From Methanosarcinales archaeon (GTDB lineage Archaea; Halobacteriota; Syntropharchaeia; Alkanophagales; Methanospirareceae), in the NCBI GenBank assembly GCA_030611585.1, contig JAUWPM010000001.1, positions 1,715-65,714 of the forward strand: a stretch of DNA of 64,000 nt, given 5' to 3'. The notes beneath the pieces were generated by a model. It had not been told where the DNA came from. It saw nothing but the letters and a program-made list of their open reading frames with translations, and ran no database searches. Below are positions 1-64,000 of this stretch, piece by piece (the first letter of the stretch is position 1; each line of letters begins with the position of its first letter). The position numbers and the translations under genes were made by a program.

Positions 1-70
1 ATTTGGAAATGGACTGAAAATGTGTCAATGCTAAAATCTTCCATCTTCTTATCCTCGCTTCTTTTTGCGT

Positions 71-967
71 TCACTTCACGATCTTGGTGATATCTATCTC
101 GATAATATCCTCGGCACCCATGCTCTTCAACAGAGGTATTAAAATATTCACTTCGTGCTTGCTCACCACCGTTTCCACTGCGTAGTACCTCTTACGCTGC
201 TGGTTATTATCCGAATCGTACAGTTGGGATATGGTGGGTCTTTTCATTGCCGGGAGCGCCGATATCACATCCTTCAACAGATCCTCCACAACGTTCATGC
301 TGAGCAACACCTTACCCCGCGCTTCAAGCACGCCGGAGAGCAACGTCCTTATCTCTTCCATCTCCCGCCGCTTCTCCGCGTCACGCCACGAATCCTTATT
401 CGCAACCAACTTCGTAGACGATTCCAGTAGGGTCTCGATTATCCGCCAGTTGTTCTTACGCAGGGTCTCTCCAGTCTCCGTAAGCTCGACAATCCCGTCC
501 ATCATGTCCTTCGCCTCGGTAGCGCCGTAAGAAAAGAATATCTGTACGGGAATGCCAAGGTTCTCAAAGAACGATTTTGTAAGGTTGGGATATTCAGTGC
601 TAATTTTACTGTGCGGCTTCATGTCTTTTGCTCTTTTTATCTCCGTTCGATCAGCCTGCACTGCCAGAACGATTTTTACAGTGCTATCTTTCTCCGCGGC
701 TTTGCTGTACCTCATGTCCGCTACTTCCACGACGTCCGCACCCCGTTCCTCTATCCAATCCTTACCGGTTATGCCTAAGTCAAAATACCCCTTCTCAACG
801 TATTCCGGTATCTCCTGCGGTCGCAGTATCTTCACCTTCTCTATTCTTGGGTCTGCGATCGTCGGGCTGTACTCCCGACTCGTTACTTTTACTTCCAGGT
901 CTGCCTGCTTGAACAATAGCAGCGTCTGGATTTCTAAACTACCTTTTGGTATCGCTATGCTTATCAT
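71..967 (-). CDS. hisG: ATP phosphoribosyltransferase (long-form HisG)
   Basis: Full-length 298 aa HisG-like protein. N-terminus IAIPKGSLEIQTLLLF and C-terminal regulatory domain are characteristic of long-form HisG. Confidence 0.8.
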   Translation of the reverse strand: MISIAIPKGSLEIQTLLLFKQADLEVKVTSREYSPTIADPRIEKVKILRPQEIPEYVEKGYFDLGITGKDWIEERGADVVEVADMRYSKAAEKDSTVKIVLAVQADRTEIKRAKDMKPHSKISTEYPNLTKSFFENLGIPVQIFFSYGATEAKDMMDGIVELTETGETLRKNNWRIIETLLESSTKLVANKDSWRDAEKRREMEEIRTLLSGVLEARGKVLLSMNVVEDLLKDVISALPAMKRPTISQLYDSDNNQQRKRYYAVETVVSKHEVNILIPLLKSMGAEDIIEIDITKIVK

Positions 968-1047
968 CTTTCCGAGTTATCCTTTTTTCTCTCTTTATCT
1001 GTCTTCTAATAATTATTGTATTGTACTAATACTTCCGTACGTAAAAA

Positions 1048-2241
1048 ATGAACGAGGAGACGAAACGATTTGTAACGAGCAAATTTAAGGAATATTATAA
1101 TCGGGCAATGATAGAACCCCCGCCGGATTTCTGGATGCGAGAGTGGGGCTTTGTTCTCTTTGACAAATATTTCCCCATGAAACTCGTGATGCGGAGGCAC
1201 ACATCGTTTACCACGAAGGATGAGATGGTGAATTACCTTCGTGAAAATGCCCCTGCCCATGCGTATTACTCCACGGCTCTTTACAAATATCCCGCAGCCG
1301 ATATGGCGAAGAAGGGCTGGCTCGGCGCGGACTTGATCTTTGACCTCGATGCAGACCATATCGTAAGTGAAGCGGAACTCCCGCAGTATTCCTATGAGGA
1401 CTTGTTGAAACTCGTGAAAAAAGAGACGCTGAAGCTGATTGATTTCTTAACCGACGATTTCGGATTTGCTGAAAAGGATATGGAACTGGCGTTTTCGGGA
1501 TCGCGGGGTTATCACATCCATATTAATACCGAAGCGGTACGAGGGCTTGGAAGCAGAGAGAGAAGGGAAATAGTGGATTACGTCATGGCGACCGGGCTTG
1601 ATCTGGATAGCTTTTTAGTCCATGATTTGAAGGAGAAGGAACACGGCGGCGAAAAGCCGGGGAAAGGTGATTTGAGATTGATAACGGAGGGCTGGGGCAA
1701 ACGGGTTCGTAACGGATTAATTGAGTTCCTTCACGAAATAGCGGACATGGAAGAAAAGCAGGCTATCAAAAGGATAAGAGCTGCTGGAGAGATGGACAGG
1801 AAGAAGGCACGGGAGATATTAAGAATTGCAAAGGATGAGACCGTGATGAGAAGAATAGAGCAGGGTCAAATCCCTCAGTTCGCTAAACCTATCTGGACGG
1901 GAATATCAAAAACGGTAACAAAAATTGTCCGCGTGGAATCCGCAGATAGAGTAGATGAACCGGTTACTGCTGACATAAAACGGCTTATTCGGCTGCCAGG
2001 CTCACTACACGGCAAATCGAGTTTGAAGGTAAAACCGTTAACAATTAAAACCTTTAAGGAGTTCGACCCTTTAGCGGATGCCGTGGTATTCGGCGATTCG
2101 CCAGTCGAAATACGCGTCGTTCGCGATTCGGCGATAAAATTGAAAGGCGAACGATATAAGGTGGAAGAAGGCGAAATTACTCCGGTACCGGAGCACGTGG
2201 CACTTTATTTTATCTGTCGGGGTGTTGCGGAACTCAAGTGA
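1048..2241 (+). CDS. priS: DNA primase small (catalytic) subunit PriS
   Basis: Contains the LIFDLDADH motif typical of archaeo-eukaryotic primase catalytic subunits. 397 aa; divergent from hisG. Confidence 0.88.
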   Translation: MNEETKRFVTSKFKEYYNRAMIEPPPDFWMREWGFVLFDKYFPMKLVMRRHTSFTTKDEMVNYLRENAPAHAYYSTALYKYPAADMAKKGWLGADLIFDLDADHIVSEAELPQYSYEDLLKLVKKETLKLIDFLTDDFGFAEKDMELAFSGSRGYHIHINTEAVRGLGSRERREIVDYVMATGLDLDSFLVHDLKEKEHGGEKPGKGDLRLITEGWGKRVRNGLIEFLHEIADMEEKQAIKRIRAAGEMDRKKAREILRIAKDETVMRRIEQGQIPQFAKPIWTGISKTVTKIVRVESADRVDEPVTADIKRLIRLPGSLHGKSSLKVKPLTIKTFKEFDPLADAVVFGDSPVEIRVVRDSAIKLKGERYKVEEGEITPVPEHVALYFICRGVAELK

Positions 2242-2357
2242 AAAACCGAAAACGGTTCAATATATGCGGACGTTCGTTCACTTATGATTTTCTACCGAAG
2301 TTATATATAAGTTAGTTATATAGTAAAGGATGCGTATTTCATATTAACTTTAGAGAA

Positions 2358-3725
2358 ATGGCGAAGCCCAGAAAAGGAATTACATTAATGGATTTCCTGC
2401 ATTCGCGAGCGGACGTAGATGAAGAGAACCGCGGTGTTGACGTTGAAAGCAAAAGCGAAAGCAGAATAGAAGTAGAAAGAATCGAAGAGAAAGAAACACC
2501 ACGCATATACAGCGTCCAGGAGGTCACGAGATACATAAGGCGGAGATTAGACAGGGATGAAGTGCTGAGAGACGTTTATATCAAGGGTGAGCTTTCTAAT
2601 CGCAGCCAGCCGACTTCCGGTCATTTGTACTTCACGCTCAAGGATGAATTTTCGGAGTTGCCGTGCGTAATGTTCAGGGAACAGAACCGGGGCTTGAAGT
2701 TCGTTCCTGAAGACGGGATGAGCGTGATAGTCCGGGGACATATAAGTGTGTACGAGAAGCGGGGGAAGTATCAGTTATACGTGGATGAGATACAGGAGGA
2801 GGGCATAGGCGCGCTCTATCGTGCATTTGAGCAGTTAAAGAAGAAGTTGAAGGAGGAGGGGTTGTTTGACGCGGCGTATAAGAAACCGATACCCTGTTTT
2901 CCACGTCGAATTGGTATTATCACTTCGCCCACCGGCGCGGCTATCCGGGACATATTGAAGATCACGAAGAAACGGTTCCCGCACGTCCATATTCTACTCG
3001 CTCCCGTTGCAGTGCAGGGTGAAGGAGCTTCATCGCAAATTGTAAACGCCATTCGGATTATGAACCGGTACAGCGCAGAACGGGAGAAGATAGACGTGCT
3101 TATCGTGGGTAGAGGCGGGGGTTCGATAGAAGAACTGTGGGCGTTCAACGAAGAGTGCGTTGCGCGTGAGATTTTCTCATCGGCAATCCCGGTGATCTCG
3201 GCGGTGGGGCACGAAACGGACTTCACAATTGCGGATTTTGTGGCTGATAAGCGCGCAGCGACACCATCGGAAGCAGCAGAGTTTGTCGTGCCGGACAAAC
3301 GAGAGATAGAGAAGAACCTGAGTTCTTTGGAGTTGAGGATGCGGCAGAACGTTTTTAAAGCGATTGAGTACTACCGGAAGCAGTTAGCGAGTATAGAAAA
3401 GAGCGTTTTATTTCGAAAGCCTACCGAGCGGATAAACCAATACCGGCAGACGGTAGACGAACTCAAGCGGAATATGGTTGCGGAGATTACGCATCTCGTG
3501 ACGTTGCAGCGTAAGAATGTGCAAGCCCTTACGGGCAAACTGGACGCTTTAAGTCCTTTAGCAATCCTTGAGCGTGGATATAGTATCTGCTCGAAACTGC
3601 CGGAAGGGAAGATCGTACGGAGTGTGAGGGAGATTTCGGTTGGCGATGCGCTTAAGGTGCTATTCACGGATGGAGAGGCGATTTCAGAAGTGAAGGAGAA
3701 AAAAGGTGCGAAGAAACAGCAATAA
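2358..3725 (+). CDS. xseA: exodeoxyribonuclease VII large subunit
   Basis: N-terminal OB fold (GHLYFTLKDEFSELPCVMFR...YQLYVDEI) followed by the XseA catalytic domain (GIITSPTGAAIRDIL, VLIVGRGGGSIEELWAFNEE). Confidence 0.85.
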   Translation: MAKPRKGITLMDFLHSRADVDEENRGVDVESKSESRIEVERIEEKETPRIYSVQEVTRYIRRRLDRDEVLRDVYIKGELSNRSQPTSGHLYFTLKDEFSELPCVMFREQNRGLKFVPEDGMSVIVRGHISVYEKRGKYQLYVDEIQEEGIGALYRAFEQLKKKLKEEGLFDAAYKKPIPCFPRRIGIITSPTGAAIRDILKITKKRFPHVHILLAPVAVQGEGASSQIVNAIRIMNRYSAEREKIDVLIVGRGGGSIEELWAFNEECVAREIFSSAIPVISAVGHETDFTIADFVADKRAATPSEAAEFVVPDKREIEKNLSSLELRMRQNVFKAIEYYRKQLASIEKSVLFRKPTERINQYRQTVDELKRNMVAEITHLVTLQRKNVQALTGKLDALSPLAILERGYSICSKLPEGKIVRSVREISVGDALKVLFTDGEAISEVKEKKGAKKQQ

Positions 3726-3747
3726 ATTATGTGGTTGGGTATTTACG

Positions 3748-3870
3748 GCTCTTTAAGACACAGATTAACACTGATTTACATGGATTTATTTAGGGTGAAG
3801 AACAAAGTTGATTTTTATCATTGTCAGATTAGATTAACCGCAGAGTTCACAGAGAACGCAGAGCAGAGAG
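3748..3870. repeat. MITE-like dispersed repeat (family A, variant right end)
   Basis: Starts ctctttaagacacagattaacactgattta...; shares its left end and core with copies at 8801, 14646, 12821 and 25862. The right end (ttaaccgcagagttcacagagaacgcagag) recurs inverted at 10265-10300. Confidence 0.7.
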
Positions 3871-3882
3871 TAAGGTTTTGAT

Positions 3883-4164
3883 TTATTCAAACGTGAAGAG
3901 CTCTTCTTCGGAAAAACTCATGAATTTGTCTCTAACTCCCCTTTCCCACGTTTCAAATATTCTCCGCTCTTCCTCTGTCGCTTCACGCGGAATTCCGAAC
4001 TCCACTATTCCCCTCTGCTCGAAGAAACCATCGGGAAATATCGTTGGTCTCGTCTGAACACGAATTGCTGCCCCTGTGGATTTCCGGGTAAATGTGAATA
4101 CGTAATTCTCTTCAACCGTTATTTCTTGCAGGTTTCCCTTTTCCTCTGTTATTATAGGTTCCAT
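3883..4164 (-). CDS. hypothetical small protein (93 aa) sharing a C-terminal motif with the downstream secreted protein
   Basis: ORF only. FGIPREATEEERRIFETWERGVRDKF parallels FGIPENATDEEKALFKSEWEETRDTF in ORF 4269-5144. Confidence 0.35.
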   Translation of the reverse strand: MEPIITEEKGNLQEITVEENYVFTFTRKSTGAAIRVQTRPTIFPDGFFEQRGIVEFGIPREATEEERRIFETWERGVRDKFMSFSEEELFTFE

Positions 4165-4268
4165 TTTACTTCACGCATTCCGAAACTACATCAAAATCAA
4201 TAAAAAAACAATTGAGGATACAGGACTGCAAGACCTATCCCTAAACTTGCATCCTGTATCCTGTATCT

Positions 4269-5144
4269 TTAACGTGCTTTCCCCCTGAGAGACAGCCCCA
4301 GCAGTAACCCAAGCCCGATCACCAGTATCGAGAAGAATATCGCTCCGCCAACCGGAAATGGTTCTTTAGGCTCTTCCACACCCTCGAAAAGCTCCCAGTC
4401 CGGTGAGGTCAAAAACGTATCCCTCGTTTCTTCCCACTCTGACTTGAACAGCGCTTTTTCTTCATCCGTTGCGTTCTCAGGAATACCGAACTTCACCTTC
4501 TTCCTCAGCTCAAAGTAGTCATCCGGGAACACACCCTCTTTCACTACGACCTCAAAACATTCGCCCGTTGATATTCGACAGACATCAAACCTGAAATTAT
4601 CAGGAGTATTGCTCTTTGATACCTTCTTCAAGTTCTTATTGCTCATGTTCACTACTTCGGTTCCATCGGGTAGAATTATCTTGTATTCCCCTTTCGTATT
4701 CGTTTCTAATCCCGGTCCGGTTCCCGTCACGTATTGGAAACAATCTCGGGAGCCTGGCGTCGGTAGCCTGCTGATTATTCGGATGTCCTCTCTTGTAGGG
4801 AAGAGGGTGGTGGCACTCGTGGATGCGTCTACATCCTCTCCCGAAGCTATCTCCGCACCCCATATCTCCGAGAGTCCCAGTTGCGTCGCTCGGAATGCGC
4901 AACAGGTGCATACGCACATCTGACCATGATAATTCCCCACGTCCTCTATCGTTATCTCTACTTCCGTTCCGCCGTCGTCTATTACAATGGGCTCCAACTC
5001 GAACTCCGGTGGCGCTTCAGCTCCCGGCATGTGCGCATCAACGGAAATAACCGCCGTGGATAGTGCCATCAAAACCAATGCTACAATTGCCACTGCTTTT
5101 AATGGCGATTTTCCACTTTGCACTTTGCTCTTTTCATTTCTCAT
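4269..5144 (-). CDS. secreted, C-terminally membrane-anchored Cys-rich hypothetical protein
   Basis: N-terminal signal peptide (LKAVAIVALVLMALSTAVISVDA) and C-terminal TM helix followed by a basic tail. Cys cluster CVCTCCAF; no CxxCH. Confidence 0.45.
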   Translation of the reverse strand: MRNEKSKVQSGKSPLKAVAIVALVLMALSTAVISVDAHMPGAEAPPEFELEPIVIDDGGTEVEITIEDVGNYHGQMCVCTCCAFRATQLGLSEIWGAEIASGEDVDASTSATTLFPTREDIRIISRLPTPGSRDCFQYVTGTGPGLETNTKGEYKIILPDGTEVVNMSNKNLKKVSKSNTPDNFRFDVCRISTGECFEVVVKEGVFPDDYFELRKKVKFGIPENATDEEKALFKSEWEETRDTFLTSPDWELFEGVEEPKEPFPVGGAIFFSILVIGLGLLLGLSLRGKAR

Positions 5145-5584
5145 TTTACCGTTTCTCCCTCCTTCAAGATATAATACACGATCACCAGTGAGAACGGCAG
5201 CAAGAACATCTCAGGGCAATATGGCGGGGCATAACTTGCTAAAAAGCCTTCTAAGCTGTTAAACCATGTCTCTTCTCCCGGAATAGAACCTGCTATTCTC
5301 GCCCAGATCGCTATTCCGGCAACTATCCATATCATTATGCTTGCCATTACCGCTTTTGCTAACTGATGGACCTCTGCAAAGTTCTTCACGCTACTTAGAT
5401 AAAAAAAACCAACAGAAAGGAGGATTATCGCCCTCCACGGCAAGAATATGCCTGACATCTCCATGATTCCCCAGCTCGCTTCTCCCGGCACAGTTGCTAT
5501 CAGCTCCGCAACTCCAAACGCCAATGCTACGGCGCCTAAAACCGCAAAATATATCTGCCCGAATTTCTCTTCCGTTTCGTTCAT
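5141..5584 (-). CDS. hypothetical integral membrane protein
   Basis: Four predicted TM helices. Start codon overlaps the stop of the upstream ORF (coupled). Confidence 0.4.
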   Translation of the reverse strand: MNETEEKFGQIYFAVLGAVALAFGVAELIATVPGEASWGIMEMSGIFLPWRAIILLSVGFFYLSSVKNFAEVHQLAKAVMASIMIWIVAGIAIWARIAGSIPGEETWFNSLEGFLASYAPPYCPEMFLLPFSLVIVYYILKEGETVK

Positions 5585-5588
5585 TTGT

Positions 5589-6884
5589 TTATGCCACCCC
5601 CAGCATGATTCCTACTAAATGTATCAAGCCACCGTAAACAAAGACCATCGCTATAAGCGAAGCTAAGCTTCCGAGAAGCTCTTTCCAGTTCTCTTCCTTT
5701 ATCATCAATGCGAACGTCGCTAAGCACGGGAAGTAGATACAAAGCAGAATCACGGATGTGAACACCTGAAAAGGAGTCATTATCCCTTGTTCCATAAGAC
5801 CGCCGAGCATTCCCACCGCCAGGTCCTTCCTCAGAAAACCTGCTATTAACGGCGCTACTGTTTCTGATGGCACTCCAAACCATACCATTAGCAACGGACC
5901 AAATACAGCCGCCAGCCAATCCATCGCTCCCGTCAGGTACATAAGACCAACAATTAGACACCCCAATAGGACGAAAGGAACCGCAACGAGGAGAAAACCT
6001 GATGTCCTTATCCACAACTTACTCATAATGTTTTTCAACGTTGGCATTTGATACGGCGGCACGTCCATTATAATCTCTGGCGACTTCCCCGGCACGATTT
6101 TGTTAAGGATGAATCCAAAGCCCAGATAACCTATGGCTAAAGTCAAGAAAATCCAGCCCATCATCTCCGGAACTAAATCTTGCATAATTCCTATTTGCGC
6201 GCCACATGGAACGAATATCGCTAACAGTGTCATCATCATGAACCTTTGTTTCCTCGTTTCCAGTGGTCGCGTAGCCGTTACTCCCGGGACATTACAGCCT
6301 AAGGAAAGGAAAGTAGGCACAATCGCATAGCCGTGCAAGCCTATTTTGTGCAATACCGTATCAACGAGAACAGCCAGTCTTGGCAAATAACCTATGTCCT
6401 CCAGAATTGCAAATATCAGATAAAACGCCAGTATTGCCCACAGGACTACGCCAAAAACAATGAACAGCCCGCTGGTAAGCATACCAAAAGCCTCAAAGCA
6501 ATTGTCCGAGGCTACAAGCACCCCTTCTTCAAGATGTCCCGCATCTACCATGAGTGCATAGAACGGGTTTCCTAACCCACCGGGAAAAACCGACTGTAAC
6601 CACGGCAGCCAGTGCTCATCAAAAAGCCTGACCATGAAGCCGTCTGTAAATAGCGTCCCTGCAAATTCACAGAAAAAAGCCCAGAAGCCGTATATAACCG
6701 CAATTGCTACTGGTATCCCCGTCAGCGGTTTAACGGTGAGTTCCGCAATTGCATCCTTCAATGTATGTTTGCGCGCACCAAACTCCACCGTTTGTTTCGA
6801 TATCTTCTCTATCAAATCCCATCTCTCATCCACTGACAGCGGCACTTTCACCACCTCCTTCTTTACCTGCGCTCGCAGCCGCAC
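5589..6884 (-). CDS. feoB: ferrous iron transporter FeoB, linker and membrane (gate) domain; separated from the G-domain ORF by a frame change
   Basis: Helical linker (ERWDLIEKISKQTVEF...) followed by the multi-TM nucleoside-recognition/gate domains of FeoB. GTG start. Overlaps the upstream G-domain ORF by 58 nt in a different frame. Confidence 0.8.
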   Translation of the reverse strand: MRLRAQVKKEVVKVPLSVDERWDLIEKISKQTVEFGARKHTLKDAIAELTVKPLTGIPVAIAVIYGFWAFFCEFAGTLFTDGFMVRLFDEHWLPWLQSVFPGGLGNPFYALMVDAGHLEEGVLVASDNCFEAFGMLTSGLFIVFGVVLWAILAFYLIFAILEDIGYLPRLAVLVDTVLHKIGLHGYAIVPTFLSLGCNVPGVTATRPLETRKQRFMMMTLLAIFVPCGAQIGIMQDLVPEMMGWIFLTLAIGYLGFGFILNKIVPGKSPEIIMDVPPYQMPTLKNIMSKLWIRTSGFLLVAVPFVLLGCLIVGLMYLTGAMDWLAAVFGPLLMVWFGVPSETVAPLIAGFLRKDLAVGMLGGLMEQGIMTPFQVFTSVILLCIYFPCLATFALMIKEENWKELLGSLASLIAMVFVYGGLIHLVGIMLGVA

Positions 6885-7407
6885 TTACAGCACTTGCACT
6901 TTCTATAACCCCTTCTATTTTCACAGGTGCCGTTTCTTTGATCTTTGAAACGAGCTCCTTGAATCCTTCACCACTTATCGCCGTCGTTGGCACTACGGGC
7001 ACGCCGAGAATTAGCTCCAATTTCTCCACGTCTATCCCTATATTCTTGTCCTCCGCGACGTCCCACATGTTCAACGCCACTACAACCGGGTAGCCCTTCT
7101 CAATGATCTCCAGAGCTAAGTAAAGACCACGTTCTACTTTCGAAGCATCAAGCACGCATACGACTACGGAATCCCTGTTCTCTTCAAGCATCTTCACCGC
7201 TACTTCCTCTGCCAGGTCCTTCGGATCCAGTGAAAACGTTCCTGGCACGTCTATTAGCTCGACTTCCTCTCCTTCTAAACGCATCCAGCCTTTCATGAAA
7301 TCCACTGTCGTTCCCGGATAATTCGACTCGAACACTTTGGCTCCCGTGAGCCGGTTGAAGAAAACGCTTTTCCCCACGTTCGGATGCCCCATTAGCAATA
7401 CTTTCAT
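6826..7407 (-). CDS. feoB: FeoB N-terminal GTPase domain
   Basis: G1 motif GHPNVGKS, G2 PGTT and G3 DVPG. The C-terminal tail SAVSAAASAGKEGGG looks like out-of-frame read-through. Confidence 0.85.
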   Translation of the reverse strand: MKVLLMGHPNVGKSVFFNRLTGAKVFESNYPGTTVDFMKGWMRLEGEEVELIDVPGTFSLDPKDLAEEVAVKMLEENRDSVVVCVLDASKVERGLYLALEIIEKGYPVVVALNMWDVAEDKNIGIDVEKLELILGVPVVPTTAISGEGFKELVSKIKETAPVKIEGVIESASAVSAAASAGKEGGGESAAVSG

Positions 7408-7411
7408 CTCG

Positions 7412-7645
7412 CTATCCCACCTCCACGACTATCTTTTCCGCTATGCCCAATCCCAAAGAAGTAACTGACATGTCCACCTCTACCACTACGGGCCCCTTTA
7501 TGGGCTGCTTCGTTGCCATTCGCACCCTTTTACCTTCTCTGATGCCCATACCCGCTATTTGTGCCCTCAAATCCGTTGCTATCTCCTTCACCGTTCCCTC
7601 TTCATCAAAATCCATCTCACTCAACTTCTTTTCCATTACTTTCAC
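7412..7645 (-). CDS. feoA: FeoA-domain protein
   Basis: 77 aa SH3-like FeoA (KRVRMATKQPIKGPVVVEVDMSVTSLGLGIAEKIVV), immediately upstream of feoB. Confidence 0.7.
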   Translation of the reverse strand: MKVMEKKLSEMDFDEEGTVKEIATDLRAQIAGMGIREGKRVRMATKQPIKGPVVVEVDMSVTSLGLGIAEKIVVEVG

Positions 7646-7917
7646 ATCCTCCTCACGATAACTTTTTGTGCCATTCCACGACCGATAGAGACCGTGTTTC
7701 TATCAACCTCAACGGTAACGGGTCCGTAACAGGAGATCACGCGAACCACGCTGCCTTCGAATAAACCCCTAAGAAACAACTTCTGGCGAATTCCGTGTCC
7801 CCCTTCGACAGCCATTACTCTGCCCTGCTCGCCTGGTTTCAACTGGCTTAACGGTATCGGCATCGTGCCACCGTAATTCTCCTCTGCCATCTCCTCACTC
7901 ACGCAGTCATTGCCCAT
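7642..7917 (-). CDS. feoA: FeoA-domain protein
   Basis: LSQLKPGEQGRVMAVEGG...GPVTVEVDRNTVSIGRGMAQKVIV is the classic FeoA pattern. Its stop is coupled with the next gene's start. Confidence 0.7.
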   Translation of the reverse strand: MGNDCVSEEMAEENYGGTMPIPLSQLKPGEQGRVMAVEGGHGIRQKLFLRGLFEGSVVRVISCYGPVTVEVDRNTVSIGRGMAQKVIVRRM

Positions 7918-7934
7918 TTTAGTCTCTTTCTGTT

Positions 7935-8642
7935 CTATTCCACCCAGACCTTCTCTGCGAGACCGCGTCCGATAGTTACCAACTGCTCACCGATTTTCGC
8001 AAGCACGTAGTTGCCTCTTTTCGGACTTGGTGCTGGCGTCTCCTTCCGGACCAAGGTTATCTCTTTGCCTTCCACTACGCCCATCTGTTCAAATTTGTCT
8101 TTAAGAGAGGTGCCACCGATTATCTTGCTTATCTTCGACTTCTCACCTTCCTTCAGATAGTTTACCTGAATGGATTGCTCTTCGCGTTCTACCAGCAACT
8201 TTGATGCCTGTCCTTCGCCCATTCGTATCTCTGTGTCGTCTATTTTGAACACTAAAGTGTCGTCGGGAAGGTGGCGTAAGAACTCAACTTCGCTTCCTTT
8301 CTCCACGCCAAGTTCCGCGAAATTATCTTCAAACGTCTTTCCGCCTTCTATTGTCTTTACCGTTCCTTTCTCACCGCTCTCAAACCGTAAAAGAGGAAGC
8401 GTCTTACCTTCTCTCTCTACGTACACCTTATCTGCCCATCCGCGAGCTACGACTGCTTCTCTTCCTGCGGCTTTCAGTGAAATAGGTCCTGCGTGCACGT
8501 GCACAGGCTCAGTAGCCACTATCGTAAGTTCTGTTCCTTCTGAAATGCCCAATTCCTCCAAGCTCCCTCTTACCTCGGAACCACCATCTATTTTCTTTAC
8601 GGTTCCCGTTATTTCGGAGTCAACTTCGCTTAACAATTTCAT
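7935..8642 (-). CDS. triple-FeoA-domain protein
   Basis: Three tandem FeoA-like modules, each about 75 aa (GTVKKIDGG...; GTVKTIEGG...; ISKIIGGTSL...), each ending with an ...IGRG/MGEG-type motif. Confidence 0.65.
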   Translation of the reverse strand: MKLLSEVDSEITGTVKKIDGGSEVRGSLEELGISEGTELTIVATEPVHVHAGPISLKAAGREAVVARGWADKVYVEREGKTLPLLRFESGEKGTVKTIEGGKTFEDNFAELGVEKGSEVEFLRHLPDDTLVFKIDDTEIRMGEGQASKLLVEREEQSIQVNYLKEGEKSKISKIIGGTSLKDKFEQMGVVEGKEITLVRKETPAPSPKRGNYVLAKIGEQLVTIGRGLAEKVWVE

Positions 8643-8800
8643 TTCTTCTTTCCTCTATATCCCCTATAATGTTAGGGAATGAAAAAACCTGCCCTAAAAA
8701 AGTTCTGTTTTGCTAAAAGAACCTAAATAAGTTAGGTTCTGAACGAAAATCCGAATAAAGTTGGGATTTTGATTGTCTATAAAGTATAACTGCCATAATT

Positions 8801-8945
8801 CTCTTTAAGACGCAGATTTACACTGATTTACGCGGATTTATTTAGGGTGAAGAACAAAGTTGATTTTTATCATTAAGCCCTTTCAGGGCTTGCGGGACGT
8901 GGGCAGAGCCCACGAGCGTTAATCTGTGTCCACAATTTATTTTTT
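8801..8945. repeat. MITE-like dispersed repeat (family A with GC hairpin)
   Basis: ctctttaagacgcagatttacactgatttacgcggatttatttagggtgaagaacaaagttgatttttatcattaagccctttcagggcttgcgggacgtgggcagagcccacgagcgttaatctgtgtc; near-identical to 14646-14796. Confidence 0.8.
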
Positions 8946-9073
8946 CTTGATAAAAACCCTAATTAAGTTCGGGTTCTCCTATGCGCCCTAATCTTGTTAG
9001 GGATCCTTATTTATGCACCTAACAGCCATACACATCTTTAAACAAAAGTTTAGAAAGAAAAGGGGAGATAAAA

Positions 9074-9520
9074 ATGGCGAAGAAGGTAATTTTGGTATTT
9101 GGTTCAACTACTGACAACACGGAAATGTTGTCTGAGCACGTGGCGGAAGGACTTGAGCGAGGAATGGCGTCGGTCACGGTGAAGAACGTGACAGAAGCGA
9201 GCGTTGACGAACTCGCGGATTATGACGCGATCGTATTCGGATGCTCCACATGGGGTGAAGGCGATTTGCAGGATGATTTCGTGGATTTCGACGAAGCTAT
9301 GGACGGCATAGCTCTGGAAGGGAAAAAGGCGGCGGTTTTTGGTCCTGGTGATAGCGAGGAGTACCCGGATTCGTTCTGCACCGCAGTGGACATCCTGGAG
9401 AAAACGCTGAAGAAATGCGGTGCCGAGATTGTTGCCGAAGGCTTCAAAGTTAGCGGCGAGGTTGAACCTGCATTTGGAGACGCCGAAGAGTGGGGATTTA
9501 AGGTTGCAAAAGCGCTTTAG
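9074..9520 (+). CDS. fldA: short-chain flavodoxin
   Basis: 148 aa with the FMN-binding loop GSTTDNTE, CSTWGEGDLQDDF and FGPGDSEEY. Uses TAG as its stop codon. Confidence 0.85.
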   Translation: MAKKVILVFGSTTDNTEMLSEHVAEGLERGMASVTVKNVTEASVDELADYDAIVFGCSTWGEGDLQDDFVDFDEAMDGIALEGKKAAVFGPGDSEEYPDSFCTAVDILEKTLKKCGAEIVAEGFKVSGEVEPAFGDAEEWGFKVAKAL

Positions 9521-9599
9521 CTTTACTTTTGCTTCTGCTTCTGTTCCCTCTTTATTTTTTCCCGCTGCGAGGCGAACCAGAGCAGGATAGAGAGAAGAC

Positions 9600-9989
9600 A
9601 TGAAAGTATTTATTCACCACATTCAGGAGTACAAGAAAGGCTTGAGAACCCTCGTCCTTCATACGACGAAAGCGTCGAACAGAGATGCAATTGAAAAGAG
9701 GTTGGAAAGGGAAAGGATAGATTATTACATTCAAGAGGTCAACGGAACGAAGATAAACGTCTTCTTCGGCAACCCTGCCTGCATCGAAGTGATCAAACAG
9801 ATGAACTTTGAATCGCTGTCGAACTTAACGGATGAGGAGGATTTTATTCTCGGTACGATGCTGGGCTACGATAGGGTAAAGCAGTGCGAGCGGTATCTTA
9901 AACGGAAACGCAATGGCAATACCGTAGAAAAGGTAGGTAGTAAATCCGTCTATCAGTCCCGTACCGAGGCGATTAGTGTTATTATATAG
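9600..9989 (+). CDS. hypothetical protein (129 aa)
   Basis: ORF with a good RBS context; no recognisable family. Confidence 0.4.
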   Translation: MKVFIHHIQEYKKGLRTLVLHTTKASNRDAIEKRLERERIDYYIQEVNGTKINVFFGNPACIEVIKQMNFESLSNLTDEEDFILGTMLGYDRVKQCERYLKRKRNGNTVEKVGSKSVYQSRTEAISVII

Positions 9990-10019
9990 TCAATCACATC
10001 CATTCCACCCGAGAATATA

Positions 10020-10305
10020 GATGATCATTTTATCTGCGTTAATCAGTGTCTATAAAATTTAACTTTCCGACACAGATTTACACTGATTTTTGGCACAACG
10101 AATTCGGGTTAATTTGTGATGACTGACTATATCCTAACTTGACTTTGTCACATTTCAAATTTACCTTGCCGTGGAGAACGCTGAATTAGAGGTTTAGTTT
10201 ATTAGCGGTTCCGCTCGTTAGCTAAACCTCCAAACCTCCAAACCGCTAACCCTCTATCCTCTGCGTTCTCTGTGAACTCTGCGGTTAATCTGACAATGTC
10301 AACCC
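10020..10305. repeat. composite or nested MITE-like repeats
   Basis: Contains gacacagatttacactgattt (family A left end) and gaattagaggtttagtttattagcggttccgctcgttagctaaacctccaaacc (also at 31560-31680). Also contains the inverted copy of the 3835-3870 end, ctctgcgttctctgtgaactctgcggttaatctgacaatg. Confidence 0.7.
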
Positions 10306-11027
10306 AAAAGGCCAATTAATAAAACACAGACCAATCCTAAAATAAGACCTGTAATACCCACTTTTAAATTCTGTCTTATCTGCGCTGCTGGAATCAGTTC
10401 TTCTATTGAGATGTAAGTCATAAACCCTGCTGCAAGTGCAAGTGACGCACCTAACAACTCTAAAGACGTTCCTTTTAAAAAATAGTAGCCGAAAATAAAG
10501 CCGAGCAATTCAAACAGTATTGTCACCGTTACTATAACAAAGGACATCATTCTCTTTTTCGTTAACCCGTATAAAGGAACGATCGTTGCGATATTCTCCG
10601 GCACGTCCTGTGCTGCAATCCCCAATGCTATCACCATTCCCAATGCGGGTGTTAATGCAAATCCAACTCCAATTGCCAATCCTTCCGGTATGTTATGCAA
10701 TGCCATGCCGATAACGAGCATGGTAACGCTTCTTTCGATCGAAGGCTTTTCTTTCTTGAGTAATTCCGGATTTACGTGTGGCAGGGTTCTATCAATAATC
10801 CGGAACGTGACTATCCCAGTGAGAAAAGCAATAATCACTAAGTAAACGGGTGTGATTTCTAAACTTTCGGGTATCAATTGAAAGAACGATATACCCAGCA
10901 TCATCGAAGCGGCAAATGCTAAGGAACCATATAAAAAGGTCTCTTTTGGTTGCTTTATCAGTCCAATTAAACAACCTAAAGTTTGCCCAACAAAGATTAG
11001 GGATATGATTAATAATAGACTATTCAT
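10299..11027 (-). CDS. zupT: ZIP-family divalent metal transporter
   Basis: Multi-TM protein with the ZIP signature HNIPEGLAIGVGF and a His-rich metal-binding region. Confidence 0.8.
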   Translation of the reverse strand: MNSLLLIISLIFVGQTLGCLIGLIKQPKETFLYGSLAFAASMMLGISFFQLIPESLEITPVYLVIIAFLTGIVTFRIIDRTLPHVNPELLKKEKPSIERSVTMLVIGMALHNIPEGLAIGVGFALTPALGMVIALGIAAQDVPENIATIVPLYGLTKKRMMSFVIVTVTILFELLGFIFGYYFLKGTSLELLGASLALAAGFMTYISIEELIPAAQIRQNLKVGITGLILGLVCVLLIGLLG

Positions 11028-11045
11028 TTTTATTGTATATATACT

Positions 11046-11222
11046 ATAACCCCCTTCTCTTTAAGACACTGATTTACACACAACTTTTTTACCTTCGGTA
11101 AAAACATTGACTAAAATATTCCCGATGTTTTTCTTTTAGCACAGGTTTTCTTTTTGACATTGCCGAAGGCAATGGAACGGCTTAGCCGTTCAAAAAAAGA
11201 AAAAGTGTTGTGTCAACAATTT
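11046..11222. repeat. MITE-like dispersed repeat (family B)
   Basis: ctctttaagacactgatttacacacaacttttttaccttcggtaaaaacattgactaaaatattcc...gtgttgtgtcaacaatttgtgttttc; about 95% identical to 22168-22345. Confidence 0.85.
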
Positions 11223-11860
11223 GTGTTTTCTTGTTTCCCCTCAAACGATTTCCGCTCACACAAAAGTATCTTAACAAAATCTACCAGCCCATAAGTTTCT
11301 TTAAGAATACGAAAACAGTGCTCTTGCAGTAAATCCTCAAGATTCCGTTTCGCAAAATCTCTGTAATACTTGCTCTCGTAAAGTGATGTGAATGACACGT
11401 GCAGCCGTCTATGCAATTTGGTCTTTGGAATGTGATAGTCAACAACGATTATTTTCCTGCTAACTCTTCTCATTTCGTCCAGCACACGATGTCTTACCTC
11501 ATAGGGCATATCACGTAGTGCAAAAGAGATACATGCGTAATCGAAATAATCGTTTTCAAATGGCATTTTCGTAGCATCTGCTACCACAAACCGCACATTT
11601 TCATATTTGTTCTTCTTCTCTGCTATTCTCAACATCTCTCTCGATAGGTCAAGCCCAACGACTTCATAACCTCTTTTCGCAAACGCAAAAGCCTGTGTCC
11701 CGGTTCCAGAGCAGACGTCCAGAATTTTTATTTTGGCTTTTGAGTCAATCATGTCTGCAACCTTGTTCCATATACCGGTTAAAGGCAAAGCAATAAAGTT
11801 ATAGACCGATGCCCATTTTCCAAAGAATCCTCGTATGTATCGGTAGTAATTCTCGTCCAT
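11213..11860 (-). CDS. class I SAM-dependent methyltransferase
   Basis: Motif I ILDVCSGTGTQAFAFAKRGYEVVGLDLS and post-I acidic residue. 215 aa. Confidence 0.75.
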   Translation of the reverse strand: MDENYYRYIRGFFGKWASVYNFIALPLTGIWNKVADMIDSKAKIKILDVCSGTGTQAFAFAKRGYEVVGLDLSREMLRIAEKKNKYENVRFVVADATKMPFENDYFDYACISFALRDMPYEVRHRVLDEMRRVSRKIIVVDYHIPKTKLHRRLHVSFTSLYESKYYRDFAKRNLEDLLQEHCFRILKETYGLVDFVKILLCERKSFEGKQENTNC

Positions 11861-11880
11861 TTTACTTTACTGCTTTAATT

Positions 11881-12792
11881 TCAATCTCTCTTTAAAAACC
11901 TGAATACTTCACCCCTTTGCTCAATCAGCGTGAACAAATTTTCCCGTGCAAAGACATTCATAAATTCTTTCGGGTCGAGATGTTCAGCGGTAGCAAAGAG
12001 AATTCCACCCGATTTCAATACCCGGTGCAACTCCTCCAACAATTTCTCCCGGTCACTTATCATCTAGAGCACGTTGTATAATAAAACAACATCTACGCTC
12101 TCGTCTGGCAATCCGGTATCTCTGTCAGAGAGAATCGTTTTGATGTTCGAAAATCTTTTCTTTTTAATCTCTTTCTCAACTGCCCTTATAGCCAGAGGAT
12201 GAATATCCAGAGCATAAACGACGCCATCATCTCCAACCATTTTCGCCGCCGGGATACTGAAGCTTCCTATTCCGCAACTGTAATCCAGAACAGTTTGTCC
12301 TTTCTTGAGCCCCAGCTCACGTAAGGTTCTTTCGGGCTTTTTAGATATGCTGCGTAGGGTTAATATCGTCTTCATTATCGCAAACCCGACACCAGGCATC
12401 ATCAGCTTATCCGTTCCGCGTTTGAATATCAAGCCCCGGAACATCAAAATAGCCACGATGAATTGAGCAGCAGCAATGCCATCAAATACCATAAATATTG
12501 CCATTTTGTCCGTCAGAAACACTGTTAGCCCTAAATGATAAATCATAATGATGGGCGTAAGTGGAATGATAATTAGAGGTATCAGAGCAGCCAGCCAGTG
12601 CCACAACGGCTTATCCGCTCCACTATACTCTTTGAGTGCGAGAATTCCGATGCTGATTGTTAAAGCACCTGCAATTAATCCATATATCACTCCACGCAGG
12701 TAAACAAGACCGTTGATATAGCAAATTACTTTGAATATGGGGTAGAACAAACCCAGTGAGATATAGAAGGCATACTTTTTAATTATTCTCAT
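11881..12792 (-). pseudogene. membrane-anchored class I SAM-dependent methyltransferase interrupted by an in-frame TAG (12064-12066)
   Basis: ORFs 12064-12792 and 11881-12063 are contiguous and in the same frame. The protein reads ...VDVVLLYNVL*MISDREKLLEELHRVLKSGGILF, so the stop falls inside the conserved motif II-III region of a Methyltransf_11-like fold. The N-terminal half has four TM helices. Confidence 0.6.
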
Positions 12793-12820
12793 TTTGTTTT
12801 ATTTTCGTATATAAAGTATA

Positions 12821-12985
12821 ACTGCATTCTCTTTAAGACACAGATTTACACCGATTTCTTCTTCTGTTGGACTAAGCTATTTTTGACGGCATTGATCTTT
12901 TCACCGTATTTTTTGGTAAAACTTTTTGCTTGCAAAAAGGTTTGTGTTAATCTGCGTCAACAATTTAAGTTTTCTTGATATGCGC
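12821..12985. repeat. MITE-like dispersed repeat (family C, same termini)
   Basis: ctctttaagacacagatttacaccgattt...gtgttaatctgcgtcaacaatttaagttttc; the terminal inverted repeat aagacacagatt / gttaatctgcgtc is retained. Confidence 0.7.
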
Positions 12986-13837
12986 TTGAGAATATTTCGG
13001 AGGAGTGCTCCACCACATCATCACTGCGGAATGCTTCTCTTTACGCAGACCCTTCTCCAAGACGTATTGCTCGATGATTCCCTTCACGTGCGCATCAACC
13101 TCCACGTACTTACCGATAAAACTCGCTATGTACCTTACTTCCTGCTCGAAGTTCCGCTCTACGCTGTAATTCGGCATTCGCACATTCACCGACCTTCCCC
13201 ATTGACGCAGGATTAAGTAAACGAAGTAATCGGCATCGGGGTCAAATTGACCAGTATAATCCTCCCCGGTTATTTTTGTCCACATTTCCGTTACTATATT
13301 ATCTCTTCCCGCAGGTTGTATCACCGCGCAATATCTCCGTGAAGCTTTTTCCATCTTCTTCAAATGCTTCTCAAGGTCTTTTACTTGCCACAAGAAATGA
13401 GAACACACGGCTAAATCGAATCTGTCTTTGATTTCAGGATCGCTAACGTCCAACCAGTTTTTAGTCATTATTTCAACGTTCTCAACCTGGCTTTCCTTCA
13501 GGTTCCTCCTCAGATATTCCACTGCCAGTTCGGAAGATTCAACACACACTATCCTCTTCACCTTCTCGGCTAACGGTACGGTCAGCGTTCCCGGACCCGC
13601 GCCTATTTCCAGAACTTCAAAGTTCTTATTTAGTATCTCGCTCAACGCCTCTACTGCTGTCCTGCCATATTCGTAATCGTTGTATTTCGCCACCTCGGAA
13701 TAGTCCGCAGCGAATTTAGCTCGGAATTCCTGGTCGTAGCCTATTTTCAAGGGCTTCATTCTCTGCTTCTGCATCTCTTCCCAGACTTCTCGCCAATTCA
13801 ATTCTTTCATCCTACTATTAAATTTTCTATCGGACAT
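12965..13837 (-). CDS. class I SAM-dependent methyltransferase
   Basis: Motif I VLEIGAGPGTLTVPLAEKVKRIVCVESS. 290 aa. Confidence 0.7.
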   Translation of the reverse strand: MSDRKFNSRMKELNWREVWEEMQKQRMKPLKIGYDQEFRAKFAADYSEVAKYNDYEYGRTAVEALSEILNKNFEVLEIGAGPGTLTVPLAEKVKRIVCVESSELAVEYLRRNLKESQVENVEIMTKNWLDVSDPEIKDRFDLAVCSHFLWQVKDLEKHLKKMEKASRRYCAVIQPAGRDNIVTEMWTKITGEDYTGQFDPDADYFVYLILRQWGRSVNVRMPNYSVERNFEQEVRYIASFIGKYVEVDAHVKGIIEQYVLEKGLRKEKHSAVMMWWSTPPKYSQAHIKKT

Positions 13838-13845
13838 ACAAAACT

Positions 13846-14643
13846 TTATACCCTCCTCCCGCTTAAATACCCGATTCCCCAGATATTAGCGAGCCTGCCG
13901 AGATTGACACCCGCTTCCTTAAAACCCACAAACTTCGCGTTTTCAATACCCATCTGCTGCACCTTTTCGAGTAGTTCGGGCATGTTCTTCACTTTATATG
14001 CTTTCAAGAAAGAACCGCTAAAAGGGTCGCATATCACGAACACGCCATCAGGTGCGAGTACCCGAATAACTTCTTTGAGGAGGACTATTCGGTCAGGCAC
14101 TTTAATCTCGTGAAAGGCAAATGAACTTACTACTAATTGAAATTCTCCATCCTCGAACGGCAGGTCAAGCGCACTATCAGTTTGGAATGTGCATCTGTTA
14201 CTCACACCTTCTAATCTAGCATTTCTCTCCGCACCTGCTTTCGTCATCCCAAATAGTTTCCAGCCTTTCGTCCACGTATCCACGCCAATTACCTGCGATT
14301 CTGGAAACCGCTTAGCTATTTCGATTGCCACCCGACCAAGTCCTGTTCCAATATCCAGCACTTTACCATTGCCAGCCCAGACGTTTCTTAACAGGTCCAA
14401 GAAATTATCCTTTACGAGTTCTATCTTCTCAGGATCATTCACCCAGCCCATCGAAAGATGCCAGAACGCACCTGAGGAGAGTAAGATCACTCCTAAAACC
14501 CCGCATAAAATAGAACTCCCGGTGGTTGTGAAAACAATTGCAATTGCAAGTGCTATGCTTACAATTCCACCCGCGATTAAAGCCATGATGAAGTATTTCA
14601 TCAGACGGTATCCATAATATGGCTCTACAAGTTTTTCTTTCAT
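13846..14643 (-). CDS. membrane-anchored class I SAM-dependent methyltransferase
   Basis: Two N-terminal TM helices, then VLDIGTGLGRVAIEIAKRF...VGVDTW and VLAPDGVFVICD. Confidence 0.7.
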   Translation of the reverse strand: MKEKLVEPYYGYRLMKYFIMALIAGGIVSIALAIAIVFTTTGSSILCGVLGVILLSSGAFWHLSMGWVNDPEKIELVKDNFLDLLRNVWAGNGKVLDIGTGLGRVAIEIAKRFPESQVIGVDTWTKGWKLFGMTKAGAERNARLEGVSNRCTFQTDSALDLPFEDGEFQLVVSSFAFHEIKVPDRIVLLKEVIRVLAPDGVFVICDPFSGSFLKAYKVKNMPELLEKVQQMGIENAKFVGFKEAGVNLGRLANIWGIGYLSGRRV

Positions 14644-14645
14644 GT

Positions 14646-14796
14646 TTCTCTTTAAGACACGGATTTACACTGATTTACGCGGATTTATTTAGGGTGAAGA
14701 ACAAAGTTGATTTTCATCATTAAGCCCTTTCAGGGCTTGTGGGACGTGGGCGGAGCCCACGAGCGTTAATCTGCGTCAACAATTTAGGTTTTCTTT
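14646..14796. repeat. MITE-like dispersed repeat (family A with GC hairpin)
   Basis: Near-identical to 8801-8945, including the gggacgtgggcggagcccacgagcg hairpin and the ttaatctgcgtcaacaatttaggttttc right end. Confidence 0.8.
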
Positions 14797-14817
14797 TTCC
14801 TCTTTTCTTTTTGCTTT

Positions 14818-15498
14818 TCAATAGACAAACGGTATCACCTTTTTAGTAGTCCTCTCACAATATTCCTCCCATTCCTTACTGAATTCTTGGTGCAGCATCT
14901 TTTCTTCTTTTGTGATACGAATCAACATTAAGAAGCTCATTATAGCTGCCAATACTAAAGCAGGAATGGAAACAAAAACCAAAGCAAGCCCAAACACCCA
15001 GAAAATAATCCCGCTGTATCTCGGATGTCTCATATAGCTGTAGGGACCGTCAGTAACCAATTTATGCTCTTCTTGAATTGTAACATACGCACTGAATTGT
15101 TCGCCTAAGTGTAGCGGACCCCAGACCATAAAAAGATACCCAATAAGAAAGACAATCAGCCCGGAATAACGCAGGACGTCTCCGCCACCCATCACAAAGA
15201 GATTATGGCTTTCTGAGTAAGGGGCAACGAACACTATCAGGAATCCAATCAAGCTTGGAAGCATCACACCAGTCAATTTTTCCTTTGGGTCCACCTTTTC
15301 GCCCTTCTTATTGAATTCTACTCCAAACCTGTTTTTGAATAGCATGGTCAACGTGTTCACGGTAATCGTAACGGCAAACAGTATTGTCCTTGCAGGATGT
15401 GAGAAGAAGCCGTGAATATCGTTAATTCCCCAGCCAAATAGAATTAATAGTGCATAAACCACACCAAAGATGATTGCAGGCATTATTTTCTTAAACAT
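14818..15498 (-). CDS. isoprenylcysteine carboxyl / phospholipid methyltransferase (ICMT/PEMT) family membrane methyltransferase
   Basis: Multi-TM protein with the C-terminal motif MRHPRYSGIIFWVFGLAL...EE typical of ICMT-family enzymes. Confidence 0.7.
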   Translation of the reverse strand: MFKKIMPAIIFGVVYALLILFGWGINDIHGFFSHPARTILFAVTITVNTLTMLFKNRFGVEFNKKGEKVDPKEKLTGVMLPSLIGFLIVFVAPYSESHNLFVMGGGDVLRYSGLIVFLIGYLFMVWGPLHLGEQFSAYVTIQEEHKLVTDGPYSYMRHPRYSGIIFWVFGLALVFVSIPALVLAAIMSFLMLIRITKEEKMLHQEFSKEWEEYCERTTKKVIPFVY

Positions 15499-16195
15499 TT
15501 CTGTTTCCCCCTTTCAACTTCCTTGCCGCAAGAATAAGGCATCTATATTGTCTCGCCTCCTCTGCTGGTCTTACAGTAAAGTCACCAAAACCGGATGATT
15601 CCAGAGCACTCTTTAGTTCATCCTCTGAGAGATGGTGTGTCGGATAGCCCATTAACCTTGTCATCAGCTCTACCATTGTACCGGACACAGGTCCGCATTC
15701 ATCTTCATCCATTGAGAGGTGGTTAGAGACAAAAACTCCGCCGGGAACCATTGCTTTGTTGATTCTCTTGAGGATGTCTTTTAAATGCCCTTTCCATCCG
15801 TATATAACGTGAGATGCAAAAACCAAGTCGTAGCCCTCACCAATCGAAACATCTGTTTTAATGTCAGCACCGATTGTATCTATTCGTTCTGCATAGCCCA
15901 TTTCCGAAATGAGTTCTTTTGCCAATTCAGCAACTTTTGGCAGGTCAAGGATTGTCCCCCTCAATTGTGGATTTTTGTCAAGCAGTGCCATTGTATAAAA
16001 GCCATGACTGCCGCCCAGATCGCACATATTTTTCACATTTGGAAATTCGGGTAATGTTGTAATAAACTCAGTTACATCCTGAATTGAGCCGCCCATTGTT
16101 CCCTGTCCCCCGACTTTCATAGCCTCAATATTAGCCCACATCTCGGTATCAAACTTGGGTGGTCCGTTTTTTAATATCTCTGGCATCTTGCTCAT
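15491..16195 (-). CDS. O-methyltransferase (Methyltransf_2) catalytic domain; N-terminal dimerisation domain lies in the adjacent ORF
   Basis: MCDLGGSHGFYTMALLDKNPQLRGTILDLPKV and VPGGVFVSNH. The preceding ORF 16207-16539 carries the OMT dimerisation/winged-helix domain. The two are separated by 11 nt and a frame change. Confidence 0.65.
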   Translation of the reverse strand: MSKMPEILKNGPPKFDTEMWANIEAMKVGGQGTMGGSIQDVTEFITTLPEFPNVKNMCDLGGSHGFYTMALLDKNPQLRGTILDLPKVAELAKELISEMGYAERIDTIGADIKTDVSIGEGYDLVFASHVIYGWKGHLKDILKRINKAMVPGGVFVSNHLSMDEDECGPVSGTMVELMTRLMGYPTHHLSEDELKSALESSGFGDFTVRPAEEARQYRCLILAARKLKGGNRNV

Positions 16196-16206
16196 GACCT
16201 GACCAA

Positions 16207-16539
16207 TTAATGGGAGAACATGGCAATCGTTGCTCCTTGATACGCAGGAGAGGACTTCACCAAGAAATCTGCAGATAACGGTGTCAATGAATAATCGGCT
16301 CCGTTTTTCTCCAGTAGCTTCAGTGTCACGAGGATATTGGCAAAAGCCTCGGTGAGGTTCTCAATCGTGCCAAGTCTGACTGAAAGAGTGGGGGCATCCA
16401 TTGGCTCTTCGGCAAGCGCATCGAATAGTCCAAGCTCCATTGCTGTGCTTATTACGTTAGGTGCATATCCTTGGTAAAGAATCTCATCCAGAGGTCTAAA
16501 GCTTGCTTTGAGCTGTGGGATGTTCATTTTTCTGCCCAC
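16207..16539 (-). CDS. O-methyltransferase N-terminal dimerisation domain (split from 15491-16195)
   Basis: AMELGLFDALAEEPMDAPTLSVRLG...LLEKNGADYSLTP is typical of the OMT dimerisation domain. Confidence 0.55.
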   Translation of the reverse strand: MGRKMNIPQLKASFRPLDEILYQGYAPNVISTAMELGLFDALAEEPMDAPTLSVRLGTIENLTEAFANILVTLKLLEKNGADYSLTPLSADFLVKSSPAYQGATIAMFSH

Positions 16540-17180
16540 CTTTTAGCAACGGCATACAATAATGCCATTCTATCTTCCGGATGTTTTATCCTTTCCTTTT
16601 TTACAACAGTAAAACCGGATTTAGTTATAAAATCCGCAAATTCATCCAAATTTAACTTATGAAAAACTGGAAGTTGCCCAATTAGTGTAGAAATTGTTAA
16701 TGCAATTTTAAATTTGAAAGATTCTCCAACTCCAACGATTATAGCAATAAACAGACCTCCCGGTTTTAATACTCGTTTTATCTCGGATAAAACATTTTCC
16801 GGATATTTCATATTATGGAGAGCGTTGTTACAAATAACTGTATCAAATATGTCGTTATCAAAAGGAAGTTTATAAGCGTCTTCTACTGAGAATTCTACAT
16901 TCTTAATTTCCTTTTCCATCATCTTTTTCTCAGCCTCTTCTATCATCGGCTGCGATATATCCACGGCGTAAACCTGAGCAGCTTGCTCAGCTACCTTTAG
17001 TGCAACCAAACCTGAGCCAGTGGCAACATCCAGAACGATGTCTCCACTATTAACATCCTCAGATATTTTATCCAGTAGAGACGGGTAGATTTTCCAGTAC
17101 TTCTCTATAAAAGGCTCATATCTGGGCGTAAGTTTATCCCAGTATTTTCTCTCTTTCTCAATTCTTATATTATCTTGCAT
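16524..17180 (-). CDS. class I SAM-dependent methyltransferase (UbiE/COQ5-like)
   Basis: VLDVATGSGLVALKVAEQAAQVYAVDIS and LKPGGLFIAII. The start is placed at the internal Met (MQDNIRIEK) to avoid overlap with the upstream gene; the ORF extends to 17234. Confidence 0.7.
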   Translation of the reverse strand: MQDNIRIEKERKYWDKLTPRYEPFIEKYWKIYPSLLDKISEDVNSGDIVLDVATGSGLVALKVAEQAAQVYAVDISQPMIEEAEKKMMEKEIKNVEFSVEDAYKLPFDNDIFDTVICNNALHNMKYPENVLSEIKRVLKPGGLFIAIIVGVGESFKFKIALTISTLIGQLPVFHKLNLDEFADFITKSGFTVVKKERIKHPEDRMALLYAVAKRWAEK

Positions 17181-17194
17181 TGTTTTTTCCAGCT

Positions 17195-18217
17195 CTATTC
17201 TTTCCTCCCGATGTCGAGGTCTGCCGCACCCCACGGTAAATTCAGCGTGCGACTACGTACGGACTTGAATCCAACCCGAAGCATGGAATCGGCGATTTCA
17301 CCCTGGTCGAAACACATGTCCTGACCCATCAGCGCGAAGGACATCATGGACAACACGACGAAGCCAGTCTTCGTCCGCTCGTGTGTCAGACCCTCGCAGA
17401 AGCTGATGAACACGCCCCCGGGATTTAGCGCATCGTAAATCTTCTTTATAAGCGAGTCAAGGTCGTGCCTGGCAAAGTTAAGCGCGTTGCTCGTCCAGAT
17501 CAGGTCGTATCCCTCTCCAATTGAATCACAGTTATAATCCCCTGCCAGCACGTCCATCCGCTCTTCCATCTCATATTCCTTGATGAAGGTCTTAGCCACT
17601 TTGATTATTGCCGGGCGGTCGAAGATGATACCTTTCATGCTCGGATGCGATGTCACGATGGAAATTCCGACAAGCCCCGGACCGCCTCCCAGGTCCAGCA
17701 TCTTCTTGAATGACGGGAACTCTGGCAGTTCCGAGACGAGTTCAACCGCCTGCTGCGCCACGCCAGCCCGCTCGTAGTTTGCCATGGAGACTGTAAACTG
17801 TGCCCACATTTCCTCGGAGCCCATATCCATTTCCGGTGAGGGCGGAGGAGGTCCTTCTTTGACAAGCTTGGGCAAGTAGTTGAGGGCAGGGTCCCACATC
17901 TGCGACTGGAAGGCGAACATCTGTCCCAGAAATGTTGGACTGCCTTCCACCAGAAAAGCTTGTGCAACGGCGGTGTTCTGATACAAACCATTCTGTTTCG
18001 CTATCAAATCGCTCGCTGCCAGACCGTCTAAGAACAGCCTTGTGTTCACAGGATGGGCATCAATACCTTTCGCCACTGCTTCTGCTGACTTAGGTTCGCT
18101 CAACTGATTGAACACCTTCAGTTCAATGCCCGTCAACATCAGCTTCGATTTAATCGGAGCAACGAGCATCCTATACAGCCCCTCAAAACCGACATTTACT
18201 TCTGGTAGCTTTTTCAT
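17195..18217 (-). CDS. O-methyltransferase (dimerisation domain plus Methyltransf_2)
   Basis: 340 aa with MLDLGGGPGLVGISIVTSHPSMKGIIFDRPAI and ALNPGGVFISF. Confidence 0.75.
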   Translation of the reverse strand: MKKLPEVNVGFEGLYRMLVAPIKSKLMLTGIELKVFNQLSEPKSAEAVAKGIDAHPVNTRLFLDGLAASDLIAKQNGLYQNTAVAQAFLVEGSPTFLGQMFAFQSQMWDPALNYLPKLVKEGPPPPSPEMDMGSEEMWAQFTVSMANYERAGVAQQAVELVSELPEFPSFKKMLDLGGGPGLVGISIVTSHPSMKGIIFDRPAIIKVAKTFIKEYEMEERMDVLAGDYNCDSIGEGYDLIWTSNALNFARHDLDSLIKKIYDALNPGGVFISFCEGLTHERTKTGFVVLSMMSFALMGQDMCFDQGEIADSMLRVGFKSVRSRTLNLPWGAADLDIGRKE

Positions 18218-18247
18218 TGATGTTTTTTCCTTTTGCCTATGATAAAT

Positions 18248-19492
18248 TCACCCGGGAACGCCCTCAGCGACACTTCGATTATTCTCGGCGAACTTTACCA
18301 ATTCGTTTCTGAGCGCGCTCAAACCAGAACTGCGAAGGAAACAGCAGGGCTTGTCCCGCAACTTGCACACCTTTTTAACCAATTGGCAAGCGTTGTGACT
18401 GTTTATATCCACGGGGCAGAATACCACGTCGTTTCCGTCAATGAGACTTGCTATCGCGCTTTTGCCGCGCTCGCAATGCCCGCAGTGGTAACAGAATTGG
18501 CAGCCAAATGATTCCGCCAGATCCTTGTAAGACGACTCAAGCGACTCCACACCGCCAACGTACGCTACCCGCATACCTTCGAGCTGAGATTCTTCCTGAT
18601 GATCCCCGTTATCGAAACTGTCACGGTTACGGCTACAAGCAGAAGCTGCGAACTTGTCCTCCACGCTGGACGTGGACAGTTTGACTAATTCAGTATTCTC
18701 TTTATTCAGTCTTTTCAGTTCTTCTCGCAAAAACGCAAGTTCCTTTTTCCTGCCTTCAATATCTTCGTAAGCCGCTTCTCCACCGGTTCCCTCTATCATT
18801 CTCTTCAATCGCTCATTCAACCGTCTCTGCTCTTCCAATTCGCGAGCAAACCTACTTTTAGCCTCTTTTATCGTTTCACGCTCGGAAATCAAATCGTCCC
18901 TCTTCTGTTCCAACCTCACACATCTGCGTTGAAGCTTTTCATTCGATTCTAAAGCTTCTCTTAACTCGTCCATCACCGCTTCCACGTTTCCGTCGGGCGA
19001 TTTACGGGAAAGTGCATCGTAAACTCGCAACGCCTGATGCTCCTTCATGTGTACGGCAGCGAATATCCTCGTCTCGATCTCTTTATCGTAACTCCCATTA
19101 CGTGCTGCGAACCAGATAAGAGCAGCGATCGGGACGTCTCTCAGGGTGGTTTCTGCCCCGTCGTTGCCTTCGATGAACGCACCTATTTTCTGTGGGTCTA
19201 AAATTCCCGCTCTTTTCTTATACGTTGCAAATTGACTATCCAGCAGCTTTTCCACGCGCTTGGCGTATTGATTCTGCGTCCTGCACAGCTCAGCAAGCTG
19301 CTGGTGCATTTCAAACGCTGCTAAGAGCTGATTCCCATGGCTGAGCTTTAAATCCTTAAAAATCCTACTCAGAGCCTTTTCGTCGAAACTCAATCCCAGG
19401 AGTCTACAAATGGTGAAAGGCTGAAACTCCCAGATCCTTCTCTTACCATTTCCGCGTCCATTCCCATTTTTCCTTCCTTTTTCTTCTGCCAT
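18248..19492 (-). CDS. coiled-coil protein with C-terminal Cys-rich DUF2325-like domain
   Basis: Central heptad-rich region (LQRRCVRLEQKRDDLISERETIKEAK...) and C-terminal VAYVGG...CQFCYHCGHC...VVFCPVDINSHNACQLVKKVCK. Confidence 0.45.
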   Translation of the reverse strand: MAEEKGRKNGNGRGNGKRRIWEFQPFTICRLLGLSFDEKALSRIFKDLKLSHGNQLLAAFEMHQQLAELCRTQNQYAKRVEKLLDSQFATYKKRAGILDPQKIGAFIEGNDGAETTLRDVPIAALIWFAARNGSYDKEIETRIFAAVHMKEHQALRVYDALSRKSPDGNVEAVMDELREALESNEKLQRRCVRLEQKRDDLISERETIKEAKSRFARELEEQRRLNERLKRMIEGTGGEAAYEDIEGRKKELAFLREELKRLNKENTELVKLSTSSVEDKFAASACSRNRDSFDNGDHQEESQLEGMRVAYVGGVESLESSYKDLAESFGCQFCYHCGHCERGKSAIASLIDGNDVVFCPVDINSHNACQLVKKVCKLRDKPCCFLRSSGLSALRNELVKFAENNRSVAEGVPG

Positions 19493-19825
19493 TCTTTATC
19501 ACTCTACCTCCGTTTGTGTTACGTACGGTACGGCTACGAAGCCCGATAAAGCGAATACCCGTCAATAAACCACGAGCCAAACTCTCGTTTTATCGCTTCA
19601 AACCGTTCGTCTATTCCTGCTTCTTCCATTTCAGACTTAGACAAGGACACATTCTGAAGTAGCCGCATCAGCTCCTTCGTCAATCGCGTTAGTTCTATCT
19701 CGTCCATCCATAATCCCCCATCTTGTTTAGGCTGCCCTAACTATTCGTAATATTGTTGTTAGGCACATAAATAAGCCGCCCTAAAAAGGTTCGATTTTGC
19801 TAAAAGAACCTAAACAAGTTCGGGT

Positions 19826-20302
19826 TTAGCGGAAAATCCTATGCTCTTTTGCTTCTCGCTTCTTCGCTTCACAGGGATGCACCCCCGTCTCACAGAATAT
19901 CTCAAAGTGTTCCAGCCACTGCGGGTAATCCGGCGCGGACTGGACGAACTGCACTAAGCTTTTCAACTGCCCTATCGTCTCCGGCTCCACTTCGTGCTCG
20001 ATGATGCACGCGTCTTTATTCGCTATCTTCTTCGGCACATTTATTATCTCCAAAAACGTTCTTATCGTCTCGTGGCGGTCTTTAACGACACGTGCTACAT
20101 CTCGCCCTTTTGGGGTTAATTTCACTCCCTCGTATTTCCGGTATTCGACAAGACCCATGTCGTTCAGTCTCTTCAACATCTCCACAACGCTGGGAGGTTT
20201 TATACCCAAAGCCAATGCAATATCCTTCGTCCTCGTGTGCCCCCTCCGTTCCGCGATGTTCAGAATCGCCTCGAGATAGTCCTCCACTTTTCTGCTTAGC
20301 AT
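19826..20302 (-). CDS. DtxR/MntR-family metal-dependent transcriptional repressor
   Basis: N-terminal wHTH (VEDYLEAILNIAERRGHTRTKDIALALGIKPPSVVEMLKRL) and dimerisation/metal-binding domain (HETIRTFL...EHEVEPE). Confidence 0.8.
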   Translation of the reverse strand: MLSRKVEDYLEAILNIAERRGHTRTKDIALALGIKPPSVVEMLKRLNDMGLVEYRKYEGVKLTPKGRDVARVVKDRHETIRTFLEIINVPKKIANKDACIIEHEVEPETIGQLKSLVQFVQSAPDYPQWLEHFEIFCETGVHPCEAKKREAKEHRIFR

Positions 20303-20432
20303 ACTACAACATTATTAGGGAGCCCTATATTTAAATGATTTCGTATTTTAATTTCGCTATCCTCTACTTTACTATACTTATACTGCCGTACCAATGTTAG
20401 CCATATAGTTTGGAATAGTTGAGGAGGTATTT

Positions 20433-21527
20433 ATGCAGATGAATGAGAAGACGATATGTTTCGACCTCGAAGGGCCGTTATCGCCGCAAGATAACGCTTA
20501 CGAAGTGATGAAGCTCATGGGAGAAGAAGGCGCAGCTATTTTCGAGGTTATCAGCCGGTATGATGACCTTATCTCGCTTGAGGGACGAGAAGGCTACGAG
20601 CCTGGAGATACGCTTGCCTTAATCGTGCCCTTCTTTCTGTTGCATGATATAACCGAAGACGATATAAGGGCGGTTTCAGCGCGTGCAAAGATAGTAGAAG
20701 GTGCCGAATACCTGTTTAAGAAGTTACAGGCTGAAAATTGGGATATTTATATTATATCCACGAGTTACGAGCAGCACGCTCACAATATTGGTCGCCGACT
20801 GGGCGTCCCGGAGGATCATATCAGGTGCACAAAGCTGGATTTGACCAAAAGGAAGCAGAGGTTACAAGAATCTGTCTTTCCCGTATTAGAAAACGCGCAA
20901 GAGGAGATACTCATGCTTTATTCAGACCTTGATAGTGACAGCACGGATCGCATAGTGAATCGTCTGGATGAACTCTTTTTCCAGCAGCTTCCTGAGTTGG
21001 GCGTTGACGTCTTTTCGACACGGGTGATTGGTGGTGAAAGAAAAGCAGAAGCAATACGAGAGATCGCACACGAAAAGGGGATTGCGTTACGAGACGTCAT
21101 TGCGGTTGGCGACAGCATTACGGATTATAAGATGCTGAACGAGGTCGCAACGCACGATGGCGTAGCGGTCGTTTTTAATGGTAACGAGTATGCAGTTCCG
21201 TACGCCAACGTAGGGCTGGCATCGGGGGATATTCGGTTTCTTTATTTAGTATGCGAAGCGTTTGAGCGAGGCGGGAAAGATGCGGCAATGGACCGGGTGA
21301 CGAAATGGGAGAATAACCGGGGGGAGTTTGAAGAGAACCCCGTGAATATCCCTGATAGCGCTATTACGGCGGACATAAAGGATTTTGTAACGACCAAAAA
21401 GGGAGAGACGCCGTTTCCTTATTTCCATAATCTCGAACGCGCGGACGAAAGAACGAAAGAAGAGATAATAACAATACATAAGCAAGTCAGAATGTTGGTG
21501 CGAGAAGACGCGGGTAAGCTGGGATAA
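20433..21527 (+). CDS. HAD-superfamily-like hydrolase (hypothetical)
   Basis: ICFDLEGPL (motif I-like) and VIAVGDSITDYKML (motif IV-like). 364 aa. Confidence 0.4.
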   Translation: MQMNEKTICFDLEGPLSPQDNAYEVMKLMGEEGAAIFEVISRYDDLISLEGREGYEPGDTLALIVPFFLLHDITEDDIRAVSARAKIVEGAEYLFKKLQAENWDIYIISTSYEQHAHNIGRRLGVPEDHIRCTKLDLTKRKQRLQESVFPVLENAQEEILMLYSDLDSDSTDRIVNRLDELFFQQLPELGVDVFSTRVIGGERKAEAIREIAHEKGIALRDVIAVGDSITDYKMLNEVATHDGVAVVFNGNEYAVPYANVGLASGDIRFLYLVCEAFERGGKDAAMDRVTKWENNRGEFEENPVNIPDSAITADIKDFVTTKKGETPFPYFHNLERADERTKEEIITIHKQVRMLVREDAGKLG

Positions 21528-21661
21528 AATCGCATGGCTGCGTTCCAACGTAAAAAAGACAGCTAAAAGCCCTATTTTGTGTTTAGTGCTTAGAACTTGA
21601 CTTTTGATGCGCTATTTACACCACTAAGGGTATATAAAGTGGCAGGGATTATTATCGTATT

Positions 21662-22081
21662 ATGCAAGAAGAAGGAGAGACGGTAGAGATAGAAGGGAAG
21701 ACTGCCGAGGATTTGCTGCTTGTCGGGGAGGAATATCTTGCGGAAGGGAGATTTGAGGATGCAATAAATGTTTACAAAGAGATCGTAAAGAAAGAGCCGA
21801 GGCTACCTACAACGGCTAAGGCTTGTAATGATTGTGGCGTTGCGTACGCGAGCTTAGAGCAGTACGAGATGGCAATAGGGTTTTTTAATGCCGCACTGAA
21901 TCTCAAGCAGTATCTCATGGACGAGGGGATTTCGACTTATTACAATCTTGGGCAGGTTTACAAGATCGCGGGAGATGATGAGAAAGCAAAGGAGTGTTTC
22001 AAGCGTGGGGATACGTTAAAGCAGGAACATAAACGCCGTGATGAAGAGGCAAGACGCACATTCTCATCGTTTAGTGAGTGA
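21662..22081 (+). CDS. TPR-repeat protein
   Basis: About three TPR units (AINVYKEIV..., YEMAIGFFNAALNL..., YYNLGQVYKIAGDDEKAKECF). Confidence 0.6.
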   Translation: MQEEGETVEIEGKTAEDLLLVGEEYLAEGRFEDAINVYKEIVKKEPRLPTTAKACNDCGVAYASLEQYEMAIGFFNAALNLKQYLMDEGISTYYNLGQVYKIAGDDEKAKECFKRGDTLKQEHKRRDEEARRTFSSFSE

Positions 22082-22167
22082 CGCTTCAGCTCTGATCTGA
22101 CCGAACTAAAAATCACAATTTCGCAATTTTGATTTCTTGTTGTATATAAATATAACTGCCACAATTC

Positions 22168-22345
22168 TCTTTAAGACACAGATTAACACACAACTTTTTT
22201 ACCTTCGGTAAAAACCTTGACTAAAATATTCCTGATGTTTTTCTTTTAGCACAGGTTTTCTTTTTGACATTGCCGAAGGCAATGGAATGGCTTCGCCGTT
22301 CAAAAAAAGAAAAAGTGTTGTGTCAACGATTTAGGTTTTCTCGCT
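22168..22345. repeat. MITE-like dispersed repeat (family B)
   Basis: Near-identical (a few SNPs) to 11046-11222. Confidence 0.85.
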
Positions 22346-22398
22346 TACGCAATACGAAAACTTTTTTATTGACGTAGCGATATTAAAGAAGGATATAG

Positions 22399-23523
22399 GT
22401 GAAGAAAATGGAGAAAATAACCGTAAGTTTGATAAAAGCGGATGTAGGCGGATTTCCTGGGCATTCGACCGTTCACCCGGACTTGAAGGAGAAAGCGACG
22501 GAGTGGATGGAAAAGGCGAAAAAAGATGGGTTGCTCGTGGACTACCATGTTTTAAATGCGGGTGATGATTTAGAGCTGCTGATGAGCCATCGTAAAGGCG
22601 TTGATTCTGAGGAGATACACGGATTGGCGTGGGAAACGTTTGAAGCGGCAACCGAAGTGGCGAAAGAACTCAAGTTGCACGGTGCGGGTCAGGATTTGCT
22701 CGTGGATGCGTTCAGCGGGAACATAAGGGGTATGGGACCGGGAATAGCGGAGATGGAATTTACGGAACGCGGGTCAGAGCCGTTAGTGGCGTTTATGATG
22801 GATAAGACAGAGCCGGGCGCGTTTAATTTCCCGATATACAAGATATTTGCAGACCCGTTCAATACCGCGGGACTTGTCGTAGATCCGACGATGCACGACG
22901 GATACGTGTTTGAAGTTTGGGACATAAAAGAGAAGAAGAAAGTGTTTTTAAAGTGCCCGGAAGAGATGTACGCGCTGCTCGCTCTGATCGGGGCGAAGAG
23001 CAAGTACGTAATAAAGCGGGTGTTTCCGAAGGATACGAGTCCACTGCCGAAGGAGGAGCCGGTGGCAGTGATAAGTACGGAGAAGTTGTTCTTCACCGCG
23101 GGTAAGTACGTGGGCAAGGACGACCCCGTGGCTTTGGTGCGATCGCAATCGGGCTTGCCAGCGTTGGGCGAGGTTATAGAGCCTTTTGCGCTGCCTTATC
23201 TCGTCAGCGGCTGGATGCGCGGCTCGCATAACGGCCCGATAATGCCCGTTCCTTTTAGATATTCGCAATGCACACGGTTCGACGGCCCGCCGAGAGTGAT
23301 CGCGGCTGGATTCCAGATAAGTCATGGCAGATTGGTGGGGACTGCGGATTTGTTCGACGATCCCGCTTACGATCTTGCGAGGAAGAAGGCAGGGGAGATC
23401 GCGGATTACATGAGAGCGCACGGACCTTTCGAGCCGCATAGACTGCCCGTAGAGGAGATGGAATACACAACATTGCCGAATGTGTTAAAGAAGCTTGAAG
23501 GACGGTTTGAGAAGACCGAGTAG
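22399..23523 (+). CDS. fbp: fructose-1,6-bisphosphate aldolase/phosphatase (class V FBPase)
   Basis: Hallmark N-terminus ITVSLIKADVGGFPGHSTVHP. 374 aa. Confidence 0.9.
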   Translation: MKKMEKITVSLIKADVGGFPGHSTVHPDLKEKATEWMEKAKKDGLLVDYHVLNAGDDLELLMSHRKGVDSEEIHGLAWETFEAATEVAKELKLHGAGQDLLVDAFSGNIRGMGPGIAEMEFTERGSEPLVAFMMDKTEPGAFNFPIYKIFADPFNTAGLVVDPTMHDGYVFEVWDIKEKKKVFLKCPEEMYALLALIGAKSKYVIKRVFPKDTSPLPKEEPVAVISTEKLFFTAGKYVGKDDPVALVRSQSGLPALGEVIEPFALPYLVSGWMRGSHNGPIMPVPFRYSQCTRFDGPPRVIAAGFQISHGRLVGTADLFDDPAYDLARKKAGEIADYMRAHGPFEPHRLPVEEMEYTTLPNVLKKLEGRFEKTE

Positions 23524-23589
23524 AACCTTTCTAAAGAAAGGTTACGCAGTTGTTGAGGTGTACAAACAATCTAAATCACCGATTAAGGG

Positions 23590-24564
23590 ATGTTGGGTCA
23601 GATGATAAAACGTATTGGCGTGTTAACCAGTGGTGGCGATGCCCCGGGAATGAATGCGGCGATTCGCAGTGTGGTACGGTACGGAGTGCATCATAAATTA
23701 GAGGTAATCGGGATATTTCGCGGCTATGCGGGTTTGATAAACGGAGATTTGAAACCTTTAGACCACCGTTCGGTTTCCGGGATCATAAACAGAGGGGGGA
23801 CGATCTTAGAGACCGCCCGCTGCGATGAGTTTTTAACTGAATCGGGACAGCTTAAGGCGGTAGAGGTATTAAAGCGGAATAAAATTGACGCTTTAGTGGT
23901 CATCGGAGGCGATGGTACTTATCGTGGTGCGATTCAGCTCTGGGATAAGTGGCATATCCCCTGTGTCGGTGTACCAGCAACGATTGACAACGACCTTAAT
24001 GGCACTGACATTACCATTGGTGCGGATACTGCGATAAATACTGCCTTAGAGGCAATTGATAAGATTCGGGATACCGCTACGAGTATGAAGCGGATTTTTG
24101 TGGTTGAAGTAATGGGGCGGGATAGCGGATTTATTGCTGTTAACGTCGCTTTAGCTGGAGGGGCTGAGGAGGTGTTGATTCCGGAATCAAGCTACGATGT
24201 GGGAGAGATGTGTCAGGATATTGTCGAGGGAAATCGAAAAGGTAAGAATAGCTGGATTATTGTCGTTGCCGAGGGAGCTGCGAAGGCAGACAAGGTTGCG
24301 GAGAAGATTACCGAGATGACGGGGTTAGAGACAAGAGTAACTGTATTGGGACACATCCAGAGAGGAGGCGCTCCTACGGCTCGGGATCGTATATTGGCTA
24401 CCCGGTTGGGTGCAACGGCGGTAAATTTAATTTTGAATAATGAGTTTGGAAAGGCGGTGGGAGTGCAGGATGGCAGGATAAATGCAGTGGATTTACATCG
24501 CGCGGTCGAGGAAAAGGAGACGGTGGTAGATCCTTTTTATCGCCTGATAAGGATTTTAACTTGA
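23590..24564 (+). CDS. pfkA: ATP-dependent 6-phosphofructokinase
   Basis: IGVLTSGGDAPGMNAAIR, GGDGTYRGA and the MGRDSG/GHIQRGG motifs. Confidence 0.85.
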   Translation: MLGQMIKRIGVLTSGGDAPGMNAAIRSVVRYGVHHKLEVIGIFRGYAGLINGDLKPLDHRSVSGIINRGGTILETARCDEFLTESGQLKAVEVLKRNKIDALVVIGGDGTYRGAIQLWDKWHIPCVGVPATIDNDLNGTDITIGADTAINTALEAIDKIRDTATSMKRIFVVEVMGRDSGFIAVNVALAGGAEEVLIPESSYDVGEMCQDIVEGNRKGKNSWIIVVAEGAAKADKVAEKITEMTGLETRVTVLGHIQRGGAPTARDRILATRLGATAVNLILNNEFGKAVGVQDGRINAVDLHRAVEEKETVVDPFYRLIRILT

Positions 24565-24579
24565 ACTTAATCGGTTACA

Positions 24580-25845
24580 ATGAACGAAGAAGGAACTGAC
24601 GTTGACGAATTGGTATCGGAATTGGTATTAAACGATGCCTTAGCCTTAGAAGTGAAATCAGAGATATTCAATAAGATTTTACAACGGGCAGAAGAAAGAG
24701 GTATTTCTCTCGCTTCTATTCATCCTTTTTACCGTGCACGGGGCAGAGGCGAATTTGGCGGGTTCACGGTGCCCGCAATAAATTTGAGGACGCTTACGTA
24801 CGATTTAGCGAGAGTGATTTTTCGGGTTGCCAAACGGAACCACGCAGGGGCATTTATATTCGAGATTGCACGGAGTGAAATCGGCTATACCGCACAGCGT
24901 CCTATCGAATATGCCGGAGTTTGCTTAGCTGCGGCTATAAAGGAGGAGTGGCACGGTGCAGTATTTATTCAAGGGGATCACTTCCAGGTTAACGCGACGA
25001 AATATCTTCAGAACCCTCAGGAAGAGGTAGAGCTTTTAAACAGTCTTATTCGTGAGGCTTTGGCTGCCGGGTTTTATAATATTGACATTGATAGCTCAAC
25101 CTTAGTGGATTTGAGTAAGCGGGGAATTAAAGAGCAGCAAAGGCTAAATTTTAGCGTTTGTGCAGCATTTACCAGGTTCATCCGGGCGCATCAACCGAAA
25201 GGAGTAGAGGTTTCTATCGGTGGCGAAATAGGTGAAATAGGCAGGAAGAACAGTACAGCCGAAGAATTAGAGGCGTTTATGGTAGGCTACCAGGAAGAAT
25301 TGGGCTCGTCCTTAGAGGGAATAAGTAAAATAAGCGTGCAGACCGGGACTTCACACGGCGGGGTGGTCTTACCGGATGGCAGTATTGCCAGAGTAAAGCT
25401 GGACTTTGACACTTTGAAGACTCTTTCGCGGTTAGCCCGTGAGAAATTCGCGTTAGCAGGCGCGGTGCAGCACGGAGCTTCCACGTTGCCAGAAGCGGCA
25501 TTCCATAAGTTTCCGGAAGTGGAAACGGCAGAGATACACTTAGCTACTCAGTTCCAAAATATGGTTTACGAAAGCGAGTATTTCCCTGACGAGTTGAGGA
25601 AGAGGATGTATGCGTGGCTAAAAGAGAATCACCGCACTGAATGGGAAGAGGGAGAGACGGAAGAGCAGTTCATTTATAAGACACGCAAAAGAGCTTTAGG
25701 TCAGTTTAAAAATGAGATTATGGGGCTCAAGCCGGAGATAAGAGCGGCGATTGCGGCTGAGGTGGAGGGTAAAATTGCGTTTCTTTTTAGGGAGTTGAAT
25801 TTAGCAAATACGCTGCCTTTAATTGATCGGTACGTAAGCAGGTAA
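24580..25845 (+). CDS. class II aldolase-family protein (GatZ/KbaZ-like, about 420 aa)
   Basis: TIM-barrel class II aldolase-like signature (...VFIQGDHFQVN...; ISVQTGTSHGG). Its length fits the tagatose-bisphosphate aldolase accessory/kinase family. Confidence 0.5.
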   Translation: MNEEGTDVDELVSELVLNDALALEVKSEIFNKILQRAEERGISLASIHPFYRARGRGEFGGFTVPAINLRTLTYDLARVIFRVAKRNHAGAFIFEIARSEIGYTAQRPIEYAGVCLAAAIKEEWHGAVFIQGDHFQVNATKYLQNPQEEVELLNSLIREALAAGFYNIDIDSSTLVDLSKRGIKEQQRLNFSVCAAFTRFIRAHQPKGVEVSIGGEIGEIGRKNSTAEELEAFMVGYQEELGSSLEGISKISVQTGTSHGGVVLPDGSIARVKLDFDTLKTLSRLAREKFALAGAVQHGASTLPEAAFHKFPEVETAEIHLATQFQNMVYESEYFPDELRKRMYAWLKENHRTEWEEGETEEQFIYKTRKRALGQFKNEIMGLKPEIRAAIAAEVEGKIAFLFRELNLANTLPLIDRYVSR

Positions 25846-25861
25846 AGAACAAGAAAATAAA

Positions 25862-25965
25862 TTATTTATAGACACAGATTGACACAGATGATAAAAATCA
25901 ACACGGTTAAACTAAAATAAATCCGCGTAAATCAGTGTTAATCTGCGTCTTAAAGAGAAGGAAGT
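25862..25965. repeat. MITE-like dispersed repeat (family A, inverted orientation, short)
   Basis: ...gtgttaatctgcgtcttaaagag is the reverse complement of the ctctttaagacgcagattaacac terminus. Confidence 0.7.
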
Positions 25966-25988
25966 TATACTTCATATACAACGAGAAA

Positions 25989-26876
25989 ATGGAAATCGAG
26001 GACACCTACTGCGAGGCATTTGATGGTTTATTCACAAGGATATGTGTAACCGGGAGTGATGAGAAGAGATTGAAACAGGCGGCTTACAACGCTACGGCAC
26101 TGCCCTGCACGGTCTTTGGCGAATCCGAAGGGGGAATAGAGAAGTGGTTGAATGAGCACGAAACGCCAGACGGGAGGAAAGGGGCTGTAATTCAAATCTG
26201 GGTGAATTACGGTGAGGACGCTCCTGAAAAGCTGGAATACGAAGCATCGAAACGAATACGGCAGGGGATACTGGTTGTGCCCACGACTTCGGTCTTCAAC
26301 GCGATTGATTCGCCTGATGACAAGATTGACGTTGTGGACAGGATAGGGCATTGCGGCGATGGCTACGAGACAATTGAGCAGCGGTTCGGACGTGAAGTGG
26401 TCGTGGTGCCGATAATGATGGGCGAATTTCTCGTGGAACACTATTTGGGTTACCAGAAGGGCGTGATGGGTGGAAACGTCTGGTTCTTCTGCAAAAGTAT
26501 AGAAGCATCATTAGAAGCGGGAGAGATGGCGCTCGCAGCAATAAACAGCGTAGAAGGTGCGATTACTCCTTTTGATATTTGCTCTGCGGGCTCCAAGCCG
26601 GAAACGAACTATCCTGAGATCGGTCCTACGACGAACCACCCGTATTGCCCGACGTTAAGGCAGAAACTAAGTGGGTCGAATGTTCCAGACGGTGTACAGA
26701 GCATTCCGGAAATCGTTATTAATGGGGTGTCGCTCGACTCGGTAAAAGAGGCGATGAAAGCAGCGATAGAGAGTGTGCGTGGGGTTGATGGCGTGGTAAG
26801 AATCTCAGCAGGTAATTACGGCGGTAAATTGGGGAGCTATAAGATATTTTTGAAGGAGTTGTCACAGAAGAACTAA
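25989..26876 (+). CDS. ftr: formylmethanofuran--tetrahydromethanopterin N-formyltransferase
   Basis: MEIEDTYCEAFDGLFTRICVTG is the canonical Ftr N-terminus. 296 aa from the internal Met; the ORF extends upstream to 25935. Confidence 0.88.
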   Translation: MEIEDTYCEAFDGLFTRICVTGSDEKRLKQAAYNATALPCTVFGESEGGIEKWLNEHETPDGRKGAVIQIWVNYGEDAPEKLEYEASKRIRQGILVVPTTSVFNAIDSPDDKIDVVDRIGHCGDGYETIEQRFGREVVVVPIMMGEFLVEHYLGYQKGVMGGNVWFFCKSIEASLEAGEMALAAINSVEGAITPFDICSAGSKPETNYPEIGPTTNHPYCPTLRQKLSGSNVPDGVQSIPEIVINGVSLDSVKEAMKAAIESVRGVDGVVRISAGNYGGKLGSYKIFLKELSQKN

Positions 26877-27164
26877 ACGAGGTAAAATAAAAAAGTGCGG
26901 AGATTCGTTAAATGAATTGATGAAAGGCAAATGACAATGAAAAAGCCAAATACTACCAAATCCTAAAGGATATAAAGATACCAAAAGATATATCTGTATA
27001 CAACAAGAATAGACTATAATTGGCGAAAGAGATGAAAAAAGTACCCACAGAAGAGGAGATGCTTGAAGCGATAAAGAAAAACCCAAAAATCATGGAGATT
27101 TGGGGTGCGTTGAAAGACATCATTCCAGAGGCAGTGGTTGATGTGAAGGAGCGGAGAAAGCGAC

Positions 27165-27782
27165 ATGAAAGTCTTGGTCATAGCAGAGACTAATTGGATT
27201 GAGGATATTGCATTGGCGCAAGATCTAAGATCCGCATACTTACTCGAACTAAGGGATAAAGGGGAGATTGATATCGCAATTCCTGCCTATTCCTTGCATG
27301 AGGCAGATGGGTCGTTGGATAGAAAAATTACAAAGCGGATTGAAAAGATTGATAACTTCTTACATTTTCTTAGCAAGGTTGCACAAAGTAAACCTCATGA
27401 GAATCTTTGCAGCATCGTAAAGGACGGGTTAAAGGAGCTCAAATCTAAAAGTTTAGAGGAACGGGAGGCGATCAAGCGGGTTTTAAATAAAATCAAAATG
27501 AGCATTGATGTAATCCCTTACACGATGACCGTAGCTCTTAACGCTGATTTGAGGTCGGAATCATCCATAGCGCCATTTAAAGAGGCTGATTGCAGAATTT
27601 ATGAATCTGTTTTGGAATATATTCGAGATAAAGGGTACGACTACGATTTAAAGGTCTTTTATACTGCAGATAGAGAAGATTTTGACAATGAGATGATCTA
27701 TGCAGAATTGGAAGAAATAGATGTGAAATTGTATTTCGATGCAGGAGAGGTTGTTGAGCGTGTTTATGAAGTGGTGGGGTAG
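27165..27782 (+). CDS. hypothetical protein (possible PIN-like domain), preceded by a small overlapping ORF
   Basis: MKVLVIAETNWIEDIA at the N-terminus. A 55-codon ORF (about 27034-27200) overlaps its start. Confidence 0.3.
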   Translation: MKVLVIAETNWIEDIALAQDLRSAYLLELRDKGEIDIAIPAYSLHEADGSLDRKITKRIEKIDNFLHFLSKVAQSKPHENLCSIVKDGLKELKSKSLEEREAIKRVLNKIKMSIDVIPYTMTVALNADLRSESSIAPFKEADCRIYESVLEYIRDKGYDYDLKVFYTADREDFDNEMIYAELEEIDVKLYFDAGEVVERVYEVVG

Positions 27783-27927
27783 GAATGTTAGATAAGTCTA
27801 AATATAGTTTCTTATATCAAAAGTTCTTCATACTCTAAACTTTGCTTTTGCTTTAACATACGCATCACTTTTTTTCAATGCTGTTCTTAACATACAATAG
27901 TTGTTGATAAAAATAGCAAGGATAAAG

Positions 27928-29067
27928 ATGACGTGCTATAAGATTGCGGTTATTCGCGGCGATGGGATAGGGCCGGAGATAATGCAGGAAGGGTTGAAAG
28001 TGCTTGATGCCGTTTCGGAACGTGAGAGCTTTGAACTTGACTGGATTGAATATCCGCATGGTGCAGAGCATTACTTGCAGACCGGCGAGTTAATGGGTGA
28101 AGATACGTTAAAAGAATTGGACCGGTGCGCTGCGATCTATTTTGGGAGCATTGGCGATCCGAGGGTAGAACCAGGTGTTTTAGAGCAGGGGATCTTACTC
28201 GCGCTCAGGTTCTATTTTGATCAGTACGTGAATCTGCGACCCGTGAAGCTTCTGGAGGGTGTTCAGACGCCATTGGCGGGAAAGCGACCGGAGGACATTG
28301 ACATTAGCGTGGTGCGGGAGAACACCGAGGATTTCTACATTGGCATTGGTGGTCGTGCGAAAGGGAACGTAAAAAAGAGCGAGAAGTTGGAGATCGTACG
28401 GAACCTCTATCAGATCAAGTTCGATCTGGACGTTGAGACCGATGCGGACGAGCTTGCGTATCAAATTGGTGTCGTAACGAGAGAGGGCTGCGAGCGAGTG
28501 ATGAGGTTTGCATTTGAGCTTGCGCGTGCGAATGGAAAGACGAAAGTGACGAGCGTGGACAAGGCGAACGTGTTAACGCACAGCTACGGGTTCTGGCGTG
28601 AGGTGTTCAACGGCGTGGCAAAGGACTATCCTGAGATCGAGACGGAGTTTAATTTCGTGGATGCGATCTGCATGTGGTTCGTGAAGAATCCCGAATGGTA
28701 TCAGGTCGTCGTGGCGCCGAACATGTTTGGCGACATTATTACGGACCTCGGTGCGATGATCCAGGGTGGATTGGGTCTTGCACCGGGCGGGAACATCAAT
28801 CCCGAGGGCGTGTCCATGTTCGAGCCGATTCACGGCTCCGCACCGAAATACAAAGGCAAAGGTATTTCAAATCCGATTGCAACGATTTGGGCGGGTGCGA
28901 TGCTTCTGGAAAATATCGGTGAGAAGCAAGCGTCGGAAAGCGTTTTACGTGCGATTGAATCGGTTTTGAAGGCGGGCAAAGTGCGTACCTACGACCTTGG
29001 CGGTACTTCAAAGATGAGCGAGGTTGGCGATGCGATTGTGAATACAATAAATAGCGAGAGCATTTAG
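27928..29067 (+). CDS. isocitrate/isopropylmalate dehydrogenase-family NAD(P)-dependent decarboxylating dehydrogenase (LeuB/AksF-like)
   Basis: [15 protein letters not shown] and [26 protein letters not shown] motifs. Start placed at the internal ATG 27928. Confidence 0.85.
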
Positions 29068-29252
29068 GTAGTTTAATAAAGAGGTGAGTATGTCCTCCAG
29101 AAAGGATGATGCCATGACTAATTGACATGGGTGGGAGCGAGTAGGGGAGGGTTCGCCGATTTTTTTATTTTTTGCTACTTTCCACACATTCACCCGAATT
29201 GCAGTTCGTCTTTACAGCAAGTTATTTGAAGACTCTGCGTAGTTTTTAAAAT

Positions 29253-29654
29253 CTACTTCTGTTGTTCAAAAAGGAGTGTTTCGGCGATTGCTTCGAGTTT
29301 GCTGAGTTCTCGTTTCCGGAACCCGATGAACAGACCATTTAATTTACCGCCGACGCACGTTTTTGTCTTCTCGCCCTGTGGTAACACGGTATTGAGTAAG
29401 GGATAACTGACTTTCACCGTATCCCCTTTTTCCGTTCTTATTAGTATTCCGTCCTCAATGCCCACGATCCAGATGAAGGTTCTTACCTTAGGCGGGATCA
29501 GGTCGAAAAGAGAAGGATGCTCGATGTCGAGATGCGTTACGGTCGCCCTTGCGTAACCTTTGAGATGGACGTACATGTGTGCATTATCTAATTCCTCTTC
29601 GTTCAGGTACACGTGTGCGTCCAGAGAGAGTTTGCCTTCTGCGGGGCCGGTCAT
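29253..29654 (-). CDS. hypothetical protein (133 aa)
   Basis: ORF only. Confidence 0.35.
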   Translation of the reverse strand: MTGPAEGKLSLDAHVYLNEEELDNAHMYVHLKGYARATVTHLDIEHPSLFDLIPPKVRTFIWIVGIEDGILIRTEKGDTVKVSYPLLNTVLPQGEKTKTCVGGKLNGLFIGFRKRELSKLEAIAETLLFEQQK

Positions 29655-29727
29655 GGTCGGTAAAATATATGGGATTTGTAGGATTTATGAGTTGCGCATG
29701 AAGAGGAGAACGTCCGGATTATATATT

Positions 29728-31266
29728 CTATTCTGTGTTCTTTTTCTCAGATCGCAGTTCTTTGAGTTTCTGTTCGTATAATTGCTTAAATCTTTGGAAG
29801 GACTCGCGGTCTTGTTCCACTATGTTTGATTCGTACCCTCGAATTGCAGTTTTGACGAACTCTTCGTTTAAAAGAGTTAATTCTGCAAGACTGACGGCCG
29901 CAATCTCAGTCACACGTTCAAAACCTTTTTTAGTGGCGGACATTCTAACTGCTACAAGAGCCAGTGCTGCTTGCTGTGTTGCATCTTTAAGATTATTTTT
30001 CGCTGCGGCTATTCCAACAGTTTTAAGATGCATTACCACACTAAATATTGCCTCTTTTAACTCTTTTTCCACCGCAATTTCTCCAATAGCGTGAAGAGAC
30101 TCTACTGCCCACTTTGTCGCGTTCACAAAACCTTTTTCTGCAGTTTTACTTCCGATTTCTCCAAGACTACTTACTGCCGTGGTAGTTAGATTTTTAATTC
30201 TTTTTACTGCAGCAGTTCTTCCAACTTCTCCAAGACTACTTACTGCTGCTGTTGCCGCTCTTTCAAGCTCTTTTTCCGCAGCAATTCTTCCAATGCCTCC
30301 AAGATTCAATGCTACCATAAGTGTTGTATATTCAAGCTCTTTTTCCGCAGCAATTCTTCCGATTAAATTAAGAAAACTTAATGCTCTGGTTGTCGCATCT
30401 TCAAATCTATTTTCTGCTGTTGATCTTCCGAATTTTCCTAAATTATTCACAACTTCTAAAGCGGCTTCTTCATCCTCCTTACTTATAGCTAATTTGCTAA
30501 CTCGTTCTAAATGCGTACAAAAACGCTCGGAAATCTCTTTTTCTCCATCAGAATCAATAATTTCGATTACCCGCTCAGTCACCGCTTTCAACCCAACCCG
30601 CATCGTTGCAATGTCATATCTCATGATAGAACCGTGCACTATATCCATAATGGGCTGAATGGGGTCTTCTTTCGGTTTCAAAATGGCATCTTTGGTAATA
30701 TCGGCTGTCAATCGGTTTATGATATTGACGGGATTCAAAAGATCTATAATACTGAGTATATACCGAAATAGCATCAAAAAAGAAAAAATACCGAGAAAAT
30801 ATGCACAGATAATGTGGATTTCAATTGGATAATTAAAAAGGGAGATTTCTCTTAGATCACCATCCCTTATTGTTTTCAAAATCAAAAGCCCATAAAATAT
30901 GGAGTGCCCATACAAAGCCAAAAGTAGCCACACATCAGGATTATTTCTGAAAATGCGAATTACTCGCGGTGAATACGCAGAAGCGGAAAGTTGAACGGCA
31001 ATCAAGGTCAGCGATACGACGATAGCAACGATTGCCGCCTGACTTTGAACCAGTGCACTGAGCATGTATCTGGCACTATTGGCATCAGTATGAAAAAGAT
31101 TGAAATAAGCAAATAGAACAGTACCAACAAAACTAAATAATATTGCAAGAACGTTGTACTCAAAAATACGTTTAGTCCAGAGTTTTCCGTAACTTACCCA
31201 CTGATCACGCGCTTTGTTCTTGATGCTTTTCAAAAACCCCTTTAAATCCTTTTTCTCATCATCCAT
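29728..31266 (-). CDS. membrane-anchored HEAT/PBS-lyase-like repeat protein
   Basis: N-terminal four to five TM helices, then at least eight tandem 19-20 aa repeats (...LGEIGSKTAEKGFVNATKWAVESL...). The corresponding DNA (about 29990-30480) is a tandem array of near-identical 57-60 bp units. Confidence 0.6.
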   Translation of the reverse strand: MDDEKKDLKGFLKSIKNKARDQWVSYGKLWTKRIFEYNVLAILFSFVGTVLFAYFNLFHTDANSARYMLSALVQSQAAIVAIVVSLTLIAVQLSASAYSPRVIRIFRNNPDVWLLLALYGHSIFYGLLILKTIRDGDLREISLFNYPIEIHIICAYFLGIFSFLMLFRYILSIIDLLNPVNIINRLTADITKDAILKPKEDPIQPIMDIVHGSIMRYDIATMRVGLKAVTERVIEIIDSDGEKEISERFCTHLERVSKLAISKEDEEAALEVVNNLGKFGRSTAENRFEDATTRALSFLNLIGRIAAEKELEYTTLMVALNLGGIGRIAAEKELERAATAAVSSLGEVGRTAAVKRIKNLTTTAVSSLGEIGSKTAEKGFVNATKWAVESLHAIGEIAVEKELKEAIFSVVMHLKTVGIAAAKNNLKDATQQAALALVAVRMSATKKGFERVTEIAAVSLAELTLLNEEFVKTAIRGYESNIVEQDRESFQRFKQLYEQKLKELRSEKKNTE

Positions 31267-31559
31267 GTGAACAACATAATATAAGGTATTACTTAAGTCT
31301 TACCATGATTTGATGCATTCTGAGAATGCTAAATCCGAACCACACCAAACATTCGATTAGTGTACACGAGTGCAAACGCCAGCACGGTAAAGATTAGCGT
31401 GCCAATTATTAACGTTTTGTTTGTCCCGATTCGCGAGCTCAGCCATACAATCGCTAACGCATACGGTATCTAGAGGGGTATGGAGAGCAGACAGGACTTC
31501 GCCGTTAATGCTACTGCGGCATCGCCCGCGGATTACCAGAGTTTTACCGCAGAGTACGC

Positions 31560-31680
31560 GGAATTAGAGGTTTAGTTTATTAGCGGTTCCGCTCGTTAGC
31601 TAAACCTCCAAACCGCTAACCCTCTAACCCGCTATCCCTCTATCCTCTGTGGTCTCTTTGGTCTCTGCGCTCTCGGCGGT
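31560..31680. repeat. dispersed repeat shared with 10170-10270
   Basis: gaattagaggtttagtttattagcggttccgctcgttagctaaacctccaaaccgctaaccctcta... Confidence 0.7.
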
Positions 31681-31714
31681 AATAAATAAATCACTATATT
31701 TTTATACCGTGCCG

Positions 31715-32098
31715 TCAAGCCACAATCAACTTGACGTAATCCATTTTCCCGGTGATCTGGAACAATCTAACCAACTCCTTTATCCGCGCAGCGTCACCCT
31801 CCAAGATGAACACTTCAAGGCATTTATCTTCCCGCAAGTGGTTATGAATCTGAGTGCTTATGATGTCCTCGAATTCGTGTTTTATCTCTGTCACCACATC
31901 CTCCGCTTTCTGCGCATGAATGAGCAAGAGCACGAAATTCAACCTGCCCTCCAGCTTCTCCTTCTCTTTGCTATCCGCAATGAGCATTCTCGCCCCCGCT
32001 CTTATCACTTCTGACCGCCCGGAGAACCCCAGCTCTTTCTGTAGCTTATCTATCCCCGCTAATAGCCCATCATTTAATGATATGCTGATGATTGTCAT
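31715..32098 (-). CDS. nikR: NikR-family nickel-responsive regulator (RHH plus ACT-like metal-binding domain)
   Basis: N-terminal ribbon-helix-helix ([37 protein letters not shown]). The C-terminal domain has the H...H...C metal-ligand spacing (IHAQ...HNH...C). Confidence 0.65.
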
Positions 32099-32212
32099 TT
32101 CCCTTCTCCCAAATAGGTTTTAGTAACCGGTTTAAAAATACCTCCACAAAGGATAATAACAAATCATTTAAATGTTAATAATCATTAGAATTAAATTATA
32201 GTAAAATTAACA

Positions 32213-32821
32213 ATGCATAAAACACCGAAGCCCATTAGCCAGGAGTTACTGAGGCATGCGCCTTTTACTGCCGTCGGCGCCATTACCGGAATTGTTGTCG
32301 TATTTCTGGCAGTTCAATTCCCTCAAAGTACTTCCGAACGGATTTTCTATACCCTTCATCCGATTCATGTCTTGTTGAGCGCACTCGTAACTGCGGGCAT
32401 GTACCGGCTGCACAAAGGCAAAGGCGTGTCGGTAATTCTAATTGGTTATATCGGCTCTATTGGCATAGCGACGATAAGCGATTCACTCGTGCCCTATGCA
32501 GGAGAAATCTTGCTCAATCTACCCAATCCCGGACTTCATATCGGCTTTATCGAGAAGTGGTGGCTTGTAAACCCTCTTGCATTTCTCGGCATTGCAATTG
32601 CTTACTGGAGACCCACAACTAAGTTCCCGCACGCAGGACACGTATTGCTGAGCACCTGGGCATCGGCATTTCACGTAATCATGGCATTGGGCGTGACGGT
32701 AAGTTGGATCTCCCTCCTCATTATAGGGTTGTTTCTGTTCCTCGCCGTTTGGTTCCCGTGCTGCTTAAGCGACATAATCTTCCCACTTTTATTCGTGAGA
32801 GGGGACGATACCAAACGTTAA
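32213..32821 (+). CDS. hypothetical His-rich integral membrane protein, divergent from nikR
   Basis: Five to six TM helices; several His residues in loops. Confidence 0.4.
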   Translation: MHKTPKPISQELLRHAPFTAVGAITGIVVVFLAVQFPQSTSERIFYTLHPIHVLLSALVTAGMYRLHKGKGVSVILIGYIGSIGIATISDSLVPYAGEILLNLPNPGLHIGFIEKWWLVNPLAFLGIAIAYWRPTTKFPHAGHVLLSTWASAFHVIMALGVTVSWISLLIIGLFLFLAVWFPCCLSDIIFPLLFVRGDDTKR

Positions 32822-33162
32822 ATCCACGGCTGCCTCGGATAGCTTTTAATACACATAAAAACAATAGGAATACGAATGAATAGTGGAGAGCCACATTCTG
32901 CTATATGTGAGAAAGAAGTAAAAGGAGGTGAACCGGAAAAATGAAGATCGTAGCGATAATAGTGGTGGTGGTGATTGCGCTTTTCTTCTTACTGCCCATT
33001 CTTTATGGAAGTGCGCCCCTCCCGGAAGACATGTCCGCGGGTCAAATCGGGAATTTTATCGGTGGTTTCGCACGTTACTGGATAGACGCATTAACAAGCG
33101 CGTTTTCATCCCCGTAATTGATTTAATGCACGAGTGAATGAGCAGAAGCTCAAACAGTGGTT

Positions 33163-34689
33163 TTATAGCTTTTTTGCCGCCTCAAACCGTTCCCTCAAAA
33201 ATTCAGTCTCCAGAGAAGCGAGCAGCCAGCCTGCTCGTGGCCCTGACGGCTTACCCAATAACGCGATGTAAATCGCCTTGAAAACCTCCTTTGGTTCCGT
33301 ATTGGTCGCGGAGGCAACTTCGTATATCTTATTATGCCAGTCCTCAGCACTCAGAATCCTACCTCCCCGTAGTTCATGCGCCATGAGCGTCAACGCAGCT
33401 TTTTGCGACTCGGACAACGTTTTTAGTTCCTCTGCCGGTGCCGCTGCTTGCACTTCGAACTTTACGTTCGGAGGTGCATAGTTCCGTAGCCAATTTTCCG
33501 CATACTCTGCTTTCTTCCGTATCTCTTTCAGTTCTTCTTCGTTCTCTTCATGAAGCTCGTAGCCACTTCTTTTAATGGCATCAAGGAGTTTCGAAGAATC
33601 GCCTCGGGCAATTTGCACGAGAGTAACGAGATGCCGGAATGAGAGTTCACCAGCGATGCCGCTTCCGATACTCCCGATCTCACGCTCGTACTCGTCTACC
33701 AGGTTGAGTAACGGTAACGAAGGATTGAACGCAATATGCTTCCCTGGCCGCGTTCGCGAGATGACATGCTTCAAAATTACCGGTGGCACGGCTTCTAATA
33801 TCTCATGTACCGGGATGTTGGTCCCCCGGGAGGACGACATGGCGGTAACTTTCGCCTTCGTTCCTTCTTGCTGTTGCAGCTTCAGGAGGATATGTTCAAA
33901 GGGTATGGGATACGGCGCCGGGTAATTGTATATCTCTAAGGATATGCGCGTGCCCGTGTCAAACGATCCACCGGGTGCGGCATGGTCTTTGCCAAACGGC
34001 TCGATGGTAACGCCGAGGATCTTCCATCGCGCTGCCCAATCCACTCGCCATGCTAATTTACCACCGCCCGTAAACGAAGCCACACCCTTGTTTCCACATT
34101 CACACTCGTAATACGCTTCCTCCTTATCCAAATCGTAGCCCTTTACCACCGCAGCGGTTATTCTGCCGCACGCATCACAAAGCGGGTTAAAAGGTGACCA
34201 TTCCTCTGGCAGTTTTCTACCCGAAACGTCCTTTATTATCCTTGACAGTTCGTCCCTCCTCAATAGTGATTCCTTTATCGTGTCCACGTACAGCCCGGAC
34301 TTGTACAGCTCGTCGGCTCGTAAAACCTCTATTTGTATGCCTAAATCGTCCAGAGAATCGAGAAAGGGCAGTAGAAAATGGTCGGCATAGGAAGGCAAGC
34401 GTCCTTCGGGGTCTGGTATCTCTGATAGCGGCTTACCCACGTGCGCTTCGTATTCCGGAGGCAGGAACGGGTATCTCCGTCTGAGCGGGTCAAACGTGTC
34501 TGCAATGTAAATTAGTCGTGCGTCCACGCCCATATCTCTGAGCGCATTGTACACTGCGTCACCGGTGATTATCTCTCGCAGGTTACCCACGTGAATATCT
34601 CCCGAGGGCGTAATGCCGGTAGCAACAACGTGCTTCTTCTCTTCCCTTTTCGATACGATGTCCTGTGCGATTACTAAAGACCAGTGCAT
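33163..34689 (-). CDS. lysK: class I lysyl-tRNA synthetase
   Basis: HVGN (HIGH-like) at the N-terminus and KVTAMSSSRG (KMSKS-like). 508 aa. Confidence 0.85.
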   Translation of the reverse strand: MHWSLVIAQDIVSKREEKKHVVATGITPSGDIHVGNLREIITGDAVYNALRDMGVDARLIYIADTFDPLRRRYPFLPPEYEAHVGKPLSEIPDPEGRLPSYADHFLLPFLDSLDDLGIQIEVLRADELYKSGLYVDTIKESLLRRDELSRIIKDVSGRKLPEEWSPFNPLCDACGRITAAVVKGYDLDKEEAYYECECGNKGVASFTGGGKLAWRVDWAARWKILGVTIEPFGKDHAAPGGSFDTGTRISLEIYNYPAPYPIPFEHILLKLQQQEGTKAKVTAMSSSRGTNIPVHEILEAVPPVILKHVISRTRPGKHIAFNPSLPLLNLVDEYEREIGSIGSGIAGELSFRHLVTLVQIARGDSSKLLDAIKRSGYELHEENEEELKEIRKKAEYAENWLRNYAPPNVKFEVQAAAPAEELKTLSESQKAALTLMAHELRGGRILSAEDWHNKIYEVASATNTEPKEVFKAIYIALLGKPSGPRAGWLLASLETEFLRERFEAAKKL

Positions 34690-34999
34690 TGTATTATTAT
34701 TGTAGTACTAAGGTAGTGGCGAGACGTTTAAAAGATACGCGATTGGTCTTTCTCGTATCCGAAGAAAGAGACATTTTCCGTCAACGCGTTTCTTCTTAAA
34801 GAAAAGGGTTATGAATGAGCATAGCAGCGATCCAGAGTTCCCAAGTGCTCGCGCAACTCAGTACAGTAAGGAACGCTGACGGGCTTATCTGCCGGGTTCG
34901 GAATGAGACCGGGAGTTTCCCCGCCGCTATGGCCGCTATGCCCATTTAGAGTATGATATTTTTTCTACTTAAAAAGGTTGTTGCGAAACCAGCAGGAAA

Positions 35000-35055
35000 A
35001 AAAAAACGAAAACCTTTTTATATCGAACAGTTTTATATTGCATATCGAAGGTGAA
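35000..35055 (+). promoter_or_regulatory. archaeal BRE/TATA promoter with conserved downstream operator (first of six or more copies)
   Basis: aaaaaacgaaaaCCTTTTTATATCGAACAGttttatattgCATATCGAAGGtg lies directly upstream of ATG 35061. The same architecture occurs at 38421, 39745, 40441, 48225 and 54285. Confidence 0.6.
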
Positions 35056-35060
35056 CAAAA

Positions 35061-35903
35061 ATGGAAAGAAAGAAAATTTTAGGTATAATAGCAATAGTGG
35101 CAATCGCAACGGCAGTGATGTTCGCGGGTTGTATCAACGAAGAAACGCCTGTGTCCACTCCTACGCAGACGGCAACGGTAAGTCCGACCACACCAACGGG
35201 AACTTCTTCACTCATGGTCTATAGCGGCGCGGGCATGAGAAAGCCGATGGATGAGATCGGAACTTTGTTTGAGCAGAAGTACGGCGTTCCCGTGAACTAC
35301 AACTATGCCGGTTCCAATACGCTCTTGAGCCAGATAGAACTGACGAAAAAAGGCGACGTCTACATGCCGGGAGCAACGATGTACATCGAGACAGCGAAAG
35401 AGAAGGGGTTTGTTGATTACGAGCAGAATGTCGCATACCATATACCGGTGATCGCAGTCCCGGAGGGTAATCCGGCGAATATAACCTGTTTGGATGACCT
35501 TACAAAGCCTGGGGTAAAAGTCGTTCTGGGAGATCCGAAAGCAGCTGCATGTGGCAAGATCGCAAAGAAAATACTGGAGAAGAACGGGATTACGGATGCC
35601 GTGGATGCGAATACCATTGCGCGTGCTGCGACAGTAAATGAGCTGGTGGTCTATACGTGCATGGGCACCGCGGACGCATCAATAATATGGCAAGCATCTC
35701 TGATTGGGACTGGGAACGAGACGGATATTATAGAGATACCCAGGGAGCAGAATCTCATAAAAGTGATTCCAATAGGCACGCTAACGTTCTCTGAGAACAA
35801 AGATTATGCAAAGAAATTCGTTGATTTCGTTACCTCTGATGAAGGAAAAGCAATTTACGAGAAACATGGATTTACGGCATATCCAAACGAAAAGTATGAA
35901 TAG
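35061..35903 (+). CDS. modA: molybdate/tungstate ABC transporter substrate-binding protein (ModA-type) with lipobox-like N-terminus
   Basis: Signal peptide ending in FAGC, a Thr/Pro linker, then a ModA-like PBP fold (VYSGAGMRKPMDEIGTLFEQKYG...AACGKIAKKI). Confidence 0.75.
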   Translation: MERKKILGIIAIVAIATAVMFAGCINEETPVSTPTQTATVSPTTPTGTSSLMVYSGAGMRKPMDEIGTLFEQKYGVPVNYNYAGSNTLLSQIELTKKGDVYMPGATMYIETAKEKGFVDYEQNVAYHIPVIAVPEGNPANITCLDDLTKPGVKVVLGDPKAAACGKIAKKILEKNGITDAVDANTIARAATVNELVVYTCMGTADASIIWQASLIGTGNETDIIEIPREQNLIKVIPIGTLTFSENKDYAKKFVDFVTSDEGKAIYEKHGFTAYPNEKYE

Positions 35904-35951
35904 TCTGGTTCACAAGAACAGTACAGTAAGAGAGTAAGGGTAAGGGCGGCG

Positions 35952-36461
35952 ATGGGGGAAGACATAGAGGGAAAGGAGGCTCGGAAGACGTACCAACCAA
36001 TCGGAATAATACACTCAGGATTCCGGGATAAAAAAGACACGCCCATTCAGGGCATTTTCGCAAAGGGCGCAAAGGGTAAGGTGGAAGTGTTCCCTGAATA
36101 CGCTAACGGGCTCAAAGACATCGAGGGTTTCTCGCACCTTATCCTTATTTACCATTTCCATCGCTCTGACGGCTATTCGTTGATTTCAAAGCCGCTTTTA
36201 GAGGACGAACCGCATGGAATCTTCTCAATAAGGCATTTCAAAAGGCCCAACCCCATCGGATTGTCCGTAGTCAAGCTGGAGAGCGTAAAGGGGAATGTTT
36301 TGGAGATCAGCGACGTTGACGTCCTGGACGGTACGCCGCTGCTCGATATAAAACCCTTCGTGCCGCGGTTTGACAACAGACCGGATGCAAAAAGTGGGTG
36401 GCTCAGTAACCCCCATTTAGATCTGGTTAAGGGTGAATCGGGCAAACATAGAAGCGAATAG
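35952..36461 (+). CDS. TsaA/TrmO-family (YaeB-like) SAM-dependent methyltransferase
   Basis: IGIIHSGFRDKKDTPIQG...GLKDIEGFSHLILIYHFH...NPIGLSVVKL...DGTPLLDIKPF is the UPF0066 signature. Confidence 0.75.
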   Translation: MGEDIEGKEARKTYQPIGIIHSGFRDKKDTPIQGIFAKGAKGKVEVFPEYANGLKDIEGFSHLILIYHFHRSDGYSLISKPLLEDEPHGIFSIRHFKRPNPIGLSVVKLESVKGNVLEISDVDVLDGTPLLDIKPFVPRFDNRPDAKSGWLSNPHLDLVKGESGKHRSE

Positions 36462-36479
36462 GAACGAAGGGTCAGCACA

Positions 36480-37280
36480 ATGTTAAAGGAATTGAAAGCG
36501 TCAAAGATCAAGATTGTTACGATACTATCCTGTTTACTGCTCGCCTTTTTTATTTTAGTCCTGATTATTTGCGTGGTTACGCACACCACGCTGCCGGCAC
36601 TGATGACCAGCCTTGCTTCCAAGGAGATACAATTCGCAATAAAATTGAGTTTGACAACCGCTGCCATCTCCACCATTCTATGTATTGCCATCTCAATACC
36701 TGCGGCATACGCGCTTGCTCGATACGAGTTCTTTGGTAAGAGTTTGATTAATACCCTGATGGACATTCCGCTGGCTTTACCGCCGTTGGTCGCTGGCGTG
36801 GGTTTGTTAATACTATTTGGCACGACCTCGTTTGGTAAAGCGCTTGCCGAAACGGGGCTTGTTTTCGTGTTCACACCATTGGGGATAATAATTGCGCAGT
36901 TCTTTGTTAACGTGCCGTTCATGTTCCGGATACTGCGAGGCACTTTTCAGGGCATAAATCCGAGATACGAGCACGTAGCAGAGACGCTTGGGTGCACAGA
37001 GGCACAGGCATTTCGGCGTGTTACACTGCCGATGTCGAAGAATGGTCTCTTAGCGGGCTCTGTTATCACGTGGTCAAAAGGGATAGGCGAGTTTGGAGCC
37101 GCACTGATGGTCGCAGGAGCGACGAGAATGAAGACCGAGACGTTGCCCATTTCATTATACTTGAACATGTCCTGCGGTGAACTCAATTTAGCCATCGCAT
37201 CAGCAACCATTCTGATTGTCATATCACTTGTATCTCTGTTCGTTTTTGAAAGGTACGGGGGTTTTGCCCGTGTATTCTGA
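36480..37280 (+). CDS. modB: molybdate/tungstate ABC transporter permease
   Basis: ABC-2 permease with the EAA-like loop (RVTLPMSKNGLLAGSVITWSKGIGEFGAALMVAG). Six TM helices. Confidence 0.85.
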   Translation: MLKELKASKIKIVTILSCLLLAFFILVLIICVVTHTTLPALMTSLASKEIQFAIKLSLTTAAISTILCIAISIPAAYALARYEFFGKSLINTLMDIPLALPPLVAGVGLLILFGTTSFGKALAETGLVFVFTPLGIIIAQFFVNVPFMFRILRGTFQGINPRYEHVAETLGCTEAQAFRRVTLPMSKNGLLAGSVITWSKGIGEFGAALMVAGATRMKTETLPISLYLNMSCGELNLAIASATILIVISLVSLFVFERYGGFARVF

Positions 37281-37302
37281 GGACAAAGGAGCGGCAAAGA
37301 AA

Positions 37303-38376
37303 ATGATACGGTTAGAGAACATATCAAAGGATCTGGGCGAGTTCTTCTTACGAGACGTAACGCTCGAGATAAACGAAGGCGAGTATTTCGTCATCCTGGG
37401 TCCTACAGGTGCAGGAAAGACAATCCTGCTGGAGACGATAGCGGGTATTTACCACCCGGATAGTGGCAGGATTCTTCTTAACGATAGCGACGTTACTGAG
37501 GTCCCACCACGGGAGCGGAACATTGGCATGGTCTATCAGGATTATATCCTGTTCCCGTTTCTGACGGTAGAGGAAAACATCGGCTTTGGACTGAAGTCGC
37601 GAAAGATAGGAAAAAGCGAGATCAAACGTAAGGTGGATGAACTTGAGAACTTATTGGATATTTCTCATCTGTCGCATCGTTACCCCGTTACGCTCAGTGG
37701 CGGCGAGCAGCAGAAGGTCGCCATTGCACGCGCAATCGCCATTGAACCCCCGATATTGCTTCTGGACGAGCCGTTATCCGCTTTGGACTCCAGAACGCGG
37801 GATTATCTGAGAGGAGAGCTGAAGCGAGTGAAAGACGAATTCGGGATTACCATGGTTCACGTAACGCACGACCAGACGGAGGCGATGGTGCTCGCTGATA
37901 GAATAGCGGTGATGATGCAAGGGCGAATACTGCAGGTAGGTACACCTTACGAGATTTTTAATAAGCCACTAAACAATGATTTAGCCGATTTCGTCGGTGT
38001 TGAGAACATACTGAGCGGTGTCGTGCGCACTAATGAGGATGGCGTTGCGGAGATAGAAGTTGATACTGGAGGGACTATATTCGCCGTTTCTGAGTACCAT
38101 GCAGGGGATGCCGTAAAAGTATTCTTAAGACCCGAGGAGATAATCTTGTCCGGACATGAGGGGGATAGCACAGCCAGAAACGTTGTGAAAGGAAGAATAA
38201 ACGAGCTGCATGACGTGGGCCCTTTAACACGTGTGCAAATGGATACCGGGCGTAGCGAGCTTAGCGAGCTTGTAGTGCTTATTACAAAGCGATCACGTGA
38301 AAGCCTTGGATTGCAGATAGGGGATGAAGTCTACGCAACTTTCAAAGCGACTTCGGCGCACGTAGTGCGAGGATGA
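37303..38376 (+). CDS. modC: molybdate/tungstate ABC transporter ATP-binding protein with C-terminal Mop/TOBE domain
   Basis: Walker A GPTGAGKT, signature LSGGEQQKVAIARA and Walker B LLLDEPLSALD. The C-terminal TOBE domain is ARNVVKGRINE...LGLQIGDEVYATFKATSAHV. Confidence 0.85.
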   Translation: MIRLENISKDLGEFFLRDVTLEINEGEYFVILGPTGAGKTILLETIAGIYHPDSGRILLNDSDVTEVPPRERNIGMVYQDYILFPFLTVEENIGFGLKSRKIGKSEIKRKVDELENLLDISHLSHRYPVTLSGGEQQKVAIARAIAIEPPILLLDEPLSALDSRTRDYLRGELKRVKDEFGITMVHVTHDQTEAMVLADRIAVMMQGRILQVGTPYEIFNKPLNNDLADFVGVENILSGVVRTNEDGVAEIEVDTGGTIFAVSEYHAGDAVKVFLRPEEIILSGHEGDSTARNVVKGRINELHDVGPLTRVQMDTGRSELSELVVLITKRSRESLGLQIGDEVYATFKATSAHVVRG

Positions 38377-38420
38377 GAAGCGGCATGCTTCTATAAAGGT
38401 TCGTTGAGAAACCAACAGTA

Positions 38421-38472
38421 AAAAACCGCAAACCTTTTTATATCGAATGGTCATATATCGCATATCGAAGGT
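38421..38472 (+). promoter_or_regulatory. promoter plus operator copy
   Basis: aaaaaccgcaaaCCTTTTTATATCGAATGGtcatatATCGCATATCGAAGGtggataaaATG. Confidence 0.6.
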
Positions 38473-38478
38473 GGATAA

Positions 38479-39666
<1,188 letters not shown>

Positions 39667-39744
39667 AACTGAATCTTTAGGGGGGAAATAGTTCTCCCTC
39701 TTATTTATTTTTTTTGATTTTTACCAGAATAACAGACCGTTTTG

Positions 39745-39905
39745 AGAAAAAACCGAAAAGCTTTTATAGCGAGTGATATAAATGTGCATATCGCGTAAGC
39801 CATTATTTCGCCTCTGGTTCTGGTTTTGGTCATTACATACGGATATGGAACAGAAGCGGTAGCGTGGGGCGGATGTCGCCCCGCCCCTCGCATTGTTTTT
39901 GGCCG
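39745..39905 (+). promoter_or_regulatory. promoter plus operator followed by a conserved approximately 100-nt region ending in a GC hairpin and T-tract (possible sRNA or leader)
   Basis: accgaaaaGCTTTTATAgcgagtgatataaatgtgCATATCGcg ... gtggggcggatgtcgccccgcccctcgcattgttttt. A paralogous copy lies at 54285-54432 with a compensatory hairpin (ggggcgctgcaccgcccc). Confidence 0.45.
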
Positions 39906-39965
39906 CCCGCTATAACCAACAACAGTTGCAAAACACCGTGGGGCATGCATAGATAGGTGAGCGAA

Positions 39966-40127
39966 ATGGACGAAATAACAAGACTGATAAAGGATCTGAG
40001 AAGACTACTTCAGAATATCCCCGAAGAAGATCGCTATAAAATTCTGGAAGGGGTGGATGTTAATGAGATAAAAGAAGAGTTGGGCTCGTGGTTTATCGCG
40101 GACTATCCATTTTACAAGGGTTCATAG
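39966..40127 (+). CDS. possible small protein (53 aa)
   Basis: ATG preceded by aggtga; MDEITRLIKDLRRLLQNIPEEDRYKILEGVDVNEIKEELGSWFIADYPFYKGS. Not in the supplied ORF track (under 60 aa). Confidence 0.25.
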   Translation: MDEITRLIKDLRRLLQNIPEEDRYKILEGVDVNEIKEELGSWFIADYPFYKGS

Positions 40128-40175
40128 CGGAGAGGCACGATTCGTTCAAAAAAAAGAGAAAGGTCGGTGGTTTTT

Positions 40176-40385
40176 TCAGTCTTTTGAGACCATTACTTCC
40201 GACGCTTTTATCACCGCTTCTACTTTATCGCCCGCTTTGAGACCAAGATCTTCCGCCGCCTCTTTTGTGATCATCGAGGTGATGATTGCGGGCTTGGTGA
40301 TCTCGATTTTTACCGTAGAAGCAACCTCGCCTTTCTCTATTGCCTTTACAACACCTTCAATCCTATTCCTTGCGCTTAATGGCAT
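40176..40385 (-). CDS. mop: Mop/TOBE-domain molybdate- or tungstate-binding protein (molbindin)
   Basis: 69 aa: SARNRIEGVVKAIEKGEVASTVKIEI...DLGLKAGDKVEAVIKASEVMV. This matches the C-terminal TOBE domains of the two ModC/WtpC proteins. Confidence 0.8.
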   Translation of the reverse strand: MPLSARNRIEGVVKAIEKGEVASTVKIEITKPAIITSMITKEAAEDLGLKAGDKVEAVIKASEVMVSKD

Positions 40386-40440
40386 TTTTTTCTATCACCA
40401 ATTGATGATTCGTTTCGTATGTTAAAATGCTTTCGGTAGA

Positions 40441-40495
40441 AAAAAAAAACCGAAAAGCTTTTTATGTCGAATGGTGCAATATTGCATATCAATAG
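40441..40495 (+). promoter_or_regulatory. promoter plus operator copy
   Basis: aaaaaccgaaaaGCTTTTTATGTCGAATGGtgcaatattgCATATCAATAGtg. Confidence 0.6.
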
Positions 40496-40536
40496 TGAAA
40501 ATAAGAATGTAAAAAAATGGGGGAAAATGAGAAAAG

Positions 40537-41778
40537 ATGAAAATTAGAGATTGTATGCTGTGGATGATGGTATGCATTAGCATAGGATTGTTGTTTTTAG
40601 CGCCTCCAGCACTGGTAGCAACGACAGGAGGGGCAGTCGCGATACATGAGAACGATGGCGTTACAGTTTTGAACGCGATGACGGCGGATGGCTTCTTCGA
40701 TGGCTCCGTCACACTTACGGACGGGAATTTCACTTTAACCGCATACAATTCCGGGGTAGATTACGAAGTCAGACAACTTACGCCCCTGGGCGCACTCGAC
40801 GCGGCGGCGACTGCAGGTGCATTTGACTACAACTTCACTGATAAGAAGTTTGATTCGCAGGGTATCCTGATGGTTGACGACATCGGAGAGTACCACTACA
40901 ACAAGATCAACAGTTCGGTAAAGTGGGCGTGGAGCTGCTCAGTAAATGGCAATGTCCTGGACGACTGGAGCAATCCCGGAACCGAAGGCTTGAACGTCTA
41001 CGAGCTGCATGACAATGACGTGGTGTACTACTACTACGGGAACGTCAAGCTGCCTGGTTACGGGCCTGAAGACGCCATAGCGGCAGTCAATATTACCGTG
41101 AATCCCACGCCGGGTGACTGGAATCTCAAGCTCGTTGGCGTAGTCAATGAAACCGTCACAAAGGCGGAGTTTGAGAACGGAGTTGCCTGTGGGCATTATG
41201 CTAACTGGACAAACTCCGAGACCGGTGAGTTCTGGGAAGGTATGCCGCTCTGGTACCTCGTAGGGCGGGTTGACGATGAGATACAGCACGGCTCAGGTGC
41301 ATTCAACGACTCGCTCGCTGCGGAGGGGTACTCGGTAAAAGTAATAGCCGGCGACGGATGGAGCACCAGCCTTGCCAGCGCGGACATCGCACGGAACGAT
41401 GGTTACATCGTTGCAAATAAGCTCAACGGCTCAGCACTTCCGAATCAGACGCCGTCCGGGAAGCCCTGCTGGCCTCTTCACCTCAAAGGCGCTAACGTGA
41501 CTGGCGGACAGCAGGTCGGGAACATCGTTGAGATTGACCTTGTCGGTCTACCCGAACCGCCTGAGGGCTGGGAACTCAAGCTGCTCGGCGACGTTGGCGA
41601 TACGATCACGCAAGCCGAGTTCGAGGATGCTGTTTCATGCCATGGCGTGACGTACACCGACGGTAGCGATATTTGGAGTGGAGTTCCGCTCTGGTATCTC
41701 TGCGGTGCGGTGGACAACCTCGAGACTGGCAGTCACTGGACATTTAACGATACCTCGCAGCCGCAGACTACACGGTAA
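40537..41778 (+). CDS. secreted multi-SUOX-fold surface protein, N-terminal part (signal peptide, beta-rich domain, two SUOX-like modules); continues into 41850-42341 after a frameshift
   Basis: Sec-type signal peptide. Modules match the YedY/sulfite-oxidase Moco-domain pattern: WNLKLVGVVNETVTKAEFE..VACGHY......WEGMPLWYLVGRV.......GYSVKVIAGDGWSTSL........DGYIVANKLNGSALP....WPLHLKGANV. Frame 1 ends ...TFNDTSQPQTTR*, and frame 0 from 41748 reads LAAADYTVKVIAADGYN..., which is the expected continuation. Confidence 0.7.
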   Translation: MKIRDCMLWMMVCISIGLLFLAPPALVATTGGAVAIHENDGVTVLNAMTADGFFDGSVTLTDGNFTLTAYNSGVDYEVRQLTPLGALDAAATAGAFDYNFTDKKFDSQGILMVDDIGEYHYNKINSSVKWAWSCSVNGNVLDDWSNPGTEGLNVYELHDNDVVYYYYGNVKLPGYGPEDAIAAVNITVNPTPGDWNLKLVGVVNETVTKAEFENGVACGHYANWTNSETGEFWEGMPLWYLVGRVDDEIQHGSGAFNDSLAAEGYSVKVIAGDGWSTSLASADIARNDGYIVANKLNGSALPNQTPSGKPCWPLHLKGANVTGGQQVGNIVEIDLVGLPEPPEGWELKLLGDVGDTITQAEFEDAVSCHGVTYTDGSDIWSGVPLWYLCGAVDNLETGSHWTFNDTSQPQTTR

Positions 41779-41849
41779 AAGTAATCGCAGCCGATGGCTA
41801 TAACAGATCATTTGTCAGCAGCGAGATTGCTCGTAACAACGGTTATATC

Positions 41850-42341
41850 GTGGCAAACACGCTGAACGGAGAGCCGCTTGACTATCTATGCCCGCTAAAG
41901 CTTGTGGGTAGCGCCATTACATCTGGTAAGGATAAGGTTGGTAACATCTCTGAGATTGATCTCGTTGAGCTTATCACTCCGCCACCTGATTCCGGCAGCT
42001 ATAACCTGAATTTAACCGGCAAGATAACTGACGTGTTATCTCAAACCGAATTCGAGGCTGGAGTTGCCTGCCATGACGTGACCTGGACAGATGACGACGG
42101 GAATGTGTGGCAAGGTGTTCCGCTCTGGCTCTTCTGCGGCTGGGTGGACGACCGAATCCCACACGGACCCGACGGATTCAACGACAATCAAGCTGCTGCG
42201 GGATACAAGATCATCGTAAAAGCCGGCGACGGCTATGCCAAGGAATTCGCAAGCGCAGACGTCGCTCGGACTAACGACTACATTATCGCCAACACGGTGA
42301 ACGGCACGCCGCTCTCAAAGGATGGTTCGCACCCGCCCTAG
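41850..42341 (+). CDS. SUOX-fold module fragment of the same surface protein; ends at in-frame TAG 42339-42341
   Basis: ...VACHDVTWTDDDGNVWQGVPLWLFCGWVDD...GYKIIVKAGDGYAKEFASADVARTNDYIIANTVNGTPL. The TAG replaces the Trp of the conserved (S/C)WPL(H/R)L motif seen in the sister modules. Confidence 0.65.
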   Translation: MANTLNGEPLDYLCPLKLVGSAITSGKDKVGNISEIDLVELITPPPDSGSYNLNLTGKITDVLSQTEFEAGVACHDVTWTDDDGNVWQGVPLWLFCGWVDDRIPHGPDGFNDNQAAAGYKIIVKAGDGYAKEFASADVARTNDYIIANTVNGTPLSKDGSHPP

Positions 42342-42377
42342 CCACTTAGAATTGTTGGACCGGGCGCGCAGGGTGGC

Positions 42378-43823
42378 ATGAGTGTTGGCAACATCGTGGA
42401 GATCGAATTGACCGAGTTTGGTACGTCAACAGAGGTGCCCTCCGTACACGTCGTCAAGTACGATACGGATGGCACTACCATTCTGAACGAGACCAACGTC
42501 ACTTACCTGTGGATGAAGGCAAACCTCCTGGTCATCGGAGACGGCACAACGCACTACAAGTTCGAGGCTTGTGATTTCACCGAAGGCGATCACTGGGATC
42601 AGGCTGAGACCTACCCGGGTGGCTTCAAGATAGATCGGGTCGTGAAAGGGACCTCGGTGAAAGATCTCTGTGAACTCGTCGGAGGCATGGGCGCCGAGAC
42701 CGAGATCAAGCTGGTTGCCAGTGATGGGTACGAGACCTCGCTGGGCTACGCGAACATCTACACCGATGAACTTACGAGTACGCAGCGGGAACGTCAGGGT
42801 GATGCTTTCCTCGCCTGGTGGGCGGATGATCAAGGCTACGTGCCGGACTATTCCAACGGAATGCGGCTATTCTTTAGCGCAAGTGACGATGACTACGTCT
42901 TCGGCCTGTGGGACATGCACGAGTGCATGGACGAAGATTACTGGCACTATTACTGGAATGGGGGCGTACAGTATCCCTCGTGTGCGGGTCTTTCAGCTAA
43001 GTATATTGATACAATCAAGATATATTCTGCGCCCGAAGCAGACTGGAATCTCACGTTAGAAGGCGCTATCAACGATACCATCAGCAAGTCATACTTTGAG
43101 CAGGCTCTCGCCTGTACCATGGGCGGACACGCAGCGGAATATACAGACAGCAAAGGCAGGATGTGGGAAGGAATGCCGTTATGGCTGCTCTGTGGCTGGG
43201 TGGATGACGAGAACAAGCATTCCGCGGGCGCATACAATGACGCACTCGCCGCGGCAGGGTACAACATTACGATCAGCGCGAGCGATGGCTATAACGTGAC
43301 AATTGACAGTAGAGATACGATCCGAAACAGCAACTACATCGTTGCGAACACGCTGAACGGCACGCACATACCTTCAGACAGTTCAAGCTGGCCACTCAGA
43401 CTCGTCGGAGCTAACGTATCCGGCAGCATGACCGTCAAAGGGATAGCAAAGATTGAACTGGATACTATTCCTACTCCTGCACCAACGCCAACACCAAGAC
43501 CACACGGCGGTGGAGGAGGAGCATCTAAAGATTCCGACGGCGATGGGTACTCAGATATACAAGAACTGCTTGCGGGAACCAACCCGAACGACCAGAATGA
43601 CTATCCAAACAAACCTGTAGCAACGCCAACACCGACTCTAACGTCAGCACCAACCGCAACACCAACACCAGTACCAACGGTACCACCAACAGTAGCACCA
43701 ACAGCAACACCAGTACCAGCAACACCCACACCAACACCGGAAGAACCGGGCTTCGAAGTAGGATTTGCCATTGCCAGCTTATTAGCGATCGCATATCTGG
43801 TGCTAAGAAAGAGGAGGAAGTAG
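42378..43823 (+). CDS. C-terminal part of the same surface protein: SUOX-like modules, Pro/Thr linker, DxDGDGxxD calcium-binding-like motif, PGF-CTERM
   Basis: No signal peptide of its own; same frame as 41850-42341. Contains VHVVKYDTDGTTILNETNVTYLWMKANL...VKDLCELVGGMGAETEIKLVASDGY... and a second module ...LACTMGGHAAEYTDSKGRMWEGMPLWLLCGWVDD.... Ends [25 protein letters not shown]. Confidence 0.7.
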   Translation: MSVGNIVEIELTEFGTSTEVPSVHVVKYDTDGTTILNETNVTYLWMKANLLVIGDGTTHYKFEACDFTEGDHWDQAETYPGGFKIDRVVKGTSVKDLCELVGGMGAETEIKLVASDGYETSLGYANIYTDELTSTQRERQGDAFLAWWADDQGYVPDYSNGMRLFFSASDDDYVFGLWDMHECMDEDYWHYYWNGGVQYPSCAGLSAKYIDTIKIYSAPEADWNLTLEGAINDTISKSYFEQALACTMGGHAAEYTDSKGRMWEGMPLWLLCGWVDDENKHSAGAYNDALAAAGYNITISASDGYNVTIDSRDTIRNSNYIVANTLNGTHIPSDSSSWPLRLVGANVSGSMTVKGIAKIELDTIPTPAPTPTPRPHGGGGGASKDSDGDGYSDIQELLAGTNPNDQNDYPNKPVATPTPTLTSAPTATPTPVPTVPPTVAPTATPVPATPTPTPEEPGFEVGFAIASLLAIAYLVLRKRRK

Positions 43824-43905
43824 AAGCAGAAAGGAACGAACCATAAAACAAGAAACTCGTTTTTATTTCACCTGAAAAATCCGCATAAGCACGGAGGAAG
43901 GCACT

Positions 43906-44898
43906 ATGAATCGTGTGAAGAAGGATAAGCATCAAGAATGGAGAGGTATGCTGCTCATCGGTACCCTTCTCGTGCTTCTCCTCCTCGCTGTACCACCAAC
44001 AACGGCAGCGACAACAGAGGTACATCTAATAAAGTACGCCGTGGATGAATCAATACTGAACGAGACCACGGTGAACTACACGTGGATGGAAGCGAATCTG
44101 CCGGTTTATGGCGATGGCGTAACGCATTACTACCACCAGGGACCTACCTTTAATGAGTGCGATCCGTGGGATCCTGCTGAGGATACAAACGTGGAAAATA
44201 GAGATTACGGTGCTGTGCGAGGGACGGATGTTAAGGATCTGAGCGATCTGGTGGGAGGGATGTCCCTTGGCGATGAGATAAAAATTAAGGCATCTGACGG
44301 CTTCTACAAGAGGTTCAACTACACAAATATCTATGCGCCACAACCAAGGCAGGGGCCGTTGGTTCTGACATGGTGGCATGCGGGAGATGGATACGTGCCC
44401 GACTATTATACTGGAATGCGTCTCATCTTCTTTGCCGACACCAGCACGAATCCATGGGGTTACCATGTATTTGGCAACTGGGACATGCACGAATGTCTCG
44501 CTCCAAAGTACTGGCATAACTATAGTGGAATATGGCCTTCTTCGAGTGGACTGTCTGTGTACCACGTTGATGAACTGGCGATATACAGCACGCTTGATCA
44601 CGCGGAGCTACGTTCAATTAAGGTTTCACCTACCGAAGTAACGCTGAACAGCAGAGATACGCAGCAGTTCACGGCAACCGCATACGACCAATATGGCAAT
44701 GAAATGCCAAACATTGACTTTACATGGGATAGCAGCAATGAAACCGTTGGAACTGTTGACGATACAGGATTGTTCGAGGCAAAAGCAGCAGGAACTACAA
44801 CGGTTACGGCGGCAAACGGAACCGTGAATGGAACGGCAATGGTAACGGTAATTCCCATCCCGATTACACTGGACCCTACATCACGGGCACTACAATAA
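43906..44898 (+). CDS. secreted SUOX-fold plus Big_2 domain protein, frameshifted into the downstream PAP-like ORF
   Basis: Signal peptide, then VHLIKYAVDESILNETTVNYTWMEANLPVYGDGVTHYYHQGP...VKDLSDLVGGMSLGDEIKIKASDGF...GMRLIFFAD (SUOX-like variant). A Big_2 Ig-like domain follows (VTLNSRDTQQFTATAYDQYGNEMP...GTTTVTAANGTVNGTAMVTV). Frame 0 is open from 44760 and reads ...PYITGTTINSTTINWKTENATTGTVKYATEG..., which is an FN3-like purple acid phosphatase N-domain. Confidence 0.65.
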   Translation: MNRVKKDKHQEWRGMLLIGTLLVLLLLAVPPTTAATTEVHLIKYAVDESILNETTVNYTWMEANLPVYGDGVTHYYHQGPTFNECDPWDPAEDTNVENRDYGAVRGTDVKDLSDLVGGMSLGDEIKIKASDGFYKRFNYTNIYAPQPRQGPLVLTWWHAGDGYVPDYYTGMRLIFFADTSTNPWGYHVFGNWDMHECLAPKYWHNYSGIWPSSSGLSVYHVDELAIYSTLDHAELRSIKVSPTEVTLNSRDTQQFTATAYDQYGNEMPNIDFTWDSSNETVGTVDDTGLFEAKAAGTTTVTAANGTVNGTAMVTVIPIPITLDPTSRALQ

Positions 44899-44945
44899 AC
44901 TCGACGACAATCAACTGGAAGACGGAAAATGCAACTACGGGGACG

Positions 44946-46343
44946 GTGAAGTATGCAACAGAAGGGTATTACACAGAACACGGCGACTACGACCATGCCG
45001 TTGAAGATGAGGAAGAGACGCAACTTCACCACCTCATTATTACGAATCTGATGCCGAATACGATATATCATTATCAACTAATAATCGGGAATGAATCCAC
45101 TGGCGACCATTTCTTCAGAACATTTCCGGTTACCAGTTCGTTCACCTTTATTGTGTACGGGGATACGAGAGAGCAAACACCGTTATTCACACAATTGGAG
45201 CGACACAAGCTCGTTGCAGACCGTATCGCAGAAGAGGAAAACATTTCATTCGTAATACACACCGGAGATTTTGTCTGCAATGGAAACGACCTTGACGAAT
45301 GGAACAGATTCTTCGATGCCGGCAGAGCGATGCTCGTAAATACAACTATTTATCCTGTGCTCGGAAATCATGAGGATAATCACACGAACTACTACGATAT
45401 GTTTGGCGTTCCAGAGTGGTATTCGTTCGACTGTGGAAACGCGCACTTTACCGTGCTGGATAGCAACTGGGTACCGCTACAGCAGACGGCATGGTTGCGG
45501 AACGACCTTAATACGAGTGCCGCATGGAAATTCGTGTCGTTCCACCATCCGATCTACAGCTCAGATGAACGACATTGGGGCGGCTGGAAGAATGACGTGT
45601 GGGAGAATATTTTCATAAACAACAGTGTAAATGCGGTGTTCAACGGTCACGTGCACGTTTACGAGCGCTACGAGGAGAATGGCATTCAGTACGTGGTTGT
45701 AGGTTGCGGTGGCGCGCCGTTGTATTCTCTTGCATCTGAGAAGATAGCCGGTTACCAGAACAGCTTTGAACACGCACTCGGATACGCTAAGATTACGATA
45801 GACTCAGATAAAGGAGAAGCGACAACGGAAGTAATAAAAGTCGCGGACGTCTCAGAAGATAACAAGAATGTTACATATATCTACCCACAGAACACGATAT
45901 TTGAGACCGTCGTCCTCTATTTAACCCAGCCTCCGCAAATATTCGATACCGGAGTCCCGGATAATCCCTATCCCTCTATTTCCGGCACACATAAAGGAAT
46001 GATCAAAACGGGTCGGGACATTAACGTGAGCACGATGTATACTTACCCATGCCCGGGAACAGGAGGGCATACAGAATACGTAAAGATCGAGAATGATTCC
46101 TGGAACATAACGGCGAATTGGACGGGGTACCAGGGCGACTGGCAGAACATTACCTTTGACGACTCGTTCACGCTAAAGGCCGGTGAAACGTACAGTTATA
46201 CAATAATAACCGGCTCGTATCCGCAGATAATACACAAGCATAAATTCAATGCAACAGGAGGAACAATAAACTGCACTGAATTCATAGACGCCAACGGAAA
46301 ACACTATCAGAATTGGGTACCCGCTATCAGACTATCCCGTTAG
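44946..46343 (+). CDS. purple-acid-phosphatase-like metallophosphoesterase domain (continuation of 43906-44898)
   Basis: GDTREQ, GDFVCNG, GNHE, VSFHHPIYS and GHVHVYER metallophosphatase motifs. GTG start assigned by the ORF finder; the upstream frame is open. Confidence 0.7.
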   Translation: MKYATEGYYTEHGDYDHAVEDEEETQLHHLIITNLMPNTIYHYQLIIGNESTGDHFFRTFPVTSSFTFIVYGDTREQTPLFTQLERHKLVADRIAEEENISFVIHTGDFVCNGNDLDEWNRFFDAGRAMLVNTTIYPVLGNHEDNHTNYYDMFGVPEWYSFDCGNAHFTVLDSNWVPLQQTAWLRNDLNTSAAWKFVSFHHPIYSSDERHWGGWKNDVWENIFINNSVNAVFNGHVHVYERYEENGIQYVVVGCGGAPLYSLASEKIAGYQNSFEHALGYAKITIDSDKGEATTEVIKVADVSEDNKNVTYIYPQNTIFETVVLYLTQPPQIFDTGVPDNPYPSISGTHKGMIKTGRDINVSTMYTYPCPGTGGHTEYVKIENDSWNITANWTGYQGDWQNITFDDSFTLKAGETYSYTIITGSYPQIIHKHKFNATGGTINCTEFIDANGKHYQNWVPAIRLSR

Positions 46344-46419
46344 AACTGTTATCTATGGTGGGTTAGGAGGGAGGATAAGACGAACCTTCAAGATTCTTCC
46401 ACAACCCCTACGGTGGAAC

Positions 46420-47841
46420 TCATTCTTTTCGCATATCTCTAAGGTCGTAGCAGAGGTATCCTTCTTCTACCAAATCCTCTTTCCCTTCTAATCTCTTCCC
46501 AATCAACCCGAAATGCTCCATCCGGGATTCATTGTTCCAATTAACCGATTCTGATTTATCTTTCAACTCTGCAAGAATCCTCCGCGCTTCCTCTAATTTC
46601 AAATCACTCCATTTCACCTCAAAGAAAGCTATCTCTTTTGTCTCTTCATTTAATGCCACCAGATCAATCTCCTTCTCTCTGTGCCACCATCTTCCTATCT
46701 TATGAAATCGGAATGGCTTTCTCTCTACCAGGAATTCCATTGCTATCTTTTCAAATGTAAATCCCAAATAGGAATTGAAGTCTCGCTTGAAATCTGACCA
46801 CGCACCTTCTATCTCCCACGTCTCGATCTCAGAGAAGTATCGTGAAACAAATCTGAACCAGAACTCGAAGAAATTATCCTTCATTCTATAAACCCCCCGT
46901 GTCCTTCTCTTATCCAGCACGGAATGCTCCCGCTTCACCAATCCCATATCCCCCAGAATTGATAGATATGCAGCGACATTCTTCGCCTCTAAGAAGGAAT
47001 AATTTGCTATCTCAACGACCTTCGTATATCCCATAGAAATTGCCTCAAGAATCTGGAAATATGTCTCTGGCTCTCTTAATTCCTCCTCAAGTATTAATTT
47101 GGGCTCGCGAAACAAAAAGCTTTCCGGATTAAAGACATTCTCCTTTATTTCCTTCTCCACGTTAATTCCGGAGAAGAATTCTAAATATTTCGGAATACCG
47201 TCACAAACGGCAAAAATCTTGATTAAATCTTCTATCTTCGTCTTTGGAAACCACTCACGCAAATCCCGGAATCTCAAAGGTTGAATAAATATCTGTCCGG
47301 TGCTTCTACCGTACAATGGCGATTTATAGCCCAAAACTCGCTTTTTCATCATGCTAACCGCAGACCCGGAGAGAATGAGCTTTACCTCTTTCTCTGGTAG
47401 AATTTTATCTGCAATCGTCTGAAATTCCGCAATAATATCACTCTTCTTAATTAAGTATGAGAATTCGTCTATGACAACAGTCAGCCCTTTCCTGTCCTCT
47501 TTGACTATAAAATCGAAACATTCAGAGAAGCTATTAAAATTCGGCTTTGGTATCCCAAAGTACTCCCCTATTGCTTTATTAAATTTTGATAGGTTATACT
47601 GCCATTTTCTCTCCTCACAGAGCAGGAATATATTCGCCTTGTCCTTTACAAATTCCTTTAGTAATCTGCTCTTCCCGGTCCTTCTCCTGCCGGAAACGAT
47701 GATAAACTCAAACCCCTTCTCTTTGTATTTCTTATCTAAAAATTCAAGCTCCTTTCTCCTGTCAATAAACTCTTTTCGGTACATGATTATATAATTTCGT
47801 TTCGAATATTTAAATGTAGTCTTTCCGGTAATAAAAAGCAA
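46420..47841 (-). CDS. archaeal ATPase (Arch_ATPase/AAA) with C-terminal DUF234 domain
   Basis: Walker A GRRRTGKSRLL and Walker B VVIDEFSY. C-terminal DUF234-type domain (about 110 aa). Flanked on the right by MITE-like fragments (47935-48135). Confidence 0.8.
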   Translation of the reverse strand: MLFITGKTTFKYSKRNYIIMYRKEFIDRRKELEFLDKKYKEKGFEFIIVSGRRRTGKSRLLKEFVKDKANIFLLCEERKWQYNLSKFNKAIGEYFGIPKPNFNSFSECFDFIVKEDRKGLTVVIDEFSYLIKKSDIIAEFQTIADKILPEKEVKLILSGSAVSMMKKRVLGYKSPLYGRSTGQIFIQPLRFRDLREWFPKTKIEDLIKIFAVCDGIPKYLEFFSGINVEKEIKENVFNPESFLFREPKLILEEELREPETYFQILEAISMGYTKVVEIANYSFLEAKNVAAYLSILGDMGLVKREHSVLDKRRTRGVYRMKDNFFEFWFRFVSRYFSEIETWEIEGAWSDFKRDFNSYLGFTFEKIAMEFLVERKPFRFHKIGRWWHREKEIDLVALNEETKEIAFFEVKWSDLKLEEARRILAELKDKSESVNWNNESRMEHFGLIGKRLEGKEDLVEEGYLCYDLRDMRKE

Positions 47842-47934
47842 TTAATAAACCACGAGATTAACACAAGAAATGTTGGCTAATAAGGGATAAAATTGCAGAT
47901 AGAACACAGAAAACTGGTTCCTATTATTGTTCTC

Positions 47935-48135
47935 TCGTGAAATAAGCCCGTACATGGTTTTCGGGGACGTGGGCAGTGCCCACGATGCGGGGGCACGGGC
48001 GGAGCCACACATAAAAAAGTCTCTCTAGTGAAACTTCCTTTTTCAAAGAGACATATTCTTTCTTAGCACAGGTTCTTTCTACGAGAAAGAAAGTGTTGTG
48101 CAATCTGGTGGTTACAACTTTAACTTTAAACCACG
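47935..48135. repeat. MITE-like repeat fragments (family A hairpin and family B-like core)
   Basis: ggggacgtgggcagtgcccacgatgcgggggcacgggcggagcc ... ttctttcttagcacaggttctttctacgagaaagaaagtgttgtgcaatctgg resembles 8900-8930 and 11120-11210. Confidence 0.6.
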
Positions 48136-48170
48136 AGATTCCACGAGAGGGACACAGAAGAATAAAAAAA

Positions 48171-48198
48171 ATCTGTGAGAATCTGTGAGAATCTGTGG
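48171..48198. repeat. short tandem repeat, 3 x aatctgtgag-like (10 bp)
   Basis: atctgtgaga atctgtgaga atctgtgg, immediately upstream of promoter copy e. Confidence 0.6.
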
Positions 48199-48224
48199 TT
48201 ACAAAATTTTTATCAGCATGAATA

Positions 48225-48272
48225 AACCGAAAACCTTTTATGTCGAACGGTCTATTTTTACATATCAATGCG
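48225..48272 (+). promoter_or_regulatory. promoter plus operator copy heading the SUOX-wtpABC operon
   Basis: aaaccgaaaaCCTTTTATGTCGAACGGtctatttttaCATATCAATGcgg. Confidence 0.6.
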
Positions 48273-49845
48273 GCGTGGTACGGAAAAGATGAAACAAATG
48301 AAACAATATGTGCCACTAGCATTATTGTGTGCCGGTGTTGCGCTGCTGCTCTTAACGCTTCCAGCGCAGGCAGCAGGTACGACAGAAGTGCACGTGGTGA
48401 AATACGCCTCTGATGGCACGACCGTTCTGAACGAGACGACGGTAAACTACATGAGGATGAAGGCGAATCTACCAGTCTACGGGGATGGGACTACGCATTA
48501 CTACCATCAGGGACCGATCTTCGAAGATGCATGGAATGAAGTACACCCCAACGAGACGTGGGATCTTGAAGAGGACAAGTGGAACCCGGAAGAGGACGTC
48601 AATGTACTTGGGGAAGACCTGGGCGCCGTGAAAGGAACGGACGTTAAGGATCTGTGTGATTTGGTCGGAGGAATGTCAGAAGGCGATGAGGTAAAGATTA
48701 AAGCCGTTGACAACTTCTACAAGAGTTTCCCGTACTCGAACGTCTACGAACCCGATCCGCGACAGGGTCCGATGGTCGTGACCTGGTACACCGAAGACGC
48801 CACGGAGAGCGGGCCGATTAGCGGGTACGTGCCGGAGGACTACTATAACGGCATGCGACTCGTATTCCTTGCTGATGCTTCCACCAACCCGTGGGGCAAG
48901 CACGTATTTGGCATCAGCGACATGCGCGCATGCCTCCCTGAGGATTACTGGCATTACTATCAGTACCCGGATTACCCTTCTACGGGCGGATACACTATAA
49001 AGTACATAGATAGAATCCTGATCTACAGCAGTATCGAGCCACCGGAATTGACGTCAATCGCGGTTTCTCCATCCAGCGTGGAGCTGGAAGAAGATGCGAC
49101 AAAACAGTTCAATGCAACCGCATACGACCAGAATGGCGATGAAATGCCAGATATAATCTTTACGTGGACGAGCAGTGATGAAACAGTTGGAACAATTGAC
49201 GAAAATGGATTATTTACCGCATTAGATGCCGGGGAGACCACAATAACAGCAGCGAACGAAACAGTAGAGGGAACGGCAACTGTAACGGTACACGAGGAAG
49301 ACAGCGATGACAATGAAGATGGGGAAGATAGTGGTGCTGGTGACGGAACTTCTCAGTCCAGCCCAGTCCTAACCGTAATTAACGTCTCACCGCCATCAGT
49401 AACGCTGAACGCCAGTAACACGCAGCAGTTCAATGCAACCGCTTACGACCAAACGCAGAACCCGATAGTGGGTGTCGTTTTCAATTGGACGATCGGCAAT
49501 GAAACCGTTGGAACGATCAATAACGCTGGATTCTTCACCGCTATTGCAGCAGGAACGACAACGATAAGAGCTGCGAATGGAACCGTGAACGGAACGGCAA
49601 ATGTAACGGTGCTTGCTCCGACAACAACACCTTCACCAACTGAAACGCTAACGGTAAACGCAACGCCTTTTCCATCTCCTACCGCTCATTCAATTCCGAC
49701 ACACTCGCCATCTGCAACAGTAACAGCAACACCTACGCCCACAGTAACGTCTACGCCAACGCCATCAGTACCAGGATTTGAAGCTTTATTCGCACTCGTA
49801 GGATTGTTGACGGTAGCTTACGTGATTAATAGGAGAAAAAAATAA
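48268..49845 (+). CDS. secreted surface protein: SUOX-fold module, two Big_2 domains, Thr/Pro linker and PGF-CTERM (intact)
   Basis: Signal peptide. VHVVKYASDGTTVLNETTVNYMRMKANLPVYGDGTTHYYHQGP...VKDLCDLVGGMSEGDEVKIKAVDNFY...GMRLVFLAD...KYIDRILIYS. Two Big_2 domains (VSPSSVELEEDATKQFNATAYDQNGDEMP...; VSPPSVTLNASNTQQFNATAYDQTQNPIV...). Ends PGFEALFALVGLLTVAYVINRRKK. Confidence 0.75.
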   Translation: MRRGTEKMKQMKQYVPLALLCAGVALLLLTLPAQAAGTTEVHVVKYASDGTTVLNETTVNYMRMKANLPVYGDGTTHYYHQGPIFEDAWNEVHPNETWDLEEDKWNPEEDVNVLGEDLGAVKGTDVKDLCDLVGGMSEGDEVKIKAVDNFYKSFPYSNVYEPDPRQGPMVVTWYTEDATESGPISGYVPEDYYNGMRLVFLADASTNPWGKHVFGISDMRACLPEDYWHYYQYPDYPSTGGYTIKYIDRILIYSSIEPPELTSIAVSPSSVELEEDATKQFNATAYDQNGDEMPDIIFTWTSSDETVGTIDENGLFTALDAGETTITAANETVEGTATVTVHEEDSDDNEDGEDSGAGDGTSQSSPVLTVINVSPPSVTLNASNTQQFNATAYDQTQNPIVGVVFNWTIGNETVGTINNAGFFTAIAAGTTTIRAANGTVNGTANVTVLAPTTTPSPTETLTVNATPFPSPTAHSIPTHSPSATVTATPTPTVTSTPTPSVPGFEALFALVGLLTVAYVINRRKK

Positions 49846-49846
49846 A

Positions 49847-50671
49847 ATGAACAGAAAAATAGTGTTTGGGATTTCACTGCTTCTGCTCTTAGTATTCGCA
49901 ACGGGTTTTGCTCATGCGGATCCAACGACGGAAGTGCACGTGATAAAGTATGCTGAGAATGAAACAATACTGAACGAAACAACCGTAACGTACCAGTGGC
50001 TGGAGGCGAATCTGCCGGTTCAGGGAGATGGAATAACGCATTATTACCATCAGGGACCGGTATTCGAGGGCGATAAATGGGATCCGAACGAGACGGCGAA
50101 CTATAAGGATAGAGGCGCCGTGAAAGGAACGGATATAAAGGATTTGTGCGATCTCGTGGGAGGGATGTCGCCGGGTGACGAAGTGATGATCCACGCGCCG
50201 GACGGCTACCACGTGGAGTTCGGCTACGCAAACGTCTACGAACCACAGCTTAGACAGGGACCGATGGTTCTGTGCTGGCATTGCAGCGAGGATATAAAAG
50301 AAATCGGCGAGCGACAGGGCGAGGGGTATCCACCAGACTATTACACGGGGATGCGGCTCGTCTTCTTCGCTGACGATTCTACCAATTTAGAGGGTAAACA
50401 CGTCTTCGGCAACTGGGACATGCACGAATGCTTACCCGAGCAGTGCTATCACTTCTATGAGCTCTATCCCTCCACAAACGGGTTTTCAGTGAAGTGGGTG
50501 GATGAGCTAAGGATTTACAGTGGTGGATACACCGGCGAGCACGGCGATCCAGCGAAAGCTATGCCTACGCCCACGCCTGCGTCACGCTCAATACCGGGAT
50601 TTGAGCTCGTATTCGCAATTGCGGGATTGCTGTTAGTTGCTTGTCATACTTTAGAGAGGAAAAGAAGATGA
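49847..50671 (+). CDS. secreted SUOX-fold protein with PGF-CTERM (intact)
   Basis: VHVIKYAENETILNETTVTYQWLEANLPVQGDGITHYYHQGP...IKDLCDLVGGMSPGDEVMIHAPDGY...GMRLVFFAD...KWVDELRIYSG; ends PGFELVFAIAGLLLVACHTLERKRR. The ATG lies 1 nt after the upstream TAA. Confidence 0.75.
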   Translation: MNRKIVFGISLLLLLVFATGFAHADPTTEVHVIKYAENETILNETTVTYQWLEANLPVQGDGITHYYHQGPVFEGDKWDPNETANYKDRGAVKGTDIKDLCDLVGGMSPGDEVMIHAPDGYHVEFGYANVYEPQLRQGPMVLCWHCSEDIKEIGERQGEGYPPDYYTGMRLVFFADDSTNLEGKHVFGNWDMHECLPEQCYHFYELYPSTNGFSVKWVDELRIYSGGYTGEHGDPAKAMPTPTPASRSIPGFELVFAIAGLLLVACHTLERKRR

Positions 50672-51267
50672 AAAAAAGCAAAGTCCTTGGACTTTTACTT
50701 GTTGTTGCGGTGGTCTGTATCGGTGGTATTGCAGCGGTTGCGTATCTGAATCCTTTTGGCACGCCGGAGGAGACCGTTGACTGGAACGTGACGTTGATAG
50801 GGTGCGGAGGCGAGGAGAAAGTGCTAACGTTCGACGAGATAAAAGCGATGCCTTCTTACAAGGGCTACGGCGGGTTCTTCACTACGGTTGGCATAGTAAA
50901 CGGGCCGTATAAATGCAAAGGCGTGCCCTTGAAGGACCTCTGCGCGCTCGTTGGCGGACTCGATGCGTCAAACACTGTCTGGGTATCGGCACCCGATGGG
51001 TATTTAATGACCTTCAGCTACGATCAGGTCAACGGTGATTTCCGCACTTACGATCCTGCAACGTTTAAGGAAGTGCCACACGAGGATTTAACGCTGATCT
51101 TGATGTACGAGCAGGATGACGCACCGCTGTCCGATTACGATGGCAGACCGCTCAGACTCGCGATCGTATCATCGTCGTCGTCAAGCGATGAGTTCATAAC
51201 GGAAGGGCATAGCTGGGTGAAATGGGTGAATAAAATAGAGGTTCGAACACCCGCTGCGAGTGCGTAG
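50668..51267 (+). CDS. small membrane-anchored SUOX-fold (Oxidored_molyb-like) protein
   Basis: N-terminal TM or signal anchor. WNVTLIGCGGEEKVLTFDEIKAMP...CKGVPLKDLCALVGGLDASNTVWVSAPDGY...LTLILMYEQDDAPLSDYDGRPLRLAIVSS...SWVKWVNKIEV aligns along its whole length with the YedY/SUOX Moco domain. Its ATG overlaps the upstream TGA (ATGA). Confidence 0.75.
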   Translation: MKKSKVLGLLLVVAVVCIGGIAAVAYLNPFGTPEETVDWNVTLIGCGGEEKVLTFDEIKAMPSYKGYGGFFTTVGIVNGPYKCKGVPLKDLCALVGGLDASNTVWVSAPDGYLMTFSYDQVNGDFRTYDPATFKEVPHEDLTLILMYEQDDAPLSDYDGRPLRLAIVSSSSSSDEFITEGHSWVKWVNKIEVRTPAASA

Positions 51268-51281
51268 CAGGATGGAGAAAG

Positions 51282-52331
51282 ATGAACGCTAAGCACATTG
51301 TCGTACTAACACTAATCGCTGCGGTGGTTCTGAGTGCCGCGTGCATCTCCCAGGATCAAGGGAAGAGCAAATTGAAGGTCATTTATGCCGGGAGTCTGAT
51401 CCTCCCGTTTGGCGAGCTGGAGCAGGCGTTTGAGAGCGAGCATCCAGACGTGGACGTGCTGGTAGAGGGGCACGGAAGTATCCAGGCGATTCGGCATATA
51501 ACCGACGTGCATGAGGAGTACGACGTGATCGCCGTGGCAGACGATTCCTTAGTACCTGCAATGATGTACCCCGAGTATGCGGACTGGTGTGTGCGGTTCG
51601 CAACGAACCAGATGGTCATCATGTACACCAACAGGAGCAACTACGCGGCTGAGATAAACGACTCGAACTGGTATGAAATCCTCGCACGCCCAGATGTGAT
51701 GTTCGGCTTCTCGAATCCCATGTTCGATGCCTGCGGATACAGAACGCTGATGGTGATCCCGCTCGCGGAATCGTACTACGGCAATCAAACGATCTTTGAC
51801 GTACTGATCGCACGCAATTTCGACCCGCCATTGCCGCTGATTAAGGATAACGGCACGTACACAGTGGTGGTGCCCGAAGTATTCGAGCCGCAGGGAGATA
51901 AAATCGCCGTACGGGGCGGAAGCGTGCAATTAATAGCTCTGCTCGATTACGGCGGTATTGACTACGCCTTCGGATACAAGAGCGTGGCACAGCAGCACGG
52001 ACTGCGGTATTTGGAGCTGCCTGCCGAGATAGATTTGAGTTCGCCGGAGTACTGTGAGACGTACGATAAAGCTAAAGTTACGCTTGGATTTCAACGCTTT
52101 ACGTCCGTGGGTGTTGAGCGTATCGGCCGACCGATCTTCTACGGGATAACCGTCCCTAAGAACGCACCGGATCCTGAGCTGGGACTGGAATTCGTGAACT
52201 TCGTGCTGAGTGAGGAGGGGCAGAGGATTCTCCAGGACAATAATCAGCCTACTATCCCGCCCGAAGTGGACAATTTGGATAAAATACCCGTGGAGCTCAG
52301 ACCCGTGGTTATAAAAGAGATAAAAGAATAG
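51282..52331 (+). CDS. wtpA: WtpA-type tungstate/molybdate ABC transporter substrate-binding protein (lipobox-type N-terminus)
   Basis: Signal peptide with Cys (VLSAACIS). KLKVIYAGSLILPFGELEQAFESEHPDVDV... is paralogous to 38551-39666 ([15 protein letters not shown] motif shared). Confidence 0.85.
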   Translation: MNAKHIVVLTLIAAVVLSAACISQDQGKSKLKVIYAGSLILPFGELEQAFESEHPDVDVLVEGHGSIQAIRHITDVHEEYDVIAVADDSLVPAMMYPEYADWCVRFATNQMVIMYTNRSNYAAEINDSNWYEILARPDVMFGFSNPMFDACGYRTLMVIPLAESYYGNQTIFDVLIARNFDPPLPLIKDNGTYTVVVPEVFEPQGDKIAVRGGSVQLIALLDYGGIDYAFGYKSVAQQHGLRYLELPAEIDLSSPEYCETYDKAKVTLGFQRFTSVGVERIGRPIFYGITVPKNAPDPELGLEFVNFVLSEEGQRILQDNNQPTIPPEVDNLDKIPVELRPVVIKEIKE

Positions 52332-52347
52332 TGAGGAGGGAGGACGG

Positions 52348-53163
52348 ATGAACTCACTTTCAGGATGGCCCGGGACGGAGAAACTAAAGCGGGAGAAGGT
52401 CTACATCCTTTTCCTCTTCTTAGGGCTCGTTCTTGTTGCTTTTGTCTTTATTACAATTGGAAACTTGTATTACAAGCAAGCAGAAGACTTCTCCGGGTTA
52501 ATTGATGCTGCGACTGACCTCGTAGTTCTAAAAGCAATAGCGATAAGCATAACTATGGCACTGGCTTCCACCTTAATCGCGTTCTTATTTGGCGTCCCCT
52601 TAGCGTATTTCCTCGCGAGGAAGGAGTTCATGGGTAAGAGCGTAATAGAAGGTATTGTGGACATTCCCTTGATGATTCCACATGTGGTTGCTGGAATTGC
52701 ATTGTACGGGGTGTTCATGCGGTATGGATTGATCGGTGCGCCGCTTAGAAAATTGGGAATCGTAATTACGGATGCGTATCCCGGAATCGTGGTTGCGATG
52801 CTCTTCATGAGTCTCCCGTATTTGGTAGATACTGCGCGAGAAGGATTTAAAGAGGTTGATCCACGGTTAGAAAACGTTGCTCGCTCATTGGGCGCATCTC
52901 ATTGGAGAACGTTCCGAGAGATAACGTTCCCGCTTGCTTTCCCGTCCATATTGAGCGGCGCGATTCTGAGCTGGGGGCGAGCGATAAGCGAGTTCTCTGC
53001 GGTTCTAATCATCGCATATCACCCGATCTCCGCACCAATTTTAATCTACGAGAAGTTTACTTCGTTTGGACTTCGGGCATCACGACCAATCTCGGTTCTG
53101 CTGATCTCGATCTGTCTGGTTATTTTTATAATGCTGAGGTGGCTTCAGAGGAGAAGGGGATGA
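52348..53163 (+). CDS. wtpB: tungstate/molybdate ABC transporter permease
   Basis: Paralogue of 36480-37280 (LPLAFPSILSGAILSWGRAISEFSAVLIIA). Confidence 0.85.
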   Translation: MNSLSGWPGTEKLKREKVYILFLFLGLVLVAFVFITIGNLYYKQAEDFSGLIDAATDLVVLKAIAISITMALASTLIAFLFGVPLAYFLARKEFMGKSVIEGIVDIPLMIPHVVAGIALYGVFMRYGLIGAPLRKLGIVITDAYPGIVVAMLFMSLPYLVDTAREGFKEVDPRLENVARSLGASHWRTFREITFPLAFPSILSGAILSWGRAISEFSAVLIIAYHPISAPILIYEKFTSFGLRASRPISVLLISICLVIFIMLRWLQRRRG

Positions 53164-54249
53164 ATGATAGAAGTACGAGCTTTATACAAGGACTGGAAAG
53201 AGTTCGCTCTTAAAGACATAAACCTGGAAATTAAAAAAGGCGAGTATTTCGTCATTCTGGGTCCCACAGGTGCGGGAAAGACGTTACTGCTGGAGACGAT
53301 TGCGGGTTTTTATATCCCGGATAGCGGAGAAGTCAGGATTGACGGTCGTGACGTGACGATTATTCCACCCGAGAGGCGGAGGATCGGCTTTATTTATCAG
53401 GATTATTCACTCTTCCCACATTTGAACGTTGAGCAGAACATAGAATTCGGGTTGAAGTCGAGGAAAAAGTCTGCATCGCAGGATACGAACAGGAAGAGAG
53501 TGAAGGAAATAATGGACTGGCTGAGTATATCGCACCTTGCGCATCGCTACCCCGCTACGTTAAGTGGTGGAGAACAGCAGAAGGTTGCAATTGGCAGAGC
53601 GATTGCCATTGAACCTTCAATATTGCTTCTGGACGAGCCGCTATCTGCTTTAGACCGCAGAACGCAAGATCATCTGAGAGAGGAACTGAAGCGTGTGAAA
53701 GAAGAGTTTGGGATTACCATGGTTCACGTAACGCACGACCAGACGGAAGCGTTGGTGCTCGCGGATAGAATAGCGGTGATGATGCAAGGGCGAATAATGC
53801 AGGTGGGTACGCCTCAAGAGATTTTTAATAAGCCACTGAACGAGGAGTTAGCAGATTTTGTTGGCATCGAGAATGTATTACGTGGTGTAGTGCGAATTAA
53901 TGAGAATGGCATTGCGGAGATAGAAGTTGATATGGGGGTTACCATATTCGCCGTTTCGGAGTATCGTGATGGAGCGGTGAAAGTATTCATAAGGCCGGAA
54001 GACATAATTTTGTCAAAAAGCATAGGGGATAGCAGTGCGAGAAACGTTATGAACGTAAGAATAAAGGAGTTGCACGATATGGGCCCTTTAACTCGTGTAA
54101 AACTGGATGGCGAGCGTAGCAAGCATAGCAAGCGTATCGAGCTTGTAGCGCTTATTACGAAACAATCGCGTGAAGAGCTCGGGCTAAAAGAAGGGGACGC
54201 AGTCTACGCAACTTTTAAAGCGACTTCGGTGCACGTAGTGCGAGGATAG
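53164..54249 (+). CDS. wtpC: tungstate/molybdate ABC transporter ATPase with C-terminal Mop/TOBE domain
   Basis: Walker A GPTGAGKT and signature LSGGEQQKVAIGRA. C-terminal TOBE domain ends ...LGLKEGDAVYATFKATSVHVVRG. About 75% identical to the product of 37303-38376. Confidence 0.88.
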   Translation: MIEVRALYKDWKEFALKDINLEIKKGEYFVILGPTGAGKTLLLETIAGFYIPDSGEVRIDGRDVTIIPPERRRIGFIYQDYSLFPHLNVEQNIEFGLKSRKKSASQDTNRKRVKEIMDWLSISHLAHRYPATLSGGEQQKVAIGRAIAIEPSILLLDEPLSALDRRTQDHLREELKRVKEEFGITMVHVTHDQTEALVLADRIAVMMQGRIMQVGTPQEIFNKPLNEELADFVGIENVLRGVVRINENGIAEIEVDMGVTIFAVSEYRDGAVKVFIRPEDIILSKSIGDSSARNVMNVRIKELHDMGPLTRVKLDGERSKHSKRIELVALITKQSREELGLKEGDAVYATFKATSVHVVRG

Positions 54250-54284
54250 TGGACTGATATTAATATGGCGGTGCGAATTTCGAG

Positions 54285-54432
54285 AAAAACAGAAAAGCTT
54301 TTATGCCGAGCGGTGTATAACTACATATCGTGCACGCCATTATTTCGCCTCTGTTTTTACTCCAAAATACAGAAGCATTAGCACGAACGACCATGCGTGG
54401 GGCGCTGCACCGCCCCGCGCTGGTTCTTTGAG
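54285..54432 (+). promoter_or_regulatory. second copy of promoter/operator plus conserved hairpin region
   Basis: acagaaaaGCTTTTATGccgagcggtgtataactaCATATCGtgcacgccattatttcgcctctg...gcgtggggcgctgcaccgccccgcgctggttcttt is paralogous to 39745-39905. Confidence 0.45.
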
Positions 54433-54548
54433 ACCATTACTTCCGACGCTTTTATCATCGCTTCTACTTTATCACCCTCTTTTAGATAAAAATCTTCCGC
54501 CGCCTCTTTTGTGATCATCGAGGTTATGTTATGATTGCGTGCTTGGTG
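54428..54548 (-). pseudogene. truncated mop (molbindin) remnant
   Basis: The reverse strand reads ...ITKEAAEDFYLKEGDKVEAMIKASEVMVSK*, matching the C-terminal half of Mop 40176-40385. The N-terminal half and the start codon are lost. Confidence 0.6.
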
Positions 54549-54667
54549 AATAGACACGTTAGGATTCCTTCGCTTACAGTGATCGGTATAGTGTCATCTC
54601 AATCTGTACCGACTTTCGTGATGAAGCCCTAACCGAAAAGTTTATATAACCCCTTCTTCCTTAGTAG

Positions 54668-55804
54668 ATGATTACAACCATGTGGGAAAATAGCGAAAAA
54701 GAAAAGGTGGATAAGATGGGGAATATGTTAGGATACTCTCGAGAAGTACTAACGGGACCAACAGAAGAGGAGGATTTGTTCGGAGTGCCGCAGCTCGCGA
54801 TCGTTGGCGTCGGTGGGGCAGGTAACAACTCCATGAATAGATTGGAGTACATGGGCGGGTTAAATGGCGTGAGTAGAATTGCGGTAAACACGGACAAGCT
54901 GCACTTAGATTCGATAAAATGTGAACAGAAGGTGCTGATAGGAAGGTCGCTTACCAAGGGATTAGGAGCAGGAGGCTCTCCGGACATAGGGCGAAAAGCC
55001 GCGGAATTGGACAGGGATGAGCTTCGGAGATTTTTAAGCAAAAAAAACTTCGTGTTCCTCACTACCGGAATGGGCGGTGGCACGGGCACGGGAGCAACAC
55101 CTGTTGTAGCGGACATAGCGAAGGAAGAAGGTGCAATCGTAGTAGCGATGGTCTCGTATCCTTTTGAAGTGGAGCGGATAAGAAGGAAAAGAGCTGCGGA
55201 AGGGATCGAAAGATTGAGAGAGTCTACGGACACGGTTATAGTGTTGGAGAACGACAAGCTGATAAAGTATGCGGGCAATCTTCCGGTGAATGACGCTTTC
55301 AGGACGATGGATATGTTGATCGCAGAGACGATACAGGGCATAACCGAGACGATAACACAACCCTCTTTGGTCAATCTCGACTTCGCGGACCTCAAAGCAG
55401 TGATGGAGGCAGGCGGTGTTGCCGTGATGCTTGTCGGTGAGACGACGAAGTCGGAGAACAAACCTGAAGCTGTTGTGGAAGATGCACTCAGTCATCCGCT
55501 GTTGGAGGCAGATTATAGAGGTGCAAAAGGCGCTCTTATACACGTGACTGGCGGCTCGGACCTCACGATGAAGGAGACAACCGATATCGTAGAGTTACTT
55601 ACCTACGAGTTAGATCCCGACGCGAACGTGATATGGGGAGCGAGGATAAACGATGATTACAATGGAAAGGCGAAGGTAACGGCAATAATGACCGGTGTGG
55701 AGCCGAGCTGGACGTTCGGTGGGATCTACGAAGAACGGAAAGGGAGCATTGCTCAGGGTAATGGTGGAGGACTCAGCGATATAATACCAATTATCCGACG
55801 CTAA
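54668..55804 (+). CDS. ftsZ: FtsZ/tubulin-family cell division GTPase
   Basis: AIVGVGGAGNN, GGGTGTGATPVVA tubulin signature and NLDFADLKAVM (T7 loop). The likely true start is Met 54716 (MGNMLGYS). Confidence 0.85.
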   Translation: MITTMWENSEKEKVDKMGNMLGYSREVLTGPTEEEDLFGVPQLAIVGVGGAGNNSMNRLEYMGGLNGVSRIAVNTDKLHLDSIKCEQKVLIGRSLTKGLGAGGSPDIGRKAAELDRDELRRFLSKKNFVFLTTGMGGGTGTGATPVVADIAKEEGAIVVAMVSYPFEVERIRRKRAAEGIERLRESTDTVIVLENDKLIKYAGNLPVNDAFRTMDMLIAETIQGITETITQPSLVNLDFADLKAVMEAGGVAVMLVGETTKSENKPEAVVEDALSHPLLEADYRGAKGALIHVTGGSDLTMKETTDIVELLTYELDPDANVIWGARINDDYNGKAKVTAIMTGVEPSWTFGGIYEERKGSIAQGNGGGLSDIIPIIRR

Positions 55805-55858
55805 CCTAACTATAACTAACCAGCGGAAATATATCGTAATAGAATAAAGGATATTAAT

Positions 55859-56141
55859 AGGGAGAGAGGAAGGGCAGCTGCCGGTCTTCTTTTTTTTAAG
55901 AGGGCTGAGGAAAGTCCCCCCACCATAAATAAGGATAAAACACGAACGCCGGGAGGGCGTAAGGCGAGAGTCTTGGCTCTGGTATAGAAACGATACCGTG
56001 CCATACTAAGTAACGTGATGATTCCGTGAGGATGAATTCGTATGGTTGCGGATGGAACGACCAACCTCGTGGGTGCAAGCCTGAGGAAGGCGCGAAGATA
56101 AATGCTGCTGAAACAGAAGGGGGCTTACTCTCCTCACTCCC
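55859..56141 (+). ncRNA. rnpB: RNase P RNA (archaeal type A-like)
   Basis: Universal P4 strands are present: GAGGAAAGTCC (55908-55918) and ACAGAAgggGGCTTA (56113-56127). The 5' GGGAGAGAGG can pair with the 3' CCTCACTCCC as P1. Overlapping ORFs on the minus strand are not credible. Confidence 0.7.
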
Positions 56142-56274
56142 TGTCAAACTCTCTTTAGAATGGCTTTGACATTTCCCAAAGGGAAATGCATTCCAAAGGA
56201 ATGAACGTTCCATTGCGAAGCAATGTGAGAAGGGAGTTTGATCAAAGGCAAGCTATTAAACGGCATTTTTGCTA

Positions 56275-57432
56275 CTATCTAAACACAGTTTTTGGAATGG
56301 AAATATCCTTAGAAAATCCTATTGCATAATTATCAGACATGCCTGAGATATAGTCAGCCAAAATCTGTGTTTTATCGGCATCGGATTTCTCATAGAATTT
56401 TTTATATGCTCTTAAATAGTCTCCAAATTCTTTATAGGATTTAATAAAGTGGCCCTTATAAAATTCAAAGTCATATCTATGTTCATCAAACAACTCAGAT
56501 AGTGAACTGTAAATATTCTGAAGAATGACTCCAACATAGTGTCTGTAATTTTCTATTTTTTCAGCCTTATAGATGCCTCTCTCGGAGAAATCATTAATTT
56601 TACATATAATTTCAAAACCATCATTAGACATGCCTACTTTTTCTTTACTATTGGTGGTGTCGATTATGTCATATATTATCCTCTTTAAAAGAGCCCGATT
56701 GAACTGGTATTTTGCGTCTGAAGATTCAATATCTAAATATTCTAATATATCCTTCGGGATTTTTTCAGTTTTTTCACCATTAATGATTTCTAATTCAATA
56801 GCATCTTCCATATCTCTGCCCAAAGACGATATTTTATCGGCAACTCTGACAATACACCCCTCATATGAAGAGGGATATTTATCCAATTTTCCAATATCTT
56901 CTAACTTTTTCACTTCCCAGTCAGGCTCAATAAACTGTTCTAATTTTTCTCCACAATGGCTAACTATTCCATCTCTTACTCCAAACGTTAATTTTAACCC
57001 CTTGCCCTTTTCGGCGATATAATCTACAAATCTAAGACTATTGATTTCATGATGAAAGCTATTTTCCCCCTTTGTTTCTTTTTCAACGATTTTATTTAAG
57101 ACTTCTTCTCCTGCGTGTCCAAATGGTGCATGCCCAATATCATGTCCCAATGCAATTGCTTGAGCCATTTCCACATTTAATTTCCACCCTTTATTGATTA
57201 ATCCTTTAGAAATAGTTGTAGAATTTGTAAATACATGAAGAACATGTTCAATTCTAGTACAAATATGGTCGTTATCTGGTGCAAAAAAGACTTGTGTCTT
57301 TCTTTTTAGTCTCCTGAATGGTAATGAATGCACTATTGCTGTTTGATCGCGAAAAAATACACCACGGATGTCTTCTTTTTTTGGTTTAAATCGCCGCTCA
57401 TAAACTTCATCAGATAGTTCGTTCTTCATCAT
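56275..57432 (-). CDS. HD-domain dNTP triphosphohydrolase (dGTPase-like)
   Basis: HD motif region HVLHVFTNS...ALGHDIGHAPFGHAGE. 385 aa. Confidence 0.75.
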   Translation of the reverse strand: MMKNELSDEVYERRFKPKKEDIRGVFFRDQTAIVHSLPFRRLKRKTQVFFAPDNDHICTRIEHVLHVFTNSTTISKGLINKGWKLNVEMAQAIALGHDIGHAPFGHAGEEVLNKIVEKETKGENSFHHEINSLRFVDYIAEKGKGLKLTFGVRDGIVSHCGEKLEQFIEPDWEVKKLEDIGKLDKYPSSYEGCIVRVADKISSLGRDMEDAIELEIINGEKTEKIPKDILEYLDIESSDAKYQFNRALLKRIIYDIIDTTNSKEKVGMSNDGFEIICKINDFSERGIYKAEKIENYRHYVGVILQNIYSSLSELFDEHRYDFEFYKGHFIKSYKEFGDYLRAYKKFYEKSDADKTQILADYISGMSDNYAIGFSKDISIPKTVFR

Positions 57433-57640
57433 CTTAAACCCCTCTTCTTGTGGCTTTTCAATGTTTTGTTACGAGTCCCATTAGGAAAGTCACATACCCG
57501 TACTTAAGATAATGGGGCATGCAACCATAAAAAGTTTTGTATAAAGCGTCATGTACCCTGTTTTAAGCGTCTTTTCCCTTCCTTCATCTGCTACAACGAA
57601 CAATTTTATCATAGCAAACTTTCAGCAAGGATAAAAGAGG

Positions 57641-58594
57641 TCATTCATCCCTATACCCAACTTCTGTCGTCATCAAATCACTCGCCACTTCTGTGTTCTC
57701 GAACACCCGCCGTGCTTCGTCCCTCAACTTACGTGCACCGTCTAAATCTGAATATCGTGCGCTGAGATGCGTTAGGATGAGTCTTCTCACCGCTGCTTCC
57801 TTCGCCACTTCCGCAGCCTCCAAAGCGGTTGAATGCATGTAACTAATTGCGTATTCCTTCGTCTCCTCTGATAGAGTACCCTCGTGTATCAACAAATCCG
57901 CGTTCTTACTCGCTTCGATCACGCTCTCACACGGTCTCGTATCGCCGGTATAAACGATTTTCCTGCCCGGTCTCGGCGGTCCTAATACTTGTTCAGGCTT
58001 TACCTCTCTTCCTTCAACGAGAATAGAATGTCCCGATTGCAGTTTGGCGAATAACGGGCCGGGTTTTACGCCGAGCTCTATCGCGTGGTCTCTGTTGAAT
58101 CTCCCAGGTCGCATATCCTCTTCCAGCACGTAGCCGATACTCACCACGTTGTGCACCGTTTTTACCGTTCGTATCTCGTAGCCCGCTCTTCGTACAACGT
58201 CGCCGGGGCTCAGCTCTATCGCCTTCACGTCAAAGCTCCTACCGGCGTAGCCCAACGCGAGCAGATGGTAGAGGAATTTATCCACATGCCTCGGCCCGTA
58301 GATTTCCAAGGGCTCTTCTCTACCTTGCAGTGCCATCGTCTGTAACAGACCAGGAATGCCGAGGACATGGTCGGCGTGGAAATGCGTGATGAAAATAGCG
58401 GTTATCTTCATGCCGGTCTTTGCTCGCATCATCTGCTGCTGCGCGCCTTCGCCGCAATCAAACAGCATCAACTCGCCCTTCCTATTCACTGCTATTGCTG
58501 ATGGCGTCCTGTTCGGCGTGGGTGTCGAGCCTCCGGTTCCTAAAAATGTTATTCGTAGCATGAATCCTTTCTTTGTAATAGAAAGCTTTACCAA
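57641..58594 (-). CDS. rnz: ribonuclease Z (tRNA 3' endonuclease)
   Basis: ITFLGTGGSTP and metallo-beta-lactamase HFHADH motifs. The probable start is the internal Met at 58561. Confidence 0.85.
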   Translation of the reverse strand: MVKLSITKKGFMLRITFLGTGGSTPTPNRTPSAIAVNRKGELMLFDCGEGAQQQMMRAKTGMKITAIFITHFHADHVLGIPGLLQTMALQGREEPLEIYGPRHVDKFLYHLLALGYAGRSFDVKAIELSPGDVVRRAGYEIRTVKTVHNVVSIGYVLEEDMRPGRFNRDHAIELGVKPGPLFAKLQSGHSILVEGREVKPEQVLGPPRPGRKIVYTGDTRPCESVIEASKNADLLIHEGTLSEETKEYAISYMHSTALEAAEVAKEAAVRRLILTHLSARYSDLDGARKLRDEARRVFENTEVASDLMTTEVGYRDE

Positions 58595-58626
58595 AGAATT
58601 AATTTTAGAAAAAAGAAAAAGTGTTA

Positions 58627-59577
58627 CTACACGATTACTACACCGTATTCCGCTCCGGTCATCGTTATCTCTCTTTTCAGCACCTTAAAAAAGATCTTAA
58701 ATGATTTGATGGCAGAATCAGCCCATTCATCAAGTTTTCCCATAGATCTCTCCAATTCTTTCTCCGTTTCGTTCTGGCTAACGCATCCGAACTGCTTTAC
58801 TTGTTCCCAATTCTCCCGTAGATATTTGAACAGCGATGCCGATGCGAAATGCACGGGAACCAGCGGATGGTGTGCGGAAAGGTCAATAATCAATTGACTT
58901 TCCTGTTCCACTTCTCTATCAGAAATGCCAGACCACTGTATCGCTTTCCGCCGTGCGTCTTCGTGGATTACGCCCTTCATCTCTGAACTGAGGCTTTTGA
59001 CGTTATGCCCCGCTAATTCCGCGTAGATTTCACCCTGGGCGAGTTCGTGTTCGAGCATATATCTCAGCATGTTTTTGGTTGCGGATTTGAGATACTCTTC
59101 GTTCATTGCGATGACTGAAAACCACAAGCCATGAAGTGAGAAGCGGCGATACATTGCAGCGCCGTAATCTAAAGAATCCTCAGTAGGCGCTAATATCGAA
59201 GGTGCGAAGATGAACGCTTTTGTTTTTAACAAGATGATGTTCTCGAGTCGGTCGCTGCCAACGAGTTGTTTGATTCTTTCTTCCTCATCGTCTTCCAGAG
59301 GAACGTGCATAGCGGCCGGATGATTGAGGTATTGTTCGTAACTTTTGATAATCTGATTTATTCTATACGGGTCGAGCTTCTTTAGCGTTGCCGATATTTC
59401 CTCTGCTTTGGTCTGCAACCACTTAATATACGCTTCGTCGTCTCTCCTTCGTAGTTCCTCGTCTCCTCCATCAGTCGAAATCATTTTTCTATATTGATTA
59501 CTTAGAAAGGATGCTTTCTTTATAAAACGAGTTTTTACAGACCTTCTCGTCCAACGATTTTTTCTGACTAACGTCAA
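58627..59577 (-). CDS. hypothetical protein (316 aa)
   Basis: ORF only; the true start may lie at an internal Met. Confidence 0.35.
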   Translation of the reverse strand: MTLVRKNRWTRRSVKTRFIKKASFLSNQYRKMISTDGGDEELRRRDDEAYIKWLQTKAEEISATLKKLDPYRINQIIKSYEQYLNHPAAMHVPLEDDEEERIKQLVGSDRLENIILLKTKAFIFAPSILAPTEDSLDYGAAMYRRFSLHGLWFSVIAMNEEYLKSATKNMLRYMLEHELAQGEIYAELAGHNVKSLSSEMKGVIHEDARRKAIQWSGISDREVEQESQLIIDLSAHHPLVPVHFASASLFKYLRENWEQVKQFGCVSQNETEKELERSMGKLDEWADSAIKSFKIFFKVLKREITMTGAEYGVVIV

Positions 59578-59625
59578 TTATAGTTATAGTTAACAAGCTC
59601 AATTATTAGTGGGGATTCAAATCAA

Positions 59626-60540
59626 ATGGAGCTGAAACTGAGTTCGCCGCAGGACTGCATTGGGGACTTCACGTACAACTTCATCTGGCAGCACAAAGGA
59701 GCAAAGCTCAATCCCCCCGGGACGATTCCGTCGCAGCTCGGCGCGAGTTATTCGTATGAAAATATAGTGGAGGCACTGAAAAGTGGTGAAGACGTGCACA
59801 TCAAGGGCGACGTGGGCAAGAGGGTTGGTTCGAGTTTGGGTGTTGACCTCGTTTATTCCGGTGGTAACGGTAAGGAACTGCCTGGAATGGGATCCATAAT
59901 TGTGGATGGAAATGCAGGTTCTTATCTCGGAATGAGCATGCTTTCAGGCGCTATTTACGTTATGGGTGACGTTAAAGAACCGCTTGGTAATATAGTGCAA
60001 GTACAATCCGATTTGGAGGGTTATAAGAAATTTGTTTCGATAACATGGCTCTTGCATCACCCGGAAGAGCGGGCAATAACCGCTATTCTTGAGCCTAACG
60101 AGTTCAAAGAGGGGGAGTTGCTTCTTACCGACGGAATTTTGAGGAGCACGCTTGCGGCACGATGTATGAACGAGGCGACGGTGCACGTAAATGGAGACGT
60201 TGGGATAAGCGTTGGGATATTGATGCGCAATGGGTTGGTCGTAATAGACGGGAATGCCGGTGTGAACGCTGCTGCATTGCTTAATGGCGGTACCGTTGTC
60301 GTATTGGGCGATGTTGCGGAATTTGTAGGCGTGGAAATGAGAAAAGGGGTTGTGCTCGTGAAGGGTAACGCAAAAGGTTTTGTCGGTGCTAAAATGACCG
60401 GCGGGCGGATAATTTGCAGGAGGACGAAGCCCATTCCGCCTGTTACGGAGAAAAAACTTGAAACGGGCGATTTAGCGTTGCTTTCGAAGTTCGGCGTTTC
60501 TGGACTGCTTACGCTGAATTATGGGCGATATGAGGTGTGA
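59626..60540 (+). CDS. GXGXG-motif protein (FwdC/FmdC, glutamate synthase C-domain-like)
   Basis: Repeated G-x-x-G beta-helix motifs (IKGDVGKRVGSSLG, VDGNAGSYLGMSMLSGAIYVMGDV, VNGDVGISVGILMRNGLVVIDGNAGVNAAALLNGGTVVVLGDVAEFVGVEMRKGVVLVKGNAKGFVGAKMTGGRII). Confidence 0.7.
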   Translation: MELKLSSPQDCIGDFTYNFIWQHKGAKLNPPGTIPSQLGASYSYENIVEALKSGEDVHIKGDVGKRVGSSLGVDLVYSGGNGKELPGMGSIIVDGNAGSYLGMSMLSGAIYVMGDVKEPLGNIVQVQSDLEGYKKFVSITWLLHHPEERAITAILEPNEFKEGELLLTDGILRSTLAARCMNEATVHVNGDVGISVGILMRNGLVVIDGNAGVNAAALLNGGTVVVLGDVAEFVGVEMRKGVVLVKGNAKGFVGAKMTGGRIICRRTKPIPPVTEKKLETGDLALLSKFGVSGLLTLNYGRYEV

Positions 60541-60657
60541 CGAAGAATATTTCTTCCCGTAACCGCTTTTAAAGAAAAGGGCAAATTTATGCTGATAACA
60601 GCGCGGGATGCAACAAAAACAGAGAAAGGGTTATATAGAAAGAAAGTAAAGTAATAA

Positions 60658-60876
60658 ATGATGAAGAAAGCGAGAATAAAATCATCGGACGATTTTGAGA
60701 AGTTACCGGAGGGTGAGTGGGTAGAGGTTCAGGGAGGGGATCTGGAGGTTGAATTAGTTGAAGAAGTGAACACGAAACTGCTGATAACTGACGATGAAGT
60801 TAAAATCCCCGTTAATGAAGCAGTTTATGGTAAAATAAAAGATAAAAAGATTTTAATTATGCCAGAAACAAACTGA
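60658..60876 (+). CDS. hypothetical small protein (72 aa)
   Basis: ORF only. Confidence 0.3.
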   Translation: MMKKARIKSSDDFEKLPEGEWVEVQGGDLEVELVEEVNTKLLITDDEVKIPVNEAVYGKIKDKKILIMPETN

Positions 60877-60969
60877 TAATTGTTAGGCTGCGGGGCATCG
60901 AGGATATTATAACATCTTTTTAAAGGAACGCAACAAATGCTTTTTAGGTTCTATGCAACATATCTTGTC

Positions 60970-61434
60970 ATGACAAAACCCAAAAAGATTTTCTTCTCGT
61001 GCTCGATGCGGGGTGGATTCAGCAGACTCACGCAAGAAGAATTAAGAAAGATTCCTGACATAATAGAAGAGCTGGGGCTGATGGTGATAAGCAGGCATCA
61101 AACCAGCGAGAACTTTGAGGAAATCGAGTCGCGACTTACCGAGCAGGAGATTCACGATCGCGATTACCGATGGCTGACGGAGGCGGACGTCGTCATAGCG
61201 GAAATAACCAATCCGAGCCTCGGTGTCGGTGCAGAAATTGCCGATGCGGTTAATCTGGGCATTCCTGTGTTGTGCGTCTATAAACAGGAGTACGAGCACC
61301 AGATTTCGGCATACGCACGTGGTAAAGCGGGCGTGACATGCAGGGCGTATTCGGATTATGAAGAGCTGAAAGATGTAATCCGGGAGTTTACTTTTAGAGA
61401 CCGTCGAAGGGATTGCAAAGGGGGCGTAAATTAA
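60970..61434 (+). CDS. nucleoside 2-deoxyribosyltransferase-like (DNPH1/Rcl-family) protein
   Basis: ADVVIAEITNPSLGVGAEIADAVNLGIPVL matches the family's core motif. Confidence 0.55.
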   Translation: MTKPKKIFFSCSMRGGFSRLTQEELRKIPDIIEELGLMVISRHQTSENFEEIESRLTEQEIHDRDYRWLTEADVVIAEITNPSLGVGAEIADAVNLGIPVLCVYKQEYEHQISAYARGKAGVTCRAYSDYEELKDVIREFTFRDRRRDCKGGVN

Positions 61435-62214
61435 ATGTTAAAAGAGGTTAAATGCTTAAAAATACACGAAGGGGCGTCCGTTGAGACGAAGCATGAGGTC
61501 GTAAAAGAAGAGCCTCTATCCCTCTCCATCAATGGTCGGCACTTTGTAACCGCGATGATCAGCCCGAAAATGAAGAAGGAGTTTGTCATAGGGCATCTAT
61601 TCACAGAGGGTATTATAAGTGGGATTGAAGAACTGGAATCCTTGCAGCTCGTTGAGAATATCGCACGTGTACTAATAACAAACCCTCTAAAAGTAGTAGC
61701 GGCAAGAAAAACCATTGTGAGCGGCTGTGGCGGTGAGTCTTCGTTCTTAGACGAATCAAAATTACCAACGATAAAATCTAACTTGACAATTGATGCCTGC
61801 GATCTAATTGCGGGAGTGAGATCCATTCTGGGTTCACCGATGCACAGGATCACTGGCGGTGTGCATCTGGTAGGATTGTTTGGAAAACGAGATCACAAAT
61901 CAATTCGGATTTGCATATCTGAGGACATAGGGCGGCATAACGCACTTGATAAAGTAATCGGCTACGGCTTAATCAATAACACAGATTTTGAACAGACCTT
62001 TATAGCGTGCACCGGTCGAATATCATCGGAGATGGCGTTGAAGTGTTCAATGGCGAATATTCCTGTCATCGCATCGAGAGGTGCAACAACGAGTCTGGCG
62101 ATTGAACTCGCGGAGAAGACCGGATTGTGTATTATCGGGTTCGTGCGGGGTGAAAGGATGAATGTTTATACAAATAGATACCGAACTACTTTCTCAAAAC
62201 CAGAATACCCATAA
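61435..62214 (+). CDS. fdhD: FdhD-family sulfurtransferase (Moco sulfuration / formate dehydrogenase accessory)
   Basis: VSGCGGESSF with the catalytic Cys loop, GGVHLVGLF and IGRHNALDKVIG. 259 aa. Confidence 0.8.
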   Translation: MLKEVKCLKIHEGASVETKHEVVKEEPLSLSINGRHFVTAMISPKMKKEFVIGHLFTEGIISGIEELESLQLVENIARVLITNPLKVVAARKTIVSGCGGESSFLDESKLPTIKSNLTIDACDLIAGVRSILGSPMHRITGGVHLVGLFGKRDHKSIRICISEDIGRHNALDKVIGYGLINNTDFEQTFIACTGRISSEMALKCSMANIPVIASRGATTSLAIELAEKTGLCIIGFVRGERMNVYTNRYRTTFSKPEYP

Positions 62215-62239
62215 CCAGCCCGTACTTGTTTAGCTAACC

Positions 62240-62420
62240 ACAAGATTACACATCACGGGCTCCGCCCGTGCCCCCGAAAACCCTGGAAGGGTTTATTCCA
62301 CGAGAGAATAACAATCGTAACCAAGTTTTAGCGCTTTATTGGTTACTTTATCCTTTATTAATCCAAATTTCTTGTGTTAATTATGGGGCTCTGCCCCATG
62401 TCCCCGCAAGCCCAGAAGGG
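62240..62420. repeat. MITE-like repeat fragments (GC hairpin type)
   Basis: cacgggctccgcccgtgcccccg and ggggctctgccccatgtccccgcaagcccagaaggggc resemble the 8900-8930, 14750-14780 and 47950-48000 hairpins. Confidence 0.5.
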
Positions 62421-62512
62421 GCTTATGTGAAATCTCGTGGTTTTTTACATCAGCTATACAAATACATACCAACGATTTTACATGATTCAATATCTTCTTC
62501 GCGGTTCCTGCT

Positions 62513-63751
62513 TCAAGACTTGGTCCGAGGAACACGACCACTTTTTCCCCTCGCATTCTTGCACCTCTCCCCTATCCGTTCATCATCTACCGCATACATC
62601 TCCAATCCAGGCACGATTACTCTCACCGCAGGCACTCGCAGCTCCTCTCTCGTTAAGTCCACTACTATCACGCGTTCTAATCCGACCTCCTTTAGACGCT
62701 CCACCATGTATTTTATATCATCGAGGAAATCATCGCTGTCCAGAGATTTCACAGTCCCAAAATCCTCCTCCTCTGTAATGTCGAACCAATGTTTGTTCCT
62801 CTTCCGTATCCATTCATACCCCATTATCCTTCTCATATCCGCAATATTGGTATCCTCCCTCGCACCGTGTATTTGCGTGAGTCTGCTCTGGGCAACCTCT
62901 GTCAACGCTCTCTTGACTGCAACCTCTGCGTTCGTATGCGTTCCCATACCGATGGTGAGCAGTGCTGGGTCCCTCAACGTAACGTCATCGGAGACAGCCG
63001 CAAAAGTCGGTATACCTATGTCACTTGTTATATCCCGTACAAGCACGGAAACGTCAGCAACAATGAATTTATCCACAAGATCGCGAATTTCGCCTCCATC
63101 TATTTTCACGCTAAGGCCGGTATTCCGTGTGATTTCCACCAGCGACCATGCATCTCTTTCTATCACTTCAGCAAGACCGTGAAAAATTGCCTCCTCCAGC
63201 TCGTTACCCACTGCCAATCCGTTCGTATTCGTCCTGAACAGCCTGACCCTATCATATCTTGAAGGCAGGGGATGAAAAACCGCACTCGCAGGCACGTATA
63301 TCTCCTCCTCCTCGTGTATCAAATCATACCCCTTCACCCAGGGGATGCGAACTTCCTCAATATCCCTTACGTAATCCGGGAAAATCAATTCTTTCGGGTT
63401 TAAAACATTCTCCTTTTCGCTAAACCTCGAATAACTTTCTATTAAAAGCTTTCTGTTTCCAACCTCCGCGGAATATCGCTCTATCGCTTCCATCATTGCT
63501 GAGACTCTCGCTTCCTCTTCCGTCGTCCCCTTACCATTATACACCGAAATCGCTCCCTCTTCCGCAGTTGGTCTTATGCTCGAAAATACCGGTATCCCTA
63601 TCCTGTCAAGTCCGGTTATGTCCGCAACCCTTGTAACACCCGCGGCGGGCATCTTTGACGCTATTCGGGCTAAAGTCTCCTCTGGAGAAACTGCACGGTG
63701 CGTACTTTCCTTATAACCCTTGATACACGGCTTGAGTTTCATTTTTATCAT
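62513..63751 (-). CDS. ycaO: YcaO-domain protein (ATP-dependent backbone-amide activation; McrA thioamidation-type)
   Basis: YcaO motifs ...RTNTNGLAVGNELEEAIFHGLAEVIERDAW..., and ATP/Mg-binding Glu residues. Confidence 0.8.
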   Translation of the reverse strand: MIKMKLKPCIKGYKESTHRAVSPEETLARIASKMPAAGVTRVADITGLDRIGIPVFSSIRPTAEEGAISVYNGKGTTEEEARVSAMMEAIERYSAEVGNRKLLIESYSRFSEKENVLNPKELIFPDYVRDIEEVRIPWVKGYDLIHEEEEIYVPASAVFHPLPSRYDRVRLFRTNTNGLAVGNELEEAIFHGLAEVIERDAWSLVEITRNTGLSVKIDGGEIRDLVDKFIVADVSVLVRDITSDIGIPTFAAVSDDVTLRDPALLTIGMGTHTNAEVAVKRALTEVAQSRLTQIHGAREDTNIADMRRIMGYEWIRKRNKHWFDITEEEDFGTVKSLDSDDFLDDIKYMVERLKEVGLERVIVVDLTREELRVPAVRVIVPGLEMYAVDDERIGERCKNARGKSGRVPRTKS

Positions 63752-63916
63752 TAAAGAAGTCTAAGATAAAAAAACCACGAGAGTTCAAAATAAATAACCT
63801 TTTTCTAACCAGAGAGGAAACCCCGGTCGAGGATGAGAACTTTTCCTCCAAGGAAGATAACTAATAAACGCCTTTTTGTGTTATCCTTCCGTTAAATGTC
63901 ACGTAAAGTCAATCAG

Positions 63917-63989
63917 GGCCGGGGCCGGGATTCGAACCCGGGTCTAGGGATCCACAGTCCCCAGGGATAGCCTCTACCACACCCCGGCC
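63917..63989 (-). tRNA. tRNA-His (GUG) with genomically encoded G-1; no encoded CCA
   Basis: Reverse complement reads G-GCCGGGG-TG-TGGTAGAGGCTATCC-C-TGGGGA-CTGTGGA-TCCCT-AGA-CCCGGG-TTCGAAT-CCCGG-CCCCGGC-C. It has a 7-bp acceptor stem, a TTCGAAT T-loop and anticodon GTG. An extra 5' G pairs with the discriminator C. Confidence 0.8.
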
Positions 63990-64000
63990 ATTGGAACCAG

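Follow-up and report, generated by a model that had tools for sequence, protein, structure and literature searches.

The closest described systems to the locus analysed here are the tungstate/molybdate importers WtpABC and archaeal ModABC (PDB 3cg1 and 2onk), in which the genes follow the order A-B-C and the ATPase carries a TOBE domain; WtpABC is characterised by high-affinity binding of tungstate in preference to molybdate. Enzymes of the SUOX family ligate molybdenum via a conserved Cys that ends a long beta-hairpin, and PruR of Agrobacterium and Vibrio (PDB 7kos and 7kom) is a periplasmic pterin-binding protein (PMC11194511). ModE operators are known from E. coli and from Methanosarcina acetivorans, where the site is RTTATGT-N8-RCATAAY (PMC12327845). 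The locus, which lies in a 64-kb stretch of DNA analysed as a whole (hereafter the window), has orthologue-level matches to wtpA, wtpB and wtpC and retains both the gene order and the TOBE domain of the known importers. In contrast to these, three extracytoplasmic SUOX-fold proteins (P1-P3) precede the importer genes in what is probably one unit, and in most relatives the surface proteins are accompanied by WtpA alone, without WtpBC. We found no published account of this module or of such accessory proteins for WtpABC.

The importer genes are all on the plus strand. The tungstate/molybdate-binding protein gene wtpA (51282-52331), whose product has a lipobox-like N-terminus LSAAC, exceeds the cut-offs of both NCBIfam models (NF003196, 384.7 bits, cut-off 355; TIGR03730, 359.7 bits, cut-off 242.75) and matches Archaeoglobus fulgidus ModA/WtpA (2onk_E, E 6e-94) and Pyrococcus furiosus WtpA (3cg1, E 3e-66) in the PDB. 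The ABC permease gene wtpB (52348-53163; Pfam BPD_transp_1) has NF040839 (WtpB) as its best NCBIfam match, at 309 bits, which is under the cut-off of 340. The ABC ATPase gene wtpC (53164-54249; Pfam ABC_tran and a C-terminal TOBE) scores 446.7 bits with NF040840 (WtpC, cut-off 440), and has a paralogue at 37322-38374 with 76-82% nucleotide identity.

Judged from its sequence, the region 48221-54249 is most likely a single transcription unit, P1-P2-P3-wtpA-wtpB-wtpC. The TAA of P1 (49843-49845) is separated from the ATG of P2 (49847) by a single A, a gap of +1 by coordinates read from the sequence; P2 and P3 overlap by 4 nt, ATGA at 50668-50671 combining the P2 TGA with the P3 ATG; 14 nt lie between the P3 TAG (51265-51267) and the wtpA ATG (51282), and 16 nt between the wtpA stop (52329-52331) and the wtpB ATG (52348); and the wtpB TGA (53161-53163) directly abuts the wtpC ATG (53164-53166). 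A further ATG at 53160 overlaps the wtpB TGA, but is out of frame with wtpC. A Shine-Dalgarno sequence of the GGAG/GAGG type is present ahead of all five internal starts, from P2 to wtpC. This run of five junctions of 16 nt or less is typical of operons and not a chance arrangement, yet it is not unusual in the window, where ~17 of ~45 co-directional neighbour pairs on the ORF map, counted by eye, are spaced by 20 nt or less. Termination-reinitiation coupling is nearly lost at gaps of ~20 nt in Haloferax and E. coli (PMC10666635), and coupling is therefore unlikely across the 14- and 16-nt gaps at P3/wtpA and wtpA/wtpB, where independent Shine-Dalgarno-led initiation is the more likely mode; it is plausible at P1/P2 (+1), P2/P3 (-4) and wtpB/wtpC (0). 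The preliminary description of this DNA, made from the letters alone, had proposed coupling throughout, which is thus plausible at three of the five junctions and would demand too much of the other two. Its junction positions are borne out with small corrections, namely that it gave gaps of 15-20 nt for the 14 and 16 nt before wtpA and wtpB, and an overlap for the wtpC start.

The unit begins with a 49-nt element (48221-48269, + strand, 64.8 bits), the fifth of six copies of a repeat family, whose invariant alignment columns suggest that it serves as promoter and operator. It contains a BRE-like purine-rich CCGAAAA (48227-48233), a TATA-like TTTTATGT (48236-48243), a conserved CGA (48244-48246) and, about the expected transcription start, a conserved ACATATC (48260-48266). 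The operator-bearing element previously placed at 48225-48272 is real and one of a family. All six copies are on the plus strand, starting at 35001, 38421, 39747, 40445, 48221 and 54284, and adjoin Mo/W genes; with a matrix built from these same six copies, they score 58-66 bits against 12 bits or less for everything else on both strands of the 64-kb window, and the scan gave no copy inside the P1-wtpC unit. The copy at 35001-35049 is followed by a ModA-type substrate-binding protein, a TrmO_N-like protein, a permease and an ATPase-TOBE, that at 38421-38469 by a WtpA-like substrate-binding protein with PGF-CTERM, and that at 40445-40493 by a second surface-protein operon, while the copy at 39747-39795 has no ORF after it. 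The sixth copy (54284-54332) lies 35 nt past the wtpC stop with no ORF downstream, and the first T5 run past wtpC is at 54354-54358.

The conserved operator reads TTTTATrnCGA-N13-rCATATCG, and a consensus was drawn from 13 sites, those of relatives included. In the 1.24 Mb of relatives' sequence scanned, a related motif is confined to the heads of the homologous clusters, at six ANME-1-like loci and one Methanocellales locus, and it never occurs between P3 and wtpA in the ANME-1 and Methanocellales relatives. The element resembles ModE operators in being an A/T-rich site over a Mo/W-transport promoter, with TTATGT-like and RCATA-like parts, and repression under metal sufficiency would be the expected logic in both cases. 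It differs from the archaeal ModE palindrome, TTATGT-N8-ACATAA, in that its halves are 16 nt apart, in that the right element reads CATATCG rather than CATAAY, and in that it is better read as ATAYCGR direct repeats ~22 bp apart. Among ten small window ORFs tested, a ModE-like (HTH+TOBE) gene was not found; a stand-alone TOBE gene is present, divergently oriented at 40176-40385 on the minus strand.

The order P2-P3-WtpA is kept in 80 species representatives, mainly with 4-nt overlaps. In a census of 80 genome loci, 76 of 81 P2/P3 junctions overlap, as do 53 of 72 P3/WtpA junctions (63 of 72 being spaced by 20 nt or less); the 14 nt between P3 and wtpA at the present locus depart from this majority. 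The gene order and the overlaps are kept in ANME-1, ANME-2, GoM-Arc1, Methanothrix, Methanomicrobiales and Methanocellales, and the trio was also seen in Methanoculleus and Methanocellales contigs. Carriers in culture include Methanoculleus, Methanocalculus and Methanocorpusculum parvum. A Moorellaceae bacterium has the entire module, including WtpB and WtpC, with an SLH anchor instead of PGF-CTERM. The host of the present locus is itself ANME-1, a methane-oxidising archaeon. Since wtpBC do not follow wtpA in ~43 of the ~60 relatives with enough sequence, the conserved unit is P2-P3-WtpA and not the whole importer.

Archaeal promoters may sit within the preceding gene, so that short gaps do not exclude internal promoters, and the earlier contention that the junctions leave no room for them does not follow. 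On the plus strand between 48290 and 53120 there is neither a TATA-like octamer with at most one mismatch to the archaeal TATA box nor a T5 run, and octamers with up to two mismatches number 7.0 per kb within the operon versus 15.8 per kb across the window. Candidates nevertheless exist. An exact TATA-like octamer, TTTTTATA, lies at 53123-53130 on the plus strand, inside wtpB and 41 nt before the wtpC ATG; it is also the first T5 run of the unit, has no purine-rich BRE ahead of it, and may act as a weak promoter within the unit or as a pause site. A second exact octamer is found at 53307, inside wtpC, and a weak one with two mismatches, ATAAAATA, at 51230, 52 nt before wtpA, in the codons of the conserved VKWVNKIEV motif. 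We therefore considered that the locus comprises two overlapping units, in which the operator-bearing promoter serves the surface-protein genes, a constitutive or differently regulated promoter within the preceding coding sequence additionally drives wtpABC, or only wtpC, and importer expression would be partly uncoupled from the surface proteins. Such an arrangement would agree with the sites at 51230 and 53123, with the separate Shine-Dalgarno sequence of each gene, with the 14-nt spacing of P3 and wtpA where most relatives have an overlap, and with the unlinking of wtpBC from wtpA in most of them. It is nonetheless rather unlikely, as two-mismatch sites such as that at 51230 occur 7-16 times per kb and this one lies in codons of a conserved motif, the site at 53123 lacks the BRE, the unit has no internal operator copies, and in the 53 of 72 relatives where P3 and WtpA overlap, the overlap speaks for obligatory co-transcription. 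The proposal of one operon under a shared operator is thus probably right, although the reasons first given for it, coupling and the lack of room, were overstated, and the co-expression that was presented as direct sequence evidence is a deduction from sequence. What rescues the single-operon reading is the absence of an internal operator copy together with the restriction of the motif to cluster heads in relatives, and the conserved P2-P3-WtpA order in the 80 species together with the whole module in a bacterium.

Among the surface proteins, P3 (50668-51267, + strand) is the clearest case. Its 199 residues comprise an N-terminal membrane anchor and one Oxidored_molyb (SUOX-fold) domain, similar in size to PruR (Pfam PF00174, 2.6e-9, 37.3 bits, cut-off 24). 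The top Foldseek match of its model (pLDDT 86.9) is PruR 7kom (E 8e-8, TM 0.77 on target), followed by sulfite oxidases and YedY. The E values for sulfite oxidases, SoxCD, nitrate reductase and YedY are 1e-5 to 1e-7, and the Foldseek probability for sulfite oxidase, SorA and YedY is 1.0. As in SUOX, SorA, SoxC and YedY/MsrP, the fold is that of the Moco-binding domain with a C-terminal G-x-P-x-R ... VKW motif. By alignment and model topology, rather than residue-level structural superposition, the long beta-hairpin (residues 64-87) has no Mo-ligating Cys at its tip; this tip, FFTTVG, is invariant and Cys-free in homologues, and the sole nearby Cys, C83, is not conserved, being A or V in homologues.

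P2 (49847-50671, + strand) has a signal peptide, a strongly conserved domain of ~200 aa with a remote relationship to the SUOX/PruR fold, and a PGF-CTERM-type C-terminal anchor. Its family (1258 homologues; 57 invariant columns across 25 sequences) aligns with the P3 family at an hhalign probability of 97.7% (E 2e-12), and the P2 region that matches the P3 hairpin reads THYYHQGP. The P2 model reaches a modest pLDDT of 66.7, and its best PDB match, again PruR 7kom, is not significant alone (E 0.024). P1 (48268-49845, + strand; the start may be the ATG at 48289) consists of a signal peptide, a P2-like N-domain, two Big_2 Ig-like domains (Pfam 4e-23), a Pro/Thr-rich linker and PGF-CTERM. Its N-domain matches the P2 family at an hhalign probability of 100% (E 3e-76), with DNFY and IKY in place of the family-invariant DGYH and VKW. 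Neither P1 nor P2 reaches significance with Pfam Oxidored_molyb; they are tied to P3 by profile comparison only, as its remote paralogues. For PGF-CTERM, P1 passes both PF18204 (30.7 bits, cut-off 18.8) and TIGR04126 (26.7 bits, cut-off 24.5), and P2 passes PF18204 (22.9 bits) while falling short of TIGR04126 (16.5 bits). Both proteins fit the pattern of archaeosortase A substrates, with a PGF motif, a hydrophobic helix, a basic tail and a Thr/Pro-rich linker, and all three are presumably extracellular.

P3 resembles PruR in being small, secreted and almost purely a SUOX fold without the Mo-ligating Cys (criterion of PMC11194511), and the top-ranked PDB match of P2 is a weaker likeness of the same kind. 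PruR, however, is proteobacterial and paired with DcpA in a diguanylate cyclase-phosphodiesterase signalling operon, whereas the hosts here are archaea and Firmicutes, and the neighbour of P3 is WtpA, the metal-binding protein of an ABC importer, instead of a DcpA-type GGDEF-EAL protein. Sequence identity to PruR is 16-18%, and the PW motif is not evident, the invariant motif of the P3 family being NGP(Y/F).

The Pfam match of P3, its Foldseek matches to sulfite oxidases, SoxCD, nitrate reductase and YedY, and the PGAP and JGI labels of its homologues ('molybdopterin-dependent oxidoreductase' or 'YedY') might suggest that P1-P3 are exported Mo/W-cofactor enzymes of the sulfite oxidase family, which consume the metal rather than acquire it. 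We regard this as very unlikely. The N-termini of the P3 family are of the Sec or anchor type and share no conserved twin-arginine motif, which exported Moco proteins normally require. Pfam detected no Mo-co_dimer (dimerisation), haem or catalytic accessory domain in P1-P3, the similarity to solved SUOX enzymes is confined to the C-terminal third, and the top structural match is the non-enzymatic PruR. The Cys-free hairpin tip and the variable C83 also speak against such enzymes (PMC11194511), and an operator in common with uptake genes predicts induction at metal scarcity, the opposite of what a metal consumer would need. None of P1-P3 looks like a Moco enzyme, and P3, by its model, is closest to the cysteine-less pterin-binding PruR. 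The designation of SUOX surface proteins in the preliminary description holds as to fold (for P3, by Pfam and Foldseek) and location, without the hallmarks of Moco enzymes.

That P1-P3 are ordinary S-layer or adhesion proteins hitch-hiking beside wtpABC with no functional link, as the Big_2 domains, Pro/Thr linker and PGF-CTERM of P1 (found in many archaeal surface proteins) might indicate, is highly improbable given the order and overlaps kept from ANME-1 to Methanocellales, the differently anchored module of the Moorellaceae bacterium, the second operator-controlled paralogous operon in the window, and the 57 invariant columns of P2, which suggest a specific site and not a scaffold.

The best explanation of the whole locus, to which we assign a probability of about 0.7, is a single operator-controlled P1-wtpC unit whose surface proteins aid W/Mo uptake via WtpA. 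Transcription would start at the BRE/TATA promoter, with the conserved operator in its TATA-proximal and start-site regions. Since all other Mo/W uptake units of the window have this promoter-operator upstream, we infer a common repressor, presumably molybdate/tungstate-responsive, that would turn all operator-bearing units on together at metal scarcity. P1 and P2 (Sec signal, PGF-CTERM) and P3 (N-terminal anchor) would display their cysteine-less PruR-like SUOX-fold domains outside the membrane, adjoining WtpA, the lipid-anchored binding protein. Complex subunits show an enrichment of overlapping gene pairs (PMC10666635), and the 4-nt overlaps accordingly point to cooperation of P2, P3 and WtpA, possibly as a complex capturing or converting environmental W/Mo species; tungstate or molybdate would then be handed to WtpA and imported by WtpBC. 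The gene content, the junctions, the operator copies, the synteny and the fold assignments are observations, whereas co-transcription, Mo/W repression, the extracellular location and the helper role in metal acquisition are deduced, and the recurrence of the surface-protein-to-WtpA string in ~80 other species points to an undescribed W/Mo-scavenging helper system.

The paralogous operator-controlled operon (40537-46343, + strand) encodes two repeat proteins, of 413 and 163 aa, and two P2-like proteins, one of 481 aa with Oxidored_molyb, TSP3 and PGF-CTERM and one of 330 aa with Big_2, together with a metallophosphoesterase (MPE) of 465 aa. The nucleotide repeats D1, D3, D4, D7, D8 and D16 are common to this operon and P1/P2, and relatives carry its gene types directly upstream of P2-P3-WtpA. 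The two surface-protein operons are split here by an ATPase_2/DUF234 gene (46420-47841, - strand), annotated through the Pfam assignment of an identical gene at one of the other loci compared; they are contiguous in related ANME-1 genomes, and the string MPE-P1-P2-P3-WtpA is unbroken at five of the relatives' loci.

The most likely overall reading of the region, to which we assign a probability of about 70%, is that the surface-protein genes P1, P2 and P3 form one operator-controlled operon with wtpABC and that their products have a helper role at the cell surface; the operon is the firmer part of this reading and the helper role the less certain one. We infer the expression, regulation, location and ligand of the surface proteins from sequence.

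Exact-sequence matches assign the window to an ANME-1 archaeon, and sequences clustering with it at 90% identity or above carry the names ANME-1 GoMg4 and Ca. Methanospirareceae. All six genes lie on the plus strand. P1 (48268-49845, with a possible alternative start ATG at 48289) ends with TAA at 49843-49845 and is followed by the ATG of P2 at 49847; the stop of P2 and the start of P3 share ATGA at 50668-50671; P3 ends at 51267, 14 nt before the wtpA start at 51282; wtpA ends at 52331, 16 nt before the wtpB start at 52348. The six reading frames and junction positions of the preliminary description were borne out by our reading of the sequence, with two small corrections: the gaps before wtpA and wtpB are 14 and 16 nt, against 15-20 nt there, and the wtpC ATG at 53164, described there as overlapping the upstream TGA, directly follows that codon (53161-53163) and only abuts it. 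Shine-Dalgarno motifs of the GGAG/GAGG type precede every internal start of the operon. Co-directional neighbors at most 20 nt apart account for ~17 of 45 pairs in the window (counted by eye on the ORF map), and the six-gene junction pattern is the ordinary look of an operon rather than an oddity.

In experiments on Haloferax and E. coli, termination-reinitiation coupling was nearly lost at gaps of ~20 nt, and subunits of complexes are enriched in gene overlaps of 4 nt and 1 nt (PMC10666635). Based on these results, the translational coupling initially proposed for the whole string was graded junction by junction: it is plausible at P1/P2, P2/P3 and wtpB/wtpC, but unlikely across the 14 and 16 nt of P3/wtpA and wtpA/wtpB. 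The coupling argument is weakest at P3/wtpA, the very junction that ties the surface proteins to the importer, and this weak point is closed by the conserved synteny of P2, P3 and WtpA.

In total, 1258 members of the P2 family could be detected, in Methanomicrobiales, Methanocellales, Methanosarcinales and ANME archaea. The Methanoculleus and Methanocellales neighborhoods show a tightly packed order of a P2-like gene, a P3-like gene and a WtpA-like binding protein. In a synteny census of 80 loci, with one genome per species, P2 is adjacent to P3 at all 81 junctions and overlaps it at 76, mostly by 4 nt; the 72 junctions between P3 and WtpA include 53 overlaps, and 63 of them lie within 20 nt. 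Since wtpB follows wtpA in 17 loci only and is absent from ~43 loci having downstream room, the conserved core is P2-P3-WtpA. The P3 family is present in Firmicutes too. A Moorellaceae bacterium carries a string in which genes for two P2-like proteins flank one for a fusion of a P2-like domain, repeat domains and SLH; those for a P3-like protein and for WtpA, WtpB and WtpC come next, and identity to the window proteins is 43-57%. As the order is kept across domains of life while SLH replaces the PGF-CTERM anchor, the module is very likely a functional unit. In three Methanocorpusculum loci (L058, L077 and L080), wtpC and wtpB lie directly downstream of P2-P3-WtpA on the opposite strand, in convergent orientation, an arrangement that keeps the importer linkage without co-transcription. 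Locus L002 was considered as a variant gene arrangement and rejected, as it holds the same sequence in four aligned blocks with ~100 nt unaligned between them, which are probably assembly gaps.

Often found upstream of the core in relatives are genes for relatives of a 413-aa repeat protein, for P1-like proteins and for a purple-acid-phosphatase-like metallophosphoesterase, the gene types that make up the second operator-controlled operon of the window (40537-46343, plus strand). This material is contiguous with P1-P2-P3-WtpA in the ANME-1 loci L012, L014, L016, L017 and L018, and L014, L016 and L017 have one operator copy, at the head of the contiguous cluster. In the window, an ATPase_2/DUF234 gene on the opposite strand (46420-47841) divides the cluster. 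The half downstream of this gene has a separate operator copy, which fits selection for common control of the two halves. The 380-nt spacer at 47842-48220 also divides the cluster in comparison with the contiguous L012, L014 and L016; in it, the 10-nt unit AATCTGTGAG stands three times in tandem at 48170-48199, just 5' of the promoter, and AAACCACGAGATT occurs twice, at ~47847 and ~48129.

The preliminary claim that an operator-bearing promoter heads the operon fits the element at 48221-48269, a member of a family with six plus-strand copies, beginning at 35001, 38421, 39747, 40445, 48221 and 54284, that score 58-66 bits on the matrix built from them; no further site above 12 bits was found on either strand of the 64 kb, including 48270-54249. 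The invariant positions comprise a purine-rich BRE-like stretch, TTTTAT, CGA immediately 3' of the TATA box and, ~17 nt further, CATATC, which sits about where the transcription start is expected; the elements exceeding a generic archaeal promoter represent a candidate operator, with the consensus nctTTTTATanCGAntgGTntatnntTgCATATCGnn derived from 13 sites. The copy at 35001 precedes a ModA-type transporter operon, that at 38421 a PGF-anchored WtpA paralog, that at 40445 the second surface-protein operon (upstream of which a stand-alone TOBE gene lies in divergent orientation) and that at 48221 the P1-P2-P3-wtpABC operon, while those at 39747 and 54284 precede short stretches without an ORF. 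From the genes adjoining its copies, we infer that the operator responds to Mo/W. A core-matrix scan of 1.24 Mb of related loci gave matches solely at the heads of homologous clusters, in the ANME-1-like loci L010, L014, L016, L017, L019 and L025 and in the Methanocellales MAG L004, and never between P3 and wtpA. A degenerate-pattern scan of metagenomes hit at least 120 loci, nearly all by chance, with a real site only in L128 among the matches listed, so the regulon cannot be extended in that way.

The ModE site of M. acetivorans is RTTATGT-N8-RCATAAY (PMC12327845). Our operator is like it in half-site flavor only, whereas its spacing is N16 and it is better read as direct ATAYCGR repeats; this spacing and the asymmetry rule out a ModE palindrome (PMC12327845). 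No ModE-like regulator was found among ten small ORFs tested in the window, and the families of its DtxR-like and NikR-like regulators point to Fe/Mn and Ni.

Internal signals were sought by TATA-octamer and T-run scans purpose-written for an archaeal host, in place of bacterial sigma-70 promoter and terminator prediction. On the plus strand there are no T5 runs in 48260-53122 and no octamers within one mismatch of TTTATATA, TTTAAATA or TTTTTATA in 48290-52840, and TATA-like octamers at up to two mismatches have a density of 7.0/kb in the operon versus 15.8/kb in the whole window. The first T5 3' of the wtpC stop is at 54354, past the next operator copy. The scarcity of such signals favors a single transcription unit across the six genes. 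The best surviving alternative is an extra promoter inside the unit, giving a minor start, above all for wtpC: the assertion that internal promoters have no room goes too far in view of an exact TTTTTATA at 53123, 41 nt 5' of wtpC although without a purine-rich BRE, and a weak TATA-like ATAAAATA at 51230, 52 nt 5' of wtpA. An Rfam search of 34000-56500 at E values up to 1 detected only the archaeal RNase P RNA (55862-56139, plus strand, 188.6 bits) and the 5S rRNA gene (34819-34940, minus strand, 96.3 bits), which adjoins the first operator copy on its upstream side; riboswitches and known sRNAs were absent both from the operon and 3' of it.

In P1, two Big_2 domains and a PGF-CTERM anchor accompany an N-domain that has no annotation; P2 combines a domain likewise without annotation with an anchor of PGF-CTERM type, and P3 has an N-terminal hydrophobic anchor and a single Oxidored_molyb domain. 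The top PDB match of the confident P3 model (pLDDT 86.9) is PruR (7kom; E 8e-8, TM 0.77 on target), a periplasmic protein that binds small pterins and whose SUOX fold has no cysteine to ligate Mo (PMC11194511). An alternative in which P1-P3 are true Moco enzymes draws on the sulfite oxidases, SorA, SoxC, nitrate reductase and YedY among the lower-ranked matches. However, the long beta-hairpin of P3 (residues 64-87) has an invariant tip FFTTVG without Cys, conservation does not extend to the nearby C83, only the C-terminal third resembles solved SUOX enzymes in sequence, and no conserved twin-arginine motif was found in the P3 family. Together with the rank of PruR, these features leave SUOX as a fold label for the surface proteins, as originally named, and do not support membership in the Moco-enzyme family. 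A profile comparison shows the P2 and P3 families to be homologous (97.7%, E 2e-12); the mediocre P2 model (pLDDT 66.7) also has PruR as its first match, at an E value of 0.024 only. The weakest alternative is that P1-P3 are unrelated surface proteins.

Across 25 P2 sequences, 57 columns are invariant; His, Tyr, Trp and Asp are frequent among them, which suggests a specific site for binding or catalysis. The N-domain of P1 is a paralog of P2 (E 3e-76) in which residues invariant throughout the P2 family are replaced at ~147-152 and 244-248 (DGYH to DNFY, VKW to IKY and NWDMHE to ISDMRA), and P1 may be a non-binding, structural paralog. For the 413-aa repeat protein, hhalign against the P3 profile was not significant (probability 4%); its relation to P3 comes solely from BLAST matches via the Moorellaceae fusion protein, and no fold is claimed. 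Many NCBI records name members of the P2 family (49847-50671 and homologs P0035-P0103) argininosuccinate synthase, which looks like a propagated misannotation because neither Pfam nor NCBIfam supports it here; the label is flagged as systematic in these records.

The wtpABC products match the archaeal tungstate/molybdate importer at the level of orthologs: WtpA and WtpC score above the NCBIfam equivalog cut-offs, WtpB has its best match there yet falls just below, and WtpA aligns with A. fulgidus ModA/WtpA at E 6e-94 and with the WtpA of P. furiosus at E 3e-66. Another WtpA-like binding protein (38481-39666, plus strand) has its own operator copy and ends in a Thr/Pro linker and PGF-CTERM; it would be held by this C-terminal anchor and not by an N-terminal lipobox. 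Within the ModA-type operon, a TrmO_N-like protein (35952-36461, plus strand; Pfam 1e-40) is encoded between the binding protein and the permease, as in L010 and L025.

Under the operon and surface-helper reading, a putative repressor would, when W/Mo is sufficient, occupy the operator, which in each of these promoters overlaps the region next to the TATA box and that of the start site, and the whole operator-bearing gene set would be transcribed when W/Mo is limiting. P1-P3 would be exported via Sec and anchored on the outward-facing side of the membrane next to lipid-anchored WtpA; P2, P3 and WtpA jointly, perhaps as a complex, would hand tungstate/molybdate to WtpBC. Candidate ligands of the SUOX-fold domains are an oxyanion, a thio-species or a pterin. 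A bolder and rather doubtful proposal would unite P2, P3 and WtpA, along with the paralogous repeat proteins and the metallophosphoesterase, in a hitherto unrecognized cell-surface machine by which methanogens, ANME archaea and some Firmicutes of sulfidic habitats acquire W/Mo in forms beyond free oxyanions (thio-tungstate/molybdate, mineral-bound or pterin-bound), the cysteine-less SUOX-fold domains capturing or converting them and feeding WtpA.

W/Mo enzymes such as formylmethanofuran dehydrogenase are essential to ANME archaea and methanogens, and the sulfide in their habitats strips free molybdate and tungstate. The importer belongs to a known type and its operon is laid out in an ordinary way; the novelty is one of variation and lies in the conserved accessory proteins and the operator. 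A methanogen grew on tetrathiomolybdate and molybdenite in a study that did not identify the machinery, and the present results bear on this Mo/W acquisition by anaerobes in sulfidic settings (PMC11484787). The surface module, being widely conserved, tied to WtpA by gene overlap and moved between domains of life, provides concrete candidates for such machinery, and is found in the cultured groups Methanoculleus, Methanocalculus, Methanocorpusculum and Moorellaceae, with Methanocalculus chunghsingensis, Methanocalculus taiwanensis and Methanocorpusculum parvum among the cultured carriers. The cysteine-less SUOX branch, hitherto represented by the proteobacterial signaling protein PruR, is extended to archaea and to another context, and a candidate ANME-1 Mo/W-responsive operator distinct from the ModE site is defined. 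No description of the module or operator was found in the searchable literature, which is incomplete and leaves most subscription journals outside, and an ANME comparative-genomics paper does not describe the module (PMC9012536).

The two operator copies without an ORF (39747-39905 and 54284-54420, plus strand) share GCCATTATTTCGCCTCTG and a GC-rich hairpin (GUGGGGCG...CGCCCCGC), with a fold stability of z = -4.0 for 54328-54420 and only -1.8 for 39791-39905; no Rfam match was found for either stretch. Both are oriented towards TOBE sequences of the opposite strand: an intact stand-alone gene of 69 aa at 40176-40385 and, at 54378-54557, a truncated remnant with the C-terminal half only (ITSMITKEAAED...EVMVSK), its stop lost and its N-terminal half gone. 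These copies could specify a Mo/W-regulated small or antisense RNA, or be a mere duplicated segment. A separate intergenic, non-coding repeat family (CTCTTTAAGACACAGATTTACACTGATTTA...) is located at 3749-3822, 8801-8874, 10049-10089, 11027-11079, 12799-12857, 14636-14721 and 22137-22195, in a region with FeoB-like and ZIP-like transporters, several SAM methyltransferases and the DtxR-like and NikR-like regulators, and may be the promoter/operator of another regulon.
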